Shown here: positions 1 to 64,000 of the stretch, piece by piece
Position numbering within the stretch: position 1 is the first letter of the stretch
Layout of the letters: each line of letters starts with the position of its first letter
IMG/VR virus record: IMGVR_UViG_3300021431_002079
Span: 1,975 to 65,974 of that record
Length of the DNA stretch: 64,000 bases
Strand: one strand, 5' to 3'
From: a virus
The notes under the pieces: model-generated
What the model saw: only the letters and a program-made list of their open reading frames with translations
Told to the model about the DNA's origin: nothing
Database searches by the model: none
Program-made: the position numbers and the translations under genes

Positions 1-58
1 TATTGAGATGAAACCAAAAACATTAAATACAAAACAATTAAAAATACAATTTTAATTT

Positions 59-277
59 ATGATGAATAGAAAAACAGTTAAACTTTGGGTAGGTGTAAAT
101 AGAAATGGAAAAATATCTATGCATACTGAAGAACCAAAAAGAAATGAAATATTAGGGATATGGGAATCATCATCACCATTTGTTAATTCTGTTGTGTATG
201 AAAACTTATCTAAAATGTTTTCTAAAACATTAATTAACTTTAATAGTCCATGCGAAATAATAGAGATTAATATTTAG
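59..277 (+). CDS. hypothetical small protein (72 aa)
   Basis: ORF in track; no recognisable motif; ends with TAG. Confidence 0.3.
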   Translation: MMNRKTVKLWVGVNRNGKISMHTEEPKRNEILGIWESSSPFVNSVVYENLSKMFSKTLINFNSPCEIIEINI

Positions 278-423
278 CATTCTAGAATGTCTTAGAAGGA
301 CACTAGAATGTCCTATATTAACACGACAGCAATGTAATGATAGAATACTTTACTGCATATTTTTAAGAAATTTTGTGACGATACAGGGCACAACAGGAAG
401 AAAAAATAATTAGGAGATATTTT

Positions 424-633
424 ATGAAAATAAAAACATATGATGAATTTGAATATAAAGTTATTTCAACGTATTCTCATTATGAAGACTTACCAAGTGT
501 ATTAAATACACACGGTAAAGAGGGGTGGGAAGTTTTAGAAATAAAAACCCCAGGTATGAAAGATTATAATATAAATAATAGATATGTTTATACAATTTTG
601 TTAAAAAGAAAATTAATATCGGTTGAAGTATGA
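424..633 (+). CDS. hypothetical protein (69 aa)
   Basis: ORF preceded by AGGAGA 8 nt upstream (rare SD-like site in this window); stop overlaps next start (ATGA). Confidence 0.4.
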   Translation: MKIKTYDEFEYKVISTYSHYEDLPSVLNTHGKEGWEVLEIKTPGMKDYNINNRYVYTILLKRKLISVEV

Positions 634-950
634 AAGATTTAATAGAAGCACTTTTAATTATACAAAAGTATTTAAAAAACCCAGATTCTAAATATCCAAC
701 ATCATGCGAACATGATACATTATATGTTTGTGAAGTTAATCTTTGTGATATGTCATTAGAAGATGTTCACAAATTATATAATCTTGGGTTTATTCCTGGG
801 TCAGATGATGATTATAACATTGTTAAAGATACCTTAGGAGGAGAATTTGCATGTGAATGTAGTTATGATAGTATTTCACAAGAACAGTGGGATTTGCTTA
901 AAAATGAATTAACTGATTCATTTTATTCTTATAGATACGGAAGTTGTTAA
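630..950 (+). CDS. hypothetical Cys-rich protein (106 aa)
   Basis: ORF translationally coupled to upstream gene; several Cys (CEHD..C..C..CEC) suggest metal-binding; no family recognised. Confidence 0.4.
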   Translation: MKDLIEALLIIQKYLKNPDSKYPTSCEHDTLYVCEVNLCDMSLEDVHKLYNLGFIPGSDDDYNIVKDTLGGEFACECSYDSISQEQWDLLKNELTDSFYSYRYGSC

Positions 951-2176
951 TCATATTGTAGAAATGCTATAACACCAAGTCTTGCACTTTTGTAACATTT
1001 ATAACTAACATATCCATCTCTTATACGTATGCCCCATGCTTGAGTATGATCATATTGAGATGAAGAAAACAATATAGTACCGTTATTTGTTAAATGATCT
1101 GAAAAACAATGTGCAGGATATTTTTTATTTAATGTTGTTATTATATAATCTATGTATTTTAATGCTGGCATAATAAACATTAATTCTCCTAATGCAGGTA
1201 AGTACCAATCACCACTTTCTGTACCAAGAGTTTTATAACATGAACAACAATAAAAAGGTTTTAACTGTTCAAGTCTATTTTTATAAATAGGCTTGTTTTT
1301 ATATATTATTTCATTGCCAATTGGAGTGTTATGTATGTTTGTATAAATTTGATTAGATATAGATTTGCCAGTAATATCTTTTAATGCACAATCATCTTTA
1401 ATATTAAAGTTTTCAATAAACCATTTATTGTTTGAAGAAATAACTGGTGGTAAAAAATAACCATTATTTATTCCTTTTGTGTTTTCAATTATAATATAAT
1501 TATAACCATAGACATCATTAGAATCAAAAATAATTTTTTTATCTAAAACAGTGTCCAAATAATTATAATTTTTAATATTTTTTTCTTTATCATTAGTTAT
1601 TAACATTGTATTGAAATTATCTGAAGGGATATAATGTTTATTCATATCATCAAATAGTTTTTTCATATATATGTTATAACCAAATGATGCATAATCATAA
1701 TTAATGTTTTTCTTATCTGCTTTATAATTATTTGATCTCAAAAAATCTAATGTATACTTTGATGTTCTTGGAGAATACTCTATTGGCTCATCCCATGTCA
1801 TTATCTTATATGTTGTTGAACCATTTATTGAGTTTTGTTCATAATCACCAGTTTCGTCATTATCTTTAAAATACATATATTTCAAAGACATCCATCTACT
1901 TGGTTGGTTATCTCCTAAAAAATTCTTAGGAATAACTCTTAATCCTATTGGAACATAACCTTCAACAGGATCTAATATTGTGTGAGTTATTGTTTTAATA
2001 TCTGGGTTATCTTTCTTTACCCATAACAAATCATAAAAACCATCATCATTATGATTTATAGTCAAATCTTTAATTTTACATATATTAGGAGTATTATATC
2101 GCCATTCATATGATTTATTTAAATATTCTTCAGGTGTTTCATAATTATAATTAAACATTATTTTCTCTCTATACAT
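947..2176 (-). CDS. hypothetical protein (409 aa)
   Basis: long minus-strand ORF, N/Y/K-rich; no recognisable catalytic motif. Confidence 0.5.
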   Translation of the reverse strand: MYREKIMFNYNYETPEEYLNKSYEWRYNTPNICKIKDLTINHNDDGFYDLLWVKKDNPDIKTITHTILDPVEGYVPIGLRVIPKNFLGDNQPSRWMSLKYMYFKDNDETGDYEQNSINGSTTYKIMTWDEPIEYSPRTSKYTLDFLRSNNYKADKKNINYDYASFGYNIYMKKLFDDMNKHYIPSDNFNTMLITNDKEKNIKNYNYLDTVLDKKIIFDSNDVYGYNYIIIENTKGINNGYFLPPVISSNNKWFIENFNIKDDCALKDITGKSISNQIYTNIHNTPIGNEIIYKNKPIYKNRLEQLKPFYCCSCYKTLGTESGDWYLPALGELMFIMPALKYIDYIITTLNKKYPAHCFSDHLTNNGTILFSSSQYDHTQAWGIRIRDGYVSYKCYKSARLGVIAFLQYD

Positions 2177-2257
2177 TAATTTAATTAAAAATAGATTTTT
2201 GTTTTAATTTTAATATAAAAAATACTATAATATATTAAAGATATAAAGTATATAACT

Positions 2258-2896
2258 ATGGAACTGTATAAAATAATGAATCAATTTAGTGGCAAAAAAA
2301 TTGATGATGTTGAGATTACAGCATTGTCTGATTTGCAATATATTCTTGAACATCTTCCTGATGACGTAACATATACTATTAAGAGAGATGAAGACTTATG
2401 TATGGAAGACTATTTCTATAATAGACAAGAAGAATATTTTAATGCAACTGAAGAAGACTACAAGAAAATCATTGGTGAATGCTTCATGAATAAGGCTCGT
2501 ACAATAGTCGTAAAAGTTGTTGGCATTAGAGATGATTATGATAGTCCTTATTACGAAAGTGATCATCATGTAGATAATTTCTTGTATGAGAAATATGAAA
2601 AGTATAATGATGGAACTTGGCATAATCAAGACTATATTTGGTTGCAAGAGACAGCTAAGAATAAAAACTATCCTGATACAGCATATCTTCGTTGGTGTTT
2701 GACTAACCAAACTGATATGAACATCAATAGTGAGAATATGTTCATGCTTGGCAAAGACGGTAATTTATACGTAGATGTGTCATGTGGAGGTGACTATATG
2801 ATATATAAACCTATGAGCAAAGCTACGTTTGAACTTATACGAGAAGAAGCAATAAAGAATGATGGAGAATATGAAGTTAAAGAACGCAAATATTAA
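2258..2896 (+). CDS. hypothetical acidic protein (212 aa)
   Basis: ORF; D/E/Y-rich; no motif recognised. Confidence 0.5.
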   Translation: MELYKIMNQFSGKKIDDVEITALSDLQYILEHLPDDVTYTIKRDEDLCMEDYFYNRQEEYFNATEEDYKKIIGECFMNKARTIVVKVVGIRDDYDSPYYESDHHVDNFLYEKYEKYNDGTWHNQDYIWLQETAKNKNYPDTAYLRWCLTNQTDMNINSENMFMLGKDGNLYVDVSCGGDYMIYKPMSKATFELIREEAIKNDGEYEVKERKY

Positions 2897-2981
2897 TTTA
2901 CAAATAAATATATAAAGAGATAAAATTATGGAGATTTTAGATAACAAATGACACTATGTTGATAATGATGATTATCCACAA

Positions 2982-3173
2982 GTGTATGGGCGATATGAAA
3001 ATGAAAATTATCCACAAATTCCATGTTTAGTTGAGGATCTTGGTTTCTATGGAATACGTTATTGGAATGTTAAATCAGAATGTTGGGATGATGAAGAAGC
3101 CGATGATTTTTTCTGTGAAAAAAACAGAATCATAAGATGGAGATATTTAGATTCACTATTAAATGAAAAATAA
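2982..3173 (+). CDS. hypothetical small protein (63 aa)
   Basis: ORF only. Confidence 0.3.
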   Translation: MYGRYENENYPQIPCLVEDLGFYGIRYWNVKSECWDDEEADDFFCEKNRIIRWRYLDSLLNEK

Positions 3174-3235
3174 TTAATATATTATTTGAATTTTTTATAT
3201 TTGTTTCTATATTAGAATTGTAATTAAAAGTAAAT

Positions 3236-3652
3236 ATGAACGATAATAAAAGAAACTTAAAGATTGAATTACGTGCAGTTCCTTTCGGAGATGGTGATTC
3301 TCATGTATTAGAATACAGATTTAGTCCTAATCAAGACTTAAAATATTACAAAGAATATAATTGGTTCTGGGGATTAATCAAGTTTGGAGTTGTGAAGAAA
3401 TATAGTACAAGGTGGCATCAACCAGTTAGATTCTTTAATCGTCTTATTTCGTATAAGTATAATGAAAATAATAGTTACAGTAATAATTTCCCAATATTTG
3501 TGAATTCTAAAAGAGAATTAGAAGATCTTAAACAAAAATGGCAAACTTATGGGCAATTCGTTGATTGGTATTGGAAAGAAGATGAGAAGCAACGTTCTGC
3601 ATATCGGAGAGAACGTAACGCTTTCTTAGAAAAACGGAATATTTGGAATTAA
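3236..3652 (+). CDS. hypothetical protein (138 aa)
   Basis: ORF; W/Y/R-rich; no motif. Confidence 0.45.
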   Translation: MNDNKRNLKIELRAVPFGDGDSHVLEYRFSPNQDLKYYKEYNWFWGLIKFGVVKKYSTRWHQPVRFFNRLISYKYNENNSYSNNFPIFVNSKRELEDLKQKWQTYGQFVDWYWKEDEKQRSAYRRERNAFLEKRNIWN

Positions 3653-3688
3653 ATAATTTTTATAAATTAAAAAACAAATTAATAAATT

Positions 3689-4534
3689 ATGGGAAAGCAA
3701 AAGAGAAGTCCTAACACTTATCAGAAGATTAATACAATCTTCAAGCGCGATGCAAAGAATGTAATTATGCCTTATGCAGGTTTCACTGAACCGGAGTTTG
3801 AGTATCTTCGCAGTCTTAAGTGGCGAGCGGAGGAAAAAATAGACGGAACTTGTATGAGGATTGAGGTTACTAAGGAAATTGTTCCTTCAGAAATAAGCGC
3901 TGTACCTGGAGTTGCTGGTGTAAAGTTCAACGTTCGTATTGCTGGTAAGACGGATAAGGCTGAGATTCCAAAGAATCTTCTTAAGCATATGCAAGAGAAG
4001 TATACTAATGAGAAAATATTGGCATCTCTTGGACTTAAGGAGTTTATTCCTGTAAATGAATGGGTTGAACATAAATGGGTAGATTCTGATGGAGTTGCTC
4101 CAAATTATGATGCAATTCCTAATATCTACACTATTTATGGTGAGGGGTATGGTGATGGTATTCAATCAGGTGCTTGGTACATCAAGGGAGGAAATGAGTT
4201 CATTGTCTTTGATGTGAAGGTAAATGATATTTATCTTAAGACAGATGCTCGTGATGAAATCGCCACTAAGCTTGGTGCACCTATTGTTCCATTGATTGGT
4301 TATTTCACTTTGGATGAGGCTATTGATTTTGTTAGAAAGGGATTCCGTTCAAAGGTTGCAGAGAATCCAGATGCAAAGATGGCAGAAGGATTAGTACTTC
4401 GTACAGATCTCGGTCTTCGTAATCGTATGGGTAACCGTCTTATCGTAAAAATTAAGTATGAAGATTTTCAGAAATATCGTAATGTCTATGGAACAGATGC
4501 TCCGGTAGATCAACCAAAGAATGAAAATTATTAA
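3689..4534 (+). CDS. ATP-dependent RNA ligase-like nucleotidyltransferase (Rnl2-like)
   Basis: covalent nucleotidyltransferase motif I EKIDGTCMRIEV (KxDG) near the N-terminus as in Rnl2-type ligases; later EGYGDG and EGLVLR resemble motifs IV/V. Confidence 0.6.
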   Translation: MGKQKRSPNTYQKINTIFKRDAKNVIMPYAGFTEPEFEYLRSLKWRAEEKIDGTCMRIEVTKEIVPSEISAVPGVAGVKFNVRIAGKTDKAEIPKNLLKHMQEKYTNEKILASLGLKEFIPVNEWVEHKWVDSDGVAPNYDAIPNIYTIYGEGYGDGIQSGAWYIKGGNEFIVFDVKVNDIYLKTDARDEIATKLGAPIVPLIGYFTLDEAIDFVRKGFRSKVAENPDAKMAEGLVLRTDLGLRNRMGNRLIVKIKYEDFQKYRNVYGTDAPVDQPKNENY

Positions 4535-4606
4535 AAATAAAAGTCAGCCAGGGAGACTATAAAATTATTCACTGATGAGACCTGGACGAAAATATATTCC
4601 TCTTGA

Positions 4607-4640
4607 ATCCACTTGCTTGTGAAAGTAGGTGGATTTTTTT
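4607..4640 (+). terminator. rho-independent terminator hairpin between convergent genes
   Basis: imperfect stem atccac...gtggat followed by T7; lies between the + ORF ending at 4534 and the - ORF ending at 4646. Confidence 0.5.
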
Positions 4641-4645
4641 AATAA

Positions 4646-7600
4646 TTATGAATTATCGAATAAATCTGGTTCTTTATTAGTATTATCTATTTTTTCTGTA
4701 GGTTCATTTGTTACAAATATATTTTCACGTAATGTATTTGTGTTTTCTTGTTTTCTCATGAATCTATTATTAGAATTATCTAATTCAGAATACTCATAAT
4801 AACCATAAGGCTTATGGATTACATTTGGAAGCTCATTCTTTATATCTATTAACTTCTTCTTTTCAGTTATTGGGAATGCCTCATTTATTTCATCCTCATC
4901 CTCATTAATTTCTTTCATATCATCAACAAGTTCCTCAATAAAGAATGATTTTGTCATTTCAGAACCTCCATATAAGTCAGTAAGATCTGTCTTTTTATCC
5001 CAAAGTAATTCAAATGGTACAATACCAATATTACCATTCTTTGGACGTGATTGTAATATAATAACCTTCCATAATTCTTTAGTTAAATCAAATATTGTTT
5101 CAAGATACTCTTTATCTTCAACAACAACATCCTTAATTGAGTTTGCATACCCAACCGCATAATCAGCAAGATATTTATTAACCTCATCTTCAGTCGTTGC
5201 ACCATGAGCTCGTGCCCAGTCTTGTGATTGTTTTACAAACTTTAATACTGGGAAATCTAACCTCTTTCTTTTTCTATTTGATTCTATTTGCACAAATCTC
5301 CTGATACGATTTAACTTTGTATAATTTATTCTATTTTGTTTTTTATCTACACAATATTGAAATATATCTCGTATAGTATCACAATCATAAAATTTATATA
5401 ATCCTAATACTATTGGGATGTTCTTTTCCAGTATTTCAATATCTTTAACATATAAATTATTATCTTCACGAACCATCTTAAATTCGTCATCTTTGAACAC
5501 TTCATATGATCCTTTTAATAACTCTTTATATGTGTCTATATTACCGTCATCAAGATGATTAAGGAAGTCAAATGTTTGTGCAGTATTATAATTATATCTA
5601 TATAATCTACATTGTTTTAAGAATTCCTCAGTATGATCACGTTCACTATCTTCAACTCTTTTATCGGAATTAACTATATTTATAGTGTACCCATAATATT
5701 TCATTCCATTTTTTAACACTTCAAGTTGCTTTGAGTATTCAGTATATCTTTCCTCAAATACTTTTAACTTATATGTTGTTTCATCTATATAATAACGACA
5801 ATCATTTTCATCATATTTAAGATACCTATTTGCAGATAGTAATGACATAATTAATGGGTTATATTTTGATTCCTCATTATTACGTTCTATCATATCGTTA
5901 CATGTTTGTACCAAGTCACGAGCAAATAACAAATCCTTTTCACTAAAACTCAAATCCAATGGACTAACATATTTATAATTTATAAACACACCAGTTGAAT
6001 CTTCCTTTTCCAAAAATAGTTTAATATATAAATCATTATTACGAAGACGATTAGCAAACTGTTCAATATCTTGTGCTATCCATGTTTCATTAAAATATAC
6101 AGAAAATTTATATCTATCACATATGTCTACACCAACTGACAAATATGTTGTACAAAATATTATATCGTTTGCTCCTATGGATTTATCTATATTAATAGTA
6201 TCCATAGTTTCTTCTCCGTAGTTTGATTTTTTATAATAAAATGCATTTAACTGTTTTGTGTAATTATAGTTTTCAAGAAGATATTGTTGTATTAAACCTG
6301 TCATTTGTTCAAAATATAAATTTCCTTTATTTGTTGGAAATAATATTTTCTTACCTTCAGAGATATCTTTTGCCATAGATTTTGACATCTCAATTATTTT
6401 TTCCATATTTGTTGGAACTAAATTAATCTCAAATTCTTTAATACGATAATCTTCTTTAATTACTTTTATATGTTTAATATTTGGAAAAAACAACATTTCT
6501 CCAGTTGGTGTTCCTGTCATCATAATAATCTTAGCTTTACAGTTAGCTAATCTTTGAATAGTTGGTGACATAACATCCCTATAAGAACTTGTAAACAAAA
6601 GATGTGACTCATCAATAACTATGTATTCAAATCCTGCTTGGTCTAATTCAAACACATTAAGACGAGAGAATTTGTCTATAGTCATTGACATATTTTTATC
6701 TCCTAATATATCATCTAATGATGGTCTTTTATTTCCATAAAAATATAACCAGTCTGAAGTTTTCTCATCAGCTTCCACCTTCGCTTTAATTGTTGATGTG
6801 AACGGTAATATTAAAAGAGTTTTTGCCTTTAAACTTTTTATCATCTCTGTTTTACCATAACCAGCACCAGCTTCCAAAAGTGTTATATGAGATAAATTTT
6901 CTATTATCTTATCTTTTATATCAGATAAGTATTGTGTGTTTTTCATATGTAATATAATAGAAGATGATTTATCATTTAACACCTTCGTTGGGTCAAGCGA
7001 TGGATCACCATCAGTATCATCATTAGATTCTTCTTCATCTTTCTTTTCTTCAGTATTAAAAGTGTTATCTGCTTTAACTGATAACTTAAATCCATGATTT
7101 TTATTTAACTCTTTAACAGCCCATAAAGATATTGGTTTATCATGTATTGCTGCGGTACGAACGTCACCAGCTAACTCACGTCTTGATGTGCCTTCACATA
7201 TTTCAATCATTATCTCAAGAGCTTTATCCTCTCCATATATTGAAGTTAATGTGTTAGCTAATTGCCATCTTTGTGCGTGCTTATAGTGACGACGACCTTT
7301 CCTTTGTGCAAGATCCCTATCATTAATACCAGATATATTAGTTATTTCAACATCTTGGTTAGTGTTATTGTTAACATTAAACCACTCAAGCTTATGAAAT
7401 ATTTCTTTAAGATCTGGATGAGATATCCAATCAATACTTGTTACACCACTTTGAAATGCAGGTTCAAAATTAACATCAAGTCGTAAATCCTTAAAATTAG
7501 TATTTAATAATGCCTCATTATCTGAAGATATGAAAATACCTTGTTGAGGCTTACACATAGCCATATCAAGATATCCAAATATATCTTCTTTAGTATAATT

Positions 7601-8275
7601 AAATTCTTTTGCATGTTTCATAAGTACTATATAAATATATGAATACTTATGTCTAAAGTTACATATATACTCAATCTTACGGCTTTTTGATTCTATAGAT
7701 ATTGGAGTTATTTTTGTCCAAACGTGACATGATTTTCCTGATGCAGAAATACAACATCCTAAAAACCAATGATACTGTTTTAATTCTTCAAATAATATAT
7801 ATTTTAATTTTGTTGCTATTTCTTGATTTTTTATATCTATATCAATAATTTGTAATCCATTCCATATATTATATGAAACATCTCCAATAGGACGCTGATT
7901 TGATGATGTTGAATAAACTACTTTTCTTTTGATTTTTTCAACATTCTTATATGATGCATCGTTCATTAATTTATAAATATCACCCCAGTTCCAAACAATA
8001 CCTGATTTTTCATAGATACTATTTGTCACTAATGTCTCAATGAACTGAAGTTGGTCTCCAAAGAATTCTTCTTGCTCATTATCTGAACATTCTTTATAAT
8101 TATATGAACTATATGTTATATTAGATTCTTCATTATCATTTAGTTTATTATACTCATTACTAATTTGACTAAATGATTTAAGAATATCGGTTAACGATTT
8201 ATTTTTGCTACTATACTGGTCATTTATCTTTTTTAGATAATTACCTAATTGACTATTAAATATTGATTCAGACAC
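4646..8275 (-). CDS. large SF2 helicase-domain protein (1209 aa), possible replication/primase-helicase
   Basis: motif I LLEAGAGYGKTEMI (Walker A), motif II VIDESHLL (DExH), motif III MMTGTPTG (TGTP as in ResIII/SNF2-type SF2); large N- and C-terminal extensions of unknown function. Confidence 0.65.
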   Translation of the reverse strand: MSESIFNSQLGNYLKKINDQYSSKNKSLTDILKSFSQISNEYNKLNDNEESNITYSSYNYKECSDNEQEEFFGDQLQFIETLVTNSIYEKSGIVWNWGDIYKLMNDASYKNVEKIKRKVVYSTSSNQRPIGDVSYNIWNGLQIIDIDIKNQEIATKLKYILFEELKQYHWFLGCCISASGKSCHVWTKITPISIESKSRKIEYICNFRHKYSYIYIVLMKHAKEFNYTKEDIFGYLDMAMCKPQQGIFISSDNEALLNTNFKDLRLDVNFEPAFQSGVTSIDWISHPDLKEIFHKLEWFNVNNNTNQDVEITNISGINDRDLAQRKGRRHYKHAQRWQLANTLTSIYGEDKALEIMIEICEGTSRRELAGDVRTAAIHDKPISLWAVKELNKNHGFKLSVKADNTFNTEEKKDEEESNDDTDGDPSLDPTKVLNDKSSSIILHMKNTQYLSDIKDKIIENLSHITLLEAGAGYGKTEMIKSLKAKTLLILPFTSTIKAKVEADEKTSDWLYFYGNKRPSLDDILGDKNMSMTIDKFSRLNVFELDQAGFEYIVIDESHLLFTSSYRDVMSPTIQRLANCKAKIIMMTGTPTGEMLFFPNIKHIKVIKEDYRIKEFEINLVPTNMEKIIEMSKSMAKDISEGKKILFPTNKGNLYFEQMTGLIQQYLLENYNYTKQLNAFYYKKSNYGEETMDTINIDKSIGANDIIFCTTYLSVGVDICDRYKFSVYFNETWIAQDIEQFANRLRNNDLYIKLFLEKEDSTGVFINYKYVSPLDLSFSEKDLLFARDLVQTCNDMIERNNEESKYNPLIMSLLSANRYLKYDENDCRYYIDETTYKLKVFEERYTEYSKQLEVLKNGMKYYGYTINIVNSDKRVEDSERDHTEEFLKQCRLYRYNYNTAQTFDFLNHLDDGNIDTYKELLKGSYEVFKDDEFKMVREDNNLYVKDIEILEKNIPIVLGLYKFYDCDTIRDIFQYCVDKKQNRINYTKLNRIRRFVQIESNRKRKRLDFPVLKFVKQSQDWARAHGATTEDEVNKYLADYAVGYANSIKDVVVEDKEYLETIFDLTKELWKVIILQSRPKNGNIGIVPFELLWDKKTDLTDLYGGSEMTKSFFIEELVDDMKEINEDEDEINEAFPITEKKKLIDIKNELPNVIHKPYGYYEYSELDNSNNRFMRKQENTNTLRENIFVTNEPTEKIDNTNKEPDLFDNS

Positions 8276-8409
8276 TACTTATCTATCACAGATATATTTT
8301 TTTAAATTATTGTTAATTTTGTTTAAAATATAGTTTTGTTTTTAAAAAGATTTAATAAGTTTGTTAATTTTATTTTTAATATATAAAACATATAATTAAT
8401 ATAGAACTT

Positions 8410-9255
8410 ATGCAAAATTGTGTTCAAGGAGTACAACAGAATCAAGTTGGAATGGAAGAATTTTTAAAACAAAGGAACCAGATTGAGGATCAAATGGATT
8501 ACTCTTTTATACAAAGAATTATAAAAGAAATTACTCAATCTTGTGCATTGCCTTTACCATTACCAGCATCAGCTATTCCACCATTAATTTATCAAGCAGC
8601 TCAAAAATTTTGGGAAGACTACGATTTAGCTGTTGAGGAAAGATATTACTGTATAAAAAATAGTGATTTTACAAAATGTTGTTTAAATAATGTAGTACAG
8701 TTACCTCAACAAATAATATCTGTATTTGGAGTTTATAAGACAACAAATAACTTCAATTACGGTGTAATGGGTGACTTCTCATTAGAAAGAATGATATTAA
8801 ATAACTCAGCATTAGCGGCTGGTACTGGTGGTAGTCTATCTGATGTGTTTGGATCTGGCACAGGATATAACCTAACTGATGTAATGGGAGCTTTATATGA
8901 AGTACAAACCTATAAAGCAATGTTCGATACACCATTGACATTTAACTTTAACCCTTATTCTCATAAATTGGTTATTCTTGGTGCATTAGGTTACTCTGAT
9001 TTGGTATTACAATGTTTCTTAAGATGTAGAATACAAGATTTATATCAATTATACTACTTCTTTAGATATTGTGTTTGCCTTGGTATGAGAGGTTTAGCAA
9101 CTATAATTGGATCTTATGACTTCAAAATGCCAGGTGGAGTAACTATTAACTATCAAAGATTCCATGATATGGCCGTTGAAGAATTAGATAAAATAGATGA
9201 ATGGATAGACAAACAACATTCAGCAGATTATTTCTTAAATACTAACACACAATAA
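8410..9255 (+). CDS. hypothetical protein (281 aa), possible virion component
   Basis: ORF; Gly/Ser/Thr-rich central segment; no motif. Confidence 0.45.
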   Translation: MQNCVQGVQQNQVGMEEFLKQRNQIEDQMDYSFIQRIIKEITQSCALPLPLPASAIPPLIYQAAQKFWEDYDLAVEERYYCIKNSDFTKCCLNNVVQLPQQIISVFGVYKTTNNFNYGVMGDFSLERMILNNSALAAGTGGSLSDVFGSGTGYNLTDVMGALYEVQTYKAMFDTPLTFNFNPYSHKLVILGALGYSDLVLQCFLRCRIQDLYQLYYFFRYCVCLGMRGLATIIGSYDFKMPGGVTINYQRFHDMAVEELDKIDEWIDKQHSADYFLNTNTQ

Positions 9256-9260
9256 GACAC

Positions 9261-9500
9261 ATGGATATAAAACAAAGTACAACATATAGAAAAGACGAAT
9301 TAAAACCCTTTGAATTTACTGGTAATAATAAATATGATTATGCAAAGAATGGAATTTTAAATAAAACATTACCAAAAATATTATTCAAAGGAAATTCAGT
9401 GTTTGTAACATTTTTACAATTAATAGATTTAAGAATAATTATGTTACTTAAATATATTGATAGATTAAAAAGATTCAAATATATAACCTGGTATGATTAA
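9261..9500 (+). CDS. hypothetical small protein (79 aa)
   Basis: ORF only. Confidence 0.3.
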   Translation: MDIKQSTTYRKDELKPFEFTGNNKYDYAKNGILNKTLPKILFKGNSVFVTFLQLIDLRIIMLLKYIDRLKRFKYITWYD

Positions 9501-9503
9501 ACT

Positions 9504-10820
9504 ATGAAGAAAGTTAATATTTATGTTAGCGAATTAGGAGAGGATTTTCTAACAAAAGATAGAGAGGAATTTGAAAAACAACTTCCTATATCAGATCCTG
9601 TTCCTGTTGAGAAAAAAGAAGAAATAACACAAAGTGCATTAAATAAACGTTTATCTCGTATACAAAATTCTATTAAGACAACAACAGATAAAGCAAATGA
9701 GATAATTGAAATATCTGAAGAAGTTGAAGAGAAAATAGGTAAGGATTACTCACGAAACTACTTTACTACTGTAGTAACAACAGGTGGTAATATTTTATGG
9801 GATGGTAAATCAAATAATGCATTATCTTATTCAACAGATGGTGGTACAACATGGAGTACTGCAAGTAGTAGTATAACACTATCAGTTAATGATGGTGATA
9901 AAGTTCTGTGGAAAGGTGTAACAACACCAGTAGAATACGGCGGTATTGGTAAATTCGGTGGTGGTAGTACTAGTGTAAGATATTCTGTAGAAGGTAATGT
10001 AATGTCATTATTGTTTGGGGATGACTTTAAAGGACAGACAAGTCTTGAAGGTAAAAATTATGCTTTTTCTAGTTTATTCTTTCAGGCCAATAATTATAAT
10101 GTAACAAGTATTGAGAATTTATCATTACCTGCAACAACATTATCTAATTATTGTTATTCAGGTATGTTCCAAGGTTGCACAAGTTTAACAACAGCACCAC
10201 AGTTACCTGCTATAACATTAACACAAAATTGTTATAGCGGTATGTTCGCTGATTGTACAAAACTAACAAATGCTCCACAATTACCTGCAACAATATTAGC
10301 AAGTAATTGTTATGATAATATGTTCTCTGGTTGTACAAGTTTAACATCTGCACCAGAGTTACCTGCAACAACATTAGCAACTTGGTGTTATTATGGTATG
10401 TTCTCTGGTTGTACAAGTTTAACAACAGCACCTGAGTTACCTGCAACAACATTGGCAATGAAATGCTATAGAAATATGTTCCAAGGTTGTACAAGTCTTA
10501 CAAATGCACCTGAGTTACCCGCAATAACATTGGTATATGAATGTTATAGAAATATGTTCGATGGTTGTACAAAACTAACAAATGCACCAGAGTTACCAGC
10601 AATAACATTAGTAGATAGTTGTTATCGAAGTATGTTCGATGGTTGTACAAATCTAAAGTCAATAAAGTGTCTTGCAACAGATATTAGTGCATATAACTGT
10701 ACGAAAGAGTGGGTAAATGGTGTTGCAACAAATGGTACGTTTGCTAAGGATGAAAATATGACAAACTGGACAACAGGTGTTAATGGTATACCAGAAGGTT
10801 GGACTGTGCAAAATGCTTAA
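9504..10820 (+). CDS. BspA-like 26-residue leucine-rich-repeat surface protein; candidate fibre/receptor-binding protein
   Basis: about 8 tandem 26-aa repeats CYxxMFxGCTSLTxAPxLPAxTLxxx; N-terminal acidic coiled segment; central module SRNYFTTVVTTGGNILW...VRYSVEGNVMSLLFGDDFKGQTSL shared with ORF 17151-19166. Confidence 0.6.
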   Translation: MKKVNIYVSELGEDFLTKDREEFEKQLPISDPVPVEKKEEITQSALNKRLSRIQNSIKTTTDKANEIIEISEEVEEKIGKDYSRNYFTTVVTTGGNILWDGKSNNALSYSTDGGTTWSTASSSITLSVNDGDKVLWKGVTTPVEYGGIGKFGGGSTSVRYSVEGNVMSLLFGDDFKGQTSLEGKNYAFSSLFFQANNYNVTSIENLSLPATTLSNYCYSGMFQGCTSLTTAPQLPAITLTQNCYSGMFADCTKLTNAPQLPATILASNCYDNMFSGCTSLTSAPELPATTLATWCYYGMFSGCTSLTTAPELPATTLAMKCYRNMFQGCTSLTNAPELPAITLVYECYRNMFDGCTKLTNAPELPAITLVDSCYRSMFDGCTNLKSIKCLATDISAYNCTKEWVNGVATNGTFAKDENMTNWTTGVNGIPEGWTVQNA

Positions 10821-10830
10821 ATTAAATATT

Positions 10831-10866
10831 AAGAACACCTTATTTAAAGGTGTTCTTTTTTTCTTC
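10831..10866 (+). terminator. rho-independent terminator
   Basis: stem aagaacacctt / aaggtgttctt, loop attta, then T8. Confidence 0.6.
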
Positions 10867-10921
10867 TTTAATTTCGTTGTTAAACATTATTTTTAATATA
10901 TATAGAAGAAATAGTGATTAA

Positions 10922-13900
10922 ATGGAATTTGTAGATAACACAGGACATATTTTTAGTTTACCATCTTATGATGAGTTACCAATTGGGTATGAGTATGAAG
11001 AAAACCCATATATATTTTGGATAGATGCAACAAATACATCAAAATTATCTGTTAATAATTATTATTCAAAACCTATTTATATTTTATACAGATGTGACGA
11101 TAATTTTGATGTAGAAAAATTAACTGATGAAAATAATCCGTTATTGAGTTTTGATATTTATATTAAAGAGTCAAATGTATTTAAGTTAATATCTCCAAAG
11201 AAATTTCAAGAATGTATATCTAAAGAAGATTTTTCTTTGAATGATTATGTTAATTTAAATATGTTAGAAAAAACATCTGAAGATGGGCATATTGATTATG
11301 TTGAGAAGTATTCATTTATTAAAGAAAAATTAAATAATGATGATATTTATGCTATTAAGACATCAGAATCATTAAATGAATCTACTATTATAAATTATCT
11401 TATGATTCCTATTTATCCAATTGCTATGGCTTCTGAACCTGGTACTTGGATAACTAACATTATGATTCATATTAAAGATAATGAATCTAATCGTGATGAA
11501 TGGTGTGATATCTCCGTTGGTGGAGAATTTATTAGTGAGTATGAAGAATTAGTTATAAATGGAAAAAATATGGGTATAACATTACCTAAAGATATATTAA
11601 GATCTATTTATAATGAAAGTTTATATAATGATGAGTATAATGAAGCTCTTTATAATAAAAAGATAAAAGAGTATTTGTTTAACTACATGAACATCAAAGG
11701 TAACACTGGTAATTTTAAATCAGCTGTGGATTCATTAAAATGGTTTGGGTATGGAGATAAGTTAACTATTTCTAAACTTCTTAGAACAGATAATGAAGTT
11801 AAAGAACAATATATATTAGATTATTTCAATTTATCTAATGATATCTTAGAATCATTCAAGACATTTGTGTCAAAAGCATATGTGTCTATTATGTTGATGA
11901 TAAATAAAGAATTAGATGAATGTGAGAAATTCGATAAAGATAGTGATAATTTCTATGGAGAAGCTAAACCTAAAACATTATCATTATTAGATTATTATGA
12001 AAAGATTCAAATAGGTAATAATGATATGCCTATAGAAGATGATAAAGAAAAGTATTTTTACTGGAAACCATATTTTAATTTTTCATTCAATGAATTAGGT
12101 ATTAAGCTAATGTGTTTAGCTCATTATTATAAAAAATATTTCTTACCAATTCATTTAAACATTCATAATGCTAGTTTAGGATATAGAGTATTCACTAATG
12201 ACGTTAAATTAACTAATGTTGCTGGATCTGTTATATCTTATCCATCTATTATGTTAAATAATAAAAATGATGTCGAATTCACTGGCAGTGGTGTTCATTA
12301 TTTCACTAAGCAGATACATTTAGTTGATGAATGGTTTAATGAGTATAGCATATTTACAGATCCAGAGTATCAGAATAGCGAGATTCACCATATATATAAA
12401 ATAGATGATACATGTGTTAATATCCCAATAAGATTTAAAAACCCTGGGTATTACAATTGTGTGTTATTATTACAGAAAGCATCCGATAATAAGACTATAT
12501 ACGAAACACATTTTGCATTCTGTCAAGATGAAGATTCAAATGAGTATAAAAACTTTATTATATATCCAAAGAAATTTAATACTATTATAGATGGAGAAAA
12601 AAGAAAGTCTAAACATTTTGATTATTGGATAAATAAAGATTTTATAATAAAGTTATTAGTCAATAATACATGGTATGAGTATAACTTTACATTGAAGATA
12701 CATAAACCACAAGTTGATTTTGGAACACTTAAGTATAGATATTTCATTAATGATCATAATTTTGTTATGAATAAGTTTGAAAATAATGATTTAGCAAACA
12801 TTCATAATTTAATAATGTATGATGATAATGATAGAGATAGAGAAGGAAATTCTAAAATAGTAGATACAGATATATCAGATACTAATATATATGAAGAATT
12901 AAATAACGTAGATATTAGTATGACTGGATATGTTGGTCGTTATTTCCAACATAATCATGAAGAAAAAGATATTAATACATTCTCAATAGATTATTTAAGT
13001 GAAGAATCACTAAATGAAGATGAGTATGTTTATATAATAAATTGCGATAATATAAATAACATTAACTTAATATTAGATAATGATGGGGATGATGTTTATA
13101 AATACACATATAAGATAAAATCATTCTCTATAGATGATGTTACAGATAACACATACACAGCTATTATATATCCTGAAAGACTTGGTGAAATACAATTAAT
13201 AAAGACAGACTTATTAAATATAAATTCAATAATATATAATAAGCTACACTTGAATAGTAATATTTCATTTGTTGAATCATTTAATACAAGTTTTGAAGAT
13301 CATCTTTACCAGTATTTCAAGCAAAACTATAATCTGATTTCACCATTCAGACAGTTAAGTTATGTTGGTACTATAGATGATAAGAAAGTAGTATCATTCA
13401 ACGCATATATGCATAACAAACAGATAGTTAATGTTAATGATATTGACTATGATGTTAATATGTACGATATAATACAGTATCATTTAGATCATAACTTAAT
13501 GTATGTAGATAAAGATATGATAAATGACAAATATTATAAATACATATTATACAATGATCATATTATATATATATGCGATGAAATGATTGGTAAGACTATT
13601 GAGTTTAAAACAGATATATTAGAGAATTACCCAAATTATTTAATATATAAAGAAGGTGAACAAAAATATGTTATATCTATTAATGAAGATGGTAGTGCAA
13701 CAATTATAGAAAACAGTAATGATTCAGAAACAGTTACTTTATACTATGATGTTGAATCAAACGCATACTATAATTCAGATGCATATTATTACATCTATGA
13801 TAGATTACATAATAACATAGATTTAATAAATGATAGATATAATACAATAGTAAACCTACCAGATAACTTAAAGTATAAAAATTCAGTACACATGTTTGGT

Positions 13901-15991
13901 TTATACACTACAGATGAAGATAAGAAAAATGTCTTAGCATTCCGTAATGACATAGATATGTGGATATCTGGTTTGCACTTTACACATAAGCGAACATCTG
14001 ATTTAGAAGATAACAACCAATTGAAAATATATATAAATGGTAACTTAACTGAAAACATTGATAGTAGATATCCTGATGTGTATGGATTATATTGGAATGA
14101 TGTTGACCCTAAACCAATAATAGATATGTTATCAAATAATAATGATTATGCTATTTATATAAAAGACAATAGATTCCTTGGTAATCAAGATGAATCATTA
14201 AATTTATATGATTACGACACATCAGAATTTAGATATGTGTTCAACACAGAATTCACAACAGTATGCTACGGGTATTATGAATCATTAGATGATTTTTATA
14301 TAAATAAACCAACAAAATATGAGTATGAACCTGGATATGAAAAAATCGAAATAGAATTTGATAATGATAAATTTTATTTTAATGATTTGGCTGTTAAAGA
14401 TATAACAGATACATCTAAATATTACAAGAATGAGTTGAGTTATAATATAATATTTTTAAATTCTGATGGTAGTGAAATGGAAGAAATATCATTAAACAAT
14501 ATTGAAGATAAAACTTATACATCTATAAAAGTAGAATTTAAGTATCATGTTCCATATATAGTAAGAAATAAATTCTTTACATTACCTGATTATATTTCAG
14601 AAGTATCTCCAATTACAGATATGCTTATATATGATAGTGATGGTAAGCATTTATTCAAGTTTACAAAAGATGGAGAAGAACATATTATAGAATTGATTTA
14701 TTTAGGTAAAAAATATCAATACATAGATAACCAATACGGCAATATTATATCTAACCAAAATCCTGCTGCATATTGGTATAATGTTGATGATGGTAAAATA
14801 GAAACGTTATCTTTATATCTAAATGAGTTAGAGAGATTCTCATATGATGAAAAGATAGTTGATTTAGACACATTTGAAAATAATATGAATTTATATTTAT
14901 ACAAACACTTTATGTATAATAAATTCGCTGATGATGCAAATGAAGCATTATATAATTATCAAAACTATTTGACAAAAGAATTGACTGGAATTTCTGGAGA
15001 CTATGAAATGTACATATTATCTAACTATCAATATAAAGATAAGATAAGATTATGTATGGAAGCTATTGATGAAGATAACAACATGGAATTATATAGTGTT
15101 AATAGTTCTTTAGATGTTATTGATAGTGTAAAAATAAATTTATCAGGTAGTGAGAAATCAGTTAAAATATATGTACAGATAGCTCATGAAGATAATGAAG
15201 AGATGAATAATATATATATAATTCCAAAGTTAGATAAAATCATTAACATAGAAAAACGATTAGAGTATGTTCCTGAAGAATACTCAACAGATGTTATAAC
15301 TGTAAAAATAAATGATAAAGAATACAGCTTCGGAGATAACCAAAATGAAAAAACTGTTGAATTATATAATAAATTCTTCAAATTAAAGTATTCTATGTAC
15401 GATACATACATTCATGATAACACAATAAAATCAAATTTATTATATAGAGTATATGATAACATTAAAAAATTAAATTTAAATATGTATCTTAATTATGATT
15501 TTTATTTAATGCATGATGATAAGTATTGGTACGGATTATATATATCTCAAGAGACATGTAATTTTGTAAGAAACTTACATGATTTGAGTATTCCTGACAA
15601 TAAAAAGAAAATACAAATAAAAACATCTGGAGAGACATATGTATTTAATTATGAAAAATCTTCTAACGAATACTTGATTAACCGTTTTGAATACATATCA
15701 TCTCATGGTGTTAACCAGTTTAAGAATGATGACATAATTGCATGTTATATATATAATAATGATAGATTACCATTTGCAAGTAGAATAAATTCAAAGTGGA
15801 ACATAAAACCAATGTCATTAGGTATGTCAACATCTAAATCATTTGAATCTAATGGTGAAATGACAATATTATCTTTACCATTCAATAACAATACTTATGA
15901 AAAAGGATACTATAATGTCGATATTAGGTATTCAATAGATAGAGACATACAACACCAATTCAAACATAATACAAAAATAAGAGTATCGTAA
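10922..15991 (+). CDS. very large hypothetical protein (1689 aa), probably structural
   Basis: uninterrupted 5-kb ORF, N/Y/D/I-rich, no enzymatic motif; sits among fibre-like genes; stop 1 nt before next start. Confidence 0.55.
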   Translation: MEFVDNTGHIFSLPSYDELPIGYEYEENPYIFWIDATNTSKLSVNNYYSKPIYILYRCDDNFDVEKLTDENNPLLSFDIYIKESNVFKLISPKKFQECISKEDFSLNDYVNLNMLEKTSEDGHIDYVEKYSFIKEKLNNDDIYAIKTSESLNESTIINYLMIPIYPIAMASEPGTWITNIMIHIKDNESNRDEWCDISVGGEFISEYEELVINGKNMGITLPKDILRSIYNESLYNDEYNEALYNKKIKEYLFNYMNIKGNTGNFKSAVDSLKWFGYGDKLTISKLLRTDNEVKEQYILDYFNLSNDILESFKTFVSKAYVSIMLMINKELDECEKFDKDSDNFYGEAKPKTLSLLDYYEKIQIGNNDMPIEDDKEKYFYWKPYFNFSFNELGIKLMCLAHYYKKYFLPIHLNIHNASLGYRVFTNDVKLTNVAGSVISYPSIMLNNKNDVEFTGSGVHYFTKQIHLVDEWFNEYSIFTDPEYQNSEIHHIYKIDDTCVNIPIRFKNPGYYNCVLLLQKASDNKTIYETHFAFCQDEDSNEYKNFIIYPKKFNTIIDGEKRKSKHFDYWINKDFIIKLLVNNTWYEYNFTLKIHKPQVDFGTLKYRYFINDHNFVMNKFENNDLANIHNLIMYDDNDRDREGNSKIVDTDISDTNIYEELNNVDISMTGYVGRYFQHNHEEKDINTFSIDYLSEESLNEDEYVYIINCDNINNINLILDNDGDDVYKYTYKIKSFSIDDVTDNTYTAIIYPERLGEIQLIKTDLLNINSIIYNKLHLNSNISFVESFNTSFEDHLYQYFKQNYNLISPFRQLSYVGTIDDKKVVSFNAYMHNKQIVNVNDIDYDVNMYDIIQYHLDHNLMYVDKDMINDKYYKYILYNDHIIYICDEMIGKTIEFKTDILENYPNYLIYKEGEQKYVISINEDGSATIIENSNDSETVTLYYDVESNAYYNSDAYYYIYDRLHNNIDLINDRYNTIVNLPDNLKYKNSVHMFGLYTTDEDKKNVLAFRNDIDMWISGLHFTHKRTSDLEDNNQLKIYINGNLTENIDSRYPDVYGLYWNDVDPKPIIDMLSNNNDYAIYIKDNRFLGNQDESLNLYDYDTSEFRYVFNTEFTTVCYGYYESLDDFYINKPTKYEYEPGYEKIEIEFDNDKFYFNDLAVKDITDTSKYYKNELSYNIIFLNSDGSEMEEISLNNIEDKTYTSIKVEFKYHVPYIVRNKFFTLPDYISEVSPITDMLIYDSDGKHLFKFTKDGEEHIIELIYLGKKYQYIDNQYGNIISNQNPAAYWYNVDDGKIETLSLYLNELERFSYDEKIVDLDTFENNMNLYLYKHFMYNKFADDANEALYNYQNYLTKELTGISGDYEMYILSNYQYKDKIRLCMEAIDEDNNMELYSVNSSLDVIDSVKINLSGSEKSVKIYVQIAHEDNEEMNNIYIIPKLDKIINIEKRLEYVPEEYSTDVITVKINDKEYSFGDNQNEKTVELYNKFFKLKYSMYDTYIHDNTIKSNLLYRVYDNIKKLNLNMYLNYDFYLMHDDKYWYGLYISQETCNFVRNLHDLSIPDNKKKIQIKTSGETYVFNYEKSSNEYLINRFEYISSHGVNQFKNDDIIACYIYNNDRLPFASRINSKWNIKPMSLGMSTSKSFESNGEMTILSLPFNNNTYEKGYYNVDIRYSIDRDIQHQFKHNTKIRVS

Positions 15992-15992
15992 T

Positions 15993-16400
15993 ATGAAATC
16001 ACTAAGTGTATACATACAAGAATCTGAAAAATCACCAAATGCATTTGTTATATTAAAACCAGGATTCATAAGTCATTTTGATGAATGGAAAAATATGTTA
16101 GAAGAAAATGGTTGGGAAATATTAAAAAAGAAAACAACTAAGTTATCATTAGATGATGCACAAAAATTATATAAGATGCATAAAGATAAAGATTTCTATA
16201 AAGATTTGTGTGAATACATGTCATCAGATAAATGCATATGTATGATTTGCTATAAAGATGTTAAAGACCCTATTGATAATATGAGTAAACTAAAAGATAA
16301 AGTTAGAAACAAATGGGGTAAAAGTGAAATGAAAAATGCTATGCATAGTTCAGACTCATTAAATAATGTTGTACGAGAAAAAAACATTATTTTTAATTAA
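15993..16400 (+). CDS. nucleoside diphosphate kinase-like protein (degenerate)
   Basis: N-terminal FVILKPGF resembles NDK FxxIKPDGV; C-terminal NAMHSSDSLNNVVREKNIIF aligns to NDK NxxHGSDSxExAxREIxLWF, with the catalytic-loop Gly replaced by Ser; 135 aa as in NDKs. Confidence 0.5.
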   Translation: MKSLSVYIQESEKSPNAFVILKPGFISHFDEWKNMLEENGWEILKKKTTKLSLDDAQKLYKMHKDKDFYKDLCEYMSSDKCICMICYKDVKDPIDNMSKLKDKVRNKWGKSEMKNAMHSSDSLNNVVREKNIIFN

Positions 16401-17000
16401 ATGAGAACTATAGATTCATACATAAATGAGAAACTAAATTTATCTACTAAGTACACATGTAAAGCAAAAAATAAAAGTGACCTTAGAAAGATAATAATAG
16501 AGCGTCTTAATAAAGATAAAAATGCCAATCTAAATGATATAGATGTATCAGGTATAACAGATATGTCATTTTTATTTGATGGATTAGGTCCTCATAATAT
16601 AGATATAAGTGAATGGGACGTTAGTAATGTTACAAATATGCATTCTATGTTTTTAAATTGTGAAAAATTTAATAGCGATTTAAGTAACTGGGATGTTAGT
16701 AATGTTAAAAATATGAATACTATGTTTTATATGTGTGATAATTTTAATTCTGATGTAAGTGACTGGAATGTCTCAAATGTTACACAAATGCATGGGATGT
16801 TTTATGGGTGTTATAGTTTTAATAATGATATAAGTAAATGGGATGTTAGTAATGTTGAAGATATATCATACATGTTTTATTGTTGTGAAAAATTTAATTG
16901 TGACTTAAGTAACTGGGATGTCTCACCTAATATTAAAAAATTCTTAGCATTTAAATATTGTACTTCTTTAAAACCATTACCAAAATGGTACAAAAATTAA
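16401..17000 (+). CDS. DUF285 / bacterial-surface-protein 26-residue-repeat protein with CTS-like leader
   Basis: N-terminus MRTIDSYINEKLNLS; repeats FLNCEKFNSDLSNWDVSNVKNMNTMF etc.; C-terminal ...LKPLPKWYKN. Confidence 0.7.
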   Translation: MRTIDSYINEKLNLSTKYTCKAKNKSDLRKIIIERLNKDKNANLNDIDVSGITDMSFLFDGLGPHNIDISEWDVSNVTNMHSMFLNCEKFNSDLSNWDVSNVKNMNTMFYMCDNFNSDVSDWNVSNVTQMHGMFYGCYSFNNDISKWDVSNVEDISYMFYCCEKFNCDLSNWDVSPNIKKFLAFKYCTSLKPLPKWYKN

Positions 17001-17011
17001 AGTATTTGATT

Positions 17012-17158
17012 ATGGATATAACATGTGAAAATTGTAAACTCTTTAATGAGTTATTAGATATAAATAATTGTAACGGAAATGTGGTTGCGACTACCCATAA
17101 AGACGATATGGGGTGTTATAAGATACAAAAAAATTATAAAAATAATATATATGAGTAA
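17012..17158 (+). CDS. hypothetical small Cys-containing protein (48 aa)
   Basis: MDITCENCK...NNCNGN...GCYK; stop overlaps next start; weak. Confidence 0.25.
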   Translation: MDITCENCKLFNELLDINNCNGNVVATTHKDDMGCYKIQKNYKNNIYE

Positions 17159-19166
17159 TTATAGAATTGAAGATCGTTTAAAGGCAATGGGGTATGATCC
17201 ATCTACTTTAGAAGAAAACGATAAGATAGCTATCGCGACAAATTTGAATTACTTACATGATGAATACATAGAAGAAATTGCTGAAAATCCTTGGTATGTA
17301 CCAGGTGGTGTCATAAATATTTATGATGATAAATATGTTCCAGTAACTTCTATTATTATAAATGAAGAAATTCCAAAACTTAATGTTGGCGATACATACA
17401 CAATTAATGCAACGGTTAAACCAGATAATGCATCGTTTAAACAATTATTATATAAATCTGGAGATGAATCTATTGTTACTATAGATAAAAATGGTAAAAT
17501 AACTAGTAAAGCAGTTGGTACAACAACAATAACTGTTATATCTGATGATAATGAAGCAATAACAGCTGAAGCAACCGTTGAAGTTAAAATTGGTGTAACA
17601 AGTGTTACAGTAAGTGGTGCAGAACTTGTTAAAACAGGTAATCCACAACAATTGAGTGTAGTAGTTGAACCTGAGGATGCAACACATAAAGAAGTAACAT
17701 GGTCATCAAGTAATGAAAATGTTGCAACAGTTAATGACAACGGTTTAGTTACTGCAATCAGTGGAGGTAATGTAACTATTACAACAACATCTATCGATAA
17801 TCCAAGTGCTAAAGGAACTCATAATATGATATCTAAAATTAGTGTAACAAGTGTAGACATTCAAGAAGAATCTGTAGAAATTAATTCAGGAGATACTACA
17901 CAATTACATGTAACAGTATTACCTGAAAATGCTACAGATAAAACTGTGACATGGACATCAAGTGATACAAACATTGCAACAGTTGATGATGCTGGGTTAG
18001 TTGCTGGTGTAGGTGATGGTGAGGTTGAAATAACTGTAACATCAAAGGATAATACTTCGTTAACAGACACATGTACGATTGTATCTAAAATTAATTACTC
18101 ACGAAACTACTTTACTACTGTAGTAACAACTGGTGGTGATATTACTTGGACAGGTACAAATAATAATGCGTTATCTTACTCAACAGATAATGGTACAACA
18201 TGGAGTACGCCAAGTCAAGACATAACACTACAAGTTAATGAGAATGATAAGGTGTTATGGAAAGGAACGACAACACCAATTGAAGATGATGGTATAGGTA
18301 AGTTCAGTGGTGATACTGATGTAAGATACTCTGTAGAAGGTAATATAATGTCATTGCTATTTGGGGATGACTTCAAAGGACAAACAAGTCTTAATGGTAA
18401 GGATTATGCATTCTATGTGTTATTTAGTGGTAACACCAATGTAACAAGTACTGAGAATCTTTCATTACCTGCAACAACATTAGTAAATAGTTGTTATCGA
18501 TACATGTTTGAAAGTTGTACAAATCTAACAACAGCTCCATCAGTATTACCAGCAACAACGTTAACAAATGAATGCTATAGTGATATGTTCAATGGTTGTA
18601 CAAGTTTAACAACAGCACCACAGTTACCTGCAATAACGTTGGATGTTCAATGTTATCAGGAAATGTTCCGTAATTGTACAAGTCTAACAACTGCACCACA
18701 GTTACCAGCAACAACGTTGGCTGAAAGTTGTTATAGTGAAATGTTCAATGGTTGTACAAATCTGACAACAGCACCAGAGTTACCAGCAACAACGTTGGCA
18801 GAGTCTTGTTATGAATATATGTTCTCTAGTTGTACAAGTCTAACAACAGCCCCTGAGTTACCTGCAACAACATTAGCGGATTACTGTTATAGTAAGATGT
18901 TCCAATATTGTACAAGTCTAACAACAGCACCTGAATTACCAGCAACAACATTGGCAGTTGATTGTTATTATTATATGTTCTCTGAGTGTACAAATCTAAA
19001 CTCAATAACATGTCTTGCAACTAACATTAGTGCAACTGAGTGTACAAAGAATTGGGTAAAGAATGTTGCATCAAACGGTACATTTACCAAGGCCGCAAGT
19101 ATGACAAGTTGGGTAACAGGTACTTGGGGTATTCCAAGTGGTTGGACTGTAGTTGATGCTAATTAA
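17151..19166 (+). CDS. Big_2 (bacterial Ig-like) + BspA-like 26-residue LRR protein; candidate fibre/decoration/receptor-binding protein
   Basis: three about 80-aa Ig-like segments (VTSVTVSGAELVKTGNPQQLSVVVEPEDATHKEVTWSSSNENVATV...) typical of Big_2; then the same conserved module as 9504-10820 (33 nt identical at 18097-18129 vs 9751-9783); then about 8 LRR repeats; start chosen at MSNYRIE. Confidence 0.65.
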   Translation: MSNYRIEDRLKAMGYDPSTLEENDKIAIATNLNYLHDEYIEEIAENPWYVPGGVINIYDDKYVPVTSIIINEEIPKLNVGDTYTINATVKPDNASFKQLLYKSGDESIVTIDKNGKITSKAVGTTTITVISDDNEAITAEATVEVKIGVTSVTVSGAELVKTGNPQQLSVVVEPEDATHKEVTWSSSNENVATVNDNGLVTAISGGNVTITTTSIDNPSAKGTHNMISKISVTSVDIQEESVEINSGDTTQLHVTVLPENATDKTVTWTSSDTNIATVDDAGLVAGVGDGEVEITVTSKDNTSLTDTCTIVSKINYSRNYFTTVVTTGGDITWTGTNNNALSYSTDNGTTWSTPSQDITLQVNENDKVLWKGTTTPIEDDGIGKFSGDTDVRYSVEGNIMSLLFGDDFKGQTSLNGKDYAFYVLFSGNTNVTSTENLSLPATTLVNSCYRYMFESCTNLTTAPSVLPATTLTNECYSDMFNGCTSLTTAPQLPAITLDVQCYQEMFRNCTSLTTAPQLPATTLAESCYSEMFNGCTNLTTAPELPATTLAESCYEYMFSSCTSLTTAPELPATTLADYCYSKMFQYCTSLTTAPELPATTLAVDCYYYMFSECTNLNSITCLATNISATECTKNWVKNVASNGTFTKAASMTSWVTGTWGIPSGWTVVDAN

Positions 19167-19191
19167 TGCTTAATAATTTTATATAACTTAG

Positions 19192-19227
19192 TGGAACACT
19201 CTAACAATTAGAGCGTTCCATTTTTTT
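19192..19227 (+). terminator. rho-independent terminator
   Basis: stem tggaacactcta / tagagcgttcca then T7. Confidence 0.6.
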
Positions 19228-19273
19228 GAATACATATCAATTATTTTCTATATTTAAAAAAAGAAATTAATTT

Positions 19274-19555
19274 ATGAAGCTTTCAGATGTAAAACCCCTA
19301 ATAGATGAATGGTTTACAACTCATACTACTGAAGACCTTAAACAGGTGTTAATTAGTCTTGGTATGAAAGAAGAAGATTTTGAAGATGAAACAGTAATTC
19401 ATTATGATGATTTGCCTTTAGAAGATGCTTTAGAAACTTTGCATGAAGAAATGATAGATTACGTTAATAATGAAGAAATTTCTAAAGACAAATTTATTTA
19501 TTTTATAAACACTTTAGGTTCTATTATAAATAAACACTGGCCCTATGCTTTATAA
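19274..19555 (+). CDS. hypothetical acidic protein (93 aa)
   Basis: ORF; E/D-rich. Confidence 0.4.
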   Translation: MKLSDVKPLIDEWFTTHTTEDLKQVLISLGMKEEDFEDETVIHYDDLPLEDALETLHEEMIDYVNNEEISKDKFIYFINTLGSIINKHWPYAL

Positions 19556-19625
19556 TTTTATATATAGTATTTGAATTTTTTTATTTTTGTTCTATATTAG
19601 TTATAACTAAAAAAAAATAAATCAT

Positions 19626-19808
19626 ATGAACATTACACGTGGAGTATTAGAATTTGAGAAGTGGTTTAATTCAAAAGATTTTCCTGGGGATCTTGAAACT
19701 GCTGATGTTGAAGAATGTGTTCTTGCTTGGGCAGATGCAACAGAGACAGATCTTGGGGATAATTTAGATACTATTTGTAAGCGTATTGTTGAACTTGGAA
19801 TTTGTTAA
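19626..19808 (+). CDS. hypothetical small acidic protein (60 aa)
   Basis: ORF only. Confidence 0.35.
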   Translation: MNITRGVLEFEKWFNSKDFPGDLETADVEECVLAWADATETDLGDNLDTICKRIVELGIC

Positions 19809-19817
19809 ATTTATTAA

Positions 19818-20447
19818 ATGAGTGGAAATAATTTTTTAAGTATATTATTTTGTTTGGGAATAGTTTACCAGTTGTTTTTCAATAACTATTCTCAGGCAAA
19901 AGTTGTTAATCATCCTGTTAAAGATACAATAGTTCTTATTAAGTCTATTGATCATCTTAAGCACCCTAAGAGATATACACTATCTAAACAAGGTAAAGAT
20001 TTTATCAAGTCAAATGAGATGTGTGTACTTCATGCTTATAATGATCCAGATCCATCAAGACGTTCAGTTGGTTGGGGACATCAGATTCAACCAGGAGAAA
20101 ATCTTGAACATATATCTCAGAGTAAAGCTGATGAGTTGTTTGAAAAAGATATAGAATGGGTTAATGATGCTATTAATAGATTGATTTCACAACATGATAG
20201 CAGGTTTATTTATTCGCAAGGGTTTATAGATGGTTTAGGAGACCTTATATATAATTGTGGAGAACGTGGAGTTACTTTGACAGAGTTTTGGGACCGTTGG
20301 AACAGATGTAGATATGATAGTTCTCAACCAGGTTATATAAACAAAAATGATCTTAATTATACTATAGCAAGTATTAAAACCGCACGAATTTCAGCAAAAG
20401 GTCATATTGAACGTAGATATGAAACACATAAGATAATGTTAAACTAA
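19818..20447 (+). CDS. GH24 (T4-lysozyme-like) muramidase with N-terminal signal peptide / signal anchor
   Basis: hydrophobic N-terminus FLSILFCLGIVYQLFF..SQA; catalytic-region pattern SNEMCVLHAYNDPDPSRRSVGWGHQI matches E...AYxD...G..(T)IGxGH of phage lysozymes. Confidence 0.55.
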   Translation: MSGNNFLSILFCLGIVYQLFFNNYSQAKVVNHPVKDTIVLIKSIDHLKHPKRYTLSKQGKDFIKSNEMCVLHAYNDPDPSRRSVGWGHQIQPGENLEHISQSKADELFEKDIEWVNDAINRLISQHDSRFIYSQGFIDGLGDLIYNCGERGVTLTEFWDRWNRCRYDSSQPGYINKNDLNYTIASIKTARISAKGHIERRYETHKIMLN

Positions 20448-20448
20448 T

Positions 20449-20826
20449 ATGAAAAAGATTTTAATATTTTTAATTTCTATTGTTATTTTGTTAAGTTGTG
20501 ATAAGGCAGATAGAATAGATCATCAAGACAAAGATTACATTTATGTTTGGCAGTATAATGGAAATGATTCTTCATTAGTTAGATTTAATCAACCACGATA
20601 TGTTAAATTTAATGTTTATGGAGGGCACCACAAAAACCATCATATTAAAGTTGATTTTAATGATGGTTATTATAGATGTTATTCATTATCCTTACATAAC
20701 ATTCCAAATAGATGTGAATTAGTTAATCAAGCACAAAGGGCATACACTAATGGGCACCCTATAGTTGGGATATTTAAAGAGGTTTATTACCCGTATCACG
20801 ACTATATATTTATAAGATACGAGTAA
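20449..20826 (+). CDS. putative lipoprotein (possible o-spanin-like lysis accessory or exclusion lipoprotein)
   Basis: MKKILIFLISIVILLSC with lipobox LLSC; directly follows the lysozyme gene (1-nt gap). Confidence 0.45.
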   Translation: MKKILIFLISIVILLSCDKADRIDHQDKDYIYVWQYNGNDSSLVRFNQPRYVKFNVYGGHHKNHHIKVDFNDGYYRCYSLSLHNIPNRCELVNQAQRAYTNGHPIVGIFKEVYYPYHDYIFIRYE

Positions 20827-20831
20827 GTATG

Positions 20832-20861
20832 GTCTGTATGTTATATATTTAACATACAGAC
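20832..20861 (+). terminator. strong hairpin (11-bp perfect stem), probable terminator
   Basis: gtctgtatgtt-atatattt-aacatacagac followed by T-rich tract. Confidence 0.35.
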
Positions 20862-20916
20862 TTTGCATTTAAATATATTTTGTTTATTTTTAATTATATA
20901 TATATTTATGCATTAG

Positions 20917-23022
20917 ATGAAGTCTTTTCCAAGTTCACTTAATGAATCTAAATCATCACTTGGTATTTCAAATGCAGCGAAATATGAGAAAGCATTTGAT
21001 TTAGATAGAATTAAGTCTGGAGCTCTTAATTTAAATAAAACAGCCCCAGTTGTACAAGAATTATTAAAACCACAAAATATTAATATTTCTAACTATCAAG
21101 GTTATCAGCAAATGTATTATGTAGATAACCCTAAGCATCTTGCATCTTTAGATTCTAATACAAGTAGATCACCAGAAGATCAACCAGTTTATTATGAAAA
21201 CCCATTAGAGTTGCCAGCAGATATTATAGCATTAGCAAAAGATTATGAATGGGTTTATAAAAATGGTTTACAAACATTAATAGGAGTAAACAGAAAAAAA
21301 GATCAAGCTACAGCGACGGTTGCAACTACATCTGTATCACCATCAATGTTTAATCCAATGTATGGTGTAATTGTCAAAGGTATAACAGCTAATACCCCAT
21401 TATTAAATGATGTGACAGATAAAAGTTTAAACCCAAAAATTGGTGATTGTTCAATACGTACATTATGTGCATTATCAAAACAAAAACAAAGTGAATTAGG
21501 ACAGGCAAGATACAAGTATGCGGACTTTATGTATTGTAAAGATCTCGGTAAAATACCAAATAACCATTTAATAACATTACGTAAGTTCCCATTTCCTGTT
21601 GGAGATAATATATTTGAAGAAACGGGTCCAAAATTCTATAGAGGAAAATATGGGTATCAAATGCCTGGAGATGTAGGTAGAATGATAACATGGTTTGGTA
21701 CTGAAGAAAACAAACTTGAAAATATATGTAAGTATGATTTTCATGCAACATGGAAACCTCTTGAATCACAAATTGAACAAAAAGATACAACTGCAGATGA
21801 TCAAACAACTGGTTTTATTGGTTTATTAGAAAATTCATTTGGTGCTGGTTATAATTCTGGAGTTGCTAATGGCTCTGTTGGTACACATAGTATTTGGACA
21901 AAACTTGCATCAACAGTTACAGGAAATATCCCAATTGTAAGTAAATATTTAGATCCAACACAAGGTATAGGTAAAAATAATGAGTTGTTAAAAAACTACG
22001 ATAGAAATAAAGTTTATGAGCCAAAAAACACTATTCAATCAACACATATATATGAAGGTAAATTATTGTTTAATCAACAATTTGATTTGACTTTTACATA
22101 TCAGTTGAAAGCGTATGATAACATTAATCCTCGTTCAGCTATGTTAGATTTACTCGGTAATATATTAGAAGTAACATATCGTAGAGGTGTTTTCTGGGGT
22201 GGTTCACGTAAGCTAATTGGTCCTGCACAAGATACATCGTTATATCATAAAGTTAGTAGTATTGTAGATAAATCATTTGATGGTTTAGGAGATTTCTTTA
22301 ATGGTTTAGCATCAGGATCAATTACTATGAATTCACTTCTTGGTTCATTGTCATCAAGTGTTAAAAATTTTTTAAATGGAGTTACAGAAATAGCAAAAAA
22401 CCCATCAGATGCATTTAATAATCTAACAGGAGCATTAAAAAATGCATTATCTGGTATTAATCTAACAGGTGCATCAAAAGGTTTAATATTAAATGCTTTA
22501 GGTCGTCCAACATTATATGCATGGCAGAGTTTATTATCTGGAGATCCTGTTGGTTTATGGCATGTGACTATTGGTAACCCTCGTAATCCTATATTAGCTA
22601 TTGGTAATTTAATATTGGATAATACACAAGTGATACAGAGTGGCCCATTAGGCTTAGATGATTTCCCAACAGAATTAAAAGTTATAGTTACATTAAAACA
22701 TGCAAAGCCTCGCGATGTTGTAGATATATCAAGAATGTATACAAGAGGTGCTGCAGCAATATATCAACCATTAGGTAAAAATAGTGTTAGTAGATTTTTT
22801 GGTAAAAGCAATAGCTATATAACACCAAATAATGAAAAAGATGTCAATAAACTAGTTGAACAAGAAACACAAAATATAATGAAAGAACCTGATGAAGATA
22901 CAGAATTTTTTACAAATGGGTTATCTAATCCATTTTTAACAACAAATGATGAGGTTAGAATAAATAGAACAAATAACTGGAGTAATACAATGTTCTCTAT
23001 GGCCATGCAAGAAATAGCATAA
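20917..23022 (+). CDS. hypothetical protein (701 aa), probable virion structural protein
   Basis: long ORF; Gly/Ser/Asn-rich helical segment (GLASGSITMNSLLGSLSSSVKNFLNG...); no enzymatic motif. Confidence 0.5.
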   Translation: MKSFPSSLNESKSSLGISNAAKYEKAFDLDRIKSGALNLNKTAPVVQELLKPQNINISNYQGYQQMYYVDNPKHLASLDSNTSRSPEDQPVYYENPLELPADIIALAKDYEWVYKNGLQTLIGVNRKKDQATATVATTSVSPSMFNPMYGVIVKGITANTPLLNDVTDKSLNPKIGDCSIRTLCALSKQKQSELGQARYKYADFMYCKDLGKIPNNHLITLRKFPFPVGDNIFEETGPKFYRGKYGYQMPGDVGRMITWFGTEENKLENICKYDFHATWKPLESQIEQKDTTADDQTTGFIGLLENSFGAGYNSGVANGSVGTHSIWTKLASTVTGNIPIVSKYLDPTQGIGKNNELLKNYDRNKVYEPKNTIQSTHIYEGKLLFNQQFDLTFTYQLKAYDNINPRSAMLDLLGNILEVTYRRGVFWGGSRKLIGPAQDTSLYHKVSSIVDKSFDGLGDFFNGLASGSITMNSLLGSLSSSVKNFLNGVTEIAKNPSDAFNNLTGALKNALSGINLTGASKGLILNALGRPTLYAWQSLLSGDPVGLWHVTIGNPRNPILAIGNLILDNTQVIQSGPLGLDDFPTELKVIVTLKHAKPRDVVDISRMYTRGAAAIYQPLGKNSVSRFFGKSNSYITPNNEKDVNKLVEQETQNIMKEPDEDTEFFTNGLSNPFLTTNDEVRINRTNNWSNTMFSMAMQEIA

Positions 23023-23044
23023 TTATATATAAATGAAAAAATAA

Positions 23045-23716
23045 ATGAAAAACATAAATAGCTACATACAAGAGAAGCTAAATTTATCCACTAAGTATAC
23101 CTGTAAACCAAAAACTTTGGTAGACCTTGAAAATATAATAGGAGAGCGTCTTGAAAAAAATAAAGATGCCAACTTAAATGATATAGATGTATCAGAAATA
23201 ACGGATATGTCATATTTATTTGGTGATTTAGACCCACATAATATAGACATAAGTGAATGGGATGTGTCAAATGTTAAAGATATGCGAGCTATGTTTCAGT
23301 ATTGTGAAAATTTTAATTGTGATTTAAGCTATTGGGACGTTTCCAATGTTACAGATATGTTTGAGATGTTTTATGGATGTAAAAATTTTAACTGTGATTT
23401 ATCTGAGTGGAACGTCTCAAAAGTTACAGATATGAATGGTATGTTTTTTAATTGTGAAAAATTTAATTCTGATTTGAGTGAATGGAATGTCTCAAATGTC
23501 GAAGATATGAGATGGATGTTTAAAAATTGTATAAATTTTAATTCTGATTTAAGTGATTGGGGTGTTTCAAATGTTGAAAACATGAACAATATGTTTTATG
23601 GGTGCGAGAAATTTAATTGTGATTTAAGTAATTGGGATATATCTAATGTTAAATATAAAAATGGGATGTTTGTTGGGTGTAACTTATTAAAAAATATACC
23701 AACTTGGTACAAATGA
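23045..23716 (+). CDS. DUF285 / 26-residue-repeat protein with CTS-like leader (paralog 1 of 7)
   Basis: MKNINSYIQEKLNLS leader; 6 repeats of FxxCxxFNxDLSxWxVSNVxxMxxMF; ends ...NIPTWYK; stop overlaps next ATG (ATGA). Confidence 0.75.
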   Translation: MKNINSYIQEKLNLSTKYTCKPKTLVDLENIIGERLEKNKDANLNDIDVSEITDMSYLFGDLDPHNIDISEWDVSNVKDMRAMFQYCENFNCDLSYWDVSNVTDMFEMFYGCKNFNCDLSEWNVSKVTDMNGMFFNCEKFNSDLSEWNVSNVEDMRWMFKNCINFNSDLSDWGVSNVENMNNMFYGCEKFNCDLSNWDISNVKYKNGMFVGCNLLKNIPTWYK

Positions 23717-24312
23717 AAAACATAAATAGCTACATACAAGAAAAACTTAATTTATCTAAAGACATTATTAAACCAAAAGATAAAAAGCAACTTAGAAAGA
23801 TAATAGAAGAGCGTCTTAAAGAAAATAAAGATGCTAACTTAAATGATATAGATGTATCAAATATAACAAATATGGCATTTTTGTTTAAAGGATTAGACCC
23901 ACATAATATAGATATTAGTGAATGGGATGTTAGTAATGTTAAAGATATGAATTATATGTTTGCACATTGTGATTATTTTAATTCTGACCTAAGTGAGTGG
24001 GATGTTAGTAATGTTGAAGATATGAAATATATGTTTTATTATTGTGAAAACTTTAATTGTGACATAAGTAATTGGGATGTTTCACATGTTAAAAATATGA
24101 TTGCTATGTTTGAAGGGTGTGAAAAATTTAACAGTGATTTATCTAACTGGGATGTTAGTAATGTTGAAGATATGAGATGGATGCTTAATAAATGTCATAA
24201 TTTTAATTGTGATTTAAATGATTGGAATGTCTCTAATGTAAAAAATATGAGTTATATGTTTTATGGGTGTAACTCATTAGAAAATATACCAACTTGGTAC
24301 AAAAACAAATGA
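23713..24312 (+). CDS. DUF285 / 26-residue-repeat protein with CTS-like leader (paralog 2)
   Basis: identical leader MKNINSYIQEKLNLS (first about 30 nt identical to 23045); 5 repeats; start chosen at internal MK of track ORF 23704. Confidence 0.75.
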   Translation: MKNINSYIQEKLNLSKDIIKPKDKKQLRKIIEERLKENKDANLNDIDVSNITNMAFLFKGLDPHNIDISEWDVSNVKDMNYMFAHCDYFNSDLSEWDVSNVEDMKYMFYYCENFNCDISNWDVSHVKNMIAMFEGCEKFNSDLSNWDVSNVEDMRWMLNKCHNFNCDLNDWNVSNVKNMSYMFYGCNSLENIPTWYKNK

Positions 24313-24908
24313 AAAAAATAAATACATATATAAATGAGAAGTTAAATTTATCTGCTCATAAATATACTTGTAAACCAAAAGATAAAGATGAACTTAGAGA
24401 TATAATAAAGGAACGTCTTGAGAAAGATAAAAATGTCAATCTAAATGATATAGATGTATCAGGTATAACAGATATGTCATATTTATTTTATGAGTTAGAT
24501 CCTCACAACATAGATATAAGTGAGTGGGACGTTTCTAATGTTACAGATATGTTTGAGATGTTTTGGGGATGTAAAAATTTTAATTCAAATTTGTCTAATT
24601 GGGATGTATCAAAAGTTACAGATATGAATGGTATGTTTTTTAATTGTGAAAAATTTAATTCTGATTTGAGTGAATGGAATGTCTTAAATGTTGAAGATAT
24701 GGGATTAATGTTTAAAAATTGTATAAATTTTAATTCTGATTTAAGTAACTGGGATGTATTAAATGTTATTAATATATTTAATATGTTTAATGGATGTAAA
24801 AAATTTGATTGTGATTTAAGTAATTGGGATATATCTAATGTTAAATATAAAAATGGGATGTTTGTTGGGTGTAACTTATTAAAAAATATACCAAACTGGT
24901 ACAAATGA
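24309..24908 (+). CDS. DUF285 / 26-residue-repeat protein with CTS-like leader (paralog 3)
   Basis: MKKINTYINEKLNLS; 5 repeats; ATGA overlap. Confidence 0.75.
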   Translation: MKKINTYINEKLNLSAHKYTCKPKDKDELRDIIKERLEKDKNVNLNDIDVSGITDMSYLFYELDPHNIDISEWDVSNVTDMFEMFWGCKNFNSNLSNWDVSKVTDMNGMFFNCEKFNSDLSEWNVLNVEDMGLMFKNCINFNSDLSNWDVLNVINIFNMFNGCKKFDCDLSNWDISNVKYKNGMFVGCNLLKNIPNWYK

Positions 24909-25504
24909 AAAAAATAAATACATATATAAATGAGAAGCTAAACATATCAACTAAGTATGCATACAAACCAAAAAATAAAATGGAATTAATAGATTTAGTT
25001 TCAGACCGTATTGAACATAACCCAAATGCAAGCTTAAACGATATAGATGTATCAGGTATAACAGATATGTCATATTTATTTGAACTTGAAGATCCTTATA
25101 ATATAGATATAAGTGAATGGGATGTAAGTAATGTTACAAATATGAGTAATATGTTTAGTGTATGTGAGAATTTAAATTGCGATATATCTAATTGGGATGT
25201 TAGCAATGTTACAGATATGAGTGGTATGTTTTGGGGTTGTAAGAATTTTGATTGCGATTTAAGTGGTTGGGATGTCTCAAGTGTTGAAGATATGAATTCT
25301 ATGTTTCGTATGTGTTATAAATTTAATTCAAACATAAGTGGTTGGGATGTTAGCAATGTTAAAAATATAACTTGTATGTTTATGAATTGTGACAAGTTTA
25401 ATTGTGATTTGAACAATTGGCCTATACGAAAATATACCCGTATGTTTAGTGCATTTTATGGGTGTGATTCATTAAAAAATAAACCAAAGTGGTACAAAAG
25501 TTAA
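24905..25504 (+). CDS. DUF285 / 26-residue-repeat protein with CTS-like leader (paralog 4)
   Basis: MKKINTYINEKLNIS (5' 33 nt identical to 24309); 5 repeats. Confidence 0.75.
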   Translation: MKKINTYINEKLNISTKYAYKPKNKMELIDLVSDRIEHNPNASLNDIDVSGITDMSYLFELEDPYNIDISEWDVSNVTNMSNMFSVCENLNCDISNWDVSNVTDMSGMFWGCKNFDCDLSGWDVSSVEDMNSMFRMCYKFNSNISGWDVSNVKNITCMFMNCDKFNCDLNNWPIRKYTRMFSAFYGCDSLKNKPKWYKS

Positions 25505-25954
25505 ATGAAAGCTATAGATACATACATAAATGAAAAATTAAATTTATCTACACAGTATACTTGTAAACCAAAAGATTCAGATGAACTTAGACGTATAATA
25601 AAGGAACGTATTGAGAAAGATAAAGATGCTAATTTAAACGACATAGATGTATCAGATATAACAGATATGAATGCTTTATTTTATTCATTAGATCCTTATA
25701 ATATAGATTTATCTGAATGGGAGGTCTCAAATGTTGAAGACATGGATTATATGTTTATGAACTGTACTAAATTTAATTGTGATTTATCTTGTTGGGATGT
25801 CTCAAATGTTAAAAGTATGAACAAAATGTTTTATGATTGTAAAAAATTTAATACTAACTTAAATGATTGGGAGGTCTCAAATGTTAAGAGTATGAATTAT
25901 ATATTTGATGGATGTACATCATTAAAAAATAAACCTAACTGGTATAAAAGTTAA
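25505..25954 (+). CDS. DUF285 / 26-residue-repeat protein with CTS-like leader (paralog 5, 3 repeats)
   Basis: MKAIDTYINEKLNLS; shortest copy (149 aa). Confidence 0.75.
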   Translation: MKAIDTYINEKLNLSTQYTCKPKDSDELRRIIKERIEKDKDANLNDIDVSDITDMNALFYSLDPYNIDLSEWEVSNVEDMDYMFMNCTKFNCDLSCWDVSNVKSMNKMFYDCKKFNTNLNDWEVSNVKSMNYIFDGCTSLKNKPNWYKS

Positions 25955-26626
25955 ATGAAAGCTATAGATACATACATAAATGAGAAACTAAATTTATCTA
26001 CTAAGTATACTTGTAAACCAAAAAATAATGATGAGCTTAGGAAGATAATAATAGAGCGTCTTAATAAAAATGAAGATGTAAATTTGAACGATATAGATGT
26101 ATCAGATATAACAGATATGTCATTTTTATTTGATAGATTAGGTCCTCATAATATAGATATAAGTGAGTGGGATGTCTCAAATGTTACAGATATGAATGCT
26201 ATGTTTTATGATTGTGATAATTTTAATTGTGATTTAAGTGAATGGGATGTCTCTAATGTTACAAATATGCATTCTATGTTTTTAAATTGTGAAAAATTTA
26301 ATAGCGATTTAAGTAACTGGGATGTTAGTAATGTTAAAAATATGTATAGAATGTTTTATAATTGTGATAATTTTAATTCTGATTTAAGTGAGTGGGATGT
26401 ATCTAATGTCACAAATATGACATGTATGTTTGAATGGTGTCAAAAATTTAATTGTGACTTAAGTGATTGGGATGTCTCAAATGTTACAAATATGTATAGA
26501 ATGTTTTATAATTGTAATAATTTTAATTCTGATTTAAGTGAGTGGGATGTTAGTAATGTTGAAGATATGTATAAGATGTTTTATGGTTGTATATCTTTAA
26601 AAAATAAACCTAGTTGGTACTTATGA
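25955..26626 (+). CDS. DUF285 / 26-residue-repeat protein with CTS-like leader (paralog 6, 6 repeats)
   Basis: MKAIDTYINEKLNLS identical leader to 25505; conserved junction ...WYKS-TAA-ATG. Confidence 0.75.
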   Translation: MKAIDTYINEKLNLSTKYTCKPKNNDELRKIIIERLNKNEDVNLNDIDVSDITDMSFLFDRLGPHNIDISEWDVSNVTDMNAMFYDCDNFNCDLSEWDVSNVTNMHSMFLNCEKFNSDLSNWDVSNVKNMYRMFYNCDNFNSDLSEWDVSNVTNMTCMFEWCQKFNCDLSDWDVSNVTNMYRMFYNCNNFNSDLSEWDVSNVEDMYKMFYGCISLKNKPSWYL

Positions 26627-26994
26627 AAACAATAAACAACTACATAAATGAGAAACTAAATTTATCTAAGTATACTTGTAAACCAAAAGATAAAGAAGAG
26701 CTTAGAAAGATAATATGGAAGCGTCTTGAGAAAGATAAAGATGCTAATTTAAACGACATAGATGTATCAGGTATAAAAGGTATGTCATGGTTATTTTATA
26801 ATTTAGATCCTCATGACATAGATATAAGTGAGTGGGATGTTTCAAATGTTGAGGATATGGGAGGTATGTTTAGTGGATGTAAAAATTTTAATTCAGATTT
26901 AAGTGATTGGGATGTGTCTAATGTTGTAAATATGGATAACATGTTTGATGGATGTACATCTCTAAAAAATAAACCAAGCTGGTATAAAAGATAA
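26623..26994 (+). CDS. DUF285 / 26-residue-repeat protein with CTS-like leader (paralog 7, 2-3 repeats)
   Basis: MKTINNYINEKLNLS; start chosen at internal MK of track ORF 26614. Confidence 0.7.
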   Translation: MKTINNYINEKLNLSKYTCKPKDKEELRKIIWKRLEKDKDANLNDIDVSGIKGMSWLFYNLDPHDIDISEWDVSNVEDMGGMFSGCKNFNSDLSDWDVSNVVNMDNMFDGCTSLKNKPSWYKR

Positions 26995-27065
26995 TTAAAA
27001 TTATTTTTTAACTTTTTTAACATTATTTCTATTTTATATTTATATATAAAGCTTAAATTAAATAT

Positions 27066-28115
27066 ATGAATAATTTATTGTACATTGGTCTTAATGGATT
27101 AGCTGGTTCTGGTAAAGATACTGTAGCTAAAATGCTTAAGACTATTTTATCAAAAGATTGGGAGACATTAGAAGAATGTAAGAAATATTATTTTTCAGTA
27201 TACACTAATCCTACACAATCAGCAACATTTCCGCCAACACCAGAAGATGAACATTCTCCAGTGATGTGTATTGCATATGCAGATCAACTTAAAGAAATAT
27301 GTTCATCAATATTTGGAATTCCTATTAAAAGATTTTATCAAAACAAATCAAATGCTTGGATATGTTTTAATGATAAATTCCAGTATACTGAGATAAAACC
27401 TAATCCTGAAAATATATTAACAGCTGAAGAGTATTATTATAATGTTTCAGGTTATAGTGTTGATTCTGATGTCAAATATTGGATGTCTTTACGAGAGGTC
27501 TTAGTTTATGTTGGTACTTATGTATTACAGCAAAACGTTAACAAACATATTTTTGTTAATATTGTTAGAAACAAAATTCGTGAAGCACAATGTAGGAATC
27601 ATAATTTGAAATATGTTATTATCACTGATAATAGATTTAAACATGAATTAGATTATATTTATGAGAACAATGGAACAACAATAACTATAACTCGTAATTC
27701 TGTTGAACAACTTGATAATGTTGCTGAACATCAGTTGGATGATGAAGAAAATTATGATTATGTTATAGATAATTCAGGATCTTATGATGAATTGTTTACA
27801 ACTATATGGGATATAATTCATAATGATATAATATTTAAGAATAAAACTATTGAATTATATACTAGAGATAATATTAATAATTACTTACGATTAGTTGAAA
27901 GTAATGAACAACGAGATATATATCAGTTATGTTTACCATATAAAATTCAAAAATTATATCGAAATGAAGGTAAAATAACAATGATAGATCCGACAGGTGG
28001 TCCATTAATATGTGTTGGAGAAAAAATAGAAGGAACTGATATTATACCTAATTATATATCCATGGATGAATCAAAAATACATAATGATTTCTTACTATGG
28101 GTAACAAAGGAATAG
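27066..28115 (+). CDS. P-loop kinase, dNMP-kinase (T4 gp1)-like N-terminal domain
   Basis: IGLNGLAGSGKDTVAKML matches the GxxxSGKDT P-loop of T4-type deoxynucleoside monophosphate kinases; C-terminal about 150 aa extra. Confidence 0.5.
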   Translation: MNNLLYIGLNGLAGSGKDTVAKMLKTILSKDWETLEECKKYYFSVYTNPTQSATFPPTPEDEHSPVMCIAYADQLKEICSSIFGIPIKRFYQNKSNAWICFNDKFQYTEIKPNPENILTAEEYYYNVSGYSVDSDVKYWMSLREVLVYVGTYVLQQNVNKHIFVNIVRNKIREAQCRNHNLKYVIITDNRFKHELDYIYENNGTTITITRNSVEQLDNVAEHQLDDEENYDYVIDNSGSYDELFTTIWDIIHNDIIFKNKTIELYTRDNINNYLRLVESNEQRDIYQLCLPYKIQKLYRNEGKITMIDPTGGPLICVGEKIEGTDIIPNYISMDESKIHNDFLLWVTKE

Positions 28116-28930
28116 CGAAAGTTATTCCTTTTTTGTTATTTTTAAATAACATGCTAGATAAATCAGAAACATACATAAAAGAGTTATCTCATGCCATAAT
28201 TAACATATATAAATTATGGATAGAAGAAATGGGTTACGATTTTGGTGATACTAATAATTTTATTGAATACCGTAACTATTTAGCTAGTGAGCCTATGACA
28301 ATGACCGGTAATGATGGTCCAGATAATTTATTAGATGATTTCTCATTAGTAGGTATGGAAGATTTTTCTAATTATGAAGGCGAATTAATATCTGTAAACA
28401 AGTTATGGGAGTTATTTCCATCAGGTAATAAAAATTATATAGCAGCCGCAGTGTCAGCATTAGACAAATATGGGGCAAAAGTTGGTTTGACTAATAAAGG
28501 AAAGATAATGATACTTGGTCAGTTTGCTCATGAGTCTGGTCACTTTAACTTTACAAGAGAGATTGGTAGAGGTACAGGTAGATCTTACGGTAAACCTGCA
28601 GGTCCGTATAGACAGATTTATTATGGGAGAGGACCAATACAGATAACATGGGAACAAAACTATAAATATATAACAGAGCGATGTTTTCCAATTATTGGTT
28701 TAGATGCTGACATACATAGAAATCCTGACTTATGTTGTACAAATTTAGAGATAGGGTGTGCAGCATCATTATGTTGGTTTATGATACCAGGAAATGGCAG
28801 GCTTGGGATATCTGCAGCAAACTCTGGAGATATACGAACATTAACTAAAGCTATAAATGGTGGATATAATGGGTTAAAAGATAGAATAGAATGTACTAAA
28901 AAAATAATTGGTGCCGCAACTAAAAAATAA
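28097..28930 (+). CDS. GH19 (class I chitinase-like) peptidoglycan hydrolase / endolysin
   Basis: GQFAHESGHFNFTREIGRG ... YYGRGPIQITWEQNY matches the GH19 catalytic signature (QxAHETxxxxxxxE ... YxGRGxIQLTxxxNY); true start may be the downstream MLDKSE. Confidence 0.6.
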   Translation: MGNKGIAKVIPFLLFLNNMLDKSETYIKELSHAIINIYKLWIEEMGYDFGDTNNFIEYRNYLASEPMTMTGNDGPDNLLDDFSLVGMEDFSNYEGELISVNKLWELFPSGNKNYIAAAVSALDKYGAKVGLTNKGKIMILGQFAHESGHFNFTREIGRGTGRSYGKPAGPYRQIYYGRGPIQITWEQNYKYITERCFPIIGLDADIHRNPDLCCTNLEIGCAASLCWFMIPGNGRLGISAANSGDIRTLTKAINGGYNGLKDRIECTKKIIGAATKK

Positions 28931-28937
28931 TACACAC

Positions 28938-29549
28938 ATGGAAAAAACTAAACAAGAATCAAAAAACAATAAAAATAAAAAAATAAATGTCGAATTAATA
29001 TTAGATAAAAAAACAAATAAGTATTATACTAATGAAAGTATATTAATCGGTATTTCTCGACATGTTTTCTTAAATGCTGGTTATGTATTAGATCCAAACG
29101 GTAACCCAGTATTTGCAGGAGATGACTTAAGTCCTGGATTGTTTACTAGAAATGTTAGTGGGTGGGATATCCAAAAAGCATGTCAATGGGTGCATAATCA
29201 TGCAGGAGCATCTTCATTACATCAGTGTGCAAAATATATTAGATGTGGAATAGAAGCCGGTGGTGTTAGTACAACAGGACGACCAGCTTGGGCATGGAAA
29301 TATATAAATTTTTTACCAAGTATTGGATTTAAGTTTATAGATAAAGTGGATAATGATTATAATGGAGAACATGGATCTTATACTCCACAACCAGGTGATA
29401 TAGCAGTTTACACAAAAGGAGGAGATACTAATGCACCTGGTCATATATGTATGTGGACTGGCGCAGAATGGGCATCTGATTTTAGACAGAAAAAAATGAT
29501 AGTATACTCAAGTACTCCACAAGCATACATTTTTAGATTTGAATCATAA
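28938..29549 (+). CDS. CHAP-domain peptidase (cell-wall amidase/endopeptidase)
   Basis: Cys in HQCAKYIRCGIEAGG and His in GDIAVYTKGGDTNAPGHICMWTG, with CHAP-like spacing. Confidence 0.5.
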   Translation: MEKTKQESKNNKNKKINVELILDKKTNKYYTNESILIGISRHVFLNAGYVLDPNGNPVFAGDDLSPGLFTRNVSGWDIQKACQWVHNHAGASSLHQCAKYIRCGIEAGGVSTTGRPAWAWKYINFLPSIGFKFIDKVDNDYNGEHGSYTPQPGDIAVYTKGGDTNAPGHICMWTGAEWASDFRQKKMIVYSSTPQAYIFRFES

Positions 29550-29566
29550 TTATTTATATAGAGAAT

Positions 29567-31207
29567 ATGAACATTGAAAATTATAATAATACATGTTTAG
29601 GATCATGTAATCCCCCACAAGTTGTGTCATTGACATATGCAATAAATGATATGAGTGACATAATAATAAATAACAACTGTAATGAATACGATAAAACAAC
29701 TTTAGAGTATAGTTATAGTTTAGATAATGTATGTTGGACGTGTTATATGACATATGATGATTGTTTAGCAAGTACTGTTGACATTGATTCAGATTTTTAT
29801 ATAAAAATTAAAGTCAACGGTCCCGTATGTAGTGTATCAAATGGAGATACACCAGTATCTGATTATGATGTTAGTTTACTTCCAGGATTTAATTTTACAA
29901 ACGAACCAAATGAAAATACATATAACCCTTATGCAAATCTTGAAGGTGCATTAGCATTACAACAAAATTTAGCAGAAAATGTATCTAATATTGTTGGTAT
30001 TCCTATTTATTATTTTAAGTTAAAACCCGAAGCAAATTCTAAAGATTTGACATTCAAGGAGTATACATTATTAAACGTAGATTCTGTAAAACAGATAAAG
30101 ATGGTAATACAAGATGGACAAATGCCATCATCAAAACCAGAATTTGCAGAATGGGGATTAGATTTTCAAAATGATTGGGAACCTGAGATTACAAAACAAA
30201 CATTCGCAACAGCATTTGGTATAAATGCTCAACCATTAGAAGGTGATTTAATATATGTACCAATGATGAAACGAATGTGGATGGTTAATAGTGCATATGA
30301 AGAAAAGAATGGTAATCTCATGTGGCAAGCAACTACATTTAAGGTGTCTTTATCTAAGTATCAAGAAAAGGGTTCAGTTGAGTTAGGTGATACAGAAGAT
30401 CTTGTGGATTCATTTGTGAAAAATAAATATGAAGATTTATTTGGTGACGATAACAACCAGACACAAGATTCTGGTGAAGCATCATTAACATCTCCAATGT
30501 ATGCAGCAAATAGATTATATAATGTTTATGAATCTGACGCAACTAGAAAAAATATGACATGTGATACAATAGATATTGTAACAAATAATATATATTATAG
30601 AGGAACATTAATATCTGATTCTAAATATGAATTCCCAGTACAAGAACCACAATCAAAAATATCATACCAACAAAAATTCTGTGGTGAAGAATGCTCATGT
30701 TCATTTATTATAAATCCAATGATTGGAGAATACGATGGTGAGTTAGTGCATCTAGGTAATGTTTCTATAAATATTAGACAAACATTACAAGAATGTAAGT
30801 TATATTTAAATATAGATGAAAATATGTCATTGGCTTTAAAACCTGCAGCAACATATTTAATAGTTTTAAGATATAGTAAGTGTATGAACACTGTAGATTT
30901 TAATGCATATAAATATATATTTAATCAAAATATCCCATTATATAAACTACAGAATAATCATTATTGGTTTGATATGGATAATCCTGTGTCATCACATGTT
31001 GGAAAATACAATATAGAATACACAACACCACAAAAATCTGAAGTATATATTGCTAATCTATGTGGGTCTATAACTAATTTTAAACTATTCGATATATATA
31101 ATGATCAACTATCAGACTTATTAGAAATGTATCCAACACACCAACATCTAATGATAAATGACACGGCTAGAAAAATAGTTGGTTTACCAGGAGTTACATT
31201 AAAATAA
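29567..31207 (+). CDS. hypothetical protein (546 aa), probably structural
   Basis: long ORF after the lysin trio; no motif. Confidence 0.5.
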   Translation: MNIENYNNTCLGSCNPPQVVSLTYAINDMSDIIINNNCNEYDKTTLEYSYSLDNVCWTCYMTYDDCLASTVDIDSDFYIKIKVNGPVCSVSNGDTPVSDYDVSLLPGFNFTNEPNENTYNPYANLEGALALQQNLAENVSNIVGIPIYYFKLKPEANSKDLTFKEYTLLNVDSVKQIKMVIQDGQMPSSKPEFAEWGLDFQNDWEPEITKQTFATAFGINAQPLEGDLIYVPMMKRMWMVNSAYEEKNGNLMWQATTFKVSLSKYQEKGSVELGDTEDLVDSFVKNKYEDLFGDDNNQTQDSGEASLTSPMYAANRLYNVYESDATRKNMTCDTIDIVTNNIYYRGTLISDSKYEFPVQEPQSKISYQQKFCGEECSCSFIINPMIGEYDGELVHLGNVSINIRQTLQECKLYLNIDENMSLALKPAATYLIVLRYSKCMNTVDFNAYKYIFNQNIPLYKLQNNHYWFDMDNPVSSHVGKYNIEYTTPQKSEVYIANLCGSITNFKLFDIYNDQLSDLLEMYPTHQHLMINDTARKIVGLPGVTLK

Positions 31208-31404
31208 TTCACATGGTGTACTATATTACAAATATTATTTTTAAATATGAAGCATAATAGCATGTTAGCATCAGATTTAATTAAACAAATTCAATATTTA
31301 ATAAATCAACACGGAGATTTAGAAATCTTCAAAACAGTTAATGGAGATGCTAAGAAAATATGGGGTGTTGATTATTCACGATTAGAAAATCATTTTGAAT
31401 TAAT

Positions 31405-31593
31405 ATGAAATCATTAAAAGAATACATAAATGAAGAATTACATGATGTAATTGTTAAAGTTGGCGATTACTGGAGAATAAAAGGTCATGCGGGTAAAGGG
31501 ACAAATACTCCTAAACGAGGATACTGGAAAGCTAAATATAAAACCAGAGAAGATGCTGAAAATGCATTAAAGGCATATTTTGCTAATAAATGA
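31405..31593 (+). CDS. CTS-like-leader small basic protein (62 aa)
   Basis: MKSLKEYINEEL leader; K/R-rich. Confidence 0.6.
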   Translation: MKSLKEYINEELHDVIVKVGDYWRIKGHAGKGTNTPKRGYWKAKYKTREDAENALKAYFANK

Positions 31594-31626
31594 AAATAAC
31601 TACAAAATAATCTATAAAATTAAAGT

Positions 31627-32166
31627 ATGAAAAATATTAACGAATATATAAATGAAAGTTCAAGTTTGTTTGATGATGGGGGATATGGAGACATGGCAAC
31701 AAACTATTTAGACTATTATGATGGTGACAAGAAATTTGGTGATCTTAAGAAGGGTGATATAATATACTTGTATAAATATTCTAATGATAAGATTATAGAA
31801 GTAACTGTCAATGGAACTGTTAAGACACAAAATAATCAAGTATATATAAAGACTAAATCATTCAAAATTAAACCAAATAGTAAATATTGTAAATCTCAAT
31901 CATCATTAGTATTTGGACCAGCAAATGGTAGCAGAAGTGGTCGTAGTGAAGACGATACAAAAGTTGTTGACTATTCTCCATGGAATGTTGAAAAATCTTC
32001 TATTTGTATTAGTTTTGGTGGAGGATATGCATTTGGAACTAACAAAGATAATGTTTTAAAATATGCAAAATCTGACATTACAAGTTCAATTAATAAGATA
32101 CAATCTGATATTGAAGACCTTCAAAATGAAATAAATAAATTGAGTGAAAAATTAAATAATATTTAA
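31627..32166 (+). CDS. CTS-like-leader protein (179 aa) with C-terminal coiled coil
   Basis: MKNINEYINESS leader. Confidence 0.6.
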   Translation: MKNINEYINESSSLFDDGGYGDMATNYLDYYDGDKKFGDLKKGDIIYLYKYSNDKIIEVTVNGTVKTQNNQVYIKTKSFKIKPNSKYCKSQSSLVFGPANGSRSGRSEDDTKVVDYSPWNVEKSSICISFGGGYAFGTNKDNVLKYAKSDITSSINKIQSDIEDLQNEINKLSEKLNNI

Positions 32167-32168
32167 TT

Positions 32169-32360
32169 ATGAAAACAATTAATCAATATATAAATGAAGG
32201 AACTCAAAATAACGAAGTTTTAGATTATCTTAAAAAGTTATATGATACATACACTAAAAAATTACATTCAAACTCAACAGTAATTGCAGATGTTGACAAA
32301 TACAGTTATGTTACTTACGAATTGAAGAAGATATTAAAAAAATTTAACGTTAATATATGA
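32169..32360 (+). CDS. CTS-like-leader small protein (63 aa)
   Basis: MKTINQYINEGT leader; ATGA overlap with next gene. Confidence 0.55.
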   Translation: MKTINQYINEGTQNNEVLDYLKKLYDTYTKKLHSNSTVIADVDKYSYVTYELKKILKKFNVNI

Positions 32361-32854
32361 AAACATTAAATAGTTATATAATACAAGAATCTTTAAAAGA
32401 TAAAATCAAAGCTTTAATAAATAAATTCAAAAAAGAAAAAGTTCCTGAAAAAGTTTATAAAGAAGAAGATTTATTAGAGTATAAAGATAAAGAAATAACT
32501 TTAGAAGATGGTGATGAAATCTTCGACATCTATACAAACACTTTACCTTATAAATCTAGTAGAACATCTGAATTTGAAAAGAATGCATTTAAGCAAGGTT
32601 TGTTCGATTATGCATGGTGTAATTATTCAAAAGATGTAGATAAAAACTTCAGATTTAATGAATTTGGAGATGATTTTGCAGATTGGGGATATTCTCGAGC
32701 TAATGATGAAAGTGGATATGACTGGAATGAAGTTGGTGTTGGGATGATGTTTATGGAACCATTCTTCTGGGGTTGGAAATGTGCGAAGAAATTAAATTTA
32801 AAATATAACTCAAAGGATAAAGTTAAATTACCTTTAAATAGATTTGCAAAATAA
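32357..32854 (+). CDS. CTS-like-leader protein (165 aa)
   Basis: MKTLNSYIIQESL leader. Confidence 0.6.
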   Translation: MKTLNSYIIQESLKDKIKALINKFKKEKVPEKVYKEEDLLEYKDKEITLEDGDEIFDIYTNTLPYKSSRTSEFEKNAFKQGLFDYAWCNYSKDVDKNFRFNEFGDDFADWGYSRANDESGYDWNEVGVGMMFMEPFFWGWKCAKKLNLKYNSKDKVKLPLNRFAK

Positions 32855-32858
32855 AATT

Positions 32859-33455
32859 ATGAAAACAATTAATCAATATATTACAGAATCAAATTACAAG
32901 TCATCAAACTTAGAAGATCTTAAGAAGCAACTTCTAAAAATGCATAATGGTGATCGTATTAATTTCTTGTGGGGTGTATCTCAAAAGGCAACAGATGCTA
33001 CTCAAAAAGATAGATATGTAACATATGCAATGTCTATTGACAAAACTCTAAATAAATATTATACATTCTCTTGTGATTTTATGTTCAGTCAAGGACATGA
33101 AATGGTTAAAGAAATCTGTAAAGATTTAGGAATTAAGAAATGGGCAAGACTTTTAGATATTGCTATAGTTGTAGATTATGAAGATATGGTTAAAATACTT
33201 GATGCAATGCCTAAATATTTTGATAAATACGCTAATAACAAAAAATATTTTAGTTTTGTATCATTTGACTATAAAGAAGCTGAAGAAGAATGTGCTCGTC
33301 AAAAACGTCCATTTGAGATTACTTCATTAGAAGATGAAATTAAAGCCACTGAGCAAGCAATAAAGAATCTTGAACAAAAGAAAGAACAACTTAATAAACT
33401 GAAGAAAGCCCAAGCTGAAGAAGATATGTATAAATGGGCAAATAGTGAAAAATAA
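32859..33455 (+). CDS. CTS-like-leader protein (about 198 aa) with C-terminal coiled coil
   Basis: MKTINQYITESN leader at internal Met of track ORF 32844. Confidence 0.6.
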   Translation: MKTINQYITESNYKSSNLEDLKKQLLKMHNGDRINFLWGVSQKATDATQKDRYVTYAMSIDKTLNKYYTFSCDFMFSQGHEMVKEICKDLGIKKWARLLDIAIVVDYEDMVKILDAMPKYFDKYANNKKYFSFVSFDYKEAEEECARQKRPFEITSLEDEIKATEQAIKNLEQKKEQLNKLKKAQAEEDMYKWANSEK

Positions 33456-33465
33456 AGACAATGTT

Positions 33466-34089
33466 ATGAAGTCACTTAATACTTATATTATAGAATCACA
33501 ACAATCTCATGTAGATGATTTCATTGATTTCTTGCTAAAAAATTCTAAAGAAGGAGAACTTAAGACTAATAATAAATCATACTATGATTATTTTAATGAA
33601 TGTGACCCTTTTGATAATTCAAAGTTTTCACAAAACATTGATATGACTGCTTATGCTGAAGACTATTGTGAAGAACATGAGTTAGATTCTGTATATGATG
33701 ATAAAGAAAACTTCATTAATTATATTAAAGATATAGTTGATGAACAATTGACTTTAGACTTAGATCATAATTTGATAAAGATTGAAAGAGTCATTAGTAT
33801 TGGTGATTCATCATTTTCAAAATATAAAGGAAATATAGGTATATATTGGACTTACATAGAAGGTATGGGTGATTCACATGGTGCTGTAGGTAGTTCAAGA
33901 AACAACATAACTATATGTGCATTAGTGGATCCTAAAGATGTAAATTGGGGAGAGACTATTGCAGCTAATATTATAGATCCAGATGAATGTGAATTAACAT
34001 TAAATGAAGATGCTCCTATACAAATTACAAAGATATTAGATGTTAACAGAAAACCTATAATAGAAAAAAATTTATTATATAAAGCTTAA
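33466..34089 (+). CDS. CTS-like-leader protein (about 207 aa)
   Basis: MKSLNTYIIESQ leader at internal Met of track ORF 33445. Confidence 0.6.
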   Translation: MKSLNTYIIESQQSHVDDFIDFLLKNSKEGELKTNNKSYYDYFNECDPFDNSKFSQNIDMTAYAEDYCEEHELDSVYDDKENFINYIKDIVDEQLTLDLDHNLIKIERVISIGDSSFSKYKGNIGIYWTYIEGMGDSHGAVGSSRNNITICALVDPKDVNWGETIAANIIDPDECELTLNEDAPIQITKILDVNRKPIIEKNLLYKA

Positions 34090-34733
34090 TGAAATCTTTG
34101 CATACATATATAGTCGAAAAATCATCAGATTTATATGGGTCAGAAACTGGTTTAATAATATTTGATATAGATGATACATTAGTTAAAGCAGATTCAAGTA
34201 TTATGAAAATATATAAAAATGAGCCAGGTAAACCAGAGATTGCATTAACAACGGATGAATATGCAAAAGATCCAGATGCAGGTGATTCAAGTAAAAAATC
34301 ATGGTTTGATTATAGAGATTTCAATGATCCATTAAAAGTTTATGATTCTATAGTTAAAGGAACACCATTAATTAAGAATCTAAAAATTATGGATTCATAT
34401 ATTAAAAAAGGTTATGATTTTTGTTTTTTGACGGCTCGTGGTTGTGAAGATGTTGTTAAAAGTGCATTAGATTCATTTTTAGAATTTAGAGATAAAGATG
34501 GTGTATTAAAAAAATTAGGAAATGTATTTAAGAAATCATTATCACATGCTATAAATGATGAAATGAAAAATTATTCAGGTAATAGTGATCCTGAAAAGAA
34601 AGCACAAGTATTAAAAAATTTATGTGATAAATATGATAAAGTGATATTTGTTGATGATGATAAGAAAAATGTAGATGCGGCTAGAAAATTAAATATAAAA
34701 AATCTAACAGTTATTAAAGCTTGGGAAGAATAA
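34089..34733 (+). CDS. HAD-superfamily phosphatase with CTS-like leader (Pnk-phosphatase-like candidate)
   Basis: leader MKSLHTYIVEKS; HAD motif I LIIFDIDDTLV (DxDxT); downstream FLTARG and VIFVDDDKKNV resemble motifs II/IV. Confidence 0.6.
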   Translation: MKSLHTYIVEKSSDLYGSETGLIIFDIDDTLVKADSSIMKIYKNEPGKPEIALTTDEYAKDPDAGDSSKKSWFDYRDFNDPLKVYDSIVKGTPLIKNLKIMDSYIKKGYDFCFLTARGCEDVVKSALDSFLEFRDKDGVLKKLGNVFKKSLSHAINDEMKNYSGNSDPEKKAQVLKNLCDKYDKVIFVDDDKKNVDAARKLNIKNLTVIKAWEE

Positions 34734-34755
34734 ATAAAAAATAAAATAAATATCT

Positions 34756-35406
34756 ATGAAATCATTAAAAGAATATATTATTAATGAATCTTTATCAAAT
34801 GAAATAACTGAATTAAGAAATAAATTAAAAAATTTAGATAAACAAAAAATTTTTGATGGAAATTATAATTTAGATGATTCATTAGATCAAGAATTTTATG
34901 ATATATTAATTTCATTAAATAGTCCAAATTCATCAAATAGTACTTTAATTAGTACATGGAAAATGTTGTTTTCAAAATTAATTGTTGAACCATTAGTTGG
35001 AGAATTAATAGGAGATAACAAATGTGAATACTCTACTATTAAAGTTGATAGAACAGAAAAATGGGATATTAAATATGATAACAATATATTAATAGACATA
35101 AAAGCAACTTATAATAATTATACACATAATTTTGGATTTTCTAAAAAGGATGCAGATTATGTAATAAATTATAATAAACAAGATATTAATAAAAGATATG
35201 TATTATTCGTATACCCAGAAATTAAAACTTGGAATGATGCTACGAAATTATATAAAAATAAATCTGAAGTTGACATGAAACTAATTAGTTATTCAGATTT
35301 TAAAGATATATTAAATAACAATGATTTTGAAGAAAAAAAATCAAACATATTAATTCCATATTCTTTCATTAATGAAAATGATAAATTTAGAAAGTTTAAA
35401 AAATAA
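34756..35406 (+). CDS. CTS-like-leader protein (216 aa)
   Basis: MKSLKEYIINESL leader. Confidence 0.6.
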   Translation: MKSLKEYIINESLSNEITELRNKLKNLDKQKIFDGNYNLDDSLDQEFYDILISLNSPNSSNSTLISTWKMLFSKLIVEPLVGELIGDNKCEYSTIKVDRTEKWDIKYDNNILIDIKATYNNYTHNFGFSKKDADYVINYNKQDINKRYVLFVYPEIKTWNDATKLYKNKSEVDMKLISYSDFKDILNNNDFEEKKSNILIPYSFINENDKFRKFKK

Positions 35407-35426
35407 TTAATTATATTAAAGCTATA

Positions 35427-35459
35427 AGAAAATCTATTAATAATGGATTTTCTTTTTTA
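35427..35459 (+). terminator. rho-independent terminator inside the cassette array
   Basis: stem agaaaatc / gattttct then T6. Confidence 0.5.
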
Positions 35460-35492
35460 TTTTTAAATATAAGAAAATTTTATTAAAACAAA

Positions 35493-36638
35493 ATGAAAAG
35501 TTTAAAAGAATCATTATCAGATAAAGGTATACAAAAATTAACAGATTATCTTAAATCTGCTGAAGGTTTAGAAGATTCAAAAATTGACGAATATATTAAA
35601 GTATTATCAAAACATGCCAAAAAATCAGGTATAAAACAAGATGACTATGAAACATTCTTTAAAAATCATGGTTTATCTGAATTAAATTGGGGAAGAAAAA
35701 ATAGTGCAATTAAACAATTTGTTGATTTATTCTCTGAAAATGATCATATAGATGAATTATCAAACATAGTAAAATATAATGGAACTGTTTCTATTGATAA
35801 TGTAACAGAAACTGGTAATATATTTAAGGATTATTGTAAAGGGTGGGAAGATGAAGCAAAAACAATTGCTACATGGACCAATTCTAAATCGGCTAATGCT
35901 GGACCTTGTGAAATGCTTTTGAAATTTATACTTCATGAAGGTAATTCTAAAACTTTTGGAGATGTTGGAATAAATGATGAAGAAATGGAAGTAAAAGCTG
36001 GAACACTTAAAGGAAAATCTGGTTCAGGCGGTCATGCAGCAGGTCAAAAAGGAAACATTAGAAAAACATCGTCTATATATTATTATTTAGATAAATATTT
36101 ATTAAATATAGAAACATCTAATAAGATTGCAGAAAATAGAGAATATTTGCAAAATGAAAATGGTATTAAAGATTTTAATAATAAATTAAAAGAAGCTGGT
36201 TTACTTGAATCATCAAATTATAAAACGATTGCTAATAATATAGTTGGTGCATTATGCTTCCAATATGATGAAGCAAATACTAATACATTAAATTCTGATA
36301 AATTAGAAAATTTGCAAAAATCAACATTAAAATTTATTAAAGATAATATAAAGGCAGACGGGTTTAATAAACAAGATTTATTAAATTTAGTTGGGTGTAT
36401 TCAATTATATCTTTATTCACAAATAGAAAAATTTGATTATTTTTTCGCTGTGCTTGTAGATAAAAACATAGATAATGAATCTATTAATAATGGCTTTTAT
36501 ATTTGTGTAAAAAATTGTAAAGATAATGATAGTGATTTATTAAATTTTAATAAAATGTTAAAACATTTAAAATTTGGTGTATTAGATTCAACAACATCTT
36601 CACAAGGAAGAACTGGTAAAATATATATAGTTAAATAA
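35493..36638 (+). CDS. hypothetical protein (381 aa) with truncated leader
   Basis: MKSLKESLSD (leader lacking YI); Gly-rich KGKSGSGGHAAGQKGN segment. Confidence 0.5.
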   Translation: MKSLKESLSDKGIQKLTDYLKSAEGLEDSKIDEYIKVLSKHAKKSGIKQDDYETFFKNHGLSELNWGRKNSAIKQFVDLFSENDHIDELSNIVKYNGTVSIDNVTETGNIFKDYCKGWEDEAKTIATWTNSKSANAGPCEMLLKFILHEGNSKTFGDVGINDEEMEVKAGTLKGKSGSGGHAAGQKGNIRKTSSIYYYLDKYLLNIETSNKIAENREYLQNENGIKDFNNKLKEAGLLESSNYKTIANNIVGALCFQYDEANTNTLNSDKLENLQKSTLKFIKDNIKADGFNKQDLLNLVGCIQLYLYSQIEKFDYFFAVLVDKNIDNESINNGFYICVKNCKDNDSDLLNFNKMLKHLKFGVLDSTTSSQGRTGKIYIVK

Positions 36639-37357
36639 TGAAACAAGTAAAAGTGTGTCTAGGAAGATTCCAACCTTTCACATTAGGTCATCTTAAGATG
36701 GCTACTTATAAAGATTTAAAAGGTCCTGATAAAGAGCAGAAAGATACTTTAAGAGAACAACCTAATTTAAAAGAAATATCTAATCAAAAAACAGTCATAT
36801 TAGCTATATCTACCCCAGACGAAAAGGTAGATACTAGGCATCCTTTCAATGATAGTTTAATGAAAGATGAATTTGAATTGATAAAGAAAAACTACAAGGA
36901 TGATATTGAAGATATTATTTATGTTAAGTCAGCTGATATATGTGCATGGGGTGAATTATTAAAACAAAAAGGTTATCAAGCTTCCGTGTGGTTAACTGGT
37001 TCAGATGAGTTTAAGATGTATAAAGGTATGGCAATGAAAGTTCTAGAGTATGAAGAACATAATAGAAATAATTATGATTGCAAAGGAGCTTACACACAAT
37101 CATTTTATGTAGAAGAAATTGAACGTACAGAAGATAAAGATTTTGTATCATCAATATCCGGAACAAAAGTTCGTCAAGCTTTATTAGATAATGATAAAGA
37201 ATTATTTTCAAAGATGATGCCAAAAGGAGCAGATAAATATTTTGATGAATTTAAGAAAGCTGTTGAAAATGCTCCAGAACCTGTAAAGAAAACAAATAAA
37301 AAAGTTAAAGAAGGAATGATGTCTCTTAAGAATTACATATTAGAATCATTAAAATGA
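36638..37357 (+). CDS. cytidylyltransferase-fold adenylyltransferase (NMNAT/NadM-like or PPAT-like); C-terminus carries a leader remnant
   Basis: VCLGRFQPFTLGHL = GRFQPF + (H/T)xGH nucleotidyltransferase signature; ISGTKVRQAL resembles the ISSTxIR motif; no N-terminal leader, but the ORF ends ...MMSLKNYILESLK. Confidence 0.5.
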   Translation: MKQVKVCLGRFQPFTLGHLKMATYKDLKGPDKEQKDTLREQPNLKEISNQKTVILAISTPDEKVDTRHPFNDSLMKDEFELIKKNYKDDIEDIIYVKSADICAWGELLKQKGYQASVWLTGSDEFKMYKGMAMKVLEYEEHNRNNYDCKGAYTQSFYVEEIERTEDKDFVSSISGTKVRQALLDNDKELFSKMMPKGADKYFDEFKKAVENAPEPVKKTNKKVKEGMMSLKNYILESLK

Positions 37358-38283
37358 AATCACTTATAACATACATACAAGAATCTTTAATATTTGAAGG
37401 TGGGCATTCTGTGGATGGTGTTGAACCTATTCGTGGAGATTTAGCAAAAAAAGTTGCAGATGAGATTATTGAAAAAATAAAAAATGAATTCAATATAGAA
37501 TGTGCAGCTCTTGGATCAACAGGTAAGAAAGGTAAAAATCAAACATCTGGAGATATAGATATCGCCGTTCAAATGCAATGGGAAGATAAAGATAAACTTA
37601 TAGATTTTGTTAAAAAGGAATTTCCTGATAGTCCATTTGGAAATATCGTTAACTATCTTAATGTATTTAATATTGGATATAAATATAATGAAGATGGTAA
37701 AGATAAGTTAGTTCAAGTGGACTTTATGTTTGTTGATGATGTTGAATGGGCACAATTTGTTTATTTCTCTCCAAATTTCTTAAAGAATGAATCTCAATTT
37801 AAAGGATCATGGAGGTCAACATTATTAAGAGGTATATGTGCATGTACACCAGCAGAAAAAGTAAACAAAAAATATAAAACAGAATATTTTGATGATGGTA
37901 AGACAGTAAAATCATTTTGGAAGTTTACATTTTCACAGGCTGATGGGTTATTTGCAGATCATAAAACATATGAAGGTAATAAAAAACCTTTGAAAAATCC
38001 TAAGACAATAAAAGACGATAGAGAATACATATCTAAAAATATTGAAGAAATATTACATATGTGCTTAGGTAAAGATGCAACACGAGATGATTGTAATTCA
38101 TATGAGACATTACTTAATTTTATATCTAGTGATAGATATGAATTTAGATCTGTAGAACAGTTACAAAAAATTAAAGAATGGTTATTTGATAATACAGACC
38201 TACTTAGAGAAGCAACAGATCAAGTTAAGAAGGATGCTGAAAATTTATTCGATAATACTATAAAATATATAAAACAAATTTAA
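37354..38283 (+). CDS. Pol-beta-superfamily nucleotidyltransferase with CTS-like leader (paralog A)
   Basis: leader MKSLITYIQESL; AALGSTGKKGKNQTSGDIDIAVQ = hG[GS]...[DE]h[DE]h NTase motif; third acidic residue in VQVDFMFV. Confidence 0.6.
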   Translation: MKSLITYIQESLIFEGGHSVDGVEPIRGDLAKKVADEIIEKIKNEFNIECAALGSTGKKGKNQTSGDIDIAVQMQWEDKDKLIDFVKKEFPDSPFGNIVNYLNVFNIGYKYNEDGKDKLVQVDFMFVDDVEWAQFVYFSPNFLKNESQFKGSWRSTLLRGICACTPAEKVNKKYKTEYFDDGKTVKSFWKFTFSQADGLFADHKTYEGNKKPLKNPKTIKDDREYISKNIEEILHMCLGKDATRDDCNSYETLLNFISSDRYEFRSVEQLQKIKEWLFDNTDLLREATDQVKKDAENLFDNTIKYIKQI

Positions 38284-39158
38284 TGAAATCATTATTAACA
38301 TATATAAAAGAATCATTAATAAATGAAGGTGGCAATGCTGTAAAATCAGAACCAATTCCAGCAGTTATTGCACCAAAGGTATATGACGAAATAGAAGAGA
38401 AAGTACATTCTATATCTAAGTTTAAAGATATAGATATGGCAGCATTAGGTAGTATCGGTAAAAAACCAGATGACCAAACAAATGGAGATATAGATATTGC
38501 TGTTAAAGTTGACACAAAAGAAGAACTTAATGAAATAGTTGATACATGTTTTGATGATTGTGAAATTAACTATAACACAATGAAAACTATTACGTCGTTT
38601 GGGTATCCGTATAACATAGATGGTTATAAAGGAATTGCACAAGTTGATTTTATGATAGTTAAAAATATGGACTGGGCAAAAGCATATTTCCATTCTCCTA
38701 ATCTTAAGGCTGGTGAATCTAAATATAAAGGAGTTGTTAGAACAACATTGTTAAACGATATTATTTCATGTATACCAGTTAAAGATGCTAAAGATGAATA
38801 CTTTGAAGATGGTGTTACAGTTAAACGTCATTGGAAACATACATTTAATACTGAAGGAGTATTTATTCAATTAGTAGATTATTGTGGTAAGAATGGTAAA
38901 CCTGTAAAAAATGGTAAAAAACTTAAAGAGTTTGAAAAATTAGTTACCAATGATCCAATAAATATGGTTAAATTTATATTTGGTGATAATGGTGATATTA
39001 AAGATATAAATTCAGCTGAATCATTATGGGCAGCAATTCACGATAATAATAAATTTTCTTGGGGAGATACTATATTAAAAAATATAGAAGAAAAATTTAT
39101 TAATGACCCTCAAGTGCAAGATAAGATAGATAAAAAGGATTTTCCTTGTAAGTTTTAA
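38283..39158 (+). CDS. Pol-beta-superfamily nucleotidyltransferase with CTS-like leader (paralog B)
   Basis: leader MKSLLTYIKESL; AALGSIGKKPDDQTNGDIDIAVK; AQVDFMIV; clear paralog of 37354. Confidence 0.6.
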   Translation: MKSLLTYIKESLINEGGNAVKSEPIPAVIAPKVYDEIEEKVHSISKFKDIDMAALGSIGKKPDDQTNGDIDIAVKVDTKEELNEIVDTCFDDCEINYNTMKTITSFGYPYNIDGYKGIAQVDFMIVKNMDWAKAYFHSPNLKAGESKYKGVVRTTLLNDIISCIPVKDAKDEYFEDGVTVKRHWKHTFNTEGVFIQLVDYCGKNGKPVKNGKKLKEFEKLVTNDPINMVKFIFGDNGDIKDINSAESLWAAIHDNNKFSWGDTILKNIEEKFINDPQVQDKIDKKDFPCKF

Positions 39159-39179
39159 AAATATATAATATAATAAATT

Positions 39180-39581
39180 ATGAAAAATATAGTAGATTAC
39201 ATATCTGAAGCATTATATGTAAACGAGAGTGCTAATGGTAACCAAGTTATATTTAACGCTTGTATGGAATTAGATAATAATAAAACAATATATGAAAAAC
39301 AACTTTTGCCATTAGTTAAAAATTTAGTAAAGAAACACAAAGATGGTAAGTTCGATATTAAAAAACTTGAAGAATCATCAGTTATAGCTAAGTTATGCCA
39401 AGCATGTTTACGTGCAGTTAAAAGCTCATTAACTGGTGAAGATAGAAAGCGTTTGACTAAATTTGTTACTGGTTGTGTTATTAAAAATGTTGAAAACATT
39501 GGAGAACTAACACTAACAAAGGAAGAAGAAGATTATGCTGTTGAATGGGATTACAATAATTCCGAAAAATGTGGATGGTAA
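39180..39581 (+). CDS. CTS-like-leader protein (133 aa)
   Basis: MKNIVDYISEAL leader. Confidence 0.55.
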   Translation: MKNIVDYISEALYVNESANGNQVIFNACMELDNNKTIYEKQLLPLVKNLVKKHKDGKFDIKKLEESSVIAKLCQACLRAVKSSLTGEDRKRLTKFVTGCVIKNVENIGELTLTKEEEDYAVEWDYNNSEKCGW

Positions 39582-39584
39582 TAC

Positions 39585-40943
39585 ATGGATTATTTAGTAG
39601 ACAAATATATTAAAAAACCTGATTACGTTAAAGAATTGTTTAACAAATCAGCAACCGTATCATTAAAGATTGATGGTTCAGCATTTCAGATATTTTATAA
39701 TAAAGAAGAAGATAAAATAGAATATCATAAACGTGGTGGATCATCAAGTAAGCTTGGTCCAATTATTGATGAGTATACACAATTGTTTACAAAACATTTA
39801 AATGATGCTATAGAGTTTTTTGATAATAAAAAAGATTTATTAAAAGAAAATAAATTCTATGCTATTGAAATATTTAATAATATGTATGTTCTTTTAACTG
39901 TAATAGATAATAATGATAATATAATCACTGAAGTATCTGATATAGCAAGAAAATTAAATATTGAATCTTTACCGATTTTATTTAATGGTAAATTAAAATT
40001 TAATGACGATATTATCTCATTATTAACTTTAGATGAAAATACATCAAATGAAGATTTTATATCAGCAATTAAAGGAACATTTGGACCTGGAGATTATGAA
40101 AAATTCTTAAAAGGAGATGAAGTTGAAGGTATTGTTTTAACATGGGTTGTAGATAATAAACCATTACAATATAAAATTATTAATCCTGCATTTAAGACAA
40201 GACATGAAGCTGAACAAAAGAATAAATTAAAAGAAGCAGAAAAAGATACAAAACAAATAAACAAGTTAATAGAATCTTTATATGATAGACTAAAAGATGT
40301 TGCTAAATATAGAGATGATAACTGGATAAAAAATCTTGATTTAAATTTCTTTGAAATGTGTTCAGATCCTAATTGGTTATCAGATATTAAAAATATAGCA
40401 AAAGAGATAACTCCAAACACTAATAAATGGTTTATACTTCAAACAAATAGAGTAAGCTCAATTATAAAAGATTTATTGGATCATAATGGAAATGAAATGA
40501 AAACCATTTATGAAAAATATTTAATGACTTTCAATAAACCAAAAAAGAGAGCATTTATTATATCTAAAGAATTTCAAAATAATATAAATAACATAATAGA
40601 AAAACTACAATCGGTAAAAGAATCATTAAAATTATATACTAAAATAAATATGAAATCAATATCACAATACATAAATGAATCACAAGATAAGTATTTTACT
40701 GAACAAGAAAAAGGTAAGATACTAAAAGATATGTGGGATAAGGATGGACAATTTTATAAATTTTTAAAAGATAAAGTTAATTCATTATGTGCTGCAGATA
40801 TAAATAATTATTTTGACCAATGTTTAGATGATGAAAGATGTTTAGCAGAATTTGCCTCATATATTAGTATGGTTATCGGTCGTCATAACTTTAGTTTAGA
40901 ACAAGTTAAAAAATTTATGAATACTGAAGATCTTAAAGGATAA
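39585..40943 (+). CDS. RNA ligase-like nucleotidyltransferase (KxDG) fused in-frame to a leader-tagged C-terminal module
   Basis: ATVSLKIDGSAFQIFY (motif I KxDG at residue 28), EVEGIVLTW (motif V-like); an internal leader MKSISQYINESQ at 40650 (codon 356) begins a about 98-aa C-terminal segment that may be a separate gene. Confidence 0.55.
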   Translation: MDYLVDKYIKKPDYVKELFNKSATVSLKIDGSAFQIFYNKEEDKIEYHKRGGSSSKLGPIIDEYTQLFTKHLNDAIEFFDNKKDLLKENKFYAIEIFNNMYVLLTVIDNNDNIITEVSDIARKLNIESLPILFNGKLKFNDDIISLLTLDENTSNEDFISAIKGTFGPGDYEKFLKGDEVEGIVLTWVVDNKPLQYKIINPAFKTRHEAEQKNKLKEAEKDTKQINKLIESLYDRLKDVAKYRDDNWIKNLDLNFFEMCSDPNWLSDIKNIAKEITPNTNKWFILQTNRVSSIIKDLLDHNGNEMKTIYEKYLMTFNKPKKRAFIISKEFQNNINNIIEKLQSVKESLKLYTKINMKSISQYINESQDKYFTEQEKGKILKDMWDKDGQFYKFLKDKVNSLCAADINNYFDQCLDDERCLAEFASYISMVIGRHNFSLEQVKKFMNTEDLKG

Positions 40944-40969
40944 AATATAAAAAAATTATATAAATAAAA

Positions 40970-41260
40970 ATGAAAACAATAAAAGAAATATTATTGGAAG
41001 GAAAAAATAATTCATTACCTTGGAGTTCATCAGCAGCATGGATTTATGTATTGTCATGTATTGCTAATGTAAACGAAAGAAAATTATTTGAATCATTAAA
41101 TAAAAAGGTTTTATCTAATGATGAATCAAAAGAAATTATTAGTTTATTAAAAAGATTTGTTCCAGAAGGATTTAAACTTGAATATATTAATGATTTATTT
41201 GATATTCTTAGAGAATTAAATATTAAACCACAAAAATCTAAATTATTAATTGAAAATTAA
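40970..41260 (+). CDS. small protein (96 aa) with variant leader
   Basis: MKTIKEILLEG. Confidence 0.45.
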   Translation: MKTIKEILLEGKNNSLPWSSSAAWIYVLSCIANVNERKLFESLNKKVLSNDESKEIISLLKRFVPEGFKLEYINDLFDILRELNIKPQKSKLLIEN

Positions 41261-41266
41261 AATGAT

Positions 41267-41604
41267 ATGAAAGACATTAAAGAATATATTTTAGAATTCC
41301 AAAAAACTTGGCAAACAACAATAATAGATATTGCAAAACAATATGTTGTTTAACCTAATGGGGGTGAATATAAAAAAATCAGATATTGAAAAAATGATAA
41401 GTAGTAAGAAAATAGATGGAGAGTTAATTGCTTATTTATGTGAATATATTGCTTATTCTGTAACAAATAAATATGGGGATGATGAAGGAACCTATACATT
41501 TATTTGACAAGCAGATTTTCAATATGAAGGAAATATTGGAAAAATTAGTGTATATAAAGATTATGAAGAATTAGTAACAAAAACATTTAAAAAATATAAA
41601 TAAT
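41267..41604 (+). pseudogene. frameshifted leader-tagged cassette gene (three consecutive short frames)
   Basis: MKDIKEYILEFQKTWQTTIIDIAKQYVV* (41267-41353), then MGVNIKKSDIEK...TYTFI* in +1, then QADFQYEGNIGKISVYKDYEELVTKTFKKYK* in another frame; A7 run at 41383-41389. Confidence 0.45.
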
Positions 41605-42204
41605 ATGAAAACATTAAAAACATTTATTTTAGAATCTCAATCAGAAATTTTACCTATAATAAAAAGAATGATGGGATCAATTGATTATTCAAAACTAAAA
41701 TCATATAATGGAGAACAAGATTCAAACAAATTTGATGTTCAAAAAGAAAATGAACTTTTATTAATTAGTAATATTGATGAAGGCGATGATTTTAAGTTTG
41801 TTGGAACTGCTGAATATTATAATATTGAAACAGGAAAAGATTTCAATAGTTTATCTGATAAAGAAAAGGCAGATTATGATTCTAAAAATGGAGATATTAT
41901 TGTTTTAGATAAAGATAATAATATTAAATTTAGAATTGATGTTAAACTTAGTGATAAATATTTAGGAGCTATATCATTAGGTTCATTAACTAAATTTGAT
42001 AAAGATGGATATTATTTATTAATCTGTAAAACTGGTAAATTCTTCAAATTAGTATCTCATAAAGATGTTGTAGATAATGTTAAGAATGGAAAATTAAAAT
42101 TAAATGCTCCTATAAATAATTATAAAGGTTATGATGTAGAATGGGAAGGTGAAAAATTAACATCAGAATATTTTATTAAAGGAGCAGATTTAAGAAAAAT
42201 TTAA
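41605..42204 (+). CDS. CTS-like-leader protein (199 aa)
   Basis: MKTLKTFILESQ leader. Confidence 0.6.
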   Translation: MKTLKTFILESQSEILPIIKRMMGSIDYSKLKSYNGEQDSNKFDVQKENELLLISNIDEGDDFKFVGTAEYYNIETGKDFNSLSDKEKADYDSKNGDIIVLDKDNNIKFRIDVKLSDKYLGAISLGSLTKFDKDGYYLLICKTGKFFKLVSHKDVVDNVKNGKLKLNAPINNYKGYDVEWEGEKLTSEYFIKGADLRKI

Positions 42205-42215
42205 TAATTTATATT

Positions 42216-42530
42216 ATGAAAAACTTAAATGATTATATTATAGAAAGTGGCCCAGTTAAAGTAACAACTGGTGCAGGTTGCGTAGAAATGATTAAAATAA
42301 TTATTAATGAACTTTCAAAAAATCCTGATTACAAAGGAAAGAATAAAGAATTATGGAAATCTGCAGGACAATTTTTATATGATTATCTTAGAGAGTTAAA
42401 TAATTCTGATTATGAAAAAATTGTTAGTGAATTAGAACTACCAGATTTAAGGAATAACAAAGATGAAGAATTTTCTCCAGATACGGTACAATTTGCAATG
42501 GTATTAAAAATGAAAGACATGAAAAAATAA
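42216..42530 (+). CDS. CTS-like-leader protein (104 aa)
   Basis: MKNLNDYIIESG leader. Confidence 0.55.
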   Translation: MKNLNDYIIESGPVKVTTGAGCVEMIKIIINELSKNPDYKGKNKELWKSAGQFLYDYLRELNNSDYEKIVSELELPDLRNNKDEEFSPDTVQFAMVLKMKDMKK

Positions 42531-42568
42531 AATAAAGTGGGGAATAAACATTTATTTAATAACTTAAG

Positions 42569-42602
42569 AGTATCACAATTTAAAATTGTGATACTTTTTT
42601 TA
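42569..42602 (+). terminator. rho-independent terminator closing the cassette array
   Basis: stem agtatcacaatt / aattgtgatact then T7. Confidence 0.65.
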
Positions 42603-42712
42603 ATTAACATAAATTAATTATTTCACTAATATTTTTATATATATTGTTTTAATTTTACTATCGTTATAAGAAATTAATATTTTTAATTAAATTAATAAAA
42701 GACTATAACAAT

Positions 42713-45241
42713 ATGAAAACAATATATATAACATTACTTTGTATTTTATTAAATTTTACACCTATAAATTTTATACCTGTAAATTCTCAGACTCGTGCAG
42801 AAATGTCAAGTCAACAATGGTGTGGAGTAATGGTTGACACAATTATTGGAAATGATAAGTATCCTGATGTTTTTGATAGAGACCCACAAGGCTTACCTAT
42901 TATATTATATAATGTTGGTACTGGATGTTTTATAACCCAAGGTGGAGATTGGGCTATGGAAGGTCGTCTATTTTATTCTGATTTTGGACGAACTATGTAT
43001 TTATGTAACAATGGACGTATAAACAGTGGTATTACTGAAAGAAATGTTAATGTTAAGAAGAATAGTTTTTGTGTAAGACCACCAGCACCATTTGGAAAAA
43101 ATTGGAATGACATTAAAAACATCAATTTCACTACGTTGATGGATGGTGAATATAGAAACGAAACTTTTCAAAAATGGGAATTTGAACGTATTGAAGGTGA
43201 AACTGGAGATACTTGCACATATTATATGTATCAGAAATTTAATACTAACACAAAATACTACTTTGGTGCTGTCTATGGGGAATACAACGGTGACAAGGGT
43301 GTTGGGCAATTAATATTTCTTGATGATGATCGTTCTTGTTGGACAACAGCACCAGTTAAAGGTGTAACAACAAAATATCAATTAGAAAATGGAGATGAAG
43401 TCGAATTACAAAAACTTTATCAATGGCGCTTAGTTTCCATCGAAGAATTTTTAAGAGTATTAAATAGTGATGAAGCTGGATTAAATCCAAGTGTATCAGC
43501 ATTGATACCAGATAGAGATTTTACTCGTAATGCTATTGATTTCTTTAGTGAAAATCCTAATCATGGTTGGACAATATGCCGTTTAGCTAATCATACATAT
43601 AAAGATGGTGATGATAAACGTTATCCATACACATGGGGTAACTATAAGATGGGATCTGATGTTAATAGTAACAAACAACGTTCAAGAGAATTATTAGAGG
43701 AATCATGGGATTCTCCTGTAAGATTAAAGGCTGTATTTGATGCTGATATAACCCAAGAACGTGGTAAGAAAGATGCTAAATATGGGTTTATGGAATTTGA
43801 AGGTGTTGGATATATTTATTCAAATTTCAAAGTAACTAAACCAGGTTGGTATGAAATAACTTCTATTGCGATTAATCAAAGTGATAATAACGATGCACAT
43901 ATGTTTGCTCGTGTAATAGATGATGCAGATAGTCTAAAACAAGAAAATGAATTTGAAATACCAATAACAGATATACCAAGTTATAGTAGTATTGAATTAG
44001 ATAAAGTATCATTAGGAACATATAAAAAAGGATACGATAATAATGGAAAAGATGGATATGAGAATTGTTTAGTTATGGGTAAAGAATTACTTGCCAATGG
44101 TGAAGTTCATCAAAGAAAAGTTTGGGTATTAGTTTCTGAAAAGGATTTTAATGATGGTAAGAAAACAATTCGTGTAGGTATTAGGAAAGATAATGCTACA
44201 ATGTCTAATAAAACTAATGGTGGTTATTATGACTTAGATTGGGTATGTGTAGATGATATACGTGCAATATATATGGGTATGTCTCCAGCATTCTTTTATG
44301 AAGACATGGAAACTTTAAATTACCTTGATGATATAAATCACGAGGATCTTTACTTAGCTAATGAATACCCAAAACGTGGTCCTGAAGGTGAGTATGGAGG
44401 AGCTGTTAGTATACAACGTAAGTTCACTAATAATGAATGGAATACATTTTCATTTATATTACCATTAACTGGAGAACAAATTCGTAATGCATTTGGTGAT
44501 AAAACTGAATTATTAGAATTAGTTGGTATTGGTACATTATCAAATAATGAAAATATTATTGATTTTAAAACAGTTAATTTAATAACATTAGATCATGTTG
44601 TTGTACCAGGAAAACTTTATATGATTAAACCATCAAAGTTACCAGTGTATGGTGAAAGTCCTCGTAAGACAAGGGCGTACTATTATGACTTAGGTAGAAT
44701 GTTTTTCTCAATTAAATCTGAACCACAAGAGTATAAATATCCTGTTATAGATTTAACAAAGTTACCATATAAGAGTACTGATGTTGGTTCATATCAAGGT
44801 AGAAATAATGGAACAGAACATGTGACATACATTCAAACTCCAAATTACAGTAATTTTAGAGTTGATAGATATGGGAATGTGATGGCTAAAGTTAATGCTG
44901 TAGATAGTACATATGCACCAAAAGGAGCTTATGTAATGAGTGGTGGAAAAATGTATGAATTAGCTAAAGATACTCCACTTAAAGGATTCCGTGGATGGAT
45001 AACATTAACCCATAGCATATTTGCAAATAGTAGTGCAGCTGCTTTAGGAACACCATTTTCAATAAATGGTATATTTGATCAAGATGAAACCCCAATAGAA
45101 ACTGACACAAAAATAATTACATCTATAAAAAACACCAATACATCAATATATGATATAACTGGTAAAAAGATTACTAATTCAATTAACTCTTTATCACCGG
45201 GTTTATATATCGTAAATGGAAAAAAATTACTTATAAAATAA
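42713..45241 (+). CDS. secreted protein (842 aa) with Sec signal peptide and T9SS (Por) C-terminal sorting domain
   Basis: N-terminus MKTIYITLLCILLNFTPINFIPVNSQT (signal peptide); C-terminus ...NTNTSIYDITGKKITNSINSLSPGLYIVNGKKLLIK matches the Por_Secre_tail pattern (vYDlxGrxV...LxxGiYivk...kk). Confidence 0.7.
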   Translation: MKTIYITLLCILLNFTPINFIPVNSQTRAEMSSQQWCGVMVDTIIGNDKYPDVFDRDPQGLPIILYNVGTGCFITQGGDWAMEGRLFYSDFGRTMYLCNNGRINSGITERNVNVKKNSFCVRPPAPFGKNWNDIKNINFTTLMDGEYRNETFQKWEFERIEGETGDTCTYYMYQKFNTNTKYYFGAVYGEYNGDKGVGQLIFLDDDRSCWTTAPVKGVTTKYQLENGDEVELQKLYQWRLVSIEEFLRVLNSDEAGLNPSVSALIPDRDFTRNAIDFFSENPNHGWTICRLANHTYKDGDDKRYPYTWGNYKMGSDVNSNKQRSRELLEESWDSPVRLKAVFDADITQERGKKDAKYGFMEFEGVGYIYSNFKVTKPGWYEITSIAINQSDNNDAHMFARVIDDADSLKQENEFEIPITDIPSYSSIELDKVSLGTYKKGYDNNGKDGYENCLVMGKELLANGEVHQRKVWVLVSEKDFNDGKKTIRVGIRKDNATMSNKTNGGYYDLDWVCVDDIRAIYMGMSPAFFYEDMETLNYLDDINHEDLYLANEYPKRGPEGEYGGAVSIQRKFTNNEWNTFSFILPLTGEQIRNAFGDKTELLELVGIGTLSNNENIIDFKTVNLITLDHVVVPGKLYMIKPSKLPVYGESPRKTRAYYYDLGRMFFSIKSEPQEYKYPVIDLTKLPYKSTDVGSYQGRNNGTEHVTYIQTPNYSNFRVDRYGNVMAKVNAVDSTYAPKGAYVMSGGKMYELAKDTPLKGFRGWITLTHSIFANSSAAALGTPFSINGIFDQDETPIETDTKIITSIKNTNTSIYDITGKKITNSINSLSPGLYIVNGKKLLIK

Positions 45242-45259
45242 TTTGAATAACACACAATA

Positions 45260-45457
45260 ATGAAAAAGAAATACATACATCCAATAATAAGTATAGAGGA
45301 AATCAATAATGAAGGGTGTGGGATATTAATAGCAAGCAGAGGATATGCAAAAGATGGAGAACCTCCAATAGAGGTATTCAAAGAACCTGATAATTCAGAT
45401 GATTGGGGAGATGGAAATGATGATGAAGGTTGGGGAGATTTCATAGATATTGATTAA
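45260..45457 (+). CDS. small acidic protein (65 aa)
   Basis: ORF; C-terminal DDWGDGNDDEGWGDFIDID. Confidence 0.3.
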   Translation: MKKKYIHPIISIEEINNEGCGILIASRGYAKDGEPPIEVFKEPDNSDDWGDGNDDEGWGDFIDID

Positions 45458-45518
45458 AATTGATTAGATAATTAAACATTATGTTTTATTTTTAATATAT
45501 AAAATATAATGGTTTTTT

Positions 45519-46202
45519 ATGTTAAATATAAACACATATATAAACGAGAAACTTAACATATCCACCAAGTACACCTGTAAACCAAAAGATAAATATGAGC
45601 TTAGAGATATAATAGAAAAACGTCTTGAGAAAGATAAAGATGTAGACTTAAATGATATAGATGTGTCAGATATAACAGATATGTCAATTTTATTCTGGAA
45701 ATTAGACCCTCATAATATAGACATAAGTGAGTGGAATGTTTCAAAAGTTAAAAGCATGGAGAGTATGTTTTTTAGTTGTAAAAACTTTAATTGTGACTTA
45801 AGCAATTGGAATGTCTCTAATGTTTATAATATAACATCTATGTTTAGTGAATGTGAAAGTTTTAATTCAGATTTAAGTAACTGGGATGTTTCGAATGTTA
45901 TAAACATAGATAGCATGTTTGACAATTGTAAAAAATTTAATTGTGATTTAAGTAGTTGGAATGTCTCAAAAGTTAAAAATATGTCTTGTATGTTTTTAAA
46001 TTGTGAAAACTTTAATTCAGATATAAGTGAATGGGATGTCTCAAAAGTTACAGAGATGAGATACATGTTTTATAATTGTAAAAATTTTAATTTTGACTTA
46101 AGTGGTTGGGATGTCTCAAATGTTAAAGATATGACAAAAATGTTTGAAGGTTGTACATCATTAAAAAATAAACCTAACTGGTACCATGAAGAAGATAACT
46201 AA
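45519..46202 (+). CDS. DUF285 / 26-residue-repeat protein with leader (array 2, copy 1; 7 repeats)
   Basis: MLNINTYINEKLNIS; 227 aa. Confidence 0.7.
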   Translation: MLNINTYINEKLNISTKYTCKPKDKYELRDIIEKRLEKDKDVDLNDIDVSDITDMSILFWKLDPHNIDISEWNVSKVKSMESMFFSCKNFNCDLSNWNVSNVYNITSMFSECESFNSDLSNWDVSNVINIDSMFDNCKKFNCDLSSWNVSKVKNMSCMFLNCENFNSDISEWDVSKVTEMRYMFYNCKNFNFDLSGWDVSNVKDMTKMFEGCTSLKNKPNWYHEEDN

Positions 46203-46716
46203 TTACATACAAGAAAAACTAAATTTATCTAAGTACACTTGTAAACCAAAAGATAGATTAGAACTTTTAAGTATAATAGAAAGACGTCTTGAACGAAATA
46301 AAGATGTAGATTTTAATGACATTGATGTATCAGATATAACGGATATGTCTTTTCTATTTGAAGAATTAGATCCCCATAATATAGATATAAGCGAGTGGAA
46401 TGTTTCAAAAGTTGAAGATATGAGGAGTATGTTTAACGGGTGTGAAAATTTTAATTGTGATTTATCTGAGTGGGATGTCTCAAATGTTAAACACATGAAC
46501 CAAATGTTTAAAAATTGTAAAAACTTTAATTCAGATTTAAGTAGCTGGAATGTATCACAAATTAAATATATGTTTGATATGTTTGATGGGTGTAAAAAAT
46601 TTAATTCAGATTTAAGTGGATGGAATGTATCTAATGTTAAAGATATGTCAGATATGTTTGATGGATGTAATTCGTTAAAAAATAAACCAAATTGGTACAA
46701 TGAAAAAACTAAATAA
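46186..46716 (+). CDS. DUF285 / 26-residue-repeat protein with leader (array 2, copy 2)
   Basis: MKKITNYIQEKLNLS; 17-nt overlap with previous gene. Confidence 0.7.
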   Translation: MKKITNYIQEKLNLSKYTCKPKDRLELLSIIERRLERNKDVDFNDIDVSDITDMSFLFEELDPHNIDISEWNVSKVEDMRSMFNGCENFNCDLSEWDVSNVKHMNQMFKNCKNFNSDLSSWNVSQIKYMFDMFDGCKKFNSDLSGWNVSNVKDMSDMFDGCNSLKNKPNWYNEKTK

Positions 46717-47221
46717 TTACATACAAGAAAAACTAAATTTATCTAAACACATTATTAAACCAAAAGATTCAGATGAACTTAGACATATAATAAAGGAACG
46801 TCTTAAAAAAGATAAAGATGCAGATTTAAATGATATAGATGTATCAGGTATAACAGATATGTCATATTTATTTAATAATTTAGACCCTCACAATATAGAT
46901 ATAAGTGAATGGGATGTCTCTAATGTTATAAACATGAGCAAAATGTTTTTTTATTGTGAAAATTTTAATACCGATTTAAGTGGGTGGGATGTTAGTAATG
47001 TTAAAAATTTTTGGTTTACATTTTATGAATGTTACAATTTTAATTCTGATTTAAGTAATTGGGATGTATCACATGCTCAAGATATATCTTATATGTTTTA
47101 TGGGTGTAAAAAAATTGATTGTGATTTAAGTGATTGGGATATATCAAATATTAAATATATGGATGGTACATTTAATGGATGTAATTCGTTAAAAAATAAA
47201 CCAAGTTGGTATAAGAACTAA
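46700..47221 (+). CDS. DUF285 / 26-residue-repeat protein with leader (array 2, copy 3)
   Basis: MKKLNNYIQEKLNLS; 32 nt identical to the 5' end of 46186. Confidence 0.7.
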   Translation: MKKLNNYIQEKLNLSKHIIKPKDSDELRHIIKERLKKDKDADLNDIDVSGITDMSYLFNNLDPHNIDISEWDVSNVINMSKMFFYCENFNTDLSGWDVSNVKNFWFTFYECYNFNSDLSNWDVSHAQDISYMFYGCKKIDCDLSDWDISNIKYMDGTFNGCNSLKNKPSWYKN

Positions 47222-47243
47222 ATTAATTTTTAGTTCTTTTTTA
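47215..47243 (+). terminator. terminator hairpin after DUF285 array 2
   Basis: agaactaa / ttagttct then T6. Confidence 0.45.
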
Positions 47244-47300
47244 TGTTTAATTTTTTTGTATTATTTTCTATATTATATTTGTTATTAAATAATGTAGAAT

Positions 47301-47576
47301 ATGAATAAAAATTTGACCAAAGAATTCAATTTTGAATTATTTAAGAGCGGTAAGCCCGCTCAGACAAAGTTAGGTAATCCTGTTAAATTTATTTGTATTA
47401 CTGGTGATAAGATGCTAATTAATATCAAGCATCGTTATAATATTATCGGAGGTTCAACAAAAATATTGGCACCATCATTGTCTGGGCGTAATGAGAAATA
47501 TAACCTTAATGGAAAGAAGTATAATGGTTATAATTCTGAATACGATTTGGAAATGGTTGATTTTTATGAAGCTTAA
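47301..47576 (+). CDS. hypothetical protein (91 aa)
   Basis: ORF only. Confidence 0.4.
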   Translation: MNKNLTKEFNFELFKSGKPAQTKLGNPVKFICITGDKMLINIKHRYNIIGGSTKILAPSLSGRNEKYNLNGKKYNGYNSEYDLEMVDFYEA

Positions 47577-47578
47577 TT

Positions 47579-48055
47579 ATGGCAGAGAATTTTAGAAATA
47601 AACAATGGTTTAAGAAAATTTCTCAAGAAGAAAAAGATTACATTTGTAATGAACTTCTTATAGATGAAAAGACTCTTAAACATGCTGGAAGAGAAACAGA
47701 AGATGGTCGTGTAGTTATAAATCTCCTTAGAATAGACCATATTAATTATACTCCAAAGACTTGGGATGATTGTCTTAAATCATTAAAAAAGAATGTAGAT
47801 GTACTAAATACTACAGATTCATCATTGGAATATTACAAATCGTTGTATAAAGTATTTAAACCAGATGTAAAATATTTGTCTTATAAAGATAATGTTCACA
47901 ATAATGTTTTTTTACAACAGACATCAAAGTATGTTACATCATGGATTAATAAGTTTTTAACTAATGATGAATACGAAAAAAATTATTGTGCGTATCAAAT
48001 TTATGCACATCTATATAGATTGTTTGAGTCAGATTTGCAAATAATTAAAAAATAA
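47579..48055 (+). CDS. hypothetical protein (158 aa)
   Basis: ORF only. Confidence 0.4.
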   Translation: MAENFRNKQWFKKISQEEKDYICNELLIDEKTLKHAGRETEDGRVVINLLRIDHINYTPKTWDDCLKSLKKNVDVLNTTDSSLEYYKSLYKVFKPDVKYLSYKDNVHNNVFLQQTSKYVTSWINKFLTNDEYEKNYCAYQIYAHLYRLFESDLQIIKK

Positions 48056-48068
48056 TAACATAAAATTT

Positions 48069-48584
48069 ATGGAATGGTATAATATTTTATTTTATACAGT
48101 AATTGGTATATTTATAATTAAAACTATTTTTTCTTGGTGTGTAGGGGAATTCGATATTGATGTAGATATTGACGGAGATGATGACATGGATGTGTCTAGT
48201 CTTTTGTCTTTTAAGAGTGTACTACATTTCTTGATAGGTTTTAGCTCCGTACTTTATGGAGAAGCTCATGTATCACCAGAGTCATTGCCGTTTACAATTG
48301 GAGATTATATCTTTGCAGTTGTTACAGGTTTTGTTTTTATGGGTGTATTGTATTTTGCTTACAAACTTGTAATGAAAGCAGATAATTATTCAAAAGATCC
48401 ACATGATTTAATAGATAATTGTTATGGAATAATATATCTCAATCTTGGTGATAATAATTATTCTGTTGAAGCACATACACCAGCTGGAACTGTTAATGTT
48501 AACGCAACATCAGAAAATAGTAATTTAAAAGTTGGTGATAATGTTAAATTAAAAGTTGAAAATAACAATATTATAATTATATAA
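48069..48584 (+). CDS. NfeD-like membrane protein (SPFH partner)
   Basis: N-terminal TM helices (ILFYTVIGIFIIKTIF; FLIGFSSVLYG; FAVVTGFVFMGVLYFAY) and C-terminal beta/OB-like NLKVGDNVKLKVENNNIII, directly upstream of the SPFH gene as in bacterial nfeD-floT/yuaF-yuaG operons. Confidence 0.5.
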   Translation: MEWYNILFYTVIGIFIIKTIFSWCVGEFDIDVDIDGDDDMDVSSLLSFKSVLHFLIGFSSVLYGEAHVSPESLPFTIGDYIFAVVTGFVFMGVLYFAYKLVMKADNYSKDPHDLIDNCYGIIYLNLGDNNYSVEAHTPAGTVNVNATSENSNLKVGDNVKLKVENNNIIII

Positions 48585-48609
48585 GTTTAATTTTAAGTAA
48601 TTTTTAAAA

Positions 48610-50724
48610 ATGAGTACATTAGTTTTAACAGGTTTAATTGGATTTGCGGCATTAATATTTGTCGTAACCGTATGGGGAATTCTTTCTCGTTATCGTAGAA
48701 GTGCACCAGATGAACTTTTGGTTGTATTCGGTAAGTCTGGAAAGATTCAAGTAACAGGTGAAGATGGTAAACAGCAAACATTGGTTGTACCATCAAAGAT
48801 TATTCAAGGTGGAGGTACATTTGTTTGGCCTATTATTCAGGATTGGAAAAAGATGTCAATGAAGCCTATTCAGATTAAGGCAACAGTTGACGGTATTGAT
48901 TCTCAGGCTATTCAATTACACTTACCAGTAGTATTAACAACAGCAATTTCTCGTGATAAGGAAATTCAACAGAATGCAGCTACTCGTTTCTTGAGTGCTA
49001 CTGCTGATGAGATTGAATCACAGATTAAGGAAATCTTGATTGGTGAAACTCGTGCTATTATGGCGACAATGCTTATTGAGGAAATTAACGCTGACCGTGA
49101 TAAGTTCTTGACAAAGGTTCGTACAAACCTTGAACAGGAGTTGACAAAGATTGGTTATGATGTTACAAATATTAACATATCAGAAATTACCGATGATGCC
49201 AACTATATTAAGAACATGGGTCAGAAAGCTACAACTCGTAAGCAAGCTGAAGCTGAGGCAGATATCGCTGAACAAAGAAAGACAGGTAATGTAAAGATTG
49301 CTAATACAAAGAAGGAAGAGGAAATTCAGGTTGCTGCTGCTGAAAAGGAAAAGCAAGTAACGGTTAATCAGACTCGTCAGGAGCAGGAAGTACAGGTTGC
49401 TGCTATTGAAAGAGATAAGCAAATTCAGTTGGCAGAAGCTGAGAAGGAACGTGAATCTGGTATTGCTGACCAGGAAGCAGAAAAGGCATCTCGTATTGCT
49501 AATGCACAGGCATTGGCAGAATCAAAGAAGGCAGAAGCTAAGGCAAAGCAGATTGCAAGTGTATCTGCCGCAGAGGCAGATGCTGCATCAAAACAGGCTG
49601 AAGCTGATGCCAGAAAAGTAGCCGCTGTTGCCGCTCGTAAGGCTGAAGCTGAATCTGCAAAGGCTAAATCTGAAGCTGAACAGACTAAGGCAATTGCAAC
49701 ATCACAGGCAGATGCTGAAGCAACAGAGAACGAACAGGAAGCAAAGAAGCAAACTCGTATTGCACAAGCTAATCAGGCTAAGGAAGCAGAAATTGTAAAG
49801 GCAACTCAAGAGAAGGAATCTAAGGCCGCTGAGTATGAATCTGAGAAACGTAAGCGTAAGGCTGAGGCTGATAAGAAAGCTGGTGTTGCAGAACAGATAG
49901 CAAAGATTGAGGTAGCCCAAGCTACAGCTAAGGCAGGTCAAGCTGAAGCAGATGCAAAGAAGATTAAGGAAACCGCAATGGTTGATGCTGAAATGTCAGT
50001 TGCAAAGACTCGTCAAGAAAGACAGATAGAAGTTAATAAGGCACAAGCTAAGGCTGCTGAAGAGCAATTGAATGCTACCGAGATTGTACCTGCACAAAAG
50101 GCAAAGGAAAAGGCCGTTATTGAAGCAGAAGCAATTAAGCGTAAGGCAGAACTTGAAGCTGAAGCAGTTAAGGCAAAGTTACTTCGTGAAGCTGAAGCAG
50201 AAGCAGAAGCAACTCGTATTAAGTTGAATGCTGAAGCTGAAGGCACAAAGAATAAGTTGATGGCAGAAGCCGAAGGTAAGCGTGCAAGTTTGCTTGCTGA
50301 AGCAGAAGCAATACAGCAAAAGGAATTAGCACCTGCTATGGCTCTTGAAAGAATGGTTGCTGCAGTTGGTGGAAATCCTGACCTTGTTGTTCAGTATAAG
50401 ATGGTTGACCAATATAAGGGTATTGCTGAAGCACAGAGTCATGTCTTGGAGCATCTAAATCTTGGTCAAGTTACAGTTTATGGTGATAAGAACACTGGCG
50501 CTGATTTTGCTAAGAGTTTCATTGAAAAATTTGCTCCAGCATTAACTATGATTAATAGTGGTGTTAAGGATCAATTCAAAGGATTATTTGAAATTGGACA
50601 AAAATCAAATGCATTAAATGGCCCTAAGGATCCAGATCCTGATGGAAATGATGGTGGTTCAAATAAAAAGACTACTAAAAAGTCAAAGAAAGATGTTGAG
50701 CCAATTTTTGAGGAAGCAAAATAA
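48610..50724 (+). CDS. SPFH/band-7 flotillin-like protein (YqiK/FloT-like) with long A/E/K-rich coiled coil
   Basis: N-terminal TM LVLTGLIGFAALIFVVTVWGIL + SPFH-like core (YRRSAPDELLVVFG...QTLVVPSKIIQGGGTFVWPIIQ...), about 400-aa EA-repeat coiled coil, basic C-terminal tail. Confidence 0.65.
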   Translation: MSTLVLTGLIGFAALIFVVTVWGILSRYRRSAPDELLVVFGKSGKIQVTGEDGKQQTLVVPSKIIQGGGTFVWPIIQDWKKMSMKPIQIKATVDGIDSQAIQLHLPVVLTTAISRDKEIQQNAATRFLSATADEIESQIKEILIGETRAIMATMLIEEINADRDKFLTKVRTNLEQELTKIGYDVTNINISEITDDANYIKNMGQKATTRKQAEAEADIAEQRKTGNVKIANTKKEEEIQVAAAEKEKQVTVNQTRQEQEVQVAAIERDKQIQLAEAEKERESGIADQEAEKASRIANAQALAESKKAEAKAKQIASVSAAEADAASKQAEADARKVAAVAARKAEAESAKAKSEAEQTKAIATSQADAEATENEQEAKKQTRIAQANQAKEAEIVKATQEKESKAAEYESEKRKRKAEADKKAGVAEQIAKIEVAQATAKAGQAEADAKKIKETAMVDAEMSVAKTRQERQIEVNKAQAKAAEEQLNATEIVPAQKAKEKAVIEAEAIKRKAELEAEAVKAKLLREAEAEAEATRIKLNAEAEGTKNKLMAEAEGKRASLLAEAEAIQQKELAPAMALERMVAAVGGNPDLVVQYKMVDQYKGIAEAQSHVLEHLNLGQVTVYGDKNTGADFAKSFIEKFAPALTMINSGVKDQFKGLFEIGQKSNALNGPKDPDPDGNDGGSNKKTTKKSKKDVEPIFEEAK

Positions 50725-50745
50725 AATATTAATTTTAACTATTAA

Positions 50746-50781
50746 AAAATGAGCAATTTTTAAAATTGCTCATTTTTTTTG
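50746..50781 (+). terminator. rho-independent terminator
   Basis: stem aaaatgagcaatttt / aaaattgctcatttt then T8. Confidence 0.65.
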
Positions 50782-50840
50782 TTTAAAAAATCATAATTTA
50801 ATAATATTATTTTATTTTTAATTATAAATAAAAATTATAT

Positions 50841-51464
50841 TTGTTAACTATTATGAATTACGATGGAAAATTTGGGACTGAAGATCCGTTAGATTCAAAG
50901 GGTCAATTAGATGATTTATTTGTTAATAGTGAAGCTCCAGATTTAGGAGACACAGATGAGACATTTGAAACTCCAATATTAGTTATAGATATGGAAGAGG
51001 TCGATAAGCGAACCTTAGATAGAGCAACAGATATAACAAATAAATTGGCGTCATATTATTTTGATCAAAAATATATAGATAATCATCCATACGTAACATC
51101 AAAAATAACTCAAGAAATAGATAATATTAGAAGATTATTAAAAATGTTGGCAGTTAATGAAAAAGCTCAAGATACATTAATAATGTCAATAACAGGATAT
51201 TCTTCTAAAGGAACATTGTATTCTTCTTTAACATCTTTACAAAATTCAATGTTACAAATGCAATCACAATTAAATACATTAACAACAAATCTTGAAGATA
51301 TATTTAAAGAAATGCAAGAAAATTGTGATAAGACATTCCAAGAAAAAGAAAAAGAAGAAGCAGAAGATGGATCTATTGTTGTTCGTGGATCTCGTGATTT
51401 TATTAAAGAAATTGAAAAGTCATTACGTAATAATAAAACTCAACAGAGCGAAAATGCTGCTTAA
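50841..51464 (+). CDS. hypothetical coiled-coil acidic protein (207 aa), possible prohead core/assembly protein
   Basis: immediately upstream of the gp21-like gene (position of gp67/gp68 in T4); TATAAATA 11 nt upstream. Confidence 0.4.
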   Translation: MLTIMNYDGKFGTEDPLDSKGQLDDLFVNSEAPDLGDTDETFETPILVIDMEEVDKRTLDRATDITNKLASYYFDQKYIDNHPYVTSKITQEIDNIRRLLKMLAVNEKAQDTLIMSITGYSSKGTLYSSLTSLQNSMLQMQSQLNTLTTNLEDIFKEMQENCDKTFQEKEKEEAEDGSIVVRGSRDFIKEIEKSLRNNKTQQSENAA

Positions 51465-51531
51465 ATAATTATTATGTAAGAAAAAATTTTATTTTTATTA
51501 AATAACAAATATATTTAACATATAAAAGCAT

Positions 51532-53280
51532 ATGACAAACAAACGTTGCTTGATATATGAAACTTTGGGAAGTGTTTCAAATCTTGAAGTGTTTGAAGGT
51601 AAAGGCGATGGTTTAATGCGTTTGCATGGTGTTTTTGGTGTATGTGGTGTAAAGAATCAAAATAATCGTGTTTATGATAAAACTAATTATGGACAGATGG
51701 TTGAAGCTTTACAACAGAAAATTAAAGAATCAGGTTGTCCTGGTGAATTGGAACATCCAAATTCAATGAATATTAATCTTGAAAATGTTTCACACAAGAT
51801 TGAGGAAATTAAAATGAATGAAGATGGTACAGTAACAGGTACAATAGTTCTTTTAAATACCCCAAAAGGTCAAATAGCTAAAGCTATTGTTGAAGGTGGT
51901 TTACCACTATTTATTTCATCACGTGGTGCTGGTACAATTACTAATGAAGGACGTGTAACTTTATCTTCAATTCAAACGTATGACTTAGTTGGTACTCCTG
52001 GTTTTAGTCAAGCTAAATTAACTTTAAAGACAAATCAGACTTTAGAATGTCTTAATGAAGGTCTTGATGAAGGAAATGCAGTTTGGGCAATTGTCGAAGG
52101 TGAAGATTCTACAGATGATTTATTATCAGATGATGACGACGATAAAAAGAAAGAAGATAAGTCTGATGATAAAAAGGAAGAAGATTCTAGCAAATCAGAC
52201 GATAAGAAAGATGACGATAAGTCAGATGACAAATCAGATGAAGAAGACAAAAAACCAAAAGACAAAAAACCAAAGAAGGAAAACTCTGATAAAGAAGATA
52301 ACAAAAATAATGATGAAGATATTAATATGAAAGATCTTAAAGATGCTATAGATAAGTTATCTGAAAAGGTAACTACTCTTGAAAGTGAACTTCATGTAGC
52401 TCAAGAATCTTTAAAGGAATGTAAGTCAGTTGAACCAGTAAACTACAAAGCAATAGAACGTTGGGTTAATCAAGAATTTTCTCCAAGTTTTATGAATCAA
52501 GTTGAAGAATGTATTGATGACAAAATTTCTGAAGCTGAAATGAACACAAAAATCATGATAGATGATAAAGTATCTGAATCTTTAACTAATGTATGTGAAG
52601 GTGTTCAATCTTGGATTACTAAAGAATTTGCTCCAGAAGTACAAAACTGGATTACTGAAGAATTTGCTCCAGAAGTACAAAATTGGATCACTGAAGAATT
52701 TGCTCCAGAAGTACAAAACTGGGTATGTGAAGAATTCTCTCCAGAAGTACAAAACTGGATCACTGAAGAATTTGCTCCAAAAGTACAAGACTGGATTACT
52801 GAAGAATTTGCTCCAGTTGTTGAAGGTTGGGTTAATGAAGAATTCTCTCCAGAAATTCAAAACAAAGTAAATGAAAATGTTTCTGCATTTATGGAATCAC
52901 AAAAGGCAGGACGTTTAGATGAAATTGATAGCTTATTAGAATCAATTGAATCAAGTGGTAATAATGTTGATGTAAACAATATTATTAAAGAACAACAAAC
53001 TGCTAATAAATTCGCTGGTATTTATTGTGTAGATAATATGCCTGCTGAATATGCTCCAAAATGGAATACATTAACTGAAAGTCGTCAACAAGAAATTGTT
53101 AGATCTTCAAAGATGTATGATTTCACAAAAGAAGGTGTTTTAGAATCATTCTGGTCTAGTATTGATTTTGAAAAAGTTAACGAATCTAAGGAAACTAATG
53201 TTTTCGAAAATGATCCTATTTACAAATATCAAAACAATATTATTAAGCATATGAAATCACTACGTGGTTATAATGTATAA
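51532..53280 (+). CDS. gp21: prohead protease (T4 gp21-like) fused to acidic scaffold-like region with tandem repeats
   Basis: N-terminal about 190 aa (LMRLHGVFGVCGVKNQNNRVYDK...GELEHPNS...ISSRGAG) resembles T4 gp21 (GxFGVFGExNxNxRxYP ... GELxHP ... STRG); then a D/K/E low-complexity spacer, a coiled coil and a 7x 12-aa repeat. Confidence 0.6.
   Translation: MTNKRCLIYETLGSVSNLEVFEGKGDGLMRLHGVFGVCGVKNQNNRVYDKTNYGQMVEALQQKIKESGCPGELEHPNSMNINLENVSHKIEEIKMNEDGTVTGTIVLLNTPKGQIAKAIVEGGLPLFISSRGAGTITNEGRVTLSSIQTYDLVGTPGFSQAKLTLKTNQTLECLNEGLDEGNAVWAIVEGEDSTDDLLSDDDDDKKKEDKSDDKKEEDSSKSDDKKDDDKSDDKSDEEDKKPKDKKPKKENSDKEDNKNNDEDINMKDLKDAIDKLSEKVTTLESELHVAQESLKECKSVEPVNYKAIERWVNQEFSPSFMNQVEECIDDKISEAEMNTKIMIDDKVSESLTNVCEGVQSWITKEFAPEVQNWITEEFAPEVQNWITEEFAPEVQNWVCEEFSPEVQNWITEEFAPKVQDWITEEFAPVVEGWVNEEFSPEIQNKVNENVSAFMESQKAGRLDEIDSLLESIESSGNNVDVNNIIKEQQTANKFAGIYCVDNMPAEYAPKWNTLTESRQQEIVRSSKMYDFTKEGVLESFWSSIDFEKVNESKETNVFENDPIYKYQNNIIKHMKSLRGYNV
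52612..52863 (+). repeat. 7 tandem copies of a 36-bp in-frame repeat (W[IV]TEEF[AS]PEVQN)
   Basis: direct reading: tggattactgaagaatttgctccagaagtacaaaac x7 with few substitutions. Confidence 0.9.
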
Positions 53281-53366
53281 AAATTATCTATACGATAAGA
53301 AAAAATTTTATTTTTAATAAATACAAAAACAAAACCATTCTCTAAAAGAGAAATAACAAATAAATT

Positions 53367-55139
53367 TTGAATATAAATAATATGTTTATTAACGAACAAA
53401 ATGGCGCAGTTACATGGGAAAAGATGTTGAAGGAAAACTTCAATGTTAATGACCAGGAAAAACTTAACTGGGTTTCTCAATATGCTGCAATTCATGAAAT
53501 TCATGAATCACAAATCGGTGTTAATGGTAATGCAGTTGCTGTTAGTACAGCTCAACCTGGTGTTGGTCCAATGTATGCAACTCCATTGAATACAACTGGT
53601 ATGGGTAACCCTTATGCACCAAGTCAACTTAGTACAACAAGTACAGCACCTTATGATGCTACTAATCCAACAGGTTCATTCTGGGGTCAAACTCCAGGTT
53701 CTGGTGATATACCAGTATCTACACTTCCAATGGCTCTTAACATTGCATTGTTAACTATTGGTCTTGAACTTGTTCCAGTAATTCCTTCAAAAGGTCCTTG
53801 GGCATTATTAACATATATGGATTTCCCTTATGCTGGTGGTAAACTTGGACGTGTTAATGAAACTTCATTTGACGGTAAGGGTGAAGGTAATGAGAACAAA
53901 CCAATCTATGTTAAGATTAAAGGTTTAACACTTTCACAAATCAAAGAATTACGTGAAAGTAATGAAGCTGTTGCTGATGCTATAGTAACTGTTGGTGATT
54001 TCACAGGTAAGTGGATCGCATTCGGTCGTATGGATGCTTGCCCTCTTGTTAAGGTTGTTAGTGTTGCTAAAAAGGACAATCAAGATCAATCTCTTGCTGA
54101 AGCATTTGATGCTGCTAAAACTGTTGTAGTTGGTGGAAAGACAATTACACTTGATACAGAGACAAATCAAAAGGTTACTCCTGATTTCGTGCAAACTTCT
54201 GTAGACCTTGTTGATGGTTTCGCAAACTTCGCTACTGGTAAGAAAGAAGCAATGACACGTGCTCAAAACGAAACTGGTACAGGTAATACAATCGGTCTTC
54301 GTTTATTCAGTAAATGGATTCAAATGGGTTCATACGAAGTTACTGGTACAGTTACTCGTCAACAACTTCAAGATCTTCCACTTTATGGTGTTGATGCTGT
54401 ATCTAAGGTTATGGAAGCACTTCAAAACGAAATCTCTCAACACATTAACCAACGTATCCTTGAAAGAGTATTCGCTCTTGGTGTTACTAACGCTGTACAA
54501 CAAAAGGCACGTCAAGGTGTAGACCTTAACTTATGGATGGGTAAATCAGGTGATGTTGATTTCGCAGATGCATTCCCAGGTGTTCCACACTTCACAGATA
54601 TTTATGGACACGATTTCAAAGCTGACTGGGGTAATGTTAAGAATGCTGAAGTTAATACATCTGCTGAAAACTTATCTACTCGTCAACGTCGTATCATGTC
54701 TAAGGTGCTCGCTGCTGCTAACTTAATCCAATTAGTTGGTCGTCGTGGTCGTCCTACATGGATCGTAACAAGTGGTCAAGTTGCTACTGCATTACAAGAT
54801 GTATCAGGTTATGTTGTTGCTCCAATGCTTAACACATTATCTCAATCTAACACTCAAAACCTTTACCACGCTGGTACAATCGCTGGTCTTCAAGTTTATG
54901 TAGACCCATACATGGATTGGAACGATACTCGTATCTGTATTGGTCGTAAGGGTGATGGTAACTCACCAGGTGTTATATTCATGCCTTATATACTTGCAGA
55001 CACAGTTTCTATTACTGCAGAAGGTACAATGGCACCTAAGATGCTTGTTAACAGCCGTTATACTATTGCTGAAGCTGGATTCTATCCAGAGTTGCAATAT
55101 TTCACAATTGCTGTTGGTTCTGAATTTGGTATTATCTAA
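53367..55139 (+). CDS. gp23: major capsid protein, T4 gp23-like
   Basis: C-terminal half aligns by eye to T4 gp23: TWIVTSGQVATALQDV ~ NFIIASRNVVNVLASV; GLQVYVDPYMDWNDTRICIGRKGDGNSPGVIFMPYILA ~ GKYRVYIDQYAKQDYFTVGYKGPNEMDAGIYYAPYVAL; N-terminal propeptide contains I-x-E sites (IHEIHE); real start could be the Met at 53382. Confidence 0.85.
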   Translation: MNINNMFINEQNGAVTWEKMLKENFNVNDQEKLNWVSQYAAIHEIHESQIGVNGNAVAVSTAQPGVGPMYATPLNTTGMGNPYAPSQLSTTSTAPYDATNPTGSFWGQTPGSGDIPVSTLPMALNIALLTIGLELVPVIPSKGPWALLTYMDFPYAGGKLGRVNETSFDGKGEGNENKPIYVKIKGLTLSQIKELRESNEAVADAIVTVGDFTGKWIAFGRMDACPLVKVVSVAKKDNQDQSLAEAFDAAKTVVVGGKTITLDTETNQKVTPDFVQTSVDLVDGFANFATGKKEAMTRAQNETGTGNTIGLRLFSKWIQMGSYEVTGTVTRQQLQDLPLYGVDAVSKVMEALQNEISQHINQRILERVFALGVTNAVQQKARQGVDLNLWMGKSGDVDFADAFPGVPHFTDIYGHDFKADWGNVKNAEVNTSAENLSTRQRRIMSKVLAAANLIQLVGRRGRPTWIVTSGQVATALQDVSGYVVAPMLNTLSQSNTQNLYHAGTIAGLQVYVDPYMDWNDTRICIGRKGDGNSPGVIFMPYILADTVSITAEGTMAPKMLVNSRYTIAEAGFYPELQYFTIAVGSEFGII

Positions 55140-55191
55140 ACTATATAAGGCATTATTCTCGCCTCTATATATTAATCCGATTCGTAAGAGT

Positions 55192-55233
55192 CAAAAAATG
55201 AGAGTGATAACTTCGGTTATCACTCTTTTTTTA
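55192..55233. terminator. bidirectional terminator hairpin (A6-stem-loop-T7)
   Basis: aaaaaa tg agagtgataa cttcgg ttatcactct ttttttt; overlaps the stop of the minus-strand gene 55220-56446. Confidence 0.65.
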
Positions 55234-56446
55234 GCCATTCTTTTAGATCTTTTATATTAAAAAATTCTAAGTAATTTAATTTATTTTCTTTAGCAGTATT
55301 TCGTTTTTTAACATCCATAATTGTCCATGTTATTATTGCACTTTTATAAAATTTTGTATTTTTTAACTCCCATATATTTTTCTTGTTTATATCTGCTTCA
55401 GTATTTTCAAATGGTTTAAGACCATGAGTCCACATATAATTGCATTCTATATATAAATCTAAACATGGAACATAGAAATCACAACGCCATGGATATTTAT
55501 CACTTTTGTATTGCCTTATAACATCTGGATATTTTTCTTTTAACAATAAATAAGATTCATCTTCAGGTTTTGATGTATTAAATGTTTTATTTTTATTTTT
55601 TGTATTTTGAATTTTATTAATAACACTTGATAATTTTGATGGATGTGTTACATTATATTTTTTAATATATGTGTTTTTTGTTTTTTCAATATTATTATAA
55701 TTTTCGTCTCCGTATTTATCTAGTTTTGTCTTTTTTATTTTTTCAGTGTTAATATAATAATATCCATATTTATCTATAATTGTTTTTCTAGCTTTATTTC
55801 TATTATTATAAGTAGCATCATTATATTTTTTAATTTTTGTTAAGAAAACTTTGTTTTTTATTTCATTTGAACTCATTGGAGAATTACCTCCAAATTTTTT
55901 TATATTTGTAGTTTTTCTTTTTATTTTTGATTCTTTTGTTTTAGCTGCTTCAATTCCTTTGTTGTGTATTTCTGTAATTTTTAATACAGATTCTTCCCCA
56001 TATCGTTTTAAATTAGTTTCCTTTGCTTTATTTGTATTGTTAAATGTCTTATCTCCATATTTTTCTAATTTTGTTTGTAATGTTTTTTGTATATTATTAC
56101 ATGACCCATATTTTTCTAATGATGTTATTTGTTGTTTTTTATAAACATTTGGATCTTTTTGACGACAAGATATTGAACAGTGTTTAGTAAATATCCCTTT
56201 ATTATTTGGTTTACCGATAAACTTTAATTTATTACCACACACTGGGCATTTTGGTCTATCATATATCTTATACACAATTCTTAATAAAGACTCATAAATA
56301 CTTTCACTATCATCAAATCTATTTAATAAATAGTTATAAATATTTCTATAACACTTTTGTTTTTGATTAAATCTTCTATAAGCTTTGGTTGAAGTATTGT
56401 TATCCCAAAATAGTTCACTTATTATGTTATCATGATTGTAATTCAT
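55220..56446 (-). CDS. homing-endonuclease-like protein with Zn ribbon and KYG(V)-type repeats (copy 1)
   Basis: CPVCGNKLKF...CSISC zinc ribbon; about 8 repeats of [LI]xKYGxxxxNNxxKxKxT (homing-endonuclease-associated repeat type); conserved C-terminal domain YKSDKYPWRCDFYVPCLDLYIECNYMWTHG...AKENKLNY shared with 56430 and 62630. Confidence 0.5.
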   Translation of the reverse strand: MNYNHDNIISELFWDNNTSTKAYRRFNQKQKCYRNIYNYLLNRFDDSESIYESLLRIVYKIYDRPKCPVCGNKLKFIGKPNNKGIFTKHCSISCRQKDPNVYKKQQITSLEKYGSCNNIQKTLQTKLEKYGDKTFNNTNKAKETNLKRYGEESVLKITEIHNKGIEAAKTKESKIKRKTTNIKKFGGNSPMSSNEIKNKVFLTKIKKYNDATYNNRNKARKTIIDKYGYYYINTEKIKKTKLDKYGDENYNNIEKTKNTYIKKYNVTHPSKLSSVINKIQNTKNKNKTFNTSKPEDESYLLLKEKYPDVIRQYKSDKYPWRCDFYVPCLDLYIECNYMWTHGLKPFENTEADINKKNIWELKNTKFYKSAIITWTIMDVKKRNTAKENKLNYLEFFNIKDLKEWLKKE

Positions 56447-57389
56447 TCACATATTCTCTTGCTTCATTAACATTCCACAATTCTTTATAATTTAATTTAT
56501 TTTCTTTTGCTATGTTTCTTTTTCTTACATCCAAATCCGTCCATGTATATATAATAGAATCATATTGAGTTCTTTTATTGTTATTATATTGTTTAAGCAA
56601 ATTAGATTTATTAATTAGATTATTTAATTCATTTTTATCTTCTATAGAATTTGTAAACGGTCTCCCATGATGAAAATGACTATAATTACATTCTATATAT
56701 AAATCTAAACTACATATATAGAAATCACAATTAAATGGATACTTATCTGAAGAGTACTGTCTTATTATATCTTTTTCATCAAATATTGTTTTTAATAATT
56801 CATATGTTTCTTCTTCTGGTTTAGATTTATTAAACTTACCATTTGCCTTTATTGTATTATTTCTTTTTTCTCTAATAGATTTAACAAACATTCCATTATA
56901 AACCCCATATTTGGTTTTCATACCATTTTGACGTTTAATTTCTATAATCTTACAAGCATTATCCCATGACCCATATTTTTTAGATAATGTGTCTTTTCTA
57001 TGTTGAATCTTTTCAGGAGTATTTATGTTCCACCCAAGTACACCATTATGTTTATTTCTATCTGTGTATTGTTTCTTTTTTATTGTATTTTTATTTTTTC
57101 CAGAACATCTATTTGAACAGAATGTTGCAAATAACTTATTACCTTTACCTATGAATTTTACTGGTTTACCGCACGTTTTACATACTGGGCGAATGTTACA
57201 ATTATGACGAATTCGATATAATGTTTCCTTAAAAGATTCAGAATCATCATACCGATTTTCAATATAATTAATTATGTTTTTATATTTTGTTTTTTTCTTA
57301 TAGTGTCTTTTATATTTATTTAAATAAGATTGATTAAAATGCCAATCATCAATAAAAAATATATTAGACAATATTTTATCATAGTTCAT
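56430..57389 (-). CDS. homing-endonuclease-like protein (copy 2, fewer repeats)
   Basis: CKTCGKPVKF...CSNRC; same C-terminal domain (YSSDKYPFNCDFYICSLDLYIECNY...AKENKLNY); 17-nt overlap with copy 1. Confidence 0.5.
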   Translation of the reverse strand: MNYDKILSNIFFIDDWHFNQSYLNKYKRHYKKKTKYKNIINYIENRYDDSESFKETLYRIRHNCNIRPVCKTCGKPVKFIGKGNKLFATFCSNRCSGKNKNTIKKKQYTDRNKHNGVLGWNINTPEKIQHRKDTLSKKYGSWDNACKIIEIKRQNGMKTKYGVYNGMFVKSIREKRNNTIKANGKFNKSKPEEETYELLKTIFDEKDIIRQYSSDKYPFNCDFYICSLDLYIECNYSHFHHGRPFTNSIEDKNELNNLINKSNLLKQYNNNKRTQYDSIIYTWTDLDVRKRNIAKENKLNYKELWNVNEAREYVNELQS

Positions 57390-58689
57390 TCTTATTTATT
57401 ACAACAATATATTCATAATTTTTTTTAAAATGAGAAGTATTAACTATTTCTTCTTTAATATATTTCTTATATTTATTTAACTTATCATCAGTAACAAAAA
57501 CATATCTTTCACAATCATAATTTTTTAAACATATATCTATCCATTTATCACATGAATAATTTAATGATTTTACACCAGGCCATTCCTCAATATCTTCATA
57601 AGGAGAACATGTAAATAAACATTCATATTTTCCAGTTTCTTTTGTTGAATCTTTTTTAGAAATTACTGCAGAGTTACTAGTGTATTTTGATAAAAATTCA
57701 TATATTTCATTTGATTCATCAACGGAGTATTCACATAAATCTTGACCTATATAATTTTTATTAGATGCTAAACACCCAATCATTCTACCACTATAACCAC
57801 TAAATGGATCAAATATTGTATTAAACTTATTGAGATATTTTTCAATTATATATTTTGCAAGTTTTGGTTTAAAATATGTAACATGTGGAAACATACGAGA
57901 TGATGATAAACCAGCTCCATAACTATTTTCCATAAATACACCTCTCAAAAAATATATTAATCGTCCTTGTCCTTTAAACCAATCACTATATCTTAATCTA
58001 TTTCTATAAAATGATTTAAATACTTCAGGGTCATTTTGAATTAATTTCCACCCTTCGTATGGAGATATATTACCCTTTATGTTAGCTAATATTATACTCT
58101 GATGAAAATATGTAACTAAGTTTGATGAATACTTTGTTTTTAATTCTCCTGGATTTTTTTGAAGATTTTTAAACTCATTCTCGCATTTTTTCAATGTTGG
58201 TTGAATAAATGACAATGGAGGAAAATCTATATATTGAATTCTCTCATACTCGCGTTCCCAGAATTTTTCTACAATAATATCGCAAAATTCTTTAGAACAG
58301 TTACCTTTATATTTTTGTTGTGGTAATATATATTTCTTATCATATTCATATGCTTCATAAAATGATTTCAAATCTTTTAATTCAGAATCAAACCAAGATT
58401 CATCTATAATAGGATTACCATCATTATATATTATTTTTATATCACCAAACTCAACATCGTCATTTGAGTATAAACATTGAATCATCATATCCATTAAAAT
58501 ATGAGTTAATTGTTCTTTTGTTGGTAATTCCCAATGAATACATTCATCTTCTTCTAATTCAAACCATGTATCTAAATTATGCGATTCATAATTTGATGGA
58601 ATTGGTATTATGTACACTAAGTCATTAATTTTTTTCAATAATCCATCAATATTGTATTTAGTAATAATATCGTAAGCTTTATCTATCAT
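57379..58689 (-). CDS. hypothetical protein (436 aa), possible SAM-dependent methyltransferase
   Basis: IFDPFSGYSGRMIG resembles MTase motif I (DPFxGxG); TCSPYED weakly resembles motif IV ([DNS]PP[YF]); low certainty. Confidence 0.35.
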   Translation of the reverse strand: MIDKAYDIITKYNIDGLLKKINDLVYIIPIPSNYESHNLDTWFELEEDECIHWELPTKEQLTHILMDMMIQCLYSNDDVEFGDIKIIYNDGNPIIDESWFDSELKDLKSFYEAYEYDKKYILPQQKYKGNCSKEFCDIIVEKFWEREYERIQYIDFPPLSFIQPTLKKCENEFKNLQKNPGELKTKYSSNLVTYFHQSIILANIKGNISPYEGWKLIQNDPEVFKSFYRNRLRYSDWFKGQGRLIYFLRGVFMENSYGAGLSSSRMFPHVTYFKPKLAKYIIEKYLNKFNTIFDPFSGYSGRMIGCLASNKNYIGQDLCEYSVDESNEIYEFLSKYTSNSAVISKKDSTKETGKYECLFTCSPYEDIEEWPGVKSLNYSCDKWIDICLKNYDCERYVFVTDDKLNKYKKYIKEEIVNTSHFKKNYEYIVVINKNEL

Positions 58690-58872
58690 AATTTATATTT
58701 AACACAACTAATTAAATTAATATAGTTTTTCACTCAATATTTTTTCAAATACGTCTTAAATATTTTATTTTTATAAAACAGGTACAGATAAAAAATAGCT
58801 TATTATATTATTATTATGTACTGTGTTTGATTTATAAAGATATAAAAAATATATAAATATAATATAAAAAAT

Positions 58873-61800
58873 ATGGCAATTCCAGTACATTTGCAGCAAT
58901 TTAAAGCTGCAGGTATATACCGAGTAGTATTTGATCACTCTTCTATTGTTAATGAAGATACTCAAACATTACGTTTGGTTGTTGGTTATTCTGATAAAGG
59001 TCCTTTCAATGTACCTGTATTAGTTAAAGACCCATACGTTTTCAAATCAATATTCGGTGATATATCTAAACGATTAGAGAAACGTGGAATATTCTTCCAT
59101 CATCTTGCTCTTCAAATGTTACAAGTAAGTCCAATTCTATGTCTTAATCTTAAGAAATTTGATGGTGAAACAGTTCAAGCAGCTACTATTAGTACAGAAT
59201 TTAACAGTAAGTCCGGTATTATTGATACTGTAACACTTAATGTTGAAGATATTTATGACACAACTAGATTCTGGACACTTGATGCAGAAAAATTAAATGG
59301 ATTACGTACTGTTGAAGGTTCAACATTAAATCAATTTATTAATATTTCTGCCACAAATGTTAAAGCTACTTCATGTACATATTTTATTCGTAAAGCTTCT
59401 GGTTCAAAAGTTTCTGGTTATAACATAACTGTTAATGATTGGTATTCAGATGAAGAAATTCCTGAATTCATGATTCCTTATAGAAATAATCTTGTATCAG
59501 ACTTCTTTGCTGAAATATATGTTTTCAGAGGTAAATTTGATGCTAAACAAGTTCTTTCATCAAGCACATTAAAGAATTACTTTATTGTTACTAATGATTT
59601 AGATGAAAACGGATTACAAGTCCTTAAACTTAAAGATAAAATTATTAATGCATTTGGTGATTCTGTAGATACACTTGATGAATTATATAAAGATGAAACA
59701 TCTGGTGCAATTGGTCATTATGTTGGTGCTATCATACCACAATTTAAGAATAAACAAGGTGCTTATGCATGTCTTGATGTTTTATTCAATAGCGATATTG
59801 ACCAACATAATATGATGATGTCATTTAATGATGAATTGATTGATGAAGAAGATATTAATTTAGATCTTTCTGGTCGTTCATTAATTCCAACCGATGATAA
59901 TAATAATAAATCAGTTAATTCTTCATTAAGTCTTAATAAGTTATTTAGTGGTGAAGCTACAACATCTGTTTTAGGAAATAATGTTGCTCCTGTCGTTGTT
60001 GATAAGACAACATTCTTAGCTAATGTTTATAATGTTGAAACTGGAACTCCAATTCAACAATTAAATAATGGTAAGACACGTATAACTGGTACACTTTATG
60101 TTAAAGGTTATCAAGAAAATACTGATACCGCTAGTGAAATCTTATTAAAACAAGTTGGCTCAAATACAACAGTTAAATTATATTTTGATACAGCCGATGG
60201 TGCTAAAGAAGCTGCTAAGAAATTGGGTGTAGTATTTGATGAAGATGGTAATCCTATCGATGAGAAAGGTACTTACTTCACTGCAGAAGGCGCATTTGAA
60301 AATGCTGAAGATCCATTATACGGACCTGCACAAGTAATTACTTCTATATCACGTCTTGAAAACAAAACTGAAAATAATGATGGCATAGAGTATACAGATA
60401 TTGATGAAAATGCTAAACCAACATTAGTTGATGTTGAACCTGTAACAAAAGTTGTTTATACAAATCCTAACACTGAAAATTCTGTTTATGGTTCTTCAGT
60501 ATCATTCTTAGATTATAATGATGCTAACTGGGAATATAAAGAAGATGTTGAAATAATAAAAGGTGTTAAACAACCTGCATTTGTTTGTGATGAAGAATAT
60601 GATACAACACTTATAAGTATCCTTCAAAAGGGTGATTGCTTAGTTGGTGTTGATAATGCATATGACAAGGATAATGATGGAGATATTGAAAACGATAAGG
60701 ATGGATATTATGATACAGTAAATGTTCAAGACTTCGGCACTGTATATGATGAAAACGGTGACTTCAAGTTCCATTACATTATTGTTTCAGGTAAACCACA
60801 AGAATACCAAGATACATCTAATGCTAACAACAAATACTTAGTTCGTATCGATGCTGGTCTTAACCAAGAAATTGGTTCAATGGTCCCACAATATCTTGAA
60901 GGTTATACATATAAGAATTCACGTCCAATGGGAACAGGAATGTATGCAAAAGTAAAATGGCAAGAATTTATTCTTTCTGCAATTACTGATTATAAAGGTC
61001 TTCGTACTGCACTTCTTAGTAAGTCAGAAGTTGATTATCGTTATGTAATAGATACATTCGCATCATACCCTGTATCTAACCTTAAGAATGTGCTTTCTTA
61101 CTTATGTAAAGAAAAACAATCAGCATTCTGTATTTCAAACTTCCCTGCAGTTAAAGATTTCATTAAGTGTCCTTACACATCATTCACTGATTCTAAGGGT
61201 ATCTTCAATGTTGATTATATTATCAAGGGATATAATAAGAAGAAAGCTGCATCTGTAATGTTCAGCTTACCAACAGAAAATGATGGTGCTTCATTCATAG
61301 CATTCTATACACCACTTAAATTCACTGATGGTTATATTGATACATTAGTTCCTGCTGCAGGTTTAGTATCTAACTTATTCATTAATAAGTACATTTCACG
61401 TCAACCATATTATATCGTTGCTGGTCCAAACTACGGACGTATTACAGCACCTGGTTTAATTGGTCCTGACTATAAATACTCTGCTGATGAATTACAACTT
61501 ATCGAACCATTTGGTGTTAACGTTATGGTTTACCGTCCTAACTTCGGTACATTCATTAATGCTAACCAAACTGCAAAACAAACTCCTGTTTCTGCACTTT
61601 CTAAAGTTAATGTTCGTGAGTTAGTTATTTATCTCCAAGATGAAATTGAAAAAGTTCTTCAAGCTTATCAATGGGAGTTCAACAATACTCGTACTCGTAA
61701 CGCTATACTTGATAGAGCAAATCAAATCTGTTCTATTATAGCTGCTAATGGTGGTATTCAAGCTTATAGAAATATTATGGATGAATCTAATAACACTCCT

Positions 61801-61926
61801 GATATCATCGATAATGAAATGGCTGTTATTACTACTCATATTGAGCCTGGTATGGGTTGTGGTAAGATGGTACAAGAACTTCATATTTGGAGAACTGGTC
61901 AAATGGATGCTAATATTATAGATTAA
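58873..61926 (+). CDS. gp18: tail sheath protein, T4 gp18-like (1017 aa)
   Basis: C-terminal region aligns by eye to T4 gp18: KVNVRELVIY ~ RINVRRLFNM; QWEFNNTRTRNAIL ~ LFELNNAFTRSSFR; MDESNNTPDIIDNEMAVITTHIEP ~ CDTTNNTPSVIDRNEFVATFYIQP; TATAAATA 13 nt upstream. Confidence 0.8.
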   Translation: MAIPVHLQQFKAAGIYRVVFDHSSIVNEDTQTLRLVVGYSDKGPFNVPVLVKDPYVFKSIFGDISKRLEKRGIFFHHLALQMLQVSPILCLNLKKFDGETVQAATISTEFNSKSGIIDTVTLNVEDIYDTTRFWTLDAEKLNGLRTVEGSTLNQFINISATNVKATSCTYFIRKASGSKVSGYNITVNDWYSDEEIPEFMIPYRNNLVSDFFAEIYVFRGKFDAKQVLSSSTLKNYFIVTNDLDENGLQVLKLKDKIINAFGDSVDTLDELYKDETSGAIGHYVGAIIPQFKNKQGAYACLDVLFNSDIDQHNMMMSFNDELIDEEDINLDLSGRSLIPTDDNNNKSVNSSLSLNKLFSGEATTSVLGNNVAPVVVDKTTFLANVYNVETGTPIQQLNNGKTRITGTLYVKGYQENTDTASEILLKQVGSNTTVKLYFDTADGAKEAAKKLGVVFDEDGNPIDEKGTYFTAEGAFENAEDPLYGPAQVITSISRLENKTENNDGIEYTDIDENAKPTLVDVEPVTKVVYTNPNTENSVYGSSVSFLDYNDANWEYKEDVEIIKGVKQPAFVCDEEYDTTLISILQKGDCLVGVDNAYDKDNDGDIENDKDGYYDTVNVQDFGTVYDENGDFKFHYIIVSGKPQEYQDTSNANNKYLVRIDAGLNQEIGSMVPQYLEGYTYKNSRPMGTGMYAKVKWQEFILSAITDYKGLRTALLSKSEVDYRYVIDTFASYPVSNLKNVLSYLCKEKQSAFCISNFPAVKDFIKCPYTSFTDSKGIFNVDYIIKGYNKKKAASVMFSLPTENDGASFIAFYTPLKFTDGYIDTLVPAAGLVSNLFINKYISRQPYYIVAGPNYGRITAPGLIGPDYKYSADELQLIEPFGVNVMVYRPNFGTFINANQTAKQTPVSALSKVNVRELVIYLQDEIEKVLQAYQWEFNNTRTRNAILDRANQICSIIAANGGIQAYRNIMDESNNTPDIIDNEMAVITTHIEPGMGCGKMVQELHIWRTGQMDANIID

Positions 61927-62011
61927 TACATAATAGAAAATTAGGGATGAAATACTCCCTAATTTTCAAAATTAAATAAAGATTACAAAATATATCGATA
62001 TATATATAACA

Positions 62012-62593
62012 ATGGCTAATACTTTATCACATTTACCTCATATATTGAATGTTGAATCAGGTCGTAACAAATATGATCCAGTTCACTCAATATTTGAAGT
62101 ATATTTTACATTGCCAGCAGCAATTCAAAGTCAATTTAAAACAGAAGAATTATTACTTACAGAGCAAGTTACAAAGGTTAGTGGATTAGATGCATTACAA
62201 AAGACAACAGAGGCAGGAGAACAAAAATTCTTTGGTGTTACAGTTTCATACTTACAACCAACTCTTGATACAACTGCAGCATCTCTTGCAATGACATTCA
62301 ACCTTAACTTACGTAATGTAACTGATAACTTCGTTTTGAGAGTATTCCGCGCTTGGGAAAATCTTTCATATAATCTTGCTGATGGTACTCGTTCAATCAA
62401 GACTGGTTATATTTCAGATAACTTACGTATAGCTGAAGCAAACCGTAATGGAGATATTTGGAGAAGTTATATTTTCCATAATATTATGTTAACTAAAGTT
62501 GATGGTCTTGATGAATTAAATTATGAAGACAAAGAAGCTCGTGTATTAAACGTAGAATTACGTTGTGATTACTGGGATGATGAAACTGCGTAA
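62012..62593 (+). CDS. gp19: tail tube protein, T4 gp19-like
   Basis: IFEVYFTL ~ T4 LFQVEISY; C-terminus VLNVELRCDYWDD ~ T4 FEVTLALDYWE; size (193 aa) and position after the sheath gene. Confidence 0.75.
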   Translation: MANTLSHLPHILNVESGRNKYDPVHSIFEVYFTLPAAIQSQFKTEELLLTEQVTKVSGLDALQKTTEAGEQKFFGVTVSYLQPTLDTTAASLAMTFNLNLRNVTDNFVLRVFRAWENLSYNLADGTRSIKTGYISDNLRIAEANRNGDIWRSYIFHNIMLTKVDGLDELNYEDKEARVLNVELRCDYWDDETA

Positions 62594-62615
62594 ATCTAAT
62601 TTTAATATACAAATA

Positions 62616-62654
62616 AGAAAAAATGGAAATCATTTATTTGATTTCCATTTTTTA
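62616..62654. terminator. bidirectional terminator hairpin
   Basis: aaaaa-aatggaaatca-tttatt-tgatttccatt-tttttt; overlaps the 3' end of the minus-strand gene 62630-63709. Confidence 0.55.
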
Positions 62655-63709
62655 TTTACCCATATTTTAAAATCATTGAAATTATAAAATATAATATAAT
62701 TCAATTTGTTTTCTTTTGCTTTATTATATTTATTTACATCTAGTTTACTCCAAACATATATCGCATTATCATAATATTTTGTTTGTTTATTTTTCCAAGT
62801 ATTTAATTTGTTTACATCATCTATATTATTATTGTCAAACAAATGTTTTCCATGAGTCCAATGATAATTGCATTCTATATATAAATCTAAACACGGAACA
62901 TAGAAATCACAACACCATGGATATTTATCACTTTTATATTGTCTTATAGCATCTGGATATTTTTCTTTTAATAATAAATAAGATTCATCTTCTTCATTAG
63001 ATGTATTAAATGAATTATTTATTTTTTTAGTTTCGTATTCTTTTTGTTTTCTTATTTCTTTCAAATACTCTATTTTAGATGCATTATCTACATTATAATG
63101 TTTTAATAATGACATTTTACATTTCTCTTTAACATCTTCATTTTGAAAAACATTATCAACCCCATATTTTTCTTTAACTGTTTTTATTTTCTTTTTTATA
63201 GAATTTTCTTTTTTCTGTTTATCCGAAAAATATGAAGGTCCTCCCCAATGTTCAATATTTGTTTCTTTAGATTTTTCCCTATTCGAAAAATTTGGATCTC
63301 CATATCTTTCATACTTAATATTTTTTATTTTCTCTTTAACATCTTCGTTTTGAAAAACATTATCAACCCCATATTTTTCTTTAATTGATTTTTTTATTTT
63401 TTCATATCGTTTTTCTGTGTTAACAAATTTGGTTGCATAAATACTTGCACATCTTTGTGAGCATGTTGTCCCAAATGGTTTAATAACACTTCTATAAAAT
63501 TTAACTGGATTACCACATATTGGACATTTAGGGTGTTCTTCAATATTTAAATAAATTCTTATGATAGATTCTATTTCATCATGTGAATCGTCATATCTAT
63601 TTAATAAATACTCTGAATACTCTTTCGATAGTTTTCTTTTGTAATTACTATTAAGTTTACCGTTACATATAAAAATTTTCTTTATTATTTCATCATTTAT
63701 TGGTTCCAT
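62630..63709 (-). CDS. homing-endonuclease-like protein (copy 3)
   Basis: CPICGNPVKF...CSQRC; repeats KEKYGVDNVFQNEDVKEKIK (x2, KYGV-type); same C-terminal domain (YKSDKYPWCCDFYVPCLDLYIECNYHWTHG...AKENKLNY). Confidence 0.5.
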   Translation of the reverse strand: MEPINDEIIKKIFICNGKLNSNYKRKLSKEYSEYLLNRYDDSHDEIESIIRIYLNIEEHPKCPICGNPVKFYRSVIKPFGTTCSQRCASIYATKFVNTEKRYEKIKKSIKEKYGVDNVFQNEDVKEKIKNIKYERYGDPNFSNREKSKETNIEHWGGPSYFSDKQKKENSIKKKIKTVKEKYGVDNVFQNEDVKEKCKMSLLKHYNVDNASKIEYLKEIRKQKEYETKKINNSFNTSNEEDESYLLLKEKYPDAIRQYKSDKYPWCCDFYVPCLDLYIECNYHWTHGKHLFDNNNIDDVNKLNTWKNKQTKYYDNAIYVWSKLDVNKYNKAKENKLNYIIFYNFNDFKIWVNKKWKSNK

Positions 63710-63917
63710 TATTTAAAAAATAGAAAAGTAGTTCTATATATTAAATAATTTTTAATACAAAATATTAAAAATTTTCTATATAAATATAGTTATTTATGTA
63801 GAATTTTTTAATCTTTATATATAAATATATTAAATGTATTAAATATGATATAAAAATGTGCAAATTGTTAAACTATTATTGTACAACATTTATCGTCATA
63901 TTAAACTAAATCTATTA

Positions 63918-64000
63918 TGAAGATTCAATTAACACAACAAATTATAATAAATGATAAACATAGATGGTTTTCTATGTTAGATATGTTGTGTTTTAAGTCT
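63918..64000 (+). CDS. 5' end of an ORF running off the window (MKIQLTQQIIINDKHRWFSMLDMLCFKS...)
   Basis: ATG preceded by two TATAAATA motifs (63779-63786, 63830-63837); truncated, no call. Confidence 0.3.

What the first reader, a model, noticed from the sequence alone, without database searches (positions are those of the whole stretch)
23045..26994. Tandem arrays of leader-tagged DUF285 (26-residue-repeat) proteins with identical 5' ends and variable repeat number
Seven head-to-tail genes here, three at 45519-47221 and one at 16401, encode proteins of 125-227 aa. Each is built from the leader, a conserved about 50-aa segment (KLNLSTKYTCKPKDKxELRxIIxERLxKDKDANLNDIDVSxITDMSxLF), 3-7 copies of FxxCxxFNxDLSxWDVSNVxxMxxMF, and a conserved tail (GCxSLKNKPxWYK). 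Adjacent genes share perfectly identical 30-33-nt 5' ends (for example 23045 vs 23713; 24309 vs 24905; 25505 vs 25955) and overlap by ATGA or TAAATG. That is ideal substrate for unequal crossing-over that changes copy and repeat number. A surface-protein repeat family fused to a capsid-targeting-like leader and amplified in a lytic phage is unusual. Candidate roles are injected decoys or host-factor binders, or population-level variation of an injected effector.
Basis: partly seen in the sequence, partly recalled or inferred. Interest (0 to 1): 0.65.

Follow-up and report, generated by a model that had tools for sequence, protein, structure and literature searches.

The report
Head-targeting-tagged LRR gene arrays, huge phage
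A large uncultivated phage carries eleven copies of a small leucine-rich-repeat binding protein, each starting with a ten-residue tag that closely resembles the phage T4 signal for loading proteins into the capsid. The phage therefore probably injects a varied set of binder proteins into its host, but nothing has yet shown these proteins in the virion.

Summary
Seven head-to-tail genes at 23045-26994, one at 16401 and three at 45519-47221 all match Pfam DUF285 (E down to 1e-67).

- **Leader:** the motif M-K-x-[IL]-x-x-[YF]-I-x-E occurs 25 times in the window against 0.12 expected. All copies are on the + strand and 24 sit at ORF starts, heading unrelated proteins. It has the same layout as the T4 capsid-targeting sequence (MKTYQEFIAE) and ends in the L/I-x-E cleavage motif of T4 gp21. 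A gp21-family prohead protease lies at 51532.
- **Array evolution:** the paralogs are old and under purifying selection (dS 0.4-1.2, omega 0.2-0.7). They are also mosaic, with exact matches of 76-91 nt shifted by one repeat unit. The seven-gene array fills a junction that is only 66-614 nt long in 41 related metagenome contigs.

Best reading (confidence 0.6): these are capsid-loaded, probably injected LRR binders that diversify by repeat and gene recombination. Packaging, cleavage and targets are untested. I rate it a new variant of a known kind, with moderately high interest.

The parts
23045..23716 (+). DUF285 gene 1 of the main array: 223 aa, leader MKNINSYIQE, 6 full 25-aa repeats
   Evidence: Its 3' two-thirds are nearly identical to gene 3, offset by one repeat.
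23713..24312 (+). DUF285 gene 2: 199 aa, 5 repeats, ATGA overlap with gene 1
24309..24908 (+). DUF285 gene 3: 199 aa, 5 repeats, ATGA overlap with gene 2
24905..25504 (+). DUF285 gene 4: 199 aa, 5 repeats, ATGA overlap with gene 3
25505..25954 (+). DUF285 gene 5: 149 aa, 3 repeats, TAAATG abutment
25955..26626 (+). DUF285 gene 6: 223 aa, 6 repeats; this is the protein that was modelled
26623..26994 (+). DUF285 gene 7: 123 aa, 2 repeats, ATGA overlap with gene 6
16401..17000 (+). Solitary DUF285 paralog: 199 aa, 5 repeats, directly after the leader-tagged NDK gene
   Evidence: It shares a 91-nt exact match with gene 6, shifted by 75 nt.
45519..46202 (+). Second array, gene 1: 227 aa, 6 repeats, leader MLNINTYINE
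46186..46716 (+). Second array, gene 2: 176 aa, 4 repeats, 17-nt overlap with gene 1
46700..47221 (+). Second array, gene 3: 173 aa, 4 repeats, 17-nt overlap with gene 2
51532..53280 (+). Prohead protease of the T4 gp21 family (Peptidase_S77/S80) fused to a scaffold-like C-terminal part. Its own N-terminus, MTNKRCLIYE, fits positions 7, 8 and 10 of the leader.
53367..55139 (+). Major capsid protein. A TTG start gives MNINNMFINE, which is leader-like at positions 7, 8 and 10.
20917..23022 (+). Conserved 701-aa gene on the left flank of the main array; N-terminus MKSFPSSLNE
   Evidence: In relatives it lies directly next to the dNMP kinase gene.
27066..28115 (+). dNMP kinase gene on the right flank of the main array; no leader
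15993..16400 (+). Leader-tagged nucleoside diphosphate kinase. The Pfam NDK match starts at residue 17, so the leader is an added N-terminal extension.
31405..42530 (+). Cluster of at least 14 further leader-tagged ORFs with unrelated cargo, starting at 31405, 31627, 32169, 32859, 33466, 34089 (HAD hydrolase), 37354, 38283, 39180, 40650, 40970, 41267, 41605 and 42216

Best explanation
The eleven genes encode small, acidic, cytoplasmically made LRR-solenoid proteins of the DUF285 / BspA-like / PARCEL family. Each carries a ten-residue N-terminal tag that works like the capsid-targeting sequence (CTS) of phage T4.

**Proposed sequence of events**
1. The genes are expressed together with the head genes. 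They are on the same strand, interleaved with structural genes, and joined by ATGA overlaps that suggest translational coupling (inferred).
2. The decapeptide M-K-x-[IL]-x-x-Y-I-x-E docks the protein onto the scaffold/protease core of the assembling prohead (inferred by analogy with T4).
3. The gp21-family prohead protease cuts after Glu10 at the I-x-E motif and frees the mature LRR protein inside the head (inferred).
4. The proteins leave with the DNA at infection (inferred).
5. In the host they bind host proteins through the hypervariable faces of the solenoid. A likely target is a defence or takeover factor, with several paralogs widening the range of targets (speculative).

**What is shown rather than inferred**
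- The family evolves by recombination between the 75-nt repeat units and between paralogs. This changes repeat number (2-6) and gene number.
- The seven-gene array is an insertion, specific to this lineage, into a junction that is otherwise conserved.
For: **Family and fold**
- All 11 proteins match DUF285.
- The AF2 model has pLDDT 94.5. Residues 1-10 have low confidence, and a helix is predicted at residues 4-12.

**The leader as a modular tag**
- The motif occurs 25 times against 0.12 expected. All copies are on the + strand, and 24 are at the first Met of an ORF.
- It heads unrelated cargo, including an NDK and a HAD hydrolase whose Pfam domains start only after the tag.
- The Lak-phage homolog of the 37354 protein lacks the tag.
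- Orthologs of the NDK and HAD genes in related contigs keep it.

**The leader compared with the T4 CTS**
- T4 IPII and IPIII start MKTYQEFIAE|A and gp24 starts MAKINELLRE|S.
- In T4, residues 4 and 7 carry targeting and residues 8 and 10 carry processing. The gp21 cleavage motif is L/I-X-E (PMC9026906).
- Here, positions 1, 2, 4, 7, 8 and 10 are the conserved ones. In the non-DUF285 cargo, conservation stops at E10, and the next residue is mostly Ser.
- A Peptidase_S77 protease is encoded at 51532. Both it and the capsid protein start with leader-like decapeptides.
- Selection acts on the peptide, not the DNA. Leader pN/pS is 0.34, and codons at positions 4, 7 and 8 vary synonymously.

**The genes are functional**
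- All ORFs are intact, with omega 0.2-0.7 at dS 0.4-1.2.
- Surface positions of the repeat evolve about as fast as synonymous sites (pN/pS about 1.0), against 0.46 for scaffold positions.

**Recombination and variable content**
- A 91-nt exact match between g16401 and g25955 is shifted by 75 nt. Matches of 87 and 76 nt between g23045 and g24309 are shifted by 72 nt.
- The gap between the 701-aa gene and the kinase gene is 66-614 nt in 18 IMG/VR contigs and 41 metagenome contigs. In the window it is 4044 nt.
- The second array is absent from the same position in at least 10 relatives.
- Other relatives carry 1, 2 or 4 leader-tagged DUF285 genes at other sites.
- 38 of the 120 best database homologs carry the leader.
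Against: - No proteomic or structural data place any of these proteins in a virion. Cleavage and ejection are inferred only by analogy with T4.
- In the DUF285 set, Lys rather than Ser/Ala/Gly follows E10. The next five residues (KLNLS) are even more conserved than the leader (pN/pS 0.08). The functional N-terminal module may therefore be longer, or may not be cut at E10.
- The mature proteins are acidic (pI 4.3-5.6), whereas the T4 internal proteins are described as basic (PMC9026906).
- Some tagged cargo consists of housekeeping-type enzymes (NDK, HAD hydrolase). These are unexpected capsid contents and leave room for a different kind of targeting.
- The nearest cultured relative examined, Tenacibaculum phage PTm1, has no such leader in the 50 kb around its head genes.
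- In other phages, DUF285 repeats sit in giant or fibre-like proteins without a leader.
Confidence: 0.6

Rival explanations
1. The decapeptide is a shared N-terminal tag with some other purpose. It could direct proteins to another intracellular site or assembly, act as an oligomerisation helix, or act as a stability or translation signal. The DUF285 proteins would then act inside the infected cell after being made there, without being packaged.
For: - Tagged cargo includes metabolic enzymes (NDK, HAD hydrolase), which are odd capsid contents.
- The DUF285 leaders have Lys after E10 and a conserved KLNLS extension.
- AF2 predicts a short amphipathic helix at residues 4-12.
- There are no virion data.
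Against: - The tag has the same length as the T4 CTS and is conserved at the same positions. It ends in the gp21 cleavage motif, and the matching protease family is encoded nearby.
- The capsid protein and the protease themselves begin with leader-like decapeptides, which ties the motif to head assembly.
- In the non-DUF285 cargo, conservation stops exactly at E10.
- Synonymous variation rules out a signal that acts at the DNA or mRNA level.
Confidence: 0.2
2. The DUF285 proteins are external virion components, either adhesins or decoration proteins. They would match their bacterial BspA-like surface relatives and the DUF285 domains found in fibre-like proteins of other large phages. The paralogs would widen host or substrate binding.
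For: - DUF285 repeats occur in very large or fibre-neighbourhood proteins in phage PAU (gp103), Shewanella phage SXP01 and the uncultured phage LR756500.
- Bacterial homologs often carry T9SS sorting domains (PF18962).
- The window also encodes a protein with three Big_2 domains and a BspA-type LRR at 17079-19166.
Against: - The proteins here are small (123-227 aa). They consist only of leader, caps and repeats, with no anchoring or fibre domain.
- They share their tag with enzymes that cannot plausibly be external fibres.
- Repeat number varies from 2 to 6, which fits poorly with a fixed structural position.
Confidence: 0.12
3. The arrays are selfish or neutral repeat expansions (PARCEL-type mobile coding repeats) with no function for the phage.
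For: - PARCEL/DUF285 repeats are described as spreading by horizontal transfer and shuffling within genomes (PMC2996958).
- Antisense ORFs run through the arrays.
- The arrays are absent from relatives.
Against: - All 11 ORFs are intact despite dS of 0.4-1.2, and omega is 0.2-0.7.
- The leader, caps and scaffold residues are strongly conserved.
- The leader-plus-DUF285 combination recurs in many independent contigs.
Confidence: 0.05

Closest known systems
Phage T4 internal proteins IPI/IPII/IPIII (and Alt, gp24), which carry the capsid-targeting sequence and are processed by prohead protease gp21
   Same: - Both have a ten-residue N-terminal tag starting M-K, with hydrophobic or aromatic residues at positions 4 and 7, I/L at 8 and E at 10.
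- Both end in the L/I-x-E cleavage motif.
- The same tag sits on unrelated proteins.
- A gp21-family protease is encoded in the same genome.
- The tagged genes sit in regions that vary between related phages (T4 side from PMC9026906 and PMC3012670).
   Different: - T4 has a handful of tagged proteins. This window alone has about 26-32.
- The cargo here is an amplified family of acidic LRR repeat proteins plus enzymes, not small basic proteins.
- The DUF285 leaders have Lys after E10 and a conserved KLNLS extension.
- Packaging and cleavage are untested here.
Head paralog families and ejection proteins of giant phages phiKZ, 201phi2-1 and SPN3US
   Same: - These are large phages whose heads hold many proteins, including families of up to 20 paralogs that vary in number between relatives.
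- Their proteins are processed after Glu by a gp21-related protease (PMC5694885; PMC9026906).
   Different: - Those propeptides are mostly longer than 100 residues, and the cleavage motif is S/A-x-E.
- Their paralog families are not DUF285/LRR.
- They have proteomic proof. This case has none.
DUF285 / TIGR02167 / PARCEL repeat proteins (BspA-family LRR surface proteins of Mollicutes, Bacteroidota, Listeria and others)
   Same: - The Pfam match is strong, with a canonical 25-aa/75-nt repeat and variable hydrophilic positions on a conserved scaffold.
- The family tends to multiply and shuffle within genomes.
- Antisense ORFs run through the coding repeats.
   Different: - Bacterial members are lipoproteins or secreted surface proteins, often with T9SS C-terminal domains.
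- The phage proteins have no signal peptide and carry a phage head-type leader instead.
- No periodic dyad symmetry was detected here.
LRR domains of bacterial injected type III effectors (IpaH, SspH1, YopM, XopL)
   Different: - The delivery machine is unrelated.
- These proteins have no attached enzymatic domain.
- This is an analogy only.

Membership tests
Pfam DUF285 (PF03382) / PARCEL / BspA-like LRR | Match to the family HMM above the curated cut-off | tested here: met
   All 11 proteins match. Member 1 scores 217 bits against a cut-off of 25, and the best E-value is 1.4e-67.
Pfam DUF285 (PF03382) / PARCEL / BspA-like LRR | Tandem 25-residue (75-nt) repeats with conserved scaffold residues and variable hydrophilic positions | tested here: met
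   The spacing between Trp anchors is exactly 25 aa in all 11 proteins. Repeat positions 2, 3, 5, 13, 20, 21, 23 and 24 are variable. The canonical period is given in PMC2996958.
Pfam DUF285 (PF03382) / PARCEL / BspA-like LRR | LRR-type solenoid fold | tested here: met
Pfam DUF285 (PF03382) / PARCEL / BspA-like LRR | Surface export signal (Sec or lipoprotein signal, or T9SS C-terminal domain), as in bacterial members | tested here: not met
   By inspection, the N-termini are hydrophilic (MKNINSYIQEKLNLSTKY...) and the C-termini end at WYK. No signal-peptide predictor was run. Bacterial homologs carry PF18962.
Pfam DUF285 (PF03382) / PARCEL / BspA-like LRR | Dyad symmetry of the repeat-coding DNA (the 'palindromic' part of PARCEL) | tested here: inconclusive
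   Only six weak AT-rich inverted repeats were found, with no 75-nt periodicity. Antisense ORFs do run through the arrays.
T4-type CTS-tagged internal head proteins | N-terminal propeptide of about 10 residues with key residues at positions 4 and 7 (targeting) and 8 and 10 (processing) | tested here: met
   The logo over 30 ORFs shows positions 1, 2, 4, 7, 8 and 10 conserved. T4 sequences were read from NC_000866. The roles of these positions come from PMC9026906.
T4-type CTS-tagged internal head proteins | Propeptide ends in the gp21 cleavage motif L/I-x-E | tested here: met
   I-x-E occupies positions 8-10 in all 11 DUF285 proteins and in 16 of the 19 other leader ORFs listed; the other 3 have L or V at position 8. 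The motif is given in PMC9026906.
T4-type CTS-tagged internal head proteins | A gp21-family prohead protease is encoded by the same phage | tested here: met
   The ORF at 51532-53280 matches Peptidase_S77 (E 6.6e-12) and PHROG head maturation protease (E 2.5e-42).
T4-type CTS-tagged internal head proteins | The same tag sits on several unrelated proteins (a modular tag) | tested here: met
   Tagged proteins include an NDK, a HAD hydrolase, an NTase-like pair, DUF285 proteins and many unknowns. A Lak homolog lacks the tag.
T4-type CTS-tagged internal head proteins | Physical presence in the head, removal of the tag by the protease, and ejection into the host | not testable with these tools
   This needs virion proteomics with N-terminal mapping. 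No cultured phage with this leader was found.
phiKZ/SPN3US-type head paralog families | Long propeptides (over 100 residues) with S/A-x-E cleavage sites | tested here: not met
   The leader is 10 residues long with I-x-E. The giant-phage features come from PMC5694885.

The most novel reading that the evidence does not exclude
A clade of huge gut/rumen phages uses a T4-like decapeptide to load dozens of different proteins into the capsid. Within that system, the DUF285 arrays would be a fast-evolving repertoire of injected LRR binders. New specificities would arise by shuffling 75-nt repeat units and whole genes. The acidic solenoids would neutralise host defence or takeover targets at the moment of DNA entry. 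This would be a phage counterpart of LRR effector and receptor repertoires.
Probability: 0.25. Interest if true: 0.8.

Novelty: new variant of a known kind. Interest (0 to 1): 0.6.

Why it matters
- **Easy discovery of capsid cargo.** If the tag is a true capsid-targeting signal, the packaged and injected protein set of an uncultivated huge-phage clade could be listed by a simple sequence rule. There are already about 30 candidates in this 64 kb.
- **T4-style loading beyond T4.** The short-tag system of T4 would extend far outside the T4-like phages.
- **A new role for a common repeat family.** The DUF285 arrays would be the first case of a widespread bacterial surface-repeat family being reused as injected phage cargo. 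Their mosaic, copy-variable structure would be a readable record of an arms race.
- **A possible tool.** The decapeptide could be tried for loading foreign proteins into such phages.

Tried and rejected
- **Close relatives among deposited phages.** A megablast of 10 kb around the array found nothing. A tblastn with a leader-plus-N-cap consensus also found nothing.
- **Experimental support from a cultured relative.** The 50-kb head region of Tenacibaculum phage PTm1 has no such leader. PAU, SXP01 and LR756500 carry DUF285 only in large or fibre-context proteins without the tag.
- **Same-species contigs for strain-level copy-number comparison.** The exact-protein look-up found only a 1.7-kb contig that breaks just inside gene 2.
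- **The leader as a DNA-level recombination or translation signal.** Rejected, because synonymous divergence in the leader (pS 0.53) is as high as elsewhere and codons vary at conserved residues.
- **Pseudogenes or neutral expansion.** Rejected on intact ORFs and omega below 1.
- **Dyad symmetry of the PARCEL type.** Not evident.
- **Literature.** Searches found no description of leader-tagged DUF285 proteins in phages.
- **tRNA scan.** None in the window.
- **Site-wise dN/dS across repeat units.** The estimate is crude and saturated. It shows fast-evolving surface positions but does not prove positive selection.

Full report
**1. Observation**

The ORF list shows seven + strand genes packed head to tail between 23045 and 26994. 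Paralogs lie at 16401-17000 and at 45519-47221, the latter holding three genes.

An alignment of the 11 proteins gives 62-75% identity to the first. The invariant residues fall in four parts:
- the N-terminal leader;
- a roughly 50-aa N-cap (KPK..EL..II..RL......LNDIDVS.ITDMS.LF);
- the repeats;
- the tail GC.SLKNKP.WYK.

All 11 match Pfam DUF285, with a best E-value of 1.4e-67. They also match several PHROG families of unknown function.

The adjacent pairs 23045/23713, 24309/24905 and 25505/25955 share exact 5' prefixes of 29, 33 and 29 nt. Junctions in the first array are ATGA overlaps or TAAATG abutments. The second array has 17-nt overlaps, in which the tail of the upstream protein is read from the leader DNA of the next gene in another frame.

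- The repeat period is exactly 75 nt, or 25 aa. This is the canonical period reported for this repeat family (PMC2996958).
- Each protein has 2-6 full repeats plus an N-terminal half repeat.

**2. What kind of genome this is**

The window has about 27% GC. It has no near match among deposited phage genomes. It encodes these recognisable genes:

| Position | Product |
|---|---|
| 51532-53280 | prohead protease (Peptidase_S77 and S80; PHROG head maturation protease) |
| 53367-55139 | major capsid protein |
| 58873-61926 | tail sheath |
| 29567-31207 | neck-type protein |
| 48610-50724 | SPFH protein |
| 27066-28115 | dNMP kinase |
| 28097-28930 | GH19 endolysin |

By protease and capsid protein, the nearest deposited phages are an uncultured 462-kb phage (LR756500), Tenacibaculum phages pT24 and PTm1, Sphingomonas phage PAU and the Lak megaphages, all at 30-48% identity. 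Related metagenome contigs reach 376-435 kb, and some of the 47 contigs from the metagenome scan are labelled human gut. This is therefore a piece of a very large myovirus-type phage. A Bacteroidota-type host is a guess, based on these relatives and on the T9SS domains in bacterial DUF285 homologs.

**3. The fold**

An AlphaFold2 model of the 223-aa protein at 25955 was built with a 50-sequence alignment. Its mean pLDDT is 94.5. Only residues 1-20 are uncertain (block means 58 and 73), with a short helix predicted at residues 4-12.

- Foldseek against the PDB gave only weak LRR matches.

Within the 25-residue unit (consensus F-x-x-C-x-x-F-N-x-D-L-S-x-W-D-V-S-N-V-x-x-M-x-x-M), positions 2, 3, 5, 13, 20, 21, 23 and 24 are highly variable. 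The mature proteins are acidic, with pI 4.3-5.6, and Cys-rich.

**4. The leader**

This is the key to interpreting the finding.

*Occurrence.* A strict pattern, M-[KR]-x-[ILV]-x-x-[YF]-[ILV]-x-E, occurs 25 times in the six-frame translation of the window. Shuffled sequence gives 0.12. All 25 copies are on the + strand and 24 are at the first Met of their ORF. Looser variants head several more ORFs:
- the third-array gene at 45519;
- the ORFs at 40970, 32357 and 34756;
- the 701-aa gene just upstream of the array (MKSFPSSLNE);
- the capsid protein (TTG start, MNINNMFINE);
- the protease itself (MTNKRCLIYE).

*Cargo.* The tagged proteins are unrelated to one another. They include a nucleoside diphosphate kinase whose Pfam match starts at residue 17, a HAD hydrolase, a pair of about 300-aa paralogs, and many proteins of unknown function. 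The Lak-B2 homolog of the 37354 protein begins where the mature protein would begin and has no tag. Orthologs of the NDK and HAD genes in related contigs keep the tag. The decapeptide is therefore a modular, conserved N-terminal addition.

*Conservation pattern.* Positions 1, 2, 4, 7, 8 and 10 are conserved. In the non-DUF285 proteins, conservation ends abruptly at E10 and the next residue is mostly Ser. Codons at L/I4, Y7 and I8 vary synonymously. Among the DUF285 paralogs, leader pN/pS is 0.34 at pS 0.53. Selection therefore acts on the peptide, not on the DNA.

**5. Comparison with T4**

I read the T4 N-termini directly from NC_000866:

| Protein | N-terminus |
|---|---|
| T4 IPII, IPIII | MKTYQEFIAE\|A |
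| T4 gp24 | MAKINELLRE\|S |
| T4 IPI | MKTFKEF... |
| This window (consensus) | M-K-x-[IL]-x-x-[YF]-I-x-E\|[S/K/G] |

According to the review PMC9026906:
- the first 10 residues of IPIII are sufficient for packaging;
- targeting depends mainly on residues 4 and 7;
- processing depends on residues 8 and 10;
- gp21 cuts after Glu in the motif L/I-X-E.

The leader here has the same length, the same conserved positions and the same terminal motif. The matching protease family is encoded 25 kb away. T4 internal proteins are also described as a diverse, poorly conserved set that shares only the CTS (PMC3012670; PMC9026906). Giant phages such as SPN3US carry head paralog families of up to 20 members (PMC5694885).

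The most economical reading is that the tag is a CTS-like head-targeting propeptide and that the DUF285 proteins are its most amplified cargo. This is an inference from sequence. Nothing here shows packaging, cleavage or ejection.

**6. Points that weaken the capsid-targeting reading**

- The DUF285 leaders have Lys after E10, followed by KLNLS, which is more strongly conserved than the leader itself (pN/pS 0.08). A similar extension (EKLKINKDSK) follows the leader on many small proteins in a related contig (L034, 16 ORFs) and on many database homologs. The functional module in this subclass may be about 16-18 residues long, or it may not be cut at E10.
- The proteins are acidic, unlike the basic T4 internal proteins.
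- An NDK and a HAD hydrolase are unusual capsid cargo.
- The cultured relative PTm1 shows no such leader around its head genes.

**7. Evolution of the arrays**

*Age and selection.* The paralogs are not recent copies. Pairwise dS is 0.4-1.2 and omega is 0.2-0.7, so all 11 genes are maintained by selection. Variable repeat positions evolve about as fast as synonymous sites (pN/pS about 1.0), against 0.46 for scaffold positions. That estimate is crude and saturated. It is compatible with diversifying selection but does not prove it.

*Recombination footprints*.
- g16401 and g25955 share 37-nt, 31-nt and shorter exact blocks in register. They then share a 91-nt exact block shifted by 75 nt, which means one repeat unit was gained or lost.
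- g23045 and g24309 share 87-, 76-, 39- and 28-nt exact blocks at a constant 72-nt offset. That offset is one repeat unit minus a one-codon difference near the N-terminus.
- The 5' ends of g23045 and g24309 instead match their downstream neighbours. The genes are therefore mosaics.
- The longest identical tracts lie in the repeats and the N-cap, not in the leader.

**8. Variation between relatives**

*Main array.*
- In 18 distinct IMG/VR contigs, the homolog of the 701-aa gene is followed directly by the dNMP kinase gene.
- In all 41 metagenome contigs that carry both genes, the gap between them is 66-614 nt.
- In the window, that gap is 4044 nt and holds the seven DUF285 genes.

*Second array.* Synteny from the 42216 ORF through 47301, 47579 and 48069 to the SPFH gene is kept in at least 10 relatives. 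None of them has the 842-aa gene or the three DUF285 genes at that position. The interval instead holds other leader-tagged cargo, such as a P-loop kinase-like protein.

*DUF285 content elsewhere.*

| Contig(s) | Leader-tagged DUF285 genes |
|---|---|
| L016, L017 | one 120-aa gene beside the NDK gene |
| L042 | one gene at a different site |
| L043 | two genes at a different site |
| L009, L010 | tandem set of four (174, 198, 148 and 249 aa) |
| L003 | two genes at a contig end |

Of the 120 best homologs in the 5.8-billion-protein database, 38 start with the leader.

Copy number, position and repeat number therefore all vary across the clade, in the manner of a cassette region. I could not test variation within one population. 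No same-species contig was found.

**9. Other readings**

- **Tag with a different purpose, proteins not packaged.** Plausible, at about 0.2. It is hard to reconcile with the capsid protein and the protease carrying the same motif, or with the exact match to the T4 layout.
- **External adhesin or decoration role.** Suggested by DUF285 domains in giant or fibre-context proteins of PAU, SXP01 and LR756500. The proteins here have no anchoring domain and share their tag with enzymes. About 0.12.
- **Neutral or selfish expansion.** Contradicted by purifying selection. About 0.05.

**10. Novelty**

The building blocks are known: the DUF285/PARCEL repeat, the T4 CTS with gp21 processing, and paralog-rich heads of giant phages. 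I found no description of three things:
- a T4-style decapeptide on some 26-32 ORFs in a single 64-kb stretch of a huge phage;
- its fusion to a bacterial surface-repeat family;
- amplification of that cargo into mosaic tandem arrays specific to one lineage.

I rate it a new variant of a known kind. Interest is about 0.6, because the claim can be tested directly and would open the capsid cargo of an uncultivated phage clade to sequence-based discovery.

Noticed in passing
window 9504-42530, + strand (ORF starts 9504, 15993, 31405, 31627, 32169, 32859, 33466, 34089, 37354, 38283, 39180, 40650, 40970, 41267, 41605, 42216): The same 10-residue leader heads at least 15 ORFs that are not DUF285. 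They include an NDK (15993), a HAD hydrolase (34089) and a pair of about 300-aa paralogs (37354, 38283) whose Lak-phage homolog lacks the tag. Variants with a one-residue insertion occur at 32357 and 34756, and an MKSLKESL variant at 35493.
   Followed up: partly
window 53367-55139 and 51532-53280: The capsid protein ORF appears to start at TTG, giving MNINNMFINE, which is leader-like. The protease (582 aa) is an S77 domain fused to a long scaffold-like C-terminal part with a weak KilA-N hit. Its N-terminus, MTNKRCLIYE, also fits positions 7, 8 and 10.
   Followed up: partly
window 17079-19166, +: A 695-aa protein with three Big_2 Ig-like domains and a BspA-type LRR_5 region, and no leader. 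It is a likely external adhesin or decoration protein, lying directly after the solitary DUF285 gene.
   Followed up: no
window 42713-45241, +: An 842-aa ORF with a signal-peptide-like N-terminus (MKTIYITLLCILLNF...) and no family match. It sits just upstream of the three-gene DUF285 array, and both are missing from the same position in at least 10 related contigs.
   Followed up: partly
window 24503-24904 (-), 46203-46700 (-), and shorter ORFs at 23371-23589 and 26811-27023 (-): Long antisense ORFs run through the DUF285 repeats. This property has been reported for PARCEL coding repeats. They are probably not genes.
   Followed up: partly
window 55220-56446 (-), 62630-63709 (-), 56430-58689 (-): Two homing-endonuclease-like genes and a methyltransferase-like gene lie on the minus strand, inserted between the capsid and tail sheath genes. 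GC skew is locally reversed there.
   Followed up: no
L034 (IMGVR_UViG_3300031993_000442), 80-20400: Sixteen small leader-tagged ORFs in tandem, most starting MKxLNxYIxEKLKINKDSK and followed by unrelated domains of about 100 aa. This is a whole cassette region of tagged cargo in a related phage.
   Followed up: no
window 45519-47221: In the second array, the upstream genes run 17 nt into the leader-coding DNA of the next gene in another frame (for example ...WYHEEDN* over MKKITNY). The original stop codon at the junction seems to have been lost.
   Followed up: no
whole window: Among + strand ORFs of at least about 100 codons, stop codons are TAA 45, TGA 5 and TAG 1. There are no tRNA genes in the 64 kb. 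No in-frame TAG recoding was evident, although Lak megaphages are among the relatives.
   Followed up: partly
window 9504-10820 and L003 4241-8029: The leader-like 438-aa ORF at 9504 shares an NYFT.VVTT.GN..W.G motif with a 1262-aa protein in L003 that is rich in BspA/LRR_5 repeats. This suggests a second LRR-type family in these phages.
   Followed up: no

Follow-up and report, generated by a model that had tools for sequence, protein, structure and literature searches.

The capsid-targeting sequence (CTS) of phage T4 reads MKTYQEFIAE (PMC8442874), as the preliminary description of the present DNA had correctly stated, and the mutagenesis by Mullaney and Black, as given in PMC9026906, traced targeting to residues 4 and 7 and processing to residues 8 and 10. 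The internal proteins (IPs) of T-even phages are diverse proteins with only the CTS in common (PMC3012670), and polymorphic CTS-bearing internal-protein genes in these phages are credited to Repoila et al. (1994) in PMC9026906 and PMC3012670. This polymorphism, with different cargo in each phage, is read as the outcome of an arms race in which a repertoire of anti-defence proteins is injected, and the locus described here resembles it. Because internal proteins that share only the CTS are already established in T-even phages, what is new here is not the principle but its scale, the type of cargo, and the lineage. About 50 protein species are found in the heads of giant phages (PMC7411985), and in phiKZ, 201phi2-1, and SPN3US a gp21-related protease cuts C-terminal to Glu, the propeptides being inferred to direct cargo to the prohead (PMC5694885). 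Polyvalent proteins, described by Iyer and Aravind, are multidomain effector arrays injected by phages and conjugative elements (PMC7824862). The T4 CTS was characterised experimentally; the lineage studied here is a distant jumbo clade from metagenomes.

The analysed window is a stretch of 64,000 nucleotides of viral DNA (IMGVR_UViG_3300021431_002079:1975-65974), in which proteins with unrelated mature regions share a real, short N-terminal leader. Its 10-residue profile, MK-x-[LI]-x-x-[YF]-I-x-E, was matched by 27 ORF starts on the + strand with PSSM scores >12 bits. The scores were bimodal, with a background of ≤5 bits and a single exception, a spurious − strand ORF at 10.8 bits. With the degenerate leader at 35493 and the frameshifted one at 41267 added, the earlier count of at least 28 leader-bearing genes stands, and roughly half of the genes in the stretch (about 49% of those on the + strand) are tagged. 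The loose motif MK....[YFL][ILV].[EQ] was found 26 times in the six-frame translation, always on the + strand and in 25 of the 26 cases at an ORF start; the chance expectation from 200 block shuffles of the window was 0.34 ± 0.59 (maximum 3). Independently of the PSSM, 249 pairs of window ORFs had at least 5 of the 10 N-terminal residues in common, as against 0–4 pairs in the regions sampled from Lak, from LR756500, and from one further relative. Among 15 non-redundant window leaders, position 4 was always L or I, position 7 always Y or F, and I8 and E10 were invariant, while positions 3, 5, 6, and 9 varied; information content was highest at positions 1, 2, 4, 7, 8, and 10. Of 92 representatives of families at other loci, 85 kept E10 and 90 had I or L at position 8. 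The tagged genes encode 62–381 aa, and a TM-like segment was found in none of them.

The main cassette (31405..42530, + strand) holds 17 leader-tagged genes, starting at 31405, 31627, 32169, 32357, 32859, 33466, 34089 (HAD), 34756, 35493, 37354 and 38283 (both Pol-beta-fold NTases), 39180, 40650, 40970, 41267, 41605, and 42216, and two genes without an N-terminal tag, which are cytidylyltransferase-like (36638) and RNA-ligase-like (39585). All 17 starts given in the preliminary description are ATG codons that open ORFs with the N-termini it reported, with some qualifications. Those of 32357 (YIIQE) and 34756 (YIINE) have a one-residue insertion, that of 40970 is weak (MKTIKEILLE), 41267 is a frameshifted remnant of 28 aa, and that of 35493 is degenerate (MKSLKESLSD); since the homologue of 35493 in the related locus L029 has an intact leader (MKHLSEYFFE/S, the slash marking the predicted cut), a core of 4 residues has been lost from the copy in the window. 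For six tagged genes, set around a conserved backbone, none of 10 related loci has a homologue, which supports the earlier term "hyperplastic cassette". The cassette is closed by a strong intrinsic-terminator-like hairpin (42566..42598, + strand) with a 15-bp stem and a T-run.

Outside the cassette, an NDK gene that was not on the earlier list (15993..16400, +) begins MKSLSVYIQE/S. The 11 DUF285 genes said to share the leader were located by the PSSM scan, and Pfam DUF285 was run on two of them. They comprise 16401..17000 (MRTIDSYINE/K), seven tandem paralogues in 23045..26994 (starts 23045, 23713, 24309, 24905, 25505, 25955, and 26623), each of which begins MK-x-I-x-x-Y-I-x-E-KLNLS, and three further paralogues in 45519..47221 (45519, which begins ML-, 46186, and 46700), all on the + strand. 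The tagged genes share one strand and are embedded in a T4-type late structural module (gp13-like, gp14-like, scaffold, protease, MCP, and sheath).

The conserved leader positions 4, 7, 8, and 10 coincide with the positions of the T4 CTS that serve targeting and processing. As in T4 IPI, IPII, and IPIII, a 10-residue N-terminal tag with an MK start and an aromatic-Ile-x-Glu end stands before unrelated proteins; both keep a hydrophobic or aromatic residue at positions 4 and 7 as well as I8 and E10 of the cleavage motif, and in T4, where gp21 processes the tag, it is modular and sufficient. Position 4 is Tyr in the T4 CTS and aliphatic Leu or Ile in the leaders here. At sequence level, the leader ends in (L/I)-x-E, the motif after which gp21 would cleave, Glu being the P1 residue. 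When a PSSM built from the window only was applied to 1,284 ATG starts in the first 135 kb of T4, ipIII and ipII ranked second and third, and IPI, Alt, gp24, gp67, and gp68 were not retrieved from these starts. Alt, gp24, gp67, and gp68 are genuine gp21 substrates. The top T4 match was gp61.1, which is not known to be a virion protein, so a motif match by itself does not prove packaging. Leaders of intermediate form occur in L064 (MKSLNEFLNE/A) and, on an RNA ligase, in the bona fide T4-type phage L097 (MKSFKEYIGE/A). In L097 the tagged genes stand among replication genes (UvsX, helicase, RNR); the ip genes of T4 are likewise found away from its structural module, so position in the genome cannot separate the readings. 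All sequence-level predictions of the CTS hypothesis that the analysis covered held, and on these sequence grounds the reading of the leader as a T4-type CTS is well supported; because the likeness rests on a 10-residue peptide, it may also have arisen by convergence. Propeptides of the phiKZ and SPN3US type are mostly longer than 100 residues, are not shared between proteins, and carry an A/S/G-x-E motif, with 8–19 proteins processed; this type was rejected for the leader, which is a uniform, T4-type 10-mer with an aliphatic P3 and [ILV]-x-E.

The leader is modular and is a peptide feature under selection at the peptide level. Leader codons differ synonymously, nucleotide identity among leaders is 69%, the same codon is used for the same residue at 0.69 (genome expectation about 0.6), and the DNA upstream is unrelated between tagged genes. 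In cytidylyltransferase-NTase fusions of 500–540 aa, which recur in relatives, the motif stands at the junction without Met, as in IKPLAQYIKE/SLLFEGGHS or in KSLIQFIKE followed by SNISHILKYINE and GGHS. A role at the RNA or translation level only, against which the preliminary description had set its interpretation, came out disfavoured by the synonymous variation, the unconserved upstream DNA, and this internal motif. With such a role, the conserved start would be an AT-rich unstructured initiation region or the site of a translational regulator in an SD-poor host, and amino-acid conservation would be a by-product. The low GC of the window (22–37%, about 28% overall), the AT-rich leader codons, and a modest codon bias (TAC for Tyr7 in 13 of 24 cases versus 18% genome-wide, p = 3e-5; ATA for Ile8) fit this, whereas synonymous variation near the genome expectation, unrelated upstream regions, and retention of the motif far from start codons do not. 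The tag is also present in loci of 35–41% GC (one at 41%) and is lacking in regions of Lak and LR756500 that are as AT-rich as the window, and we regard an mRNA-level role as highly improbable.

The search of related phages for the same leader on different cargo genes, proposed earlier, found it there: 218 tagged ORFs in about 99 BLAST-unrelated families across 42 loci, with a conserved module of HAD, cytidylyltransferase, Pol-beta NTase, and RNA-ligase genes. The clade is uncultured, a search for proteomic data on it came up empty, its MCP relationship to T4 is a Pfam Gp23 match only, and the nearest cultured phages have 30–34% MCP identity and few or no tags. This diversity bears on whether the shared N-terminus reflects common descent, as one diversified paralogous family, or a DNA recombination scar or cassette-shuffling site without targeting function. 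The 11 DUF285 genes are indeed true paralogues that are alike beyond the leader, the locus is hyperplastic, and leader-to-leader junctions (36638/37354 and 39585/40650) together with fusion and split variants suggest recombination at or near leaders. At the first junction, the cytidylyltransferase-like ORF 36638..37357 (+) ends in a leader-like peptide, MMSLKNYILESLK (37315..37357, +), directly 5' of the 37354 leader; in relatives the cytidylyltransferase-like gene and the 37354-type gene are fused, and the leader motif is retained as an internal linker. At the second, the leader MKSISQYINE/S (40650..40682, +) lies in frame at residue 356 of the RNA-ligase-like 452-aa ORF 39585..40943 (+) and serves either as a start site within the ORF or as a junction that can be cleaved; the 97-aa family downstream of it is a separate tagged gene in relatives. 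Descent or a scar is nevertheless very unlikely given the roughly 99 unrelated families of tagged bodies, among which NDK, HAD, Pol-beta NTase, and HIGH-motif NTase have independent cellular homologues, and distant relatives have no tag. Moreover, 30 nt at about 69% identity are a poor recombination substrate, the flanking DNA is unconserved, and specific residues are under strong purifying selection across phages with only 48–84% MCP identity, which argues for a function of the leader.

A presumed processing enzyme is encoded in the window. The gp21-like protease placed at 51532 was borne out as a Peptidase_S77 protein (51532..53280, +; Pfam PF03420, 6.6e-12; PHROG head maturation protease, 2.5e-42) that is 28% identical to gp21, its His and Ser motifs GELEHP and SSRGAG aligning with GELNHP and SSRGLG. 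Its N-terminus (MTNKRCLIYE/T) parallels gp21 in CLIYE/T versus LLIE/T, and it is presumed to be the enzyme that processes the leaders. Unlike in T4, the protease is fused to a scaffold-like region, an acidic/coiled-coil C-terminal part with seven W-x-x-E-E-F-A-P-E repeats; this part, possibly a scaffold or docking element, is conserved in the clade with 4–9 repeats. The gp23-like MCP (53382..55139, +; Pfam Gp23, 7e-31) has the putative propeptide sites MFINE/Q, MLKE/N, and IHEIHE/S, which are kept in 18 relatives and followed by a variable linker. The leader, MCP, and protease N-termini carry the same [ILV]-x-E sites, and T4 likewise combines an S77 protease of the same catalytic motifs with [LI]-x-E sites in its MCP propeptide. 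Between an SPFH gene and the protease, an acidic helical protein of 203 aa (50853..51464, +) is by position and composition a candidate prohead core or scaffold protein; the family search gave no match for it, and family searches identified no gp22, gp67, or gp68 homologues by sequence.

The sequences downstream of the leaders had been called unrelated, which holds for NDK, HAD hydrolase, Pol-beta-fold NTases, DUF285, and many ORFans. The "small basic proteins" named with them exist in a few cases: predicted mature cargo has a pI >8.5 in 4 of the 19 computed (15993, 31405, 32169, and 40970), and most is acidic or neutral, with a pI of 4.3–6.8 and 100–310 aa. The cargo here thus lacks the trait of IPI–III, which are small, highly basic, and DNA-associated when mature. 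T4 Alt and foreign proteins fused to the CTS get packaged too (PMC9026906), so this trait defines the IPs, not the CTS mechanism. The leader is set apart from the domains behind it: Pfam domains begin at residue 17 in NDK and residue 22 in HAD, an AF2 model has a core of pLDDT >90 from about residue 23 and a leader of pLDDT about 52 with an isolated helix at residues 4–12, and distant NTase homologues, including those of Lak phages, start right at the EGG..PIRGD core without a tag. Some objections to packaging may be noted. The cargo largely resembles ordinary cytoplasmic nucleotide and RNA enzymes (NDK, HAD, cytidylyltransferase, kinase). With a tag on about half of the + strand genes, a very large share of them would have to code for virion-internal proteins. 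The mature cargo is also mainly acidic, whereas the DNA-associated IPs of T4 are basic.

We give the explanation by T4-type CTS packaging as a whole a probability of roughly 0.62. The leader would form a short, amphipathic helix, joined flexibly to the N-terminal side of each cargo domain by a linker. As the head assembles, this helix would bind the core or scaffold of the prohead, and the hydrophobic residues at positions 4 and 7 would determine targeting. The gp23-like shell would form around the bound cargo and enclose it, and the S77 (gp21-family) prohead protease would cut after Glu10 in [ILV]-x-E, just as it would process the scaffold, the propeptide of the MCP, and its own N-terminus. 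Mature cargo would be freed inside the capsid and ejected with the DNA. Core binding, encapsidation, Glu10 cleavage, and injection are steps that we infer. A tag that is short, modular, and sufficient would bring every gene acquiring it into the packaged set, and acquisition would have produced a fast-turnover repertoire of at least 28 tagged genes in the window and about 99 families across relatives, made up of the HAD/cytidylyltransferase/Pol-beta NTase/RNA-ligase module, NDK, DUF285 repeat proteins, and many ORFans. The data suggest an enzyme kit of unusual size that the phage would package and inject, and the interpretation in the preliminary description is in part supported; its "several-fold larger than in T4" applies to the tag count.

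The leader could instead be a protein-level address or handle for a non-capsid purpose, such as a cytoplasmic multi-enzyme or replication/nucleotide-metabolism complex, a generic oligomerisation helix, or S77-dependent activation or timed degradation of early enzymes outside proheads. A cargo rich in NDK, HAD, cytidylyltransferase, Pol-beta NTase, RNA ligase, and P-loop kinase would suit such a handle, as would the acidity of the mature cargo, the share of tagged + strand genes, and the setting of the L097 genes among UvsX, helicase, and RNR. It would leave unexplained, however, the coincidence with the residues on which targeting and processing of the T4 CTS depend, the retrieval of T4 ipII and ipIII, and the [ILV]-x-E sites of the MCP propeptide and protease N-terminus. 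We know of no such cytoplasmic address tag in T4-type phages, and we consider a non-capsid handle unlikely.

Going beyond CTS packaging in this phage, the whole clade of uncultured jumbo phages, distant relatives of T4, might use the CTS as a general plug-in loading and injection system, with the tag doubling as a cleavable polyprotein linker and the W-x-x-EEFAPE repeats as a docking array that sets loading capacity; taken jointly, these proposals are tentative and fall short of even odds. Dozens of proteins per genome would then be injected as a ready toolkit, in which enzymes of RNA repair and nucleotide metabolism would be joined by DUF285 binders and by ORFans that evolve fast, and the "ejectome" of an uncultured phage clade could be read straight from sequence. 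The locus is polymorphic here as in T4, which has three IPs plus Alt, as against at least 28 tagged genes in the 64 kb here. T-even phages carry a handful of small basic proteins each, whereas the dozens here are mostly acidic enzymes and repeat proteins, including recognisable enzymes and the 11-member DUF285 family, and the tag, unlike that of T4, is also internal or C-terminal in fusions. Many of the about 50 head proteins of phiKZ-type jumbo myoviruses are packaged and ejected, a fate predicted for the tagged proteins. Polyvalent proteins deliver many counter-defence and takeover enzyme activities with the DNA, a proposed likeness to this locus; they join many domains in one giant polypeptide, whereas the proteins here are separate, small, and tagged, although the tag occasionally links two domains in a fusion.

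The leader MK-x-[LI]-x-x-[YF]-I-x-E had been placed by the preliminary description on 17 consecutive cassette genes (31405-42530) and on 11 DUF285 genes elsewhere in the window. An ATG and the quoted N-terminus were verified at 17/17 cassette coordinates, and the 11 DUF285 genes (16401, seven at 23045-26623, 45519, 46186, and 46700) were all among the starts scoring >12 bits with the leader PSSM. The claimed minimum of at least 28 tagged genes held: by gene list, 28 of the 57 plus-strand genes carried the leader, with the degenerate gene 35493 counted and the remnant at 41267 omitted. The NDK gene at 15993, absent from the earlier list, was also tagged. The tagged proteins were 62-381 aa long, and no TM-like segment was found among the 28 tagged genes of the window.

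A loose regular expression (MK....[YFL][ILV].[EQ]) applied to the six-frame translation of the window gave 26 matches, all on the plus strand and 25 at an ORF start, against 0.34 ± 0.59 matches (maximum 3) in 200 block-shuffled windows. The PSSM (11 positions, trained on 14 unrelated window leaders) was bimodal: 27 of 561 ATG-start candidates exceeded 12 bits, 27/27 on the plus strand, and the background was at most 5 bits except for a single spurious minus-strand ORF at 10.8. Independently of the PSSM, 249 ORF pairs in the window had at least 5 of 10 N-terminal residues in common, compared with 0-4 pairs in sampled regions of a Lak megaphage, LR756500, and another relative. The window is ~28% GC, and composition does not explain the motif, since tagged genes also occurred in loci of 35-41% GC.

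Several leaders deviated from the consensus. One residue was inserted in those of 32357 and 34756, and the match of 40970 was weak. The leader of 35493 (35493-35525; MKSLKE----SLSDK) had lost the Y-x-x-E core by a natural 4-residue deletion relative to its homologue in a related locus (MKHLSEYFFE/SLSKE; the slash marks the presumed cleavage point after Glu10), and the remainder of the 381-aa ORF was intact. At 41267-41510, a tagged gene was broken after 28 codons and coding resumed in a different frame (NMLFNLMGVNIKKSDIEKM); the cause is either decay to a pseudogene by a frameshift, an error in sequencing, or programmed frameshifting.

The DNA upstream of the cassette genes was unrelated between genes, and synonymous codons were used within the leaders (Ser TCA/TCT/AGT, Leu TTA/CTT/TTG/CTA, Ile ATA/ATT, Tyr TAC/TAT). 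Mean nucleotide identity of the leaders was 69%, and leaders with a residue in common at a position used an identical codon for it with a probability of 0.69, versus ~0.6 expected from genome codon usage. Tyr7 was encoded by TAC in 13 of 24 leaders versus 18% of Tyr codons genome-wide (p = 3e-5), and Ile8 by ATA in 20 of 25 versus 49%; this TAC-ATA preference is a modest nucleotide-level bias atop peptide conservation, partly derived from DUF285 paralogues. In relatives, recurrent cytidylyltransferase-NTase fusions of 500-540 aa carried the motif at the junction, without Met and far from starts (IKPLAQYIKE/SLLFEGGHS; KSLIQFIKE/SNISHILKYINE/GGHS). The window counterpart is split: the cytidylyltransferase-like ORF 36638 ends in MMSLKNYILESLK and is followed at once by the leader of the Pol-beta-fold NTase 37354, which continues from residue 11 as SLIFEGGHSVDGVEPIR. 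The 40650 start likewise lies in frame within the 452-aa RNA-ligase-like ORF 39585..40943. A scan of the window for Met-less internal copies returned these two junctions (36638/37354 and 39585/40650) and one marginal match, against 0.7 expected. The codon analysis rejected a DNA recombination site or translation element as the main cause, and the data favour a signal in the peptide over one in the nucleic acid. That the leader is an mRNA or translation element is very improbable, being contradicted by the codon variation, the Met-less internal copies, the modularity, and the spread among relatives.

The leader was present in most of the 120 listed homologues of 37354, and the most distant ones (P0022, P0054-56, P0063, P0065, P0066, and Lak phages) started directly at the EGG...PIRGD core. 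In the AF2 model of 37354 (mean pLDDT 92.7), a Pol-beta/lambda-like fold began at about residue 23; residues 1-20 (pLDDT ~52) formed an isolated helix (4-12) and then a disordered linker. Pfam domains began at residue 17 of the tagged NDK and at residue 22 of the tagged HAD protein. The cytidylyltransferase and RNA ligase, untagged in the window, were tagged in two related loci (L012 and L097). Judged from the alignments and the model, the tag is modular.

Foldseek matched 37354 to Pol-beta/lambda only, distantly (TM ~0.4), and the protein is therefore called no more than a Pol-beta-fold NTase; PDB sequences searched with the NTase profile yielded no significant match. Ten cargo proteins searched against PHROGs had marginal matches only (E ~0.01), and most cargo ORFans had no Pfam match. 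A neighbourhood of HAD phosphatase, HIGH-motif cytidylyltransferase-like NTase, Pol-beta-fold NTase, and RNA-ligase-like protein was conserved from the jumbo clade to ordinary T4-type phages (window 34089-40943, with the HAD gene at 34089; L097 9018-12373; L012; L020; L027-L036). In L013, a P-loop kinase was added, and members were in places fused to each other. This arrangement suggests an RNA-repair or nucleotide/NAD-related pathway. A longer leader subtype, MK-x-[LI]-x-x-Y-I-x-E-K-L-[HN]-L-[NS]-K, was seen in L009 (2811-7000, eight consecutive genes), L008 (5320-7030), L085, and the window DUF285 genes; it was common to many adjacent genes with bodies not clustering by BLAST. If cut after Glu10, it would leave a KLHLNK N-terminus common to the mature proteins.

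The search for the same leader on different cargo in related phages, which had been proposed as a check, returned 218 tagged ORFs (≥12 bits) in 42 of 106 sources, with up to 16 in 21 kb. The sources were the window and 105 loci, most obtained via MCP or NTase alignment; NTase relatives were found by alignment-based search and none by single-protein query. The bodies (residues 15 to end, clustered by BLASTP at 1e-4) fell into ~99 families. The cassette was syntenic but plastic: its backbone (gp14-like, HAD, cytidylyltransferase, NTase, RNA ligase, and 40650 family) was kept, and six tagged genes (31627, 32169, 33466, 39180, 40970, 41605) had no homologue in ten related loci. No tag was found in the 35 kb of Lak megaphage or the 41 kb of LR756500 examined, and 92 kb of Tenacibaculum pT24 gave weak, sporadic candidates only. 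A common leader could also be left by paralogy or recombination, as a scar; this is very unlikely, contradicted by the codon variation, the modularity, and the ~99 families across loci.

The phage is a distant myovirus of the T4 type, and the window is its late structural module, with a gp13-like adaptor (8410), a gp14-like head-closure protein (29567), a Peptidase_S77 protease (51532), a Gp23-family MCP (53382), and a tail sheath (58873). The standard genetic code is used; an alternative code was ruled out by the stop codons (TAA 48, TGA 8, TAG 1). The IMG/VR relatives (MCP identity 48-84%) were jumbo phages on contigs of up to 435 kb and encoded the T4 hallmarks gp2, gp13, and gp32. The nearest database phages, at 30-37% MCP identity, were the uncultured LR756500, Tenacibaculum pT24/PTm1, Sphingomonas PAU, and Lak megaphages. 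No cultured close relative was present in the collections searched, and the cassette had no megablast match among INPHARED phages.

In T4, the capsid-targeting sequence (CTS) is MKTYQEFIAE, and a single cleavage frees the internal proteins (PMC8442874). Mutagenesis by Mullaney and Black, as reviewed in PMC9026906, assigned targeting mainly to residues 4 and 7 and processing to residues 8 and 10. Information content of the non-redundant window leaders was highest at M1, K2, [LI]4, [YF]7, I8, and E10 and low at 3, 5, 6, and 9. When the window-only PSSM was applied as a positive control to T4 (NC_000866; positions 1-135,000, 80% of the genome), ipIII and ipII ranked second and third of 1,284 ATG candidates (12.0 bits). 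The first rank (13.8 bits) was gp61.1 (18966..19130, minus strand), a hypothetical 54-aa protein starting MKTFKEFIKE/D, the first seven residues of which are those of IPI (MKTFKEF); its sequence makes it a possible CTS protein of T4 that has been overlooked. The leaders formed a graded series from the window (MKSLKEYINE) through L064 (MKSLNEFLNE/A) and L097 (MKSFKEYIGE/A, MKSFKTFIKE/K) to T4 (MKTYQEFIAE/A), L097 being a bona fide T4-type phage (UvsX with the T4 C-terminal domain, gp41-like helicase, RNR).

The gp21-like protease reported at 51532 was confirmed as a Peptidase_S77 member with 28% identity to T4 gp21 (GELEHP and SSRGAG aligned to GELNHP and SSRGLG). Its N-terminus, M-x-x-K-x-C-[LM]-[IV]-[YF]-E/TLG, was kept across the clade and parallels gp21 MNEPQLLIE/TWG; the gp21 LIE-9 site is noted in PMC9026906. 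The MCP relatives (18/18) started M[FL]I[NT]E/ and had MLKE/N and IHEIHE/(S or A) in common, followed by a variable linker before the conserved shell domain, a pattern as expected for a putative gp23-like propeptide. In the C-terminal half of the protease (52400-52900), a poly-acidic/Lys linker and a coiled coil came before seven W-x-x-E-E-F-A-P-E-V-Q-N repeats in tandem, and this region had a Pfam KilA-N match (5.7e-8, residues 305-387). The repeats hint at a scaffold or a docking array. Clade members had 4-9 copies of W-x-x-E-E-F-A-P-E, L014 and L019 had 2, and LR756500 and pT24 had 0; few or no tags were seen in these last four. The correlation is confounded by phylogeny and was kept as an idea, not as evidence.

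A T4-type capsid-targeting propeptide is the most economical explanation of the leader, with a probability of roughly 0.6. The leader, as an amphipathic helix, would use positions 4 and 7 to dock on the prohead core; once it had been cut off after Glu10 by the S77 protease, the cargo would stay in the capsid and then be ejected. This explanation is weakened because much of the cargo is acidic and enzyme-like (NDK, HAD, cytidylyltransferase, NTase, kinase), unlike the basic internal proteins, because the tagged share of the local genes is close to one half, because the top T4 match (gp61.1) is not a known virion protein, and because no scaffold homologue was identified. A protein-level address to a non-capsid destination, or protease-regulated maturation, is a less probable explanation of the leader. 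As to capacity, two papers on giant-phage heads (PMC7411985, PMC5694885) describe ~50 different proteins per head and ejection proteins amounting to tens of MDa, which makes it plausible.

The principle is already established for T-evens, in which internal proteins are described as diverse defence proteins with only the CTS in common (PMC3012670). No report of CTS-type tags in jumbo, huge, or mega-phages was found in the literature searched, nor any description of a tagged set of this size (at least 28 genes within 64 kb, ~99 families), of these cargo classes, of fusions with the motif placed internally or C-terminally, of a CTS-like tag in a deep-branching, uncultured jumbo lineage of the T4 superfamily, or of the graded series to T4. 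If the tag is a working CTS, the tagged capsid-cargo repertoire would be by far the largest among the phage systems compared, sequence alone would suffice to predict the injected protein sets of a large clade of uncultured jumbo phages, and the T4 CTS would belong to the wider T4 superfamily as an ancient and portable module, not to the T-evens alone. About 100 candidate early-acting effector families, including the conserved HAD/cytidylyltransferase/NTase/RNA-ligase module, would become priority targets for anti-defence and host-takeover studies, and the 10-residue tag would be a natural one for engineered protein delivery by this phage group. The interest to phage biologists would be high, dependent on experimental confirmation.

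The T4 late-promoter octamer TATAAATA was located at 53372, 58852, 50823, 17059, 40959, and 41595, in each case 3-20 nt before a start codon: those of the MCP, the tail sheath, the scaffold-like gene, the gene for an Ig-domain structural protein, and two cassette genes, respectively. It was discarded as evidence, as overall enrichment was mild (39 versus 28 ± 4.8) and only two cassette genes were preceded by it; a sigma-70 promoter scan was uninformative. An 842-aa ORF after the cassette terminator (42713-45241) had a signal-peptide-like N-terminus (MKTIYITLLCILLNF), no Pfam or PHROG match, and no homologue in ten related loci. Directly upstream of the scaffold/protease/MCP genes (48069-50724), where T4 has its portal and core genes, a 171-aa TM-like protein and a 704-aa SPFH/Band-7 protein were encoded, the latter with a TM-like segment at the N-terminus and a very long Ala/Glu/Lys-rich coiled coil. 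Three separate endolysin/GH19-like ORFs lay in the structural region (19818-20447, 28097-28930, 28908-29549), and a T4 gp1-like dNMP kinase was encoded at 27066, between the DUF285 array and the gp14-like gene.

Follow-up and report, generated by a model that had tools for sequence, protein, structure and literature searches.

A T4-like leader peptide as a probable address tag and a junction of cargo modules in an uncultivated myovirus

Why should a ten-residue leader, which in most cargo proteins of a phage stands at the N-terminus, also end one enzyme and interrupt another? We addressed this question in a window of 64,000 nt (the whole stretch analyzed, positions 1,975 to 65,974 of IMG/VR record IMGVR_UViG_3300021431_002079). 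Its source is an uncultivated myovirus of ~0.4 Mb with a T4-type head (gp21/S77 protease and gp23 capsid protein).

A leader-tagged cargo array beside T4-type head genes

About 25 genes of this phage carry a 10-residue tag resembling the T4 capsid-targeting signal (consensus M-K-x-[LI]-x-x-[YF]-I-x-E). The degenerate DNA pattern ATGAARNNNHTNNNNNNNTWYATHNNNGAR had 23 matches against 0.05 expected from 100 shuffles, all 23 on the plus strand. A relaxed peptide scan of the window gave 26 matches on the plus and one on the minus strand, and only two in-frame copies lay away from an N-terminus, namely those of the two enzymes considered below. Many tagged genes form an array of ~11 kb (31405-42530), all on the plus strand; a head-closure-like gene (29567-31207) precedes it, and the head module (48-55 kb) follows. 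Array leaders start at 31405, 31627, 32169, 32859, 33466, 34089, 34756, 37354, 38283, 39180, 41267, 41605, and 42216; two further leaders, at 35493 and 40970, are degenerate. The gene at 35493-36638 (plus strand) has a leader with a four-residue in-frame deletion (MKSLK----ESL versus MKHLSEYFFESL in orthologues). Other plus-strand members are a 133-aa gene (39180-39581, leader MKNIVDYISE), a 96-aa gene with the degenerate leader MKTIKEILLE (40970-41260; orthologue at 2201-2500 of the related genome L013), and two intact tagged cassettes (41605-42530), i.e. F30 at 41605-42204 and F3 at 42216-42530.

The T4 capsid-targeting sequence is MKTYQEFIAE (PMC8442874); its residues 4 and 7 serve targeting, residues 8 and 10 serve processing, and gp21 cleaves after L/I-x-E (PMC9026906). 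The phage leader is conserved at positions 1, 2, 4, 7, 8, and 10, matches the T4 tag at the functional positions 4, 7, 8, and 10, and ends in the gp21 motif I-x-E. Two head genes lie on the plus strand 10 kb from the array: a prohead protease (51532-53280), with an N-terminal domain of the T4 gp21 family, Peptidase_S77 (Pfam PF03420, 45.8 bits with a cut-off of 27; PHROG 207, 2.5e-42), and a major capsid protein of the T4 gp23 family (53382-55139; Pfam PF07068, 7e-31; start MFINEQ). The analogy to T-even internal proteins drawn in the first-pass annotation is thus apt, given the protease, the capsid protein, and the match to the T4 tag. The protease is a candidate enzyme for a cut after leader residue Glu10.

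Capsid targeting and proteolytic cleavage are what we infer for this tag, packaging and cutting by sequence analogy to T4 only, and a non-capsid destination or process (export, another intracellular compartment, regulated proteolysis, or another structure) would account for some unusual capsid cargo: a nucleoside diphosphate kinase (15993-16400), a HAD phosphatase, and many DUF285 repeat proteins. We regard such a destination as improbable, however, since the leader has no hydrophobic signal-peptide core, agrees with T4 at each residue of mapped function and in the terminal gp21 motif, and is found in an array that shares strand and late structural block with the nearby gp21- and gp23-family genes.

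Could the leader act as DNA or RNA instead, e.g. by enhancing translation initiation, or as a site of site-specific recombination or of integron-like attachment, with peptide conservation as a by-product? Leaders share ~65% nucleotide identity over 30 nt, compared with 32-40% in their flanks, and A-rich codons after the ATG are common translation enhancers. Yet the conserved residues are encoded by varying synonymous codons (TAC 14/TAT 10, ATA 20/ATT 5, GAA 19/GAG 6) while the peptide motif stays constant with residues 4, 7, 8, and 10 intact; the 33 nt upstream of the leaders show no conservation; internal copies without ATG, far from starts, keep the peptide motif; and no integrase-like gene was found among the window proteins scanned against family libraries (a minority of ORFs). 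A nucleic acid element is therefore very unlikely.

Leader copies at the end of one enzyme and inside another

A HIGH-motif nucleotidyltransferase of the cytidylyl/adenylyl type (36638-37357, plus strand, 239 aa) lacks an N-terminal leader, starting with MKQVKVCLGRFQPF and ending in ...KEGMMSLKNYILESLK*. It matched PHROG cytidyltransferases (1e-10 and 3e-9), and its Pfam matches to CTP_transf_like and HIGH_NTase1_ass were both below cut-off. The leader copy at its end (37316-37357 with tail and stop) consists of MMSLKNYILE (37316-37345), SLK (37346-37354), and the stop codon TGA (37355-37357); the following gene (MKSLITYIQESL) begins with the ATG at 37354, giving an ATGA overlap. Both the copy and the overlap are exactly as first annotated. 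Two plus-strand paralogues of Pol-beta-type nucleotidyltransferases follow, at 37354-38283 (family F2; GDIDIAV motif; leader MKSLITYIQE) and 38283-39158 (leader MKSLLTYIKE), both tagged N-terminally. In the related genome L007, the HIGH nucleotidyltransferase, a single leader, and the Pol-beta nucleotidyltransferase form one in-frame ORF with the fusion junction directly after ES.

The second enzyme, encoded by the plus-strand ORF 39585-40943 (452 aa), begins with an Rnl2-like RNA ligase domain (39585-40649, residues 1-355), again without an N-terminal leader, in which the KIDG motif occupies residues 28-31. The domain matched Pfam RNA_ligase weakly, its homologues are recorded with PF09414, and the best PDB matches of an AF2 model were the T4 Rnl2 structures 2hvr, 2hvq, and 1s68. 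As the first-pass annotation had noted, MKSISQYINESQ lies in frame at 40650; it corresponds to residue 356: 355 sense codons precede it, and 97 run from the leader to the stop. This internal leader (MKSISQYINE, 40650-40679) is part of a segment predicted to be a flexible linker (residues 345-368, nt 40617-40688); the AF2 model has pLDDT values under 50 at residues 345-357 and 360-368, with a confidently predicted domain on either side. Behind it follows the 87-aa F6 module (40680-40943; 'DKYF..EQEKG..DMWDKDG..CLDD.RC..EDLKG'). The catalytic motifs of both enzymes lie within the first 10-30 residues.

Homologue counts, which derive from phylogenetically non-independent protein-database clusters, revealed that neither copy is peculiar to this phage. 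The HIGH nucleotidyltransferase has 105 homologues; a C-terminal tag was present in 41/52 (14 of these without Met), comprising 25 with short tails and 16 fused to modules of 13 families. The tag was conserved down to about 35% identity, and homologues at ~30-37% identity (P0177, P0210, and P0211) still ended in a leader-like motif. Ligase homologues carried the tag in 40/64 cases, ~29 residues after an SKEFQ anchor and in both major ligase clades; 13 had short tails (10 without Met), and 27 were fused to modules of at least seven families. The short tails of both enzymes comprise 3-15 residues.

The first-pass annotation took the C-terminal and internal copies for scars of cassette insertion, deletion, and fusion. 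In favor of such non-functional remnants, the genomes truly differ in fusions and cassettes, the tag-position-1 Met decays in short-tail forms, and in P0112 the nucleotidyltransferase tag is followed by what resembles the remainder of a cassette with an internal deletion (SLGY|EKVQSYIK). This view is nevertheless improbable, as both copies are conserved in most homologues of the two enzymes, including both ligase clades and the distant nucleotidyltransferases; the motif is kept even where Met is lost, its four functional residues survive synonymous change, and the adjacent upstream linker is free to vary in length and sequence. Neutral remnants of 10 codons would not be expected to persist in this way.

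Alternatively, the leader at 40650 could be the start of a separately translated gene, the ligase read-through reflecting incidental stop-codon loss and the joined protein having no role. The copy in the window begins with ATG, Met is kept in 23/27 fused ligases, and F6 is a free-standing gene with its own leader in four related genomes (L003 15825-16118, L010 12406-12732, L002 11141-11467, and L008 11744-12040). We consider this unlikely because the ligase leader is kept with nothing behind it in the 13 short-tail forms, mostly without Met, and because in-frame linkage recurs with at least seven unrelated modules. Moreover, Met is absent in four fused ligases, in five NIKSFEEYFINE forms, in the fused nucleotidyltransferases P0065, P0067, P0076, P0077, and P0080, and in the Pol-beta fusions P0084-P0097.

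Rather, the leader copies in both enzymes probably function as address and cleavage sites of polyprotein-like cargo. The tag would bind cargo to the prohead core, and the gp21-type protease (51532-53280) would cut it after Glu10. The HIGH nucleotidyltransferase and the Rnl2-like ligase bear the tag at the C-terminal end instead of the N-terminus, and an in-frame second cargo module would make a two-part polyprotein with the tag as linker. Compared with the T-even internal-protein system, the phage variant places the tag also at the C-terminal end of two enzymes; the T4 sequence has been shown to work N-terminally, and we found no literature report for a C-terminal or internal position. Met retention in fused forms (23/27 ligases; 13/16 nucleotidyltransferases) also fits internal translation starts or young fusions.

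Exchange of cargo modules at the leader

Comparison with related genomes, by module map, blastn end points, and ligase tree alike, supports the leader as the junction at which cargo modules are exchanged, fused, and separated, in agreement with the cassette exchange first proposed for this locus. Behind the enzyme tags stands either a short tail or one of many unrelated modules. F6 itself, correctly suspected of being a former separate cassette now fused to the ligase, was also found behind the HIGH nucleotidyltransferase (L001, P0065-P0083) and behind Pol-beta nucleotidyltransferases (P0084-P0097). F3 of the array stands behind the ligase, as a fusion, in L001, L005, and L006, and members of the families F6, F3, F39, and DUF285 are found as free-standing tagged genes as well as in fused form. 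Blastn end points place the limit of ligase nucleotide homology 11-32 nt from the start of the 30-nt leader (40661-40682); homology of the F6 body begins at 40677-40692, and its counterparts lie at different places in other genomes. The ligase-domain tree, with 59 taxa, required a minimum of 21 partner changes. In one lineage (L008), the tag is precisely absent from all four enzymes, and neighboring genes keep it.

Since all tags share one codon register and ~65% identity over 30 nt, recombination between two copies would always yield an in-frame product. Its outcomes would be cassette deletion, replacement of the module behind an enzyme, or fusion of two genes; a 38-nt tandem duplication, as seen at 37316/37354, would split a fusion into two tagged genes. 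Because the shared homology is short (exact in-register runs have a median length of 7 nt and reach 23 nt at most), recombination may depend on microhomology. We give a probability of about 0.6 to the whole explanation, in which the leader is a portable address peptide that most likely corresponds to the T4 capsid-targeting sequence and also serves recombination.

With genes tightly packed and a tag at each start, whole-cassette gain or loss alone puts breakpoints near tags; only in-frame fusions and nucleotide end points separate tag exchange from it.

A decaying cassette within the array

The tagged gene at 41267-41604 (plus strand; leader 41267-41296) is a genuine decaying pseudogene; intact homologues (P0098-P0107) have 122-132 aa. 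It had been described as broken into three frames. The gene is really broken, but into two frames: MGVNIKK... and QADFQYEG... share one, with an in-frame TGA (41505-41507) between them. DNA alignments placed GGA at this codon in homologues, and GAA or GAT at the TAA (41351-41353) that stops frame 0. The frameshift is a one-base insertion in an A7 run at 41372-41378, not at 41383-41389 as initially reported, near which only an A6 run occurs (41389-41394).

Metagenome assembly or sequencing artefacts might produce both fusions and broken genes. The frameshift does sit in a homopolymer, and the database protein P0060 is obviously chimeric, joining an arginyl-tRNA synthetase to the 3′ part of the ligase. 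Against this, dozens of independent assemblies (ENA, JGI, and Logan) contain the ligase-F6 and nucleotidyltransferase-tag architectures, L013 (94.5% nucleotide identity) carries the same ligase-F6 fusion, and the pseudogene contains two point nonsense codons besides the homopolymer change, so that we attach next to no weight to artefacts. Restoration of the ORF by homopolymer resequencing is excluded, because both nonsense codons would remain.

Although this pseudogene had been counted as evidence for recombination through the leader, all three lesions lie in the gene body, as does the junction of its chimeric 3′ end (41465-41483, blastn end points). It arose when a deletion of ~2.1 kb joined two paralogous cassettes within an internal stretch, coding for NKYGDD, that both contain.

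Head genes of the source phage

The window has a G+C content of about 27% and encodes a head-closure-like protein (29567-31207), a prohead protease (51532-53280), a major capsid protein (starting at 53382), and a tail sheath protein (58873-61926). The protease matched Pfam Peptidase_S77, the T4 gp21 family (PF03420; 45.8 bits against a cut-off of 27), as well as PHROG 207, and the capsid protein matched Pfam Gp23 (PF07068; 7e-31) and PHROG 138. A gp21-family protease and a gp23-type capsid protein are hence encoded in one genome. Neither megablast with positions 33000-43000 nor tblastn with the ligase returned a match among GenBank phages. The best capsid match among GenBank phages, from an uncultured phage of 462 kb, reached 36.6% identity, and the capsid proteins of Lak, Tenacibaculum, and PAU phages reached about 31%, so that no close annotated genome exists for comparison. 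Related metagenomic contigs span 376-465 kb. Based on the protease and capsid matches, the distance of the GenBank relatives, and the size of these contigs, the source phage is uncultivated, about 0.4 Mb in size, and has a head of the T4 type.

A 50-kb stretch surrounding the capsid gene was scanned in the nearest GenBank relatives, LR756500.1 and Tenacibaculum phage PTm1, corresponding to about 11% and 22% of the respective genomes. It contained 0 leader matches, and the tag array is therefore not shown to reach either phage. The published description of Jug phages (PMC12880540) mentions neither leaders nor internal proteins nor an RNA ligase.

A shared 10-residue tag on unrelated genes

A degenerate DNA pattern for the leader M-K-x-[LI]-x-x-[YF]-I-x-E (the tag) matched the whole window 23 times, compared with 0.05 matches expected from shuffled sequences. 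All 23 matches lie on the + strand at ORF starts, and about 25 genes per 64 kb are tagged. The array shares its strand with the late structural block in which it is embedded. Conserved positions are 1, 2, 4, 7, 8, and 10, and the tag ends in I-x-E. Two sub-classes were distinguished: (i) MK[ST][LI]xxYIxE[S..], found on unrelated cargo genes at 15993 and between 31405 and 42530; and (ii) MKxIxxYIxEKLNLS(.KYTC), found on about 12 DUF285 repeat paralogues. When Met was not required, just two in-frame copies were detected in the window that are not N-terminal, at 37316 and 40650.

Leaders shared 65% nucleotide identity over 33 nt, compared with 32-40% in their flanks. For the 33 nt upstream of the ATG, mean pairwise identity was 40%, versus 32-36% in unrelated coding flanks. 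The codons of the conserved residues vary synonymously, so that selection acts at the level of the peptide. An integron-like or otherwise site-specific cassette array was considered as well; conservation at peptide level with synonymous variation does not fit such an arrangement, and scans with family libraries, which covered less than half of the ORFs, revealed no integrase among the window proteins.

Among the tagged cargo, the DUF285 (PF03382) proteins form about 12 tandem paralogues (16401-17000, 23045-26994, and 45519-47221), each led by a sub-class 2 tag, and in other genomes this repeat module forms the C-terminal part of RNA ligase fusions (database proteins P0012, P0014, P0023, and P0024). 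A nucleoside diphosphate kinase (15993-16400; PF00334, 3e-20) carries the leader MKSLSVYIQE; such a metabolic enzyme would be unusual as capsid cargo. A HAD-family phosphatase is tagged in the window (34089-34733), and a P-loop kinase (Zeta_toxin/AAA_33/KTI12 matches) is tagged in four related metagenomic loci (L002 13480-13986, L003 16149-16673, L005 11382-11888, and L010 13064-13570). Together with the ligase and the nucleotidyltransferases, the phosphatase and the kinase resemble a toolkit for RNA end healing and sealing. The small cargo proteins yielded no usable match in Pfam or PHROG. A 381-aa cargo gene shows a 4-residue in-frame deletion in its leader at 35493-35520 (MKSLK----ESL versus MKHLSEYFFESL in L002 and L010). 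This deletion takes out tag positions 6-9, and the gene product may have lost targeting or cleavage.

Tags at the end of the nucleotidyltransferase and inside the ligase

Cargo genes carry the tag at the N-terminus, except for two enzymes. In the HIGH-motif nucleotidyltransferase (NTase; 36638-37357, 239 aa), the tag occupies residues 227-236, and the catalytic motif GRFQPFTLGH occupies residues 9-18. In the RNA ligase ORF (39585-40943, 452 aa), the tag corresponds to residues 356-365. Both arrangements, a leader copy at the C-terminal end of an NTase without N-terminal leader and an in-frame leader at 40650 within the ligase ORF, are exactly as described in the first-pass annotation, which had read these copies as scars of recombination.

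For comparison, we collected 13 related metagenomic loci (L001-L013) and 105 protein homologues of the NTase. Tags were counted using the strict pattern at a fixed distance from a domain motif, as a relaxed pattern gave many false internal leaders. Among the NTase homologues bearing the MPKG anchor, 41 of 52 had the leader 15-50 residues past it. The tail behind the tag measured at most 15 residues in 25 of these 41, mostly 3-5 (SIQ, SLK, SIK, and similar), and in 11 of these 25 short-tail forms, tag position 1 was L, I, F, or S instead of M. In the remaining 16, the tag led in frame into a further module, with 13 unrelated families represented. Three more distant proteins with about 30-37% identity to the NTase (P0177, P0210, and P0211) also ended in a leader-like motif, and in codon alignments S-L-K-N-Y-I-L-E-S was unchanged amid synonymous changes.

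A similar picture emerged for the ligase, whose ORF matched 97 proteins. The tag was found about 29 residues past the SKEFQ anchor in 40 of 64 anchor-bearing homologues, and five further ligases with this anchor showed a variant one residue longer (NIKSFEEYFINE). Retention of the motif at this rate in both enzymes speaks against scars. Thirteen of the 40 tagged ligases had tails of at most 15 residues (10 of them without Met), and 27 were fused to modules of at least seven families. These partners include F6 (the 87-aa module at 40680-40943, as in the window), F3 (corresponding to the window gene at 42216), F39 (the window gene at 32859), DUF285 repeats, and several unique modules. More distant ligases end directly past the catalytic domain and lack the tag.

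The part of the ORF preceding the tag (39585-40649) resembles T4 Rnl2 and is a predicted Rnl2-type RNA ligase: KIDG, an instance of the KxDG motif, is invariant in the alignment (residues 28-31), and a Foldseek search of the modelled fold returned 2hvr, 2hvq, and 1s68 as top matches with probability 1.0. The Pfam match of the ligase in the window was below the cut-off, and a sequence profile search of PDB with the ligase alignment gave nothing at E<0.01. In the AlphaFold2 model of the 452-aa ORF (mean pLDDT 86.7), confident domains cover residues 1-344 and 369-445, and the tag falls within a joining segment of pLDDT <50 (345-357 and 360-368).

Module F6 occurs as a free-standing gene with its own tag in L003, L010, L002, and L008. 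It was also found fused behind a second HIGH-NTase family (P0065-P0083) and behind a Pol-beta NTase (P0084-P0097), where Met is missing from many of the junction tags. Considering NTase and ligase together, Met was kept in 36 of 43 fused forms versus 17 of 38 short-tail forms. This higher retention could reflect either recent fusions or extra translation starts inside the fused ORFs.

Two observations concern the origin of individual fusions. P0111 carries a full 150-aa cassette behind the NTase tag, and P0112 retains only SLGY+EKVQSYIK, the two ends of this cassette (cf. L013 2500-2952); it looks as if an internal deletion had converted a fusion into a short-tail form. P0060 (386 aa) joins the N-terminus of an arginyl-tRNA synthetase to the 3' part of the ligase-F6 fusion and probably arose as a chimera during assembly, which illustrates why a fusion seen only once in metagenomic data calls for independent support.

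A related lineage without the tag on its enzymes

The locus L008 (7615-11056) encodes the same four enzymes, i.e. the HIGH NTase, two Pol-beta NTases, and the ligase (about 65% identical). Its NTase ends with VIINI and its ligase with NIYKN, and its Pol-beta NTases start with GGHS and GGYAVKS. The tag is thus precisely missing on all four enzymes, whereas adjoining genes, including F6, retain it. The tag is a separable label and no part of the enzymes.

Exchange of cassettes at the tag

At the nucleotide level, ligase homology to other genomes stops at 40661-40682, and homology to F6 bodies, which lie at different places in other genomes, begins at 40677-40692. This places the switch within the 30-nt leader (40650-40679) or at its 3' edge. 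When the ligase domains of 59 taxa (10 C-terminal states) were placed on a neighbour-joining tree, Fitch parsimony required at least 21 changes; the same partners appeared in both major clades, and sister sequences had different partners.

Corresponding junctions were observed for the NTase. In L001, its tag is followed in frame by the F6 module. In L007, NTase, a single tag, and Pol-beta NTase form one 529-aa ORF with the junction immediately past ES. The tandem tags in the window, at 37316 and 37354 (the start of the first Pol-beta NTase, 37354-38283, which is followed by a second at 38283-39158), lie 38 nt apart and are 71% identical, and the L007 fusion is the expected product of a crossover between two such tags. 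Both tags are present in P0130, in a common frame and 7 residues apart.

Module maps of 10 loci and the closest relative, L013, showed that gene content differs between close genomes. L013 is 94.5% identical over 39015-40975 and has the same ligase-F6 fusion, but it possesses an additional 80-aa gene behind the ligase and another cassette behind the 96-aa gene, where homology runs to the final base of the following leader (41297). The orthologue of the window cassette at 31627 is located downstream in L013, with an alignment beginning at 31626. By themselves, these alignment end points are weak evidence, since shared leaders lengthen any alignment by about 30 nt. Content varied across relatives as expected from the first-pass annotation, and the ligase/F6 and L007 switches lie at the leader. 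The proposal of recombination through the leader is supported for the two enzymes, as judged from breakpoints and partner changes, but not for the broken gene at 41267-41604, whose junction lies in the gene body. Except for this junction (41465-41483), breakpoints fall in sequence common to the cassettes. Conserved promoter or other regulatory homology upstream was absent; the coding leader alone is conserved.

The pseudogene at 41267-41604

This region had been described as a leader-tagged gene broken into three frames with an A7 run at 41383-41389. A broken leader-tagged gene is indeed present, although it occupies two frames and the A7 run is at 41372-41378. Frame 0 is closed by a TAA stop (41351-41353), the frame changes at the A7 run, and the second frame contains an in-frame TGA (41505-41507). 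Intact homologues (P0098-P0107) measure 122-132 aa. Compared with these and with the DNA of L012 and L011, TAA replaces GAA/GAT, the A7 run contains one extra base, and TGA stands for GGA.

The 5' part of the pseudogene (to 41483) matches the L012 cassette at 10001-10375, with L011 showing 100% identity over 41385-41483. For the 3' part (41465-41604), the match is to the 3' end of another cassette, a distant paralogue (L012 12053-12442; L002 10735-11136). Both matches overlap in a common stretch coding for NKYGDD, which points to a deletion of about 2.1 kb between paralogues, inside the gene body. On this comparison, 41267-41604 was formed by the deletion, with the three lesions acquired before or after it.

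Two ways of rescuing the reading frame were considered and rejected. Stop-codon recoding would require both TAA and TGA to be sense codons, yet TGA ends the NTase at the same place in four genomes. Programmed frameshifting is at odds with the intact homologues, which read straight through, and the window copy also contains two nonsense codons. Resequencing of the homopolymer could not repair the gene. It is a genuine pseudogene and says nothing about leader recombination.

Possible role of the tag and comparison with known systems

The capsid-targeting sequence of T4 is MKTYQEFIAE (PMC8442874), in which residues 4 and 7 serve targeting and residues 8 and 10 processing (PMC9026906). T4 gp21 cuts past L/I-x-E, and Alt and gp21 are trimmed at their C-termini as well (PMC9026906), a possible counterpart to the C-terminal tags of the window. 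As in the window, a leader of about 10 residues is found in T4 on otherwise unrelated proteins, namely IPI, IPII, IPIII, and Alt (PMC9026906, PMC3012670). The window tag MK[ST][LI]xx[YF]IxE shares M1, K2, the hydrophobic position 4, the aromatic position 7, I8, and E10 with the T4 sequence, and both end in the gp21 motif. At the sequence level, a short shared propeptide with the determinants 4, 7, 8, and 10 is present on at least 23 genes. The capsid-targeting sequence was reportedly described on the internal proteins and Alt by Mullaney and Black in 1996.

Because its positions match those of T4, it ends in I-x-E, and it occurs in a late structural block together with gp21- and gp23-family genes, the tag is probably, by analogy, an address for the capsid as well as a cleavage site. 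Copies at C-terminal or internal positions would then serve enzymes with catalytic N-termini (residues 9-18 in the NTase and 28-31 in the ligase). A tag at the end of an enzyme or between two domains would direct loading into the prohead and be cut by the maturation protease. We assign a probability of roughly 30% to the full reading that the tag loads cargo and is cut independently of its position, that megaphages of this clade rewire cleavable cargo polyproteins from tag to tag, and that the cargo is an injected kit for RNA repair and modification. Such a kit, consisting of the Rnl2-like ligase, three NTases, and the HAD phosphatase, plus the P-loop kinase in relatives, would be injected with the DNA and could act against tRNA- or mRNA-cutting host nucleases ahead of all phage gene expression. 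This function of the cargo is speculative.

Differences from T4 are considerable. The phage is an uncultivated low-GC phage of about 0.4 Mb, and identity of its capsid protein to GenBank phage capsid proteins does not exceed 37%. T4 has three internal proteins and Alt, whereas about 25 genes are tagged here, and their products include enzymes (Rnl2-like ligase, three NTases, HAD phosphatase, nucleoside diphosphate kinase) and DUF285 repeat proteins. Unlike in T4, the tag can also be C-terminal or internal, linking two cargo domains.

The hyperplastic internal-protein loci of T-even phages are said to have been described by Repoila et al. in 1994 (EMBO J 13:4181). These loci are highly variable and their proteins have only the leader in common; like the window, they differ in content between close relatives and are hotspots of exchange (PMC2839356, PMC12373910, PMC3012670). 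More than 30 internal-protein variants are known in T-even phages (PMC2839356, PMC12373910, PMC3012670). There, the shared substrate is an early-promoter-based PeSL-like sequence (PMC2839356), whereas homology in the window is confined to the coding leader of about 30 nt. The likeness to these loci proposed in the first-pass annotation is borne out, as the system works like them and the tag agrees with that of T4 at the sequence level. It differs from them in lineage, scale, enzymatic cargo, the lack of upstream promoter homology, and C-terminal and internal tags as polyprotein-like junctions. No description of such a system was found in the literature searched. We know of no report that exchange at T-even loci produced in-frame fusions of an enzyme with cargo, as it does here.

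Giant myoviruses such as phiKZ, 201phi2-1, and SPN3US likewise have a gp21-like protease that cuts after Glu (PMC5694885, PMC9026906). These phages package and eject many proteins, including enzymes such as the virion RNA polymerase, comparable to the cargo considered here, but their motif is S/A/G-x-E and their propeptides mostly measure 80-130 residues, in contrast to the shared 10-mer. To our knowledge, neither leader-defined cassette arrays nor tag-linked fusions have been reported for these three phages.

Encapsulin cargo-loading peptides and the C-terminal coat-binding domain of the P22 scaffold are short portable terminal peptides that bring unrelated enzymes to HK97-fold shells. Such peptides can be C-terminal; C-terminal shell-targeting tags are therefore mechanistically plausible. 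They share no sequence similarity with the window tag. No maturation protease cleaves off encapsulin tags, which, as far as we know, do not act as recombination junctions. Viral polyproteins resemble the ligase ORF in that, according to the AlphaFold2 model, the latter would consist of two folded domains and a flexible linker with a motif for the phage's own protease. The window ORFs, however, have only two or three parts, the linker would double as address tag, and sister genomes encode the parts individually.

Should the tag prove to be a capsid address, sequence alone would reveal which proteins uncultivated megaphages inject, here about 25 in 64 kb, and 10 codons would suffice to move any gene into or out of this proteome. 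One lineage has the four enzymes in tagless form. Tags at C-terminal and internal positions would broaden the T4 capsid-targeting concept, already used to engineer T4 for protein delivery, to include new positions as well as polyprotein cargo. An anti-defence strategy is suggested by the set of tagged RNA ligase and NTases. The locus also offers a clean natural case in which a short in-register coding repeat drives the fusion and fission of genes.

Additional features near the head genes

The protease ORF has a long C-terminal extension with seven tandem 36-nt repeats (52612-52863) encoding WITEEFAPEVQN; upstream of the repeats lies an acidic, lysine-rich low-complexity stretch. The ORF also gave a weak KilA-N match. 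The major capsid protein starts with MFINEQ (53382-53399), and relatives start with MFINEQ or MFLTEN (L009 around 6176; L012 around 19447). MFINEQ resembles the [YF]-[IL]-x-E half of the leader without its first six residues; this may reflect a 5-residue propeptide or chance. Two adjoining genes (48069-50724) immediately precede the scaffold-like, protease, and capsid genes. They encode a 704-aa SPFH/Band-7 protein, whose long coiled region is rich in Ala, Glu, and Lys, and a 171-aa membrane protein, and this pair is kept in relatives (families F15 and F19). Finally, an 842-aa ORF with a hydrophobic N-terminus (42713-45241) had no Pfam or PHROG match. Its end (..GLYIVNGKKLLIK) resembles a Bacteroidota type-IX-secretion C-terminal domain, which would hint at a Bacteroidota host.
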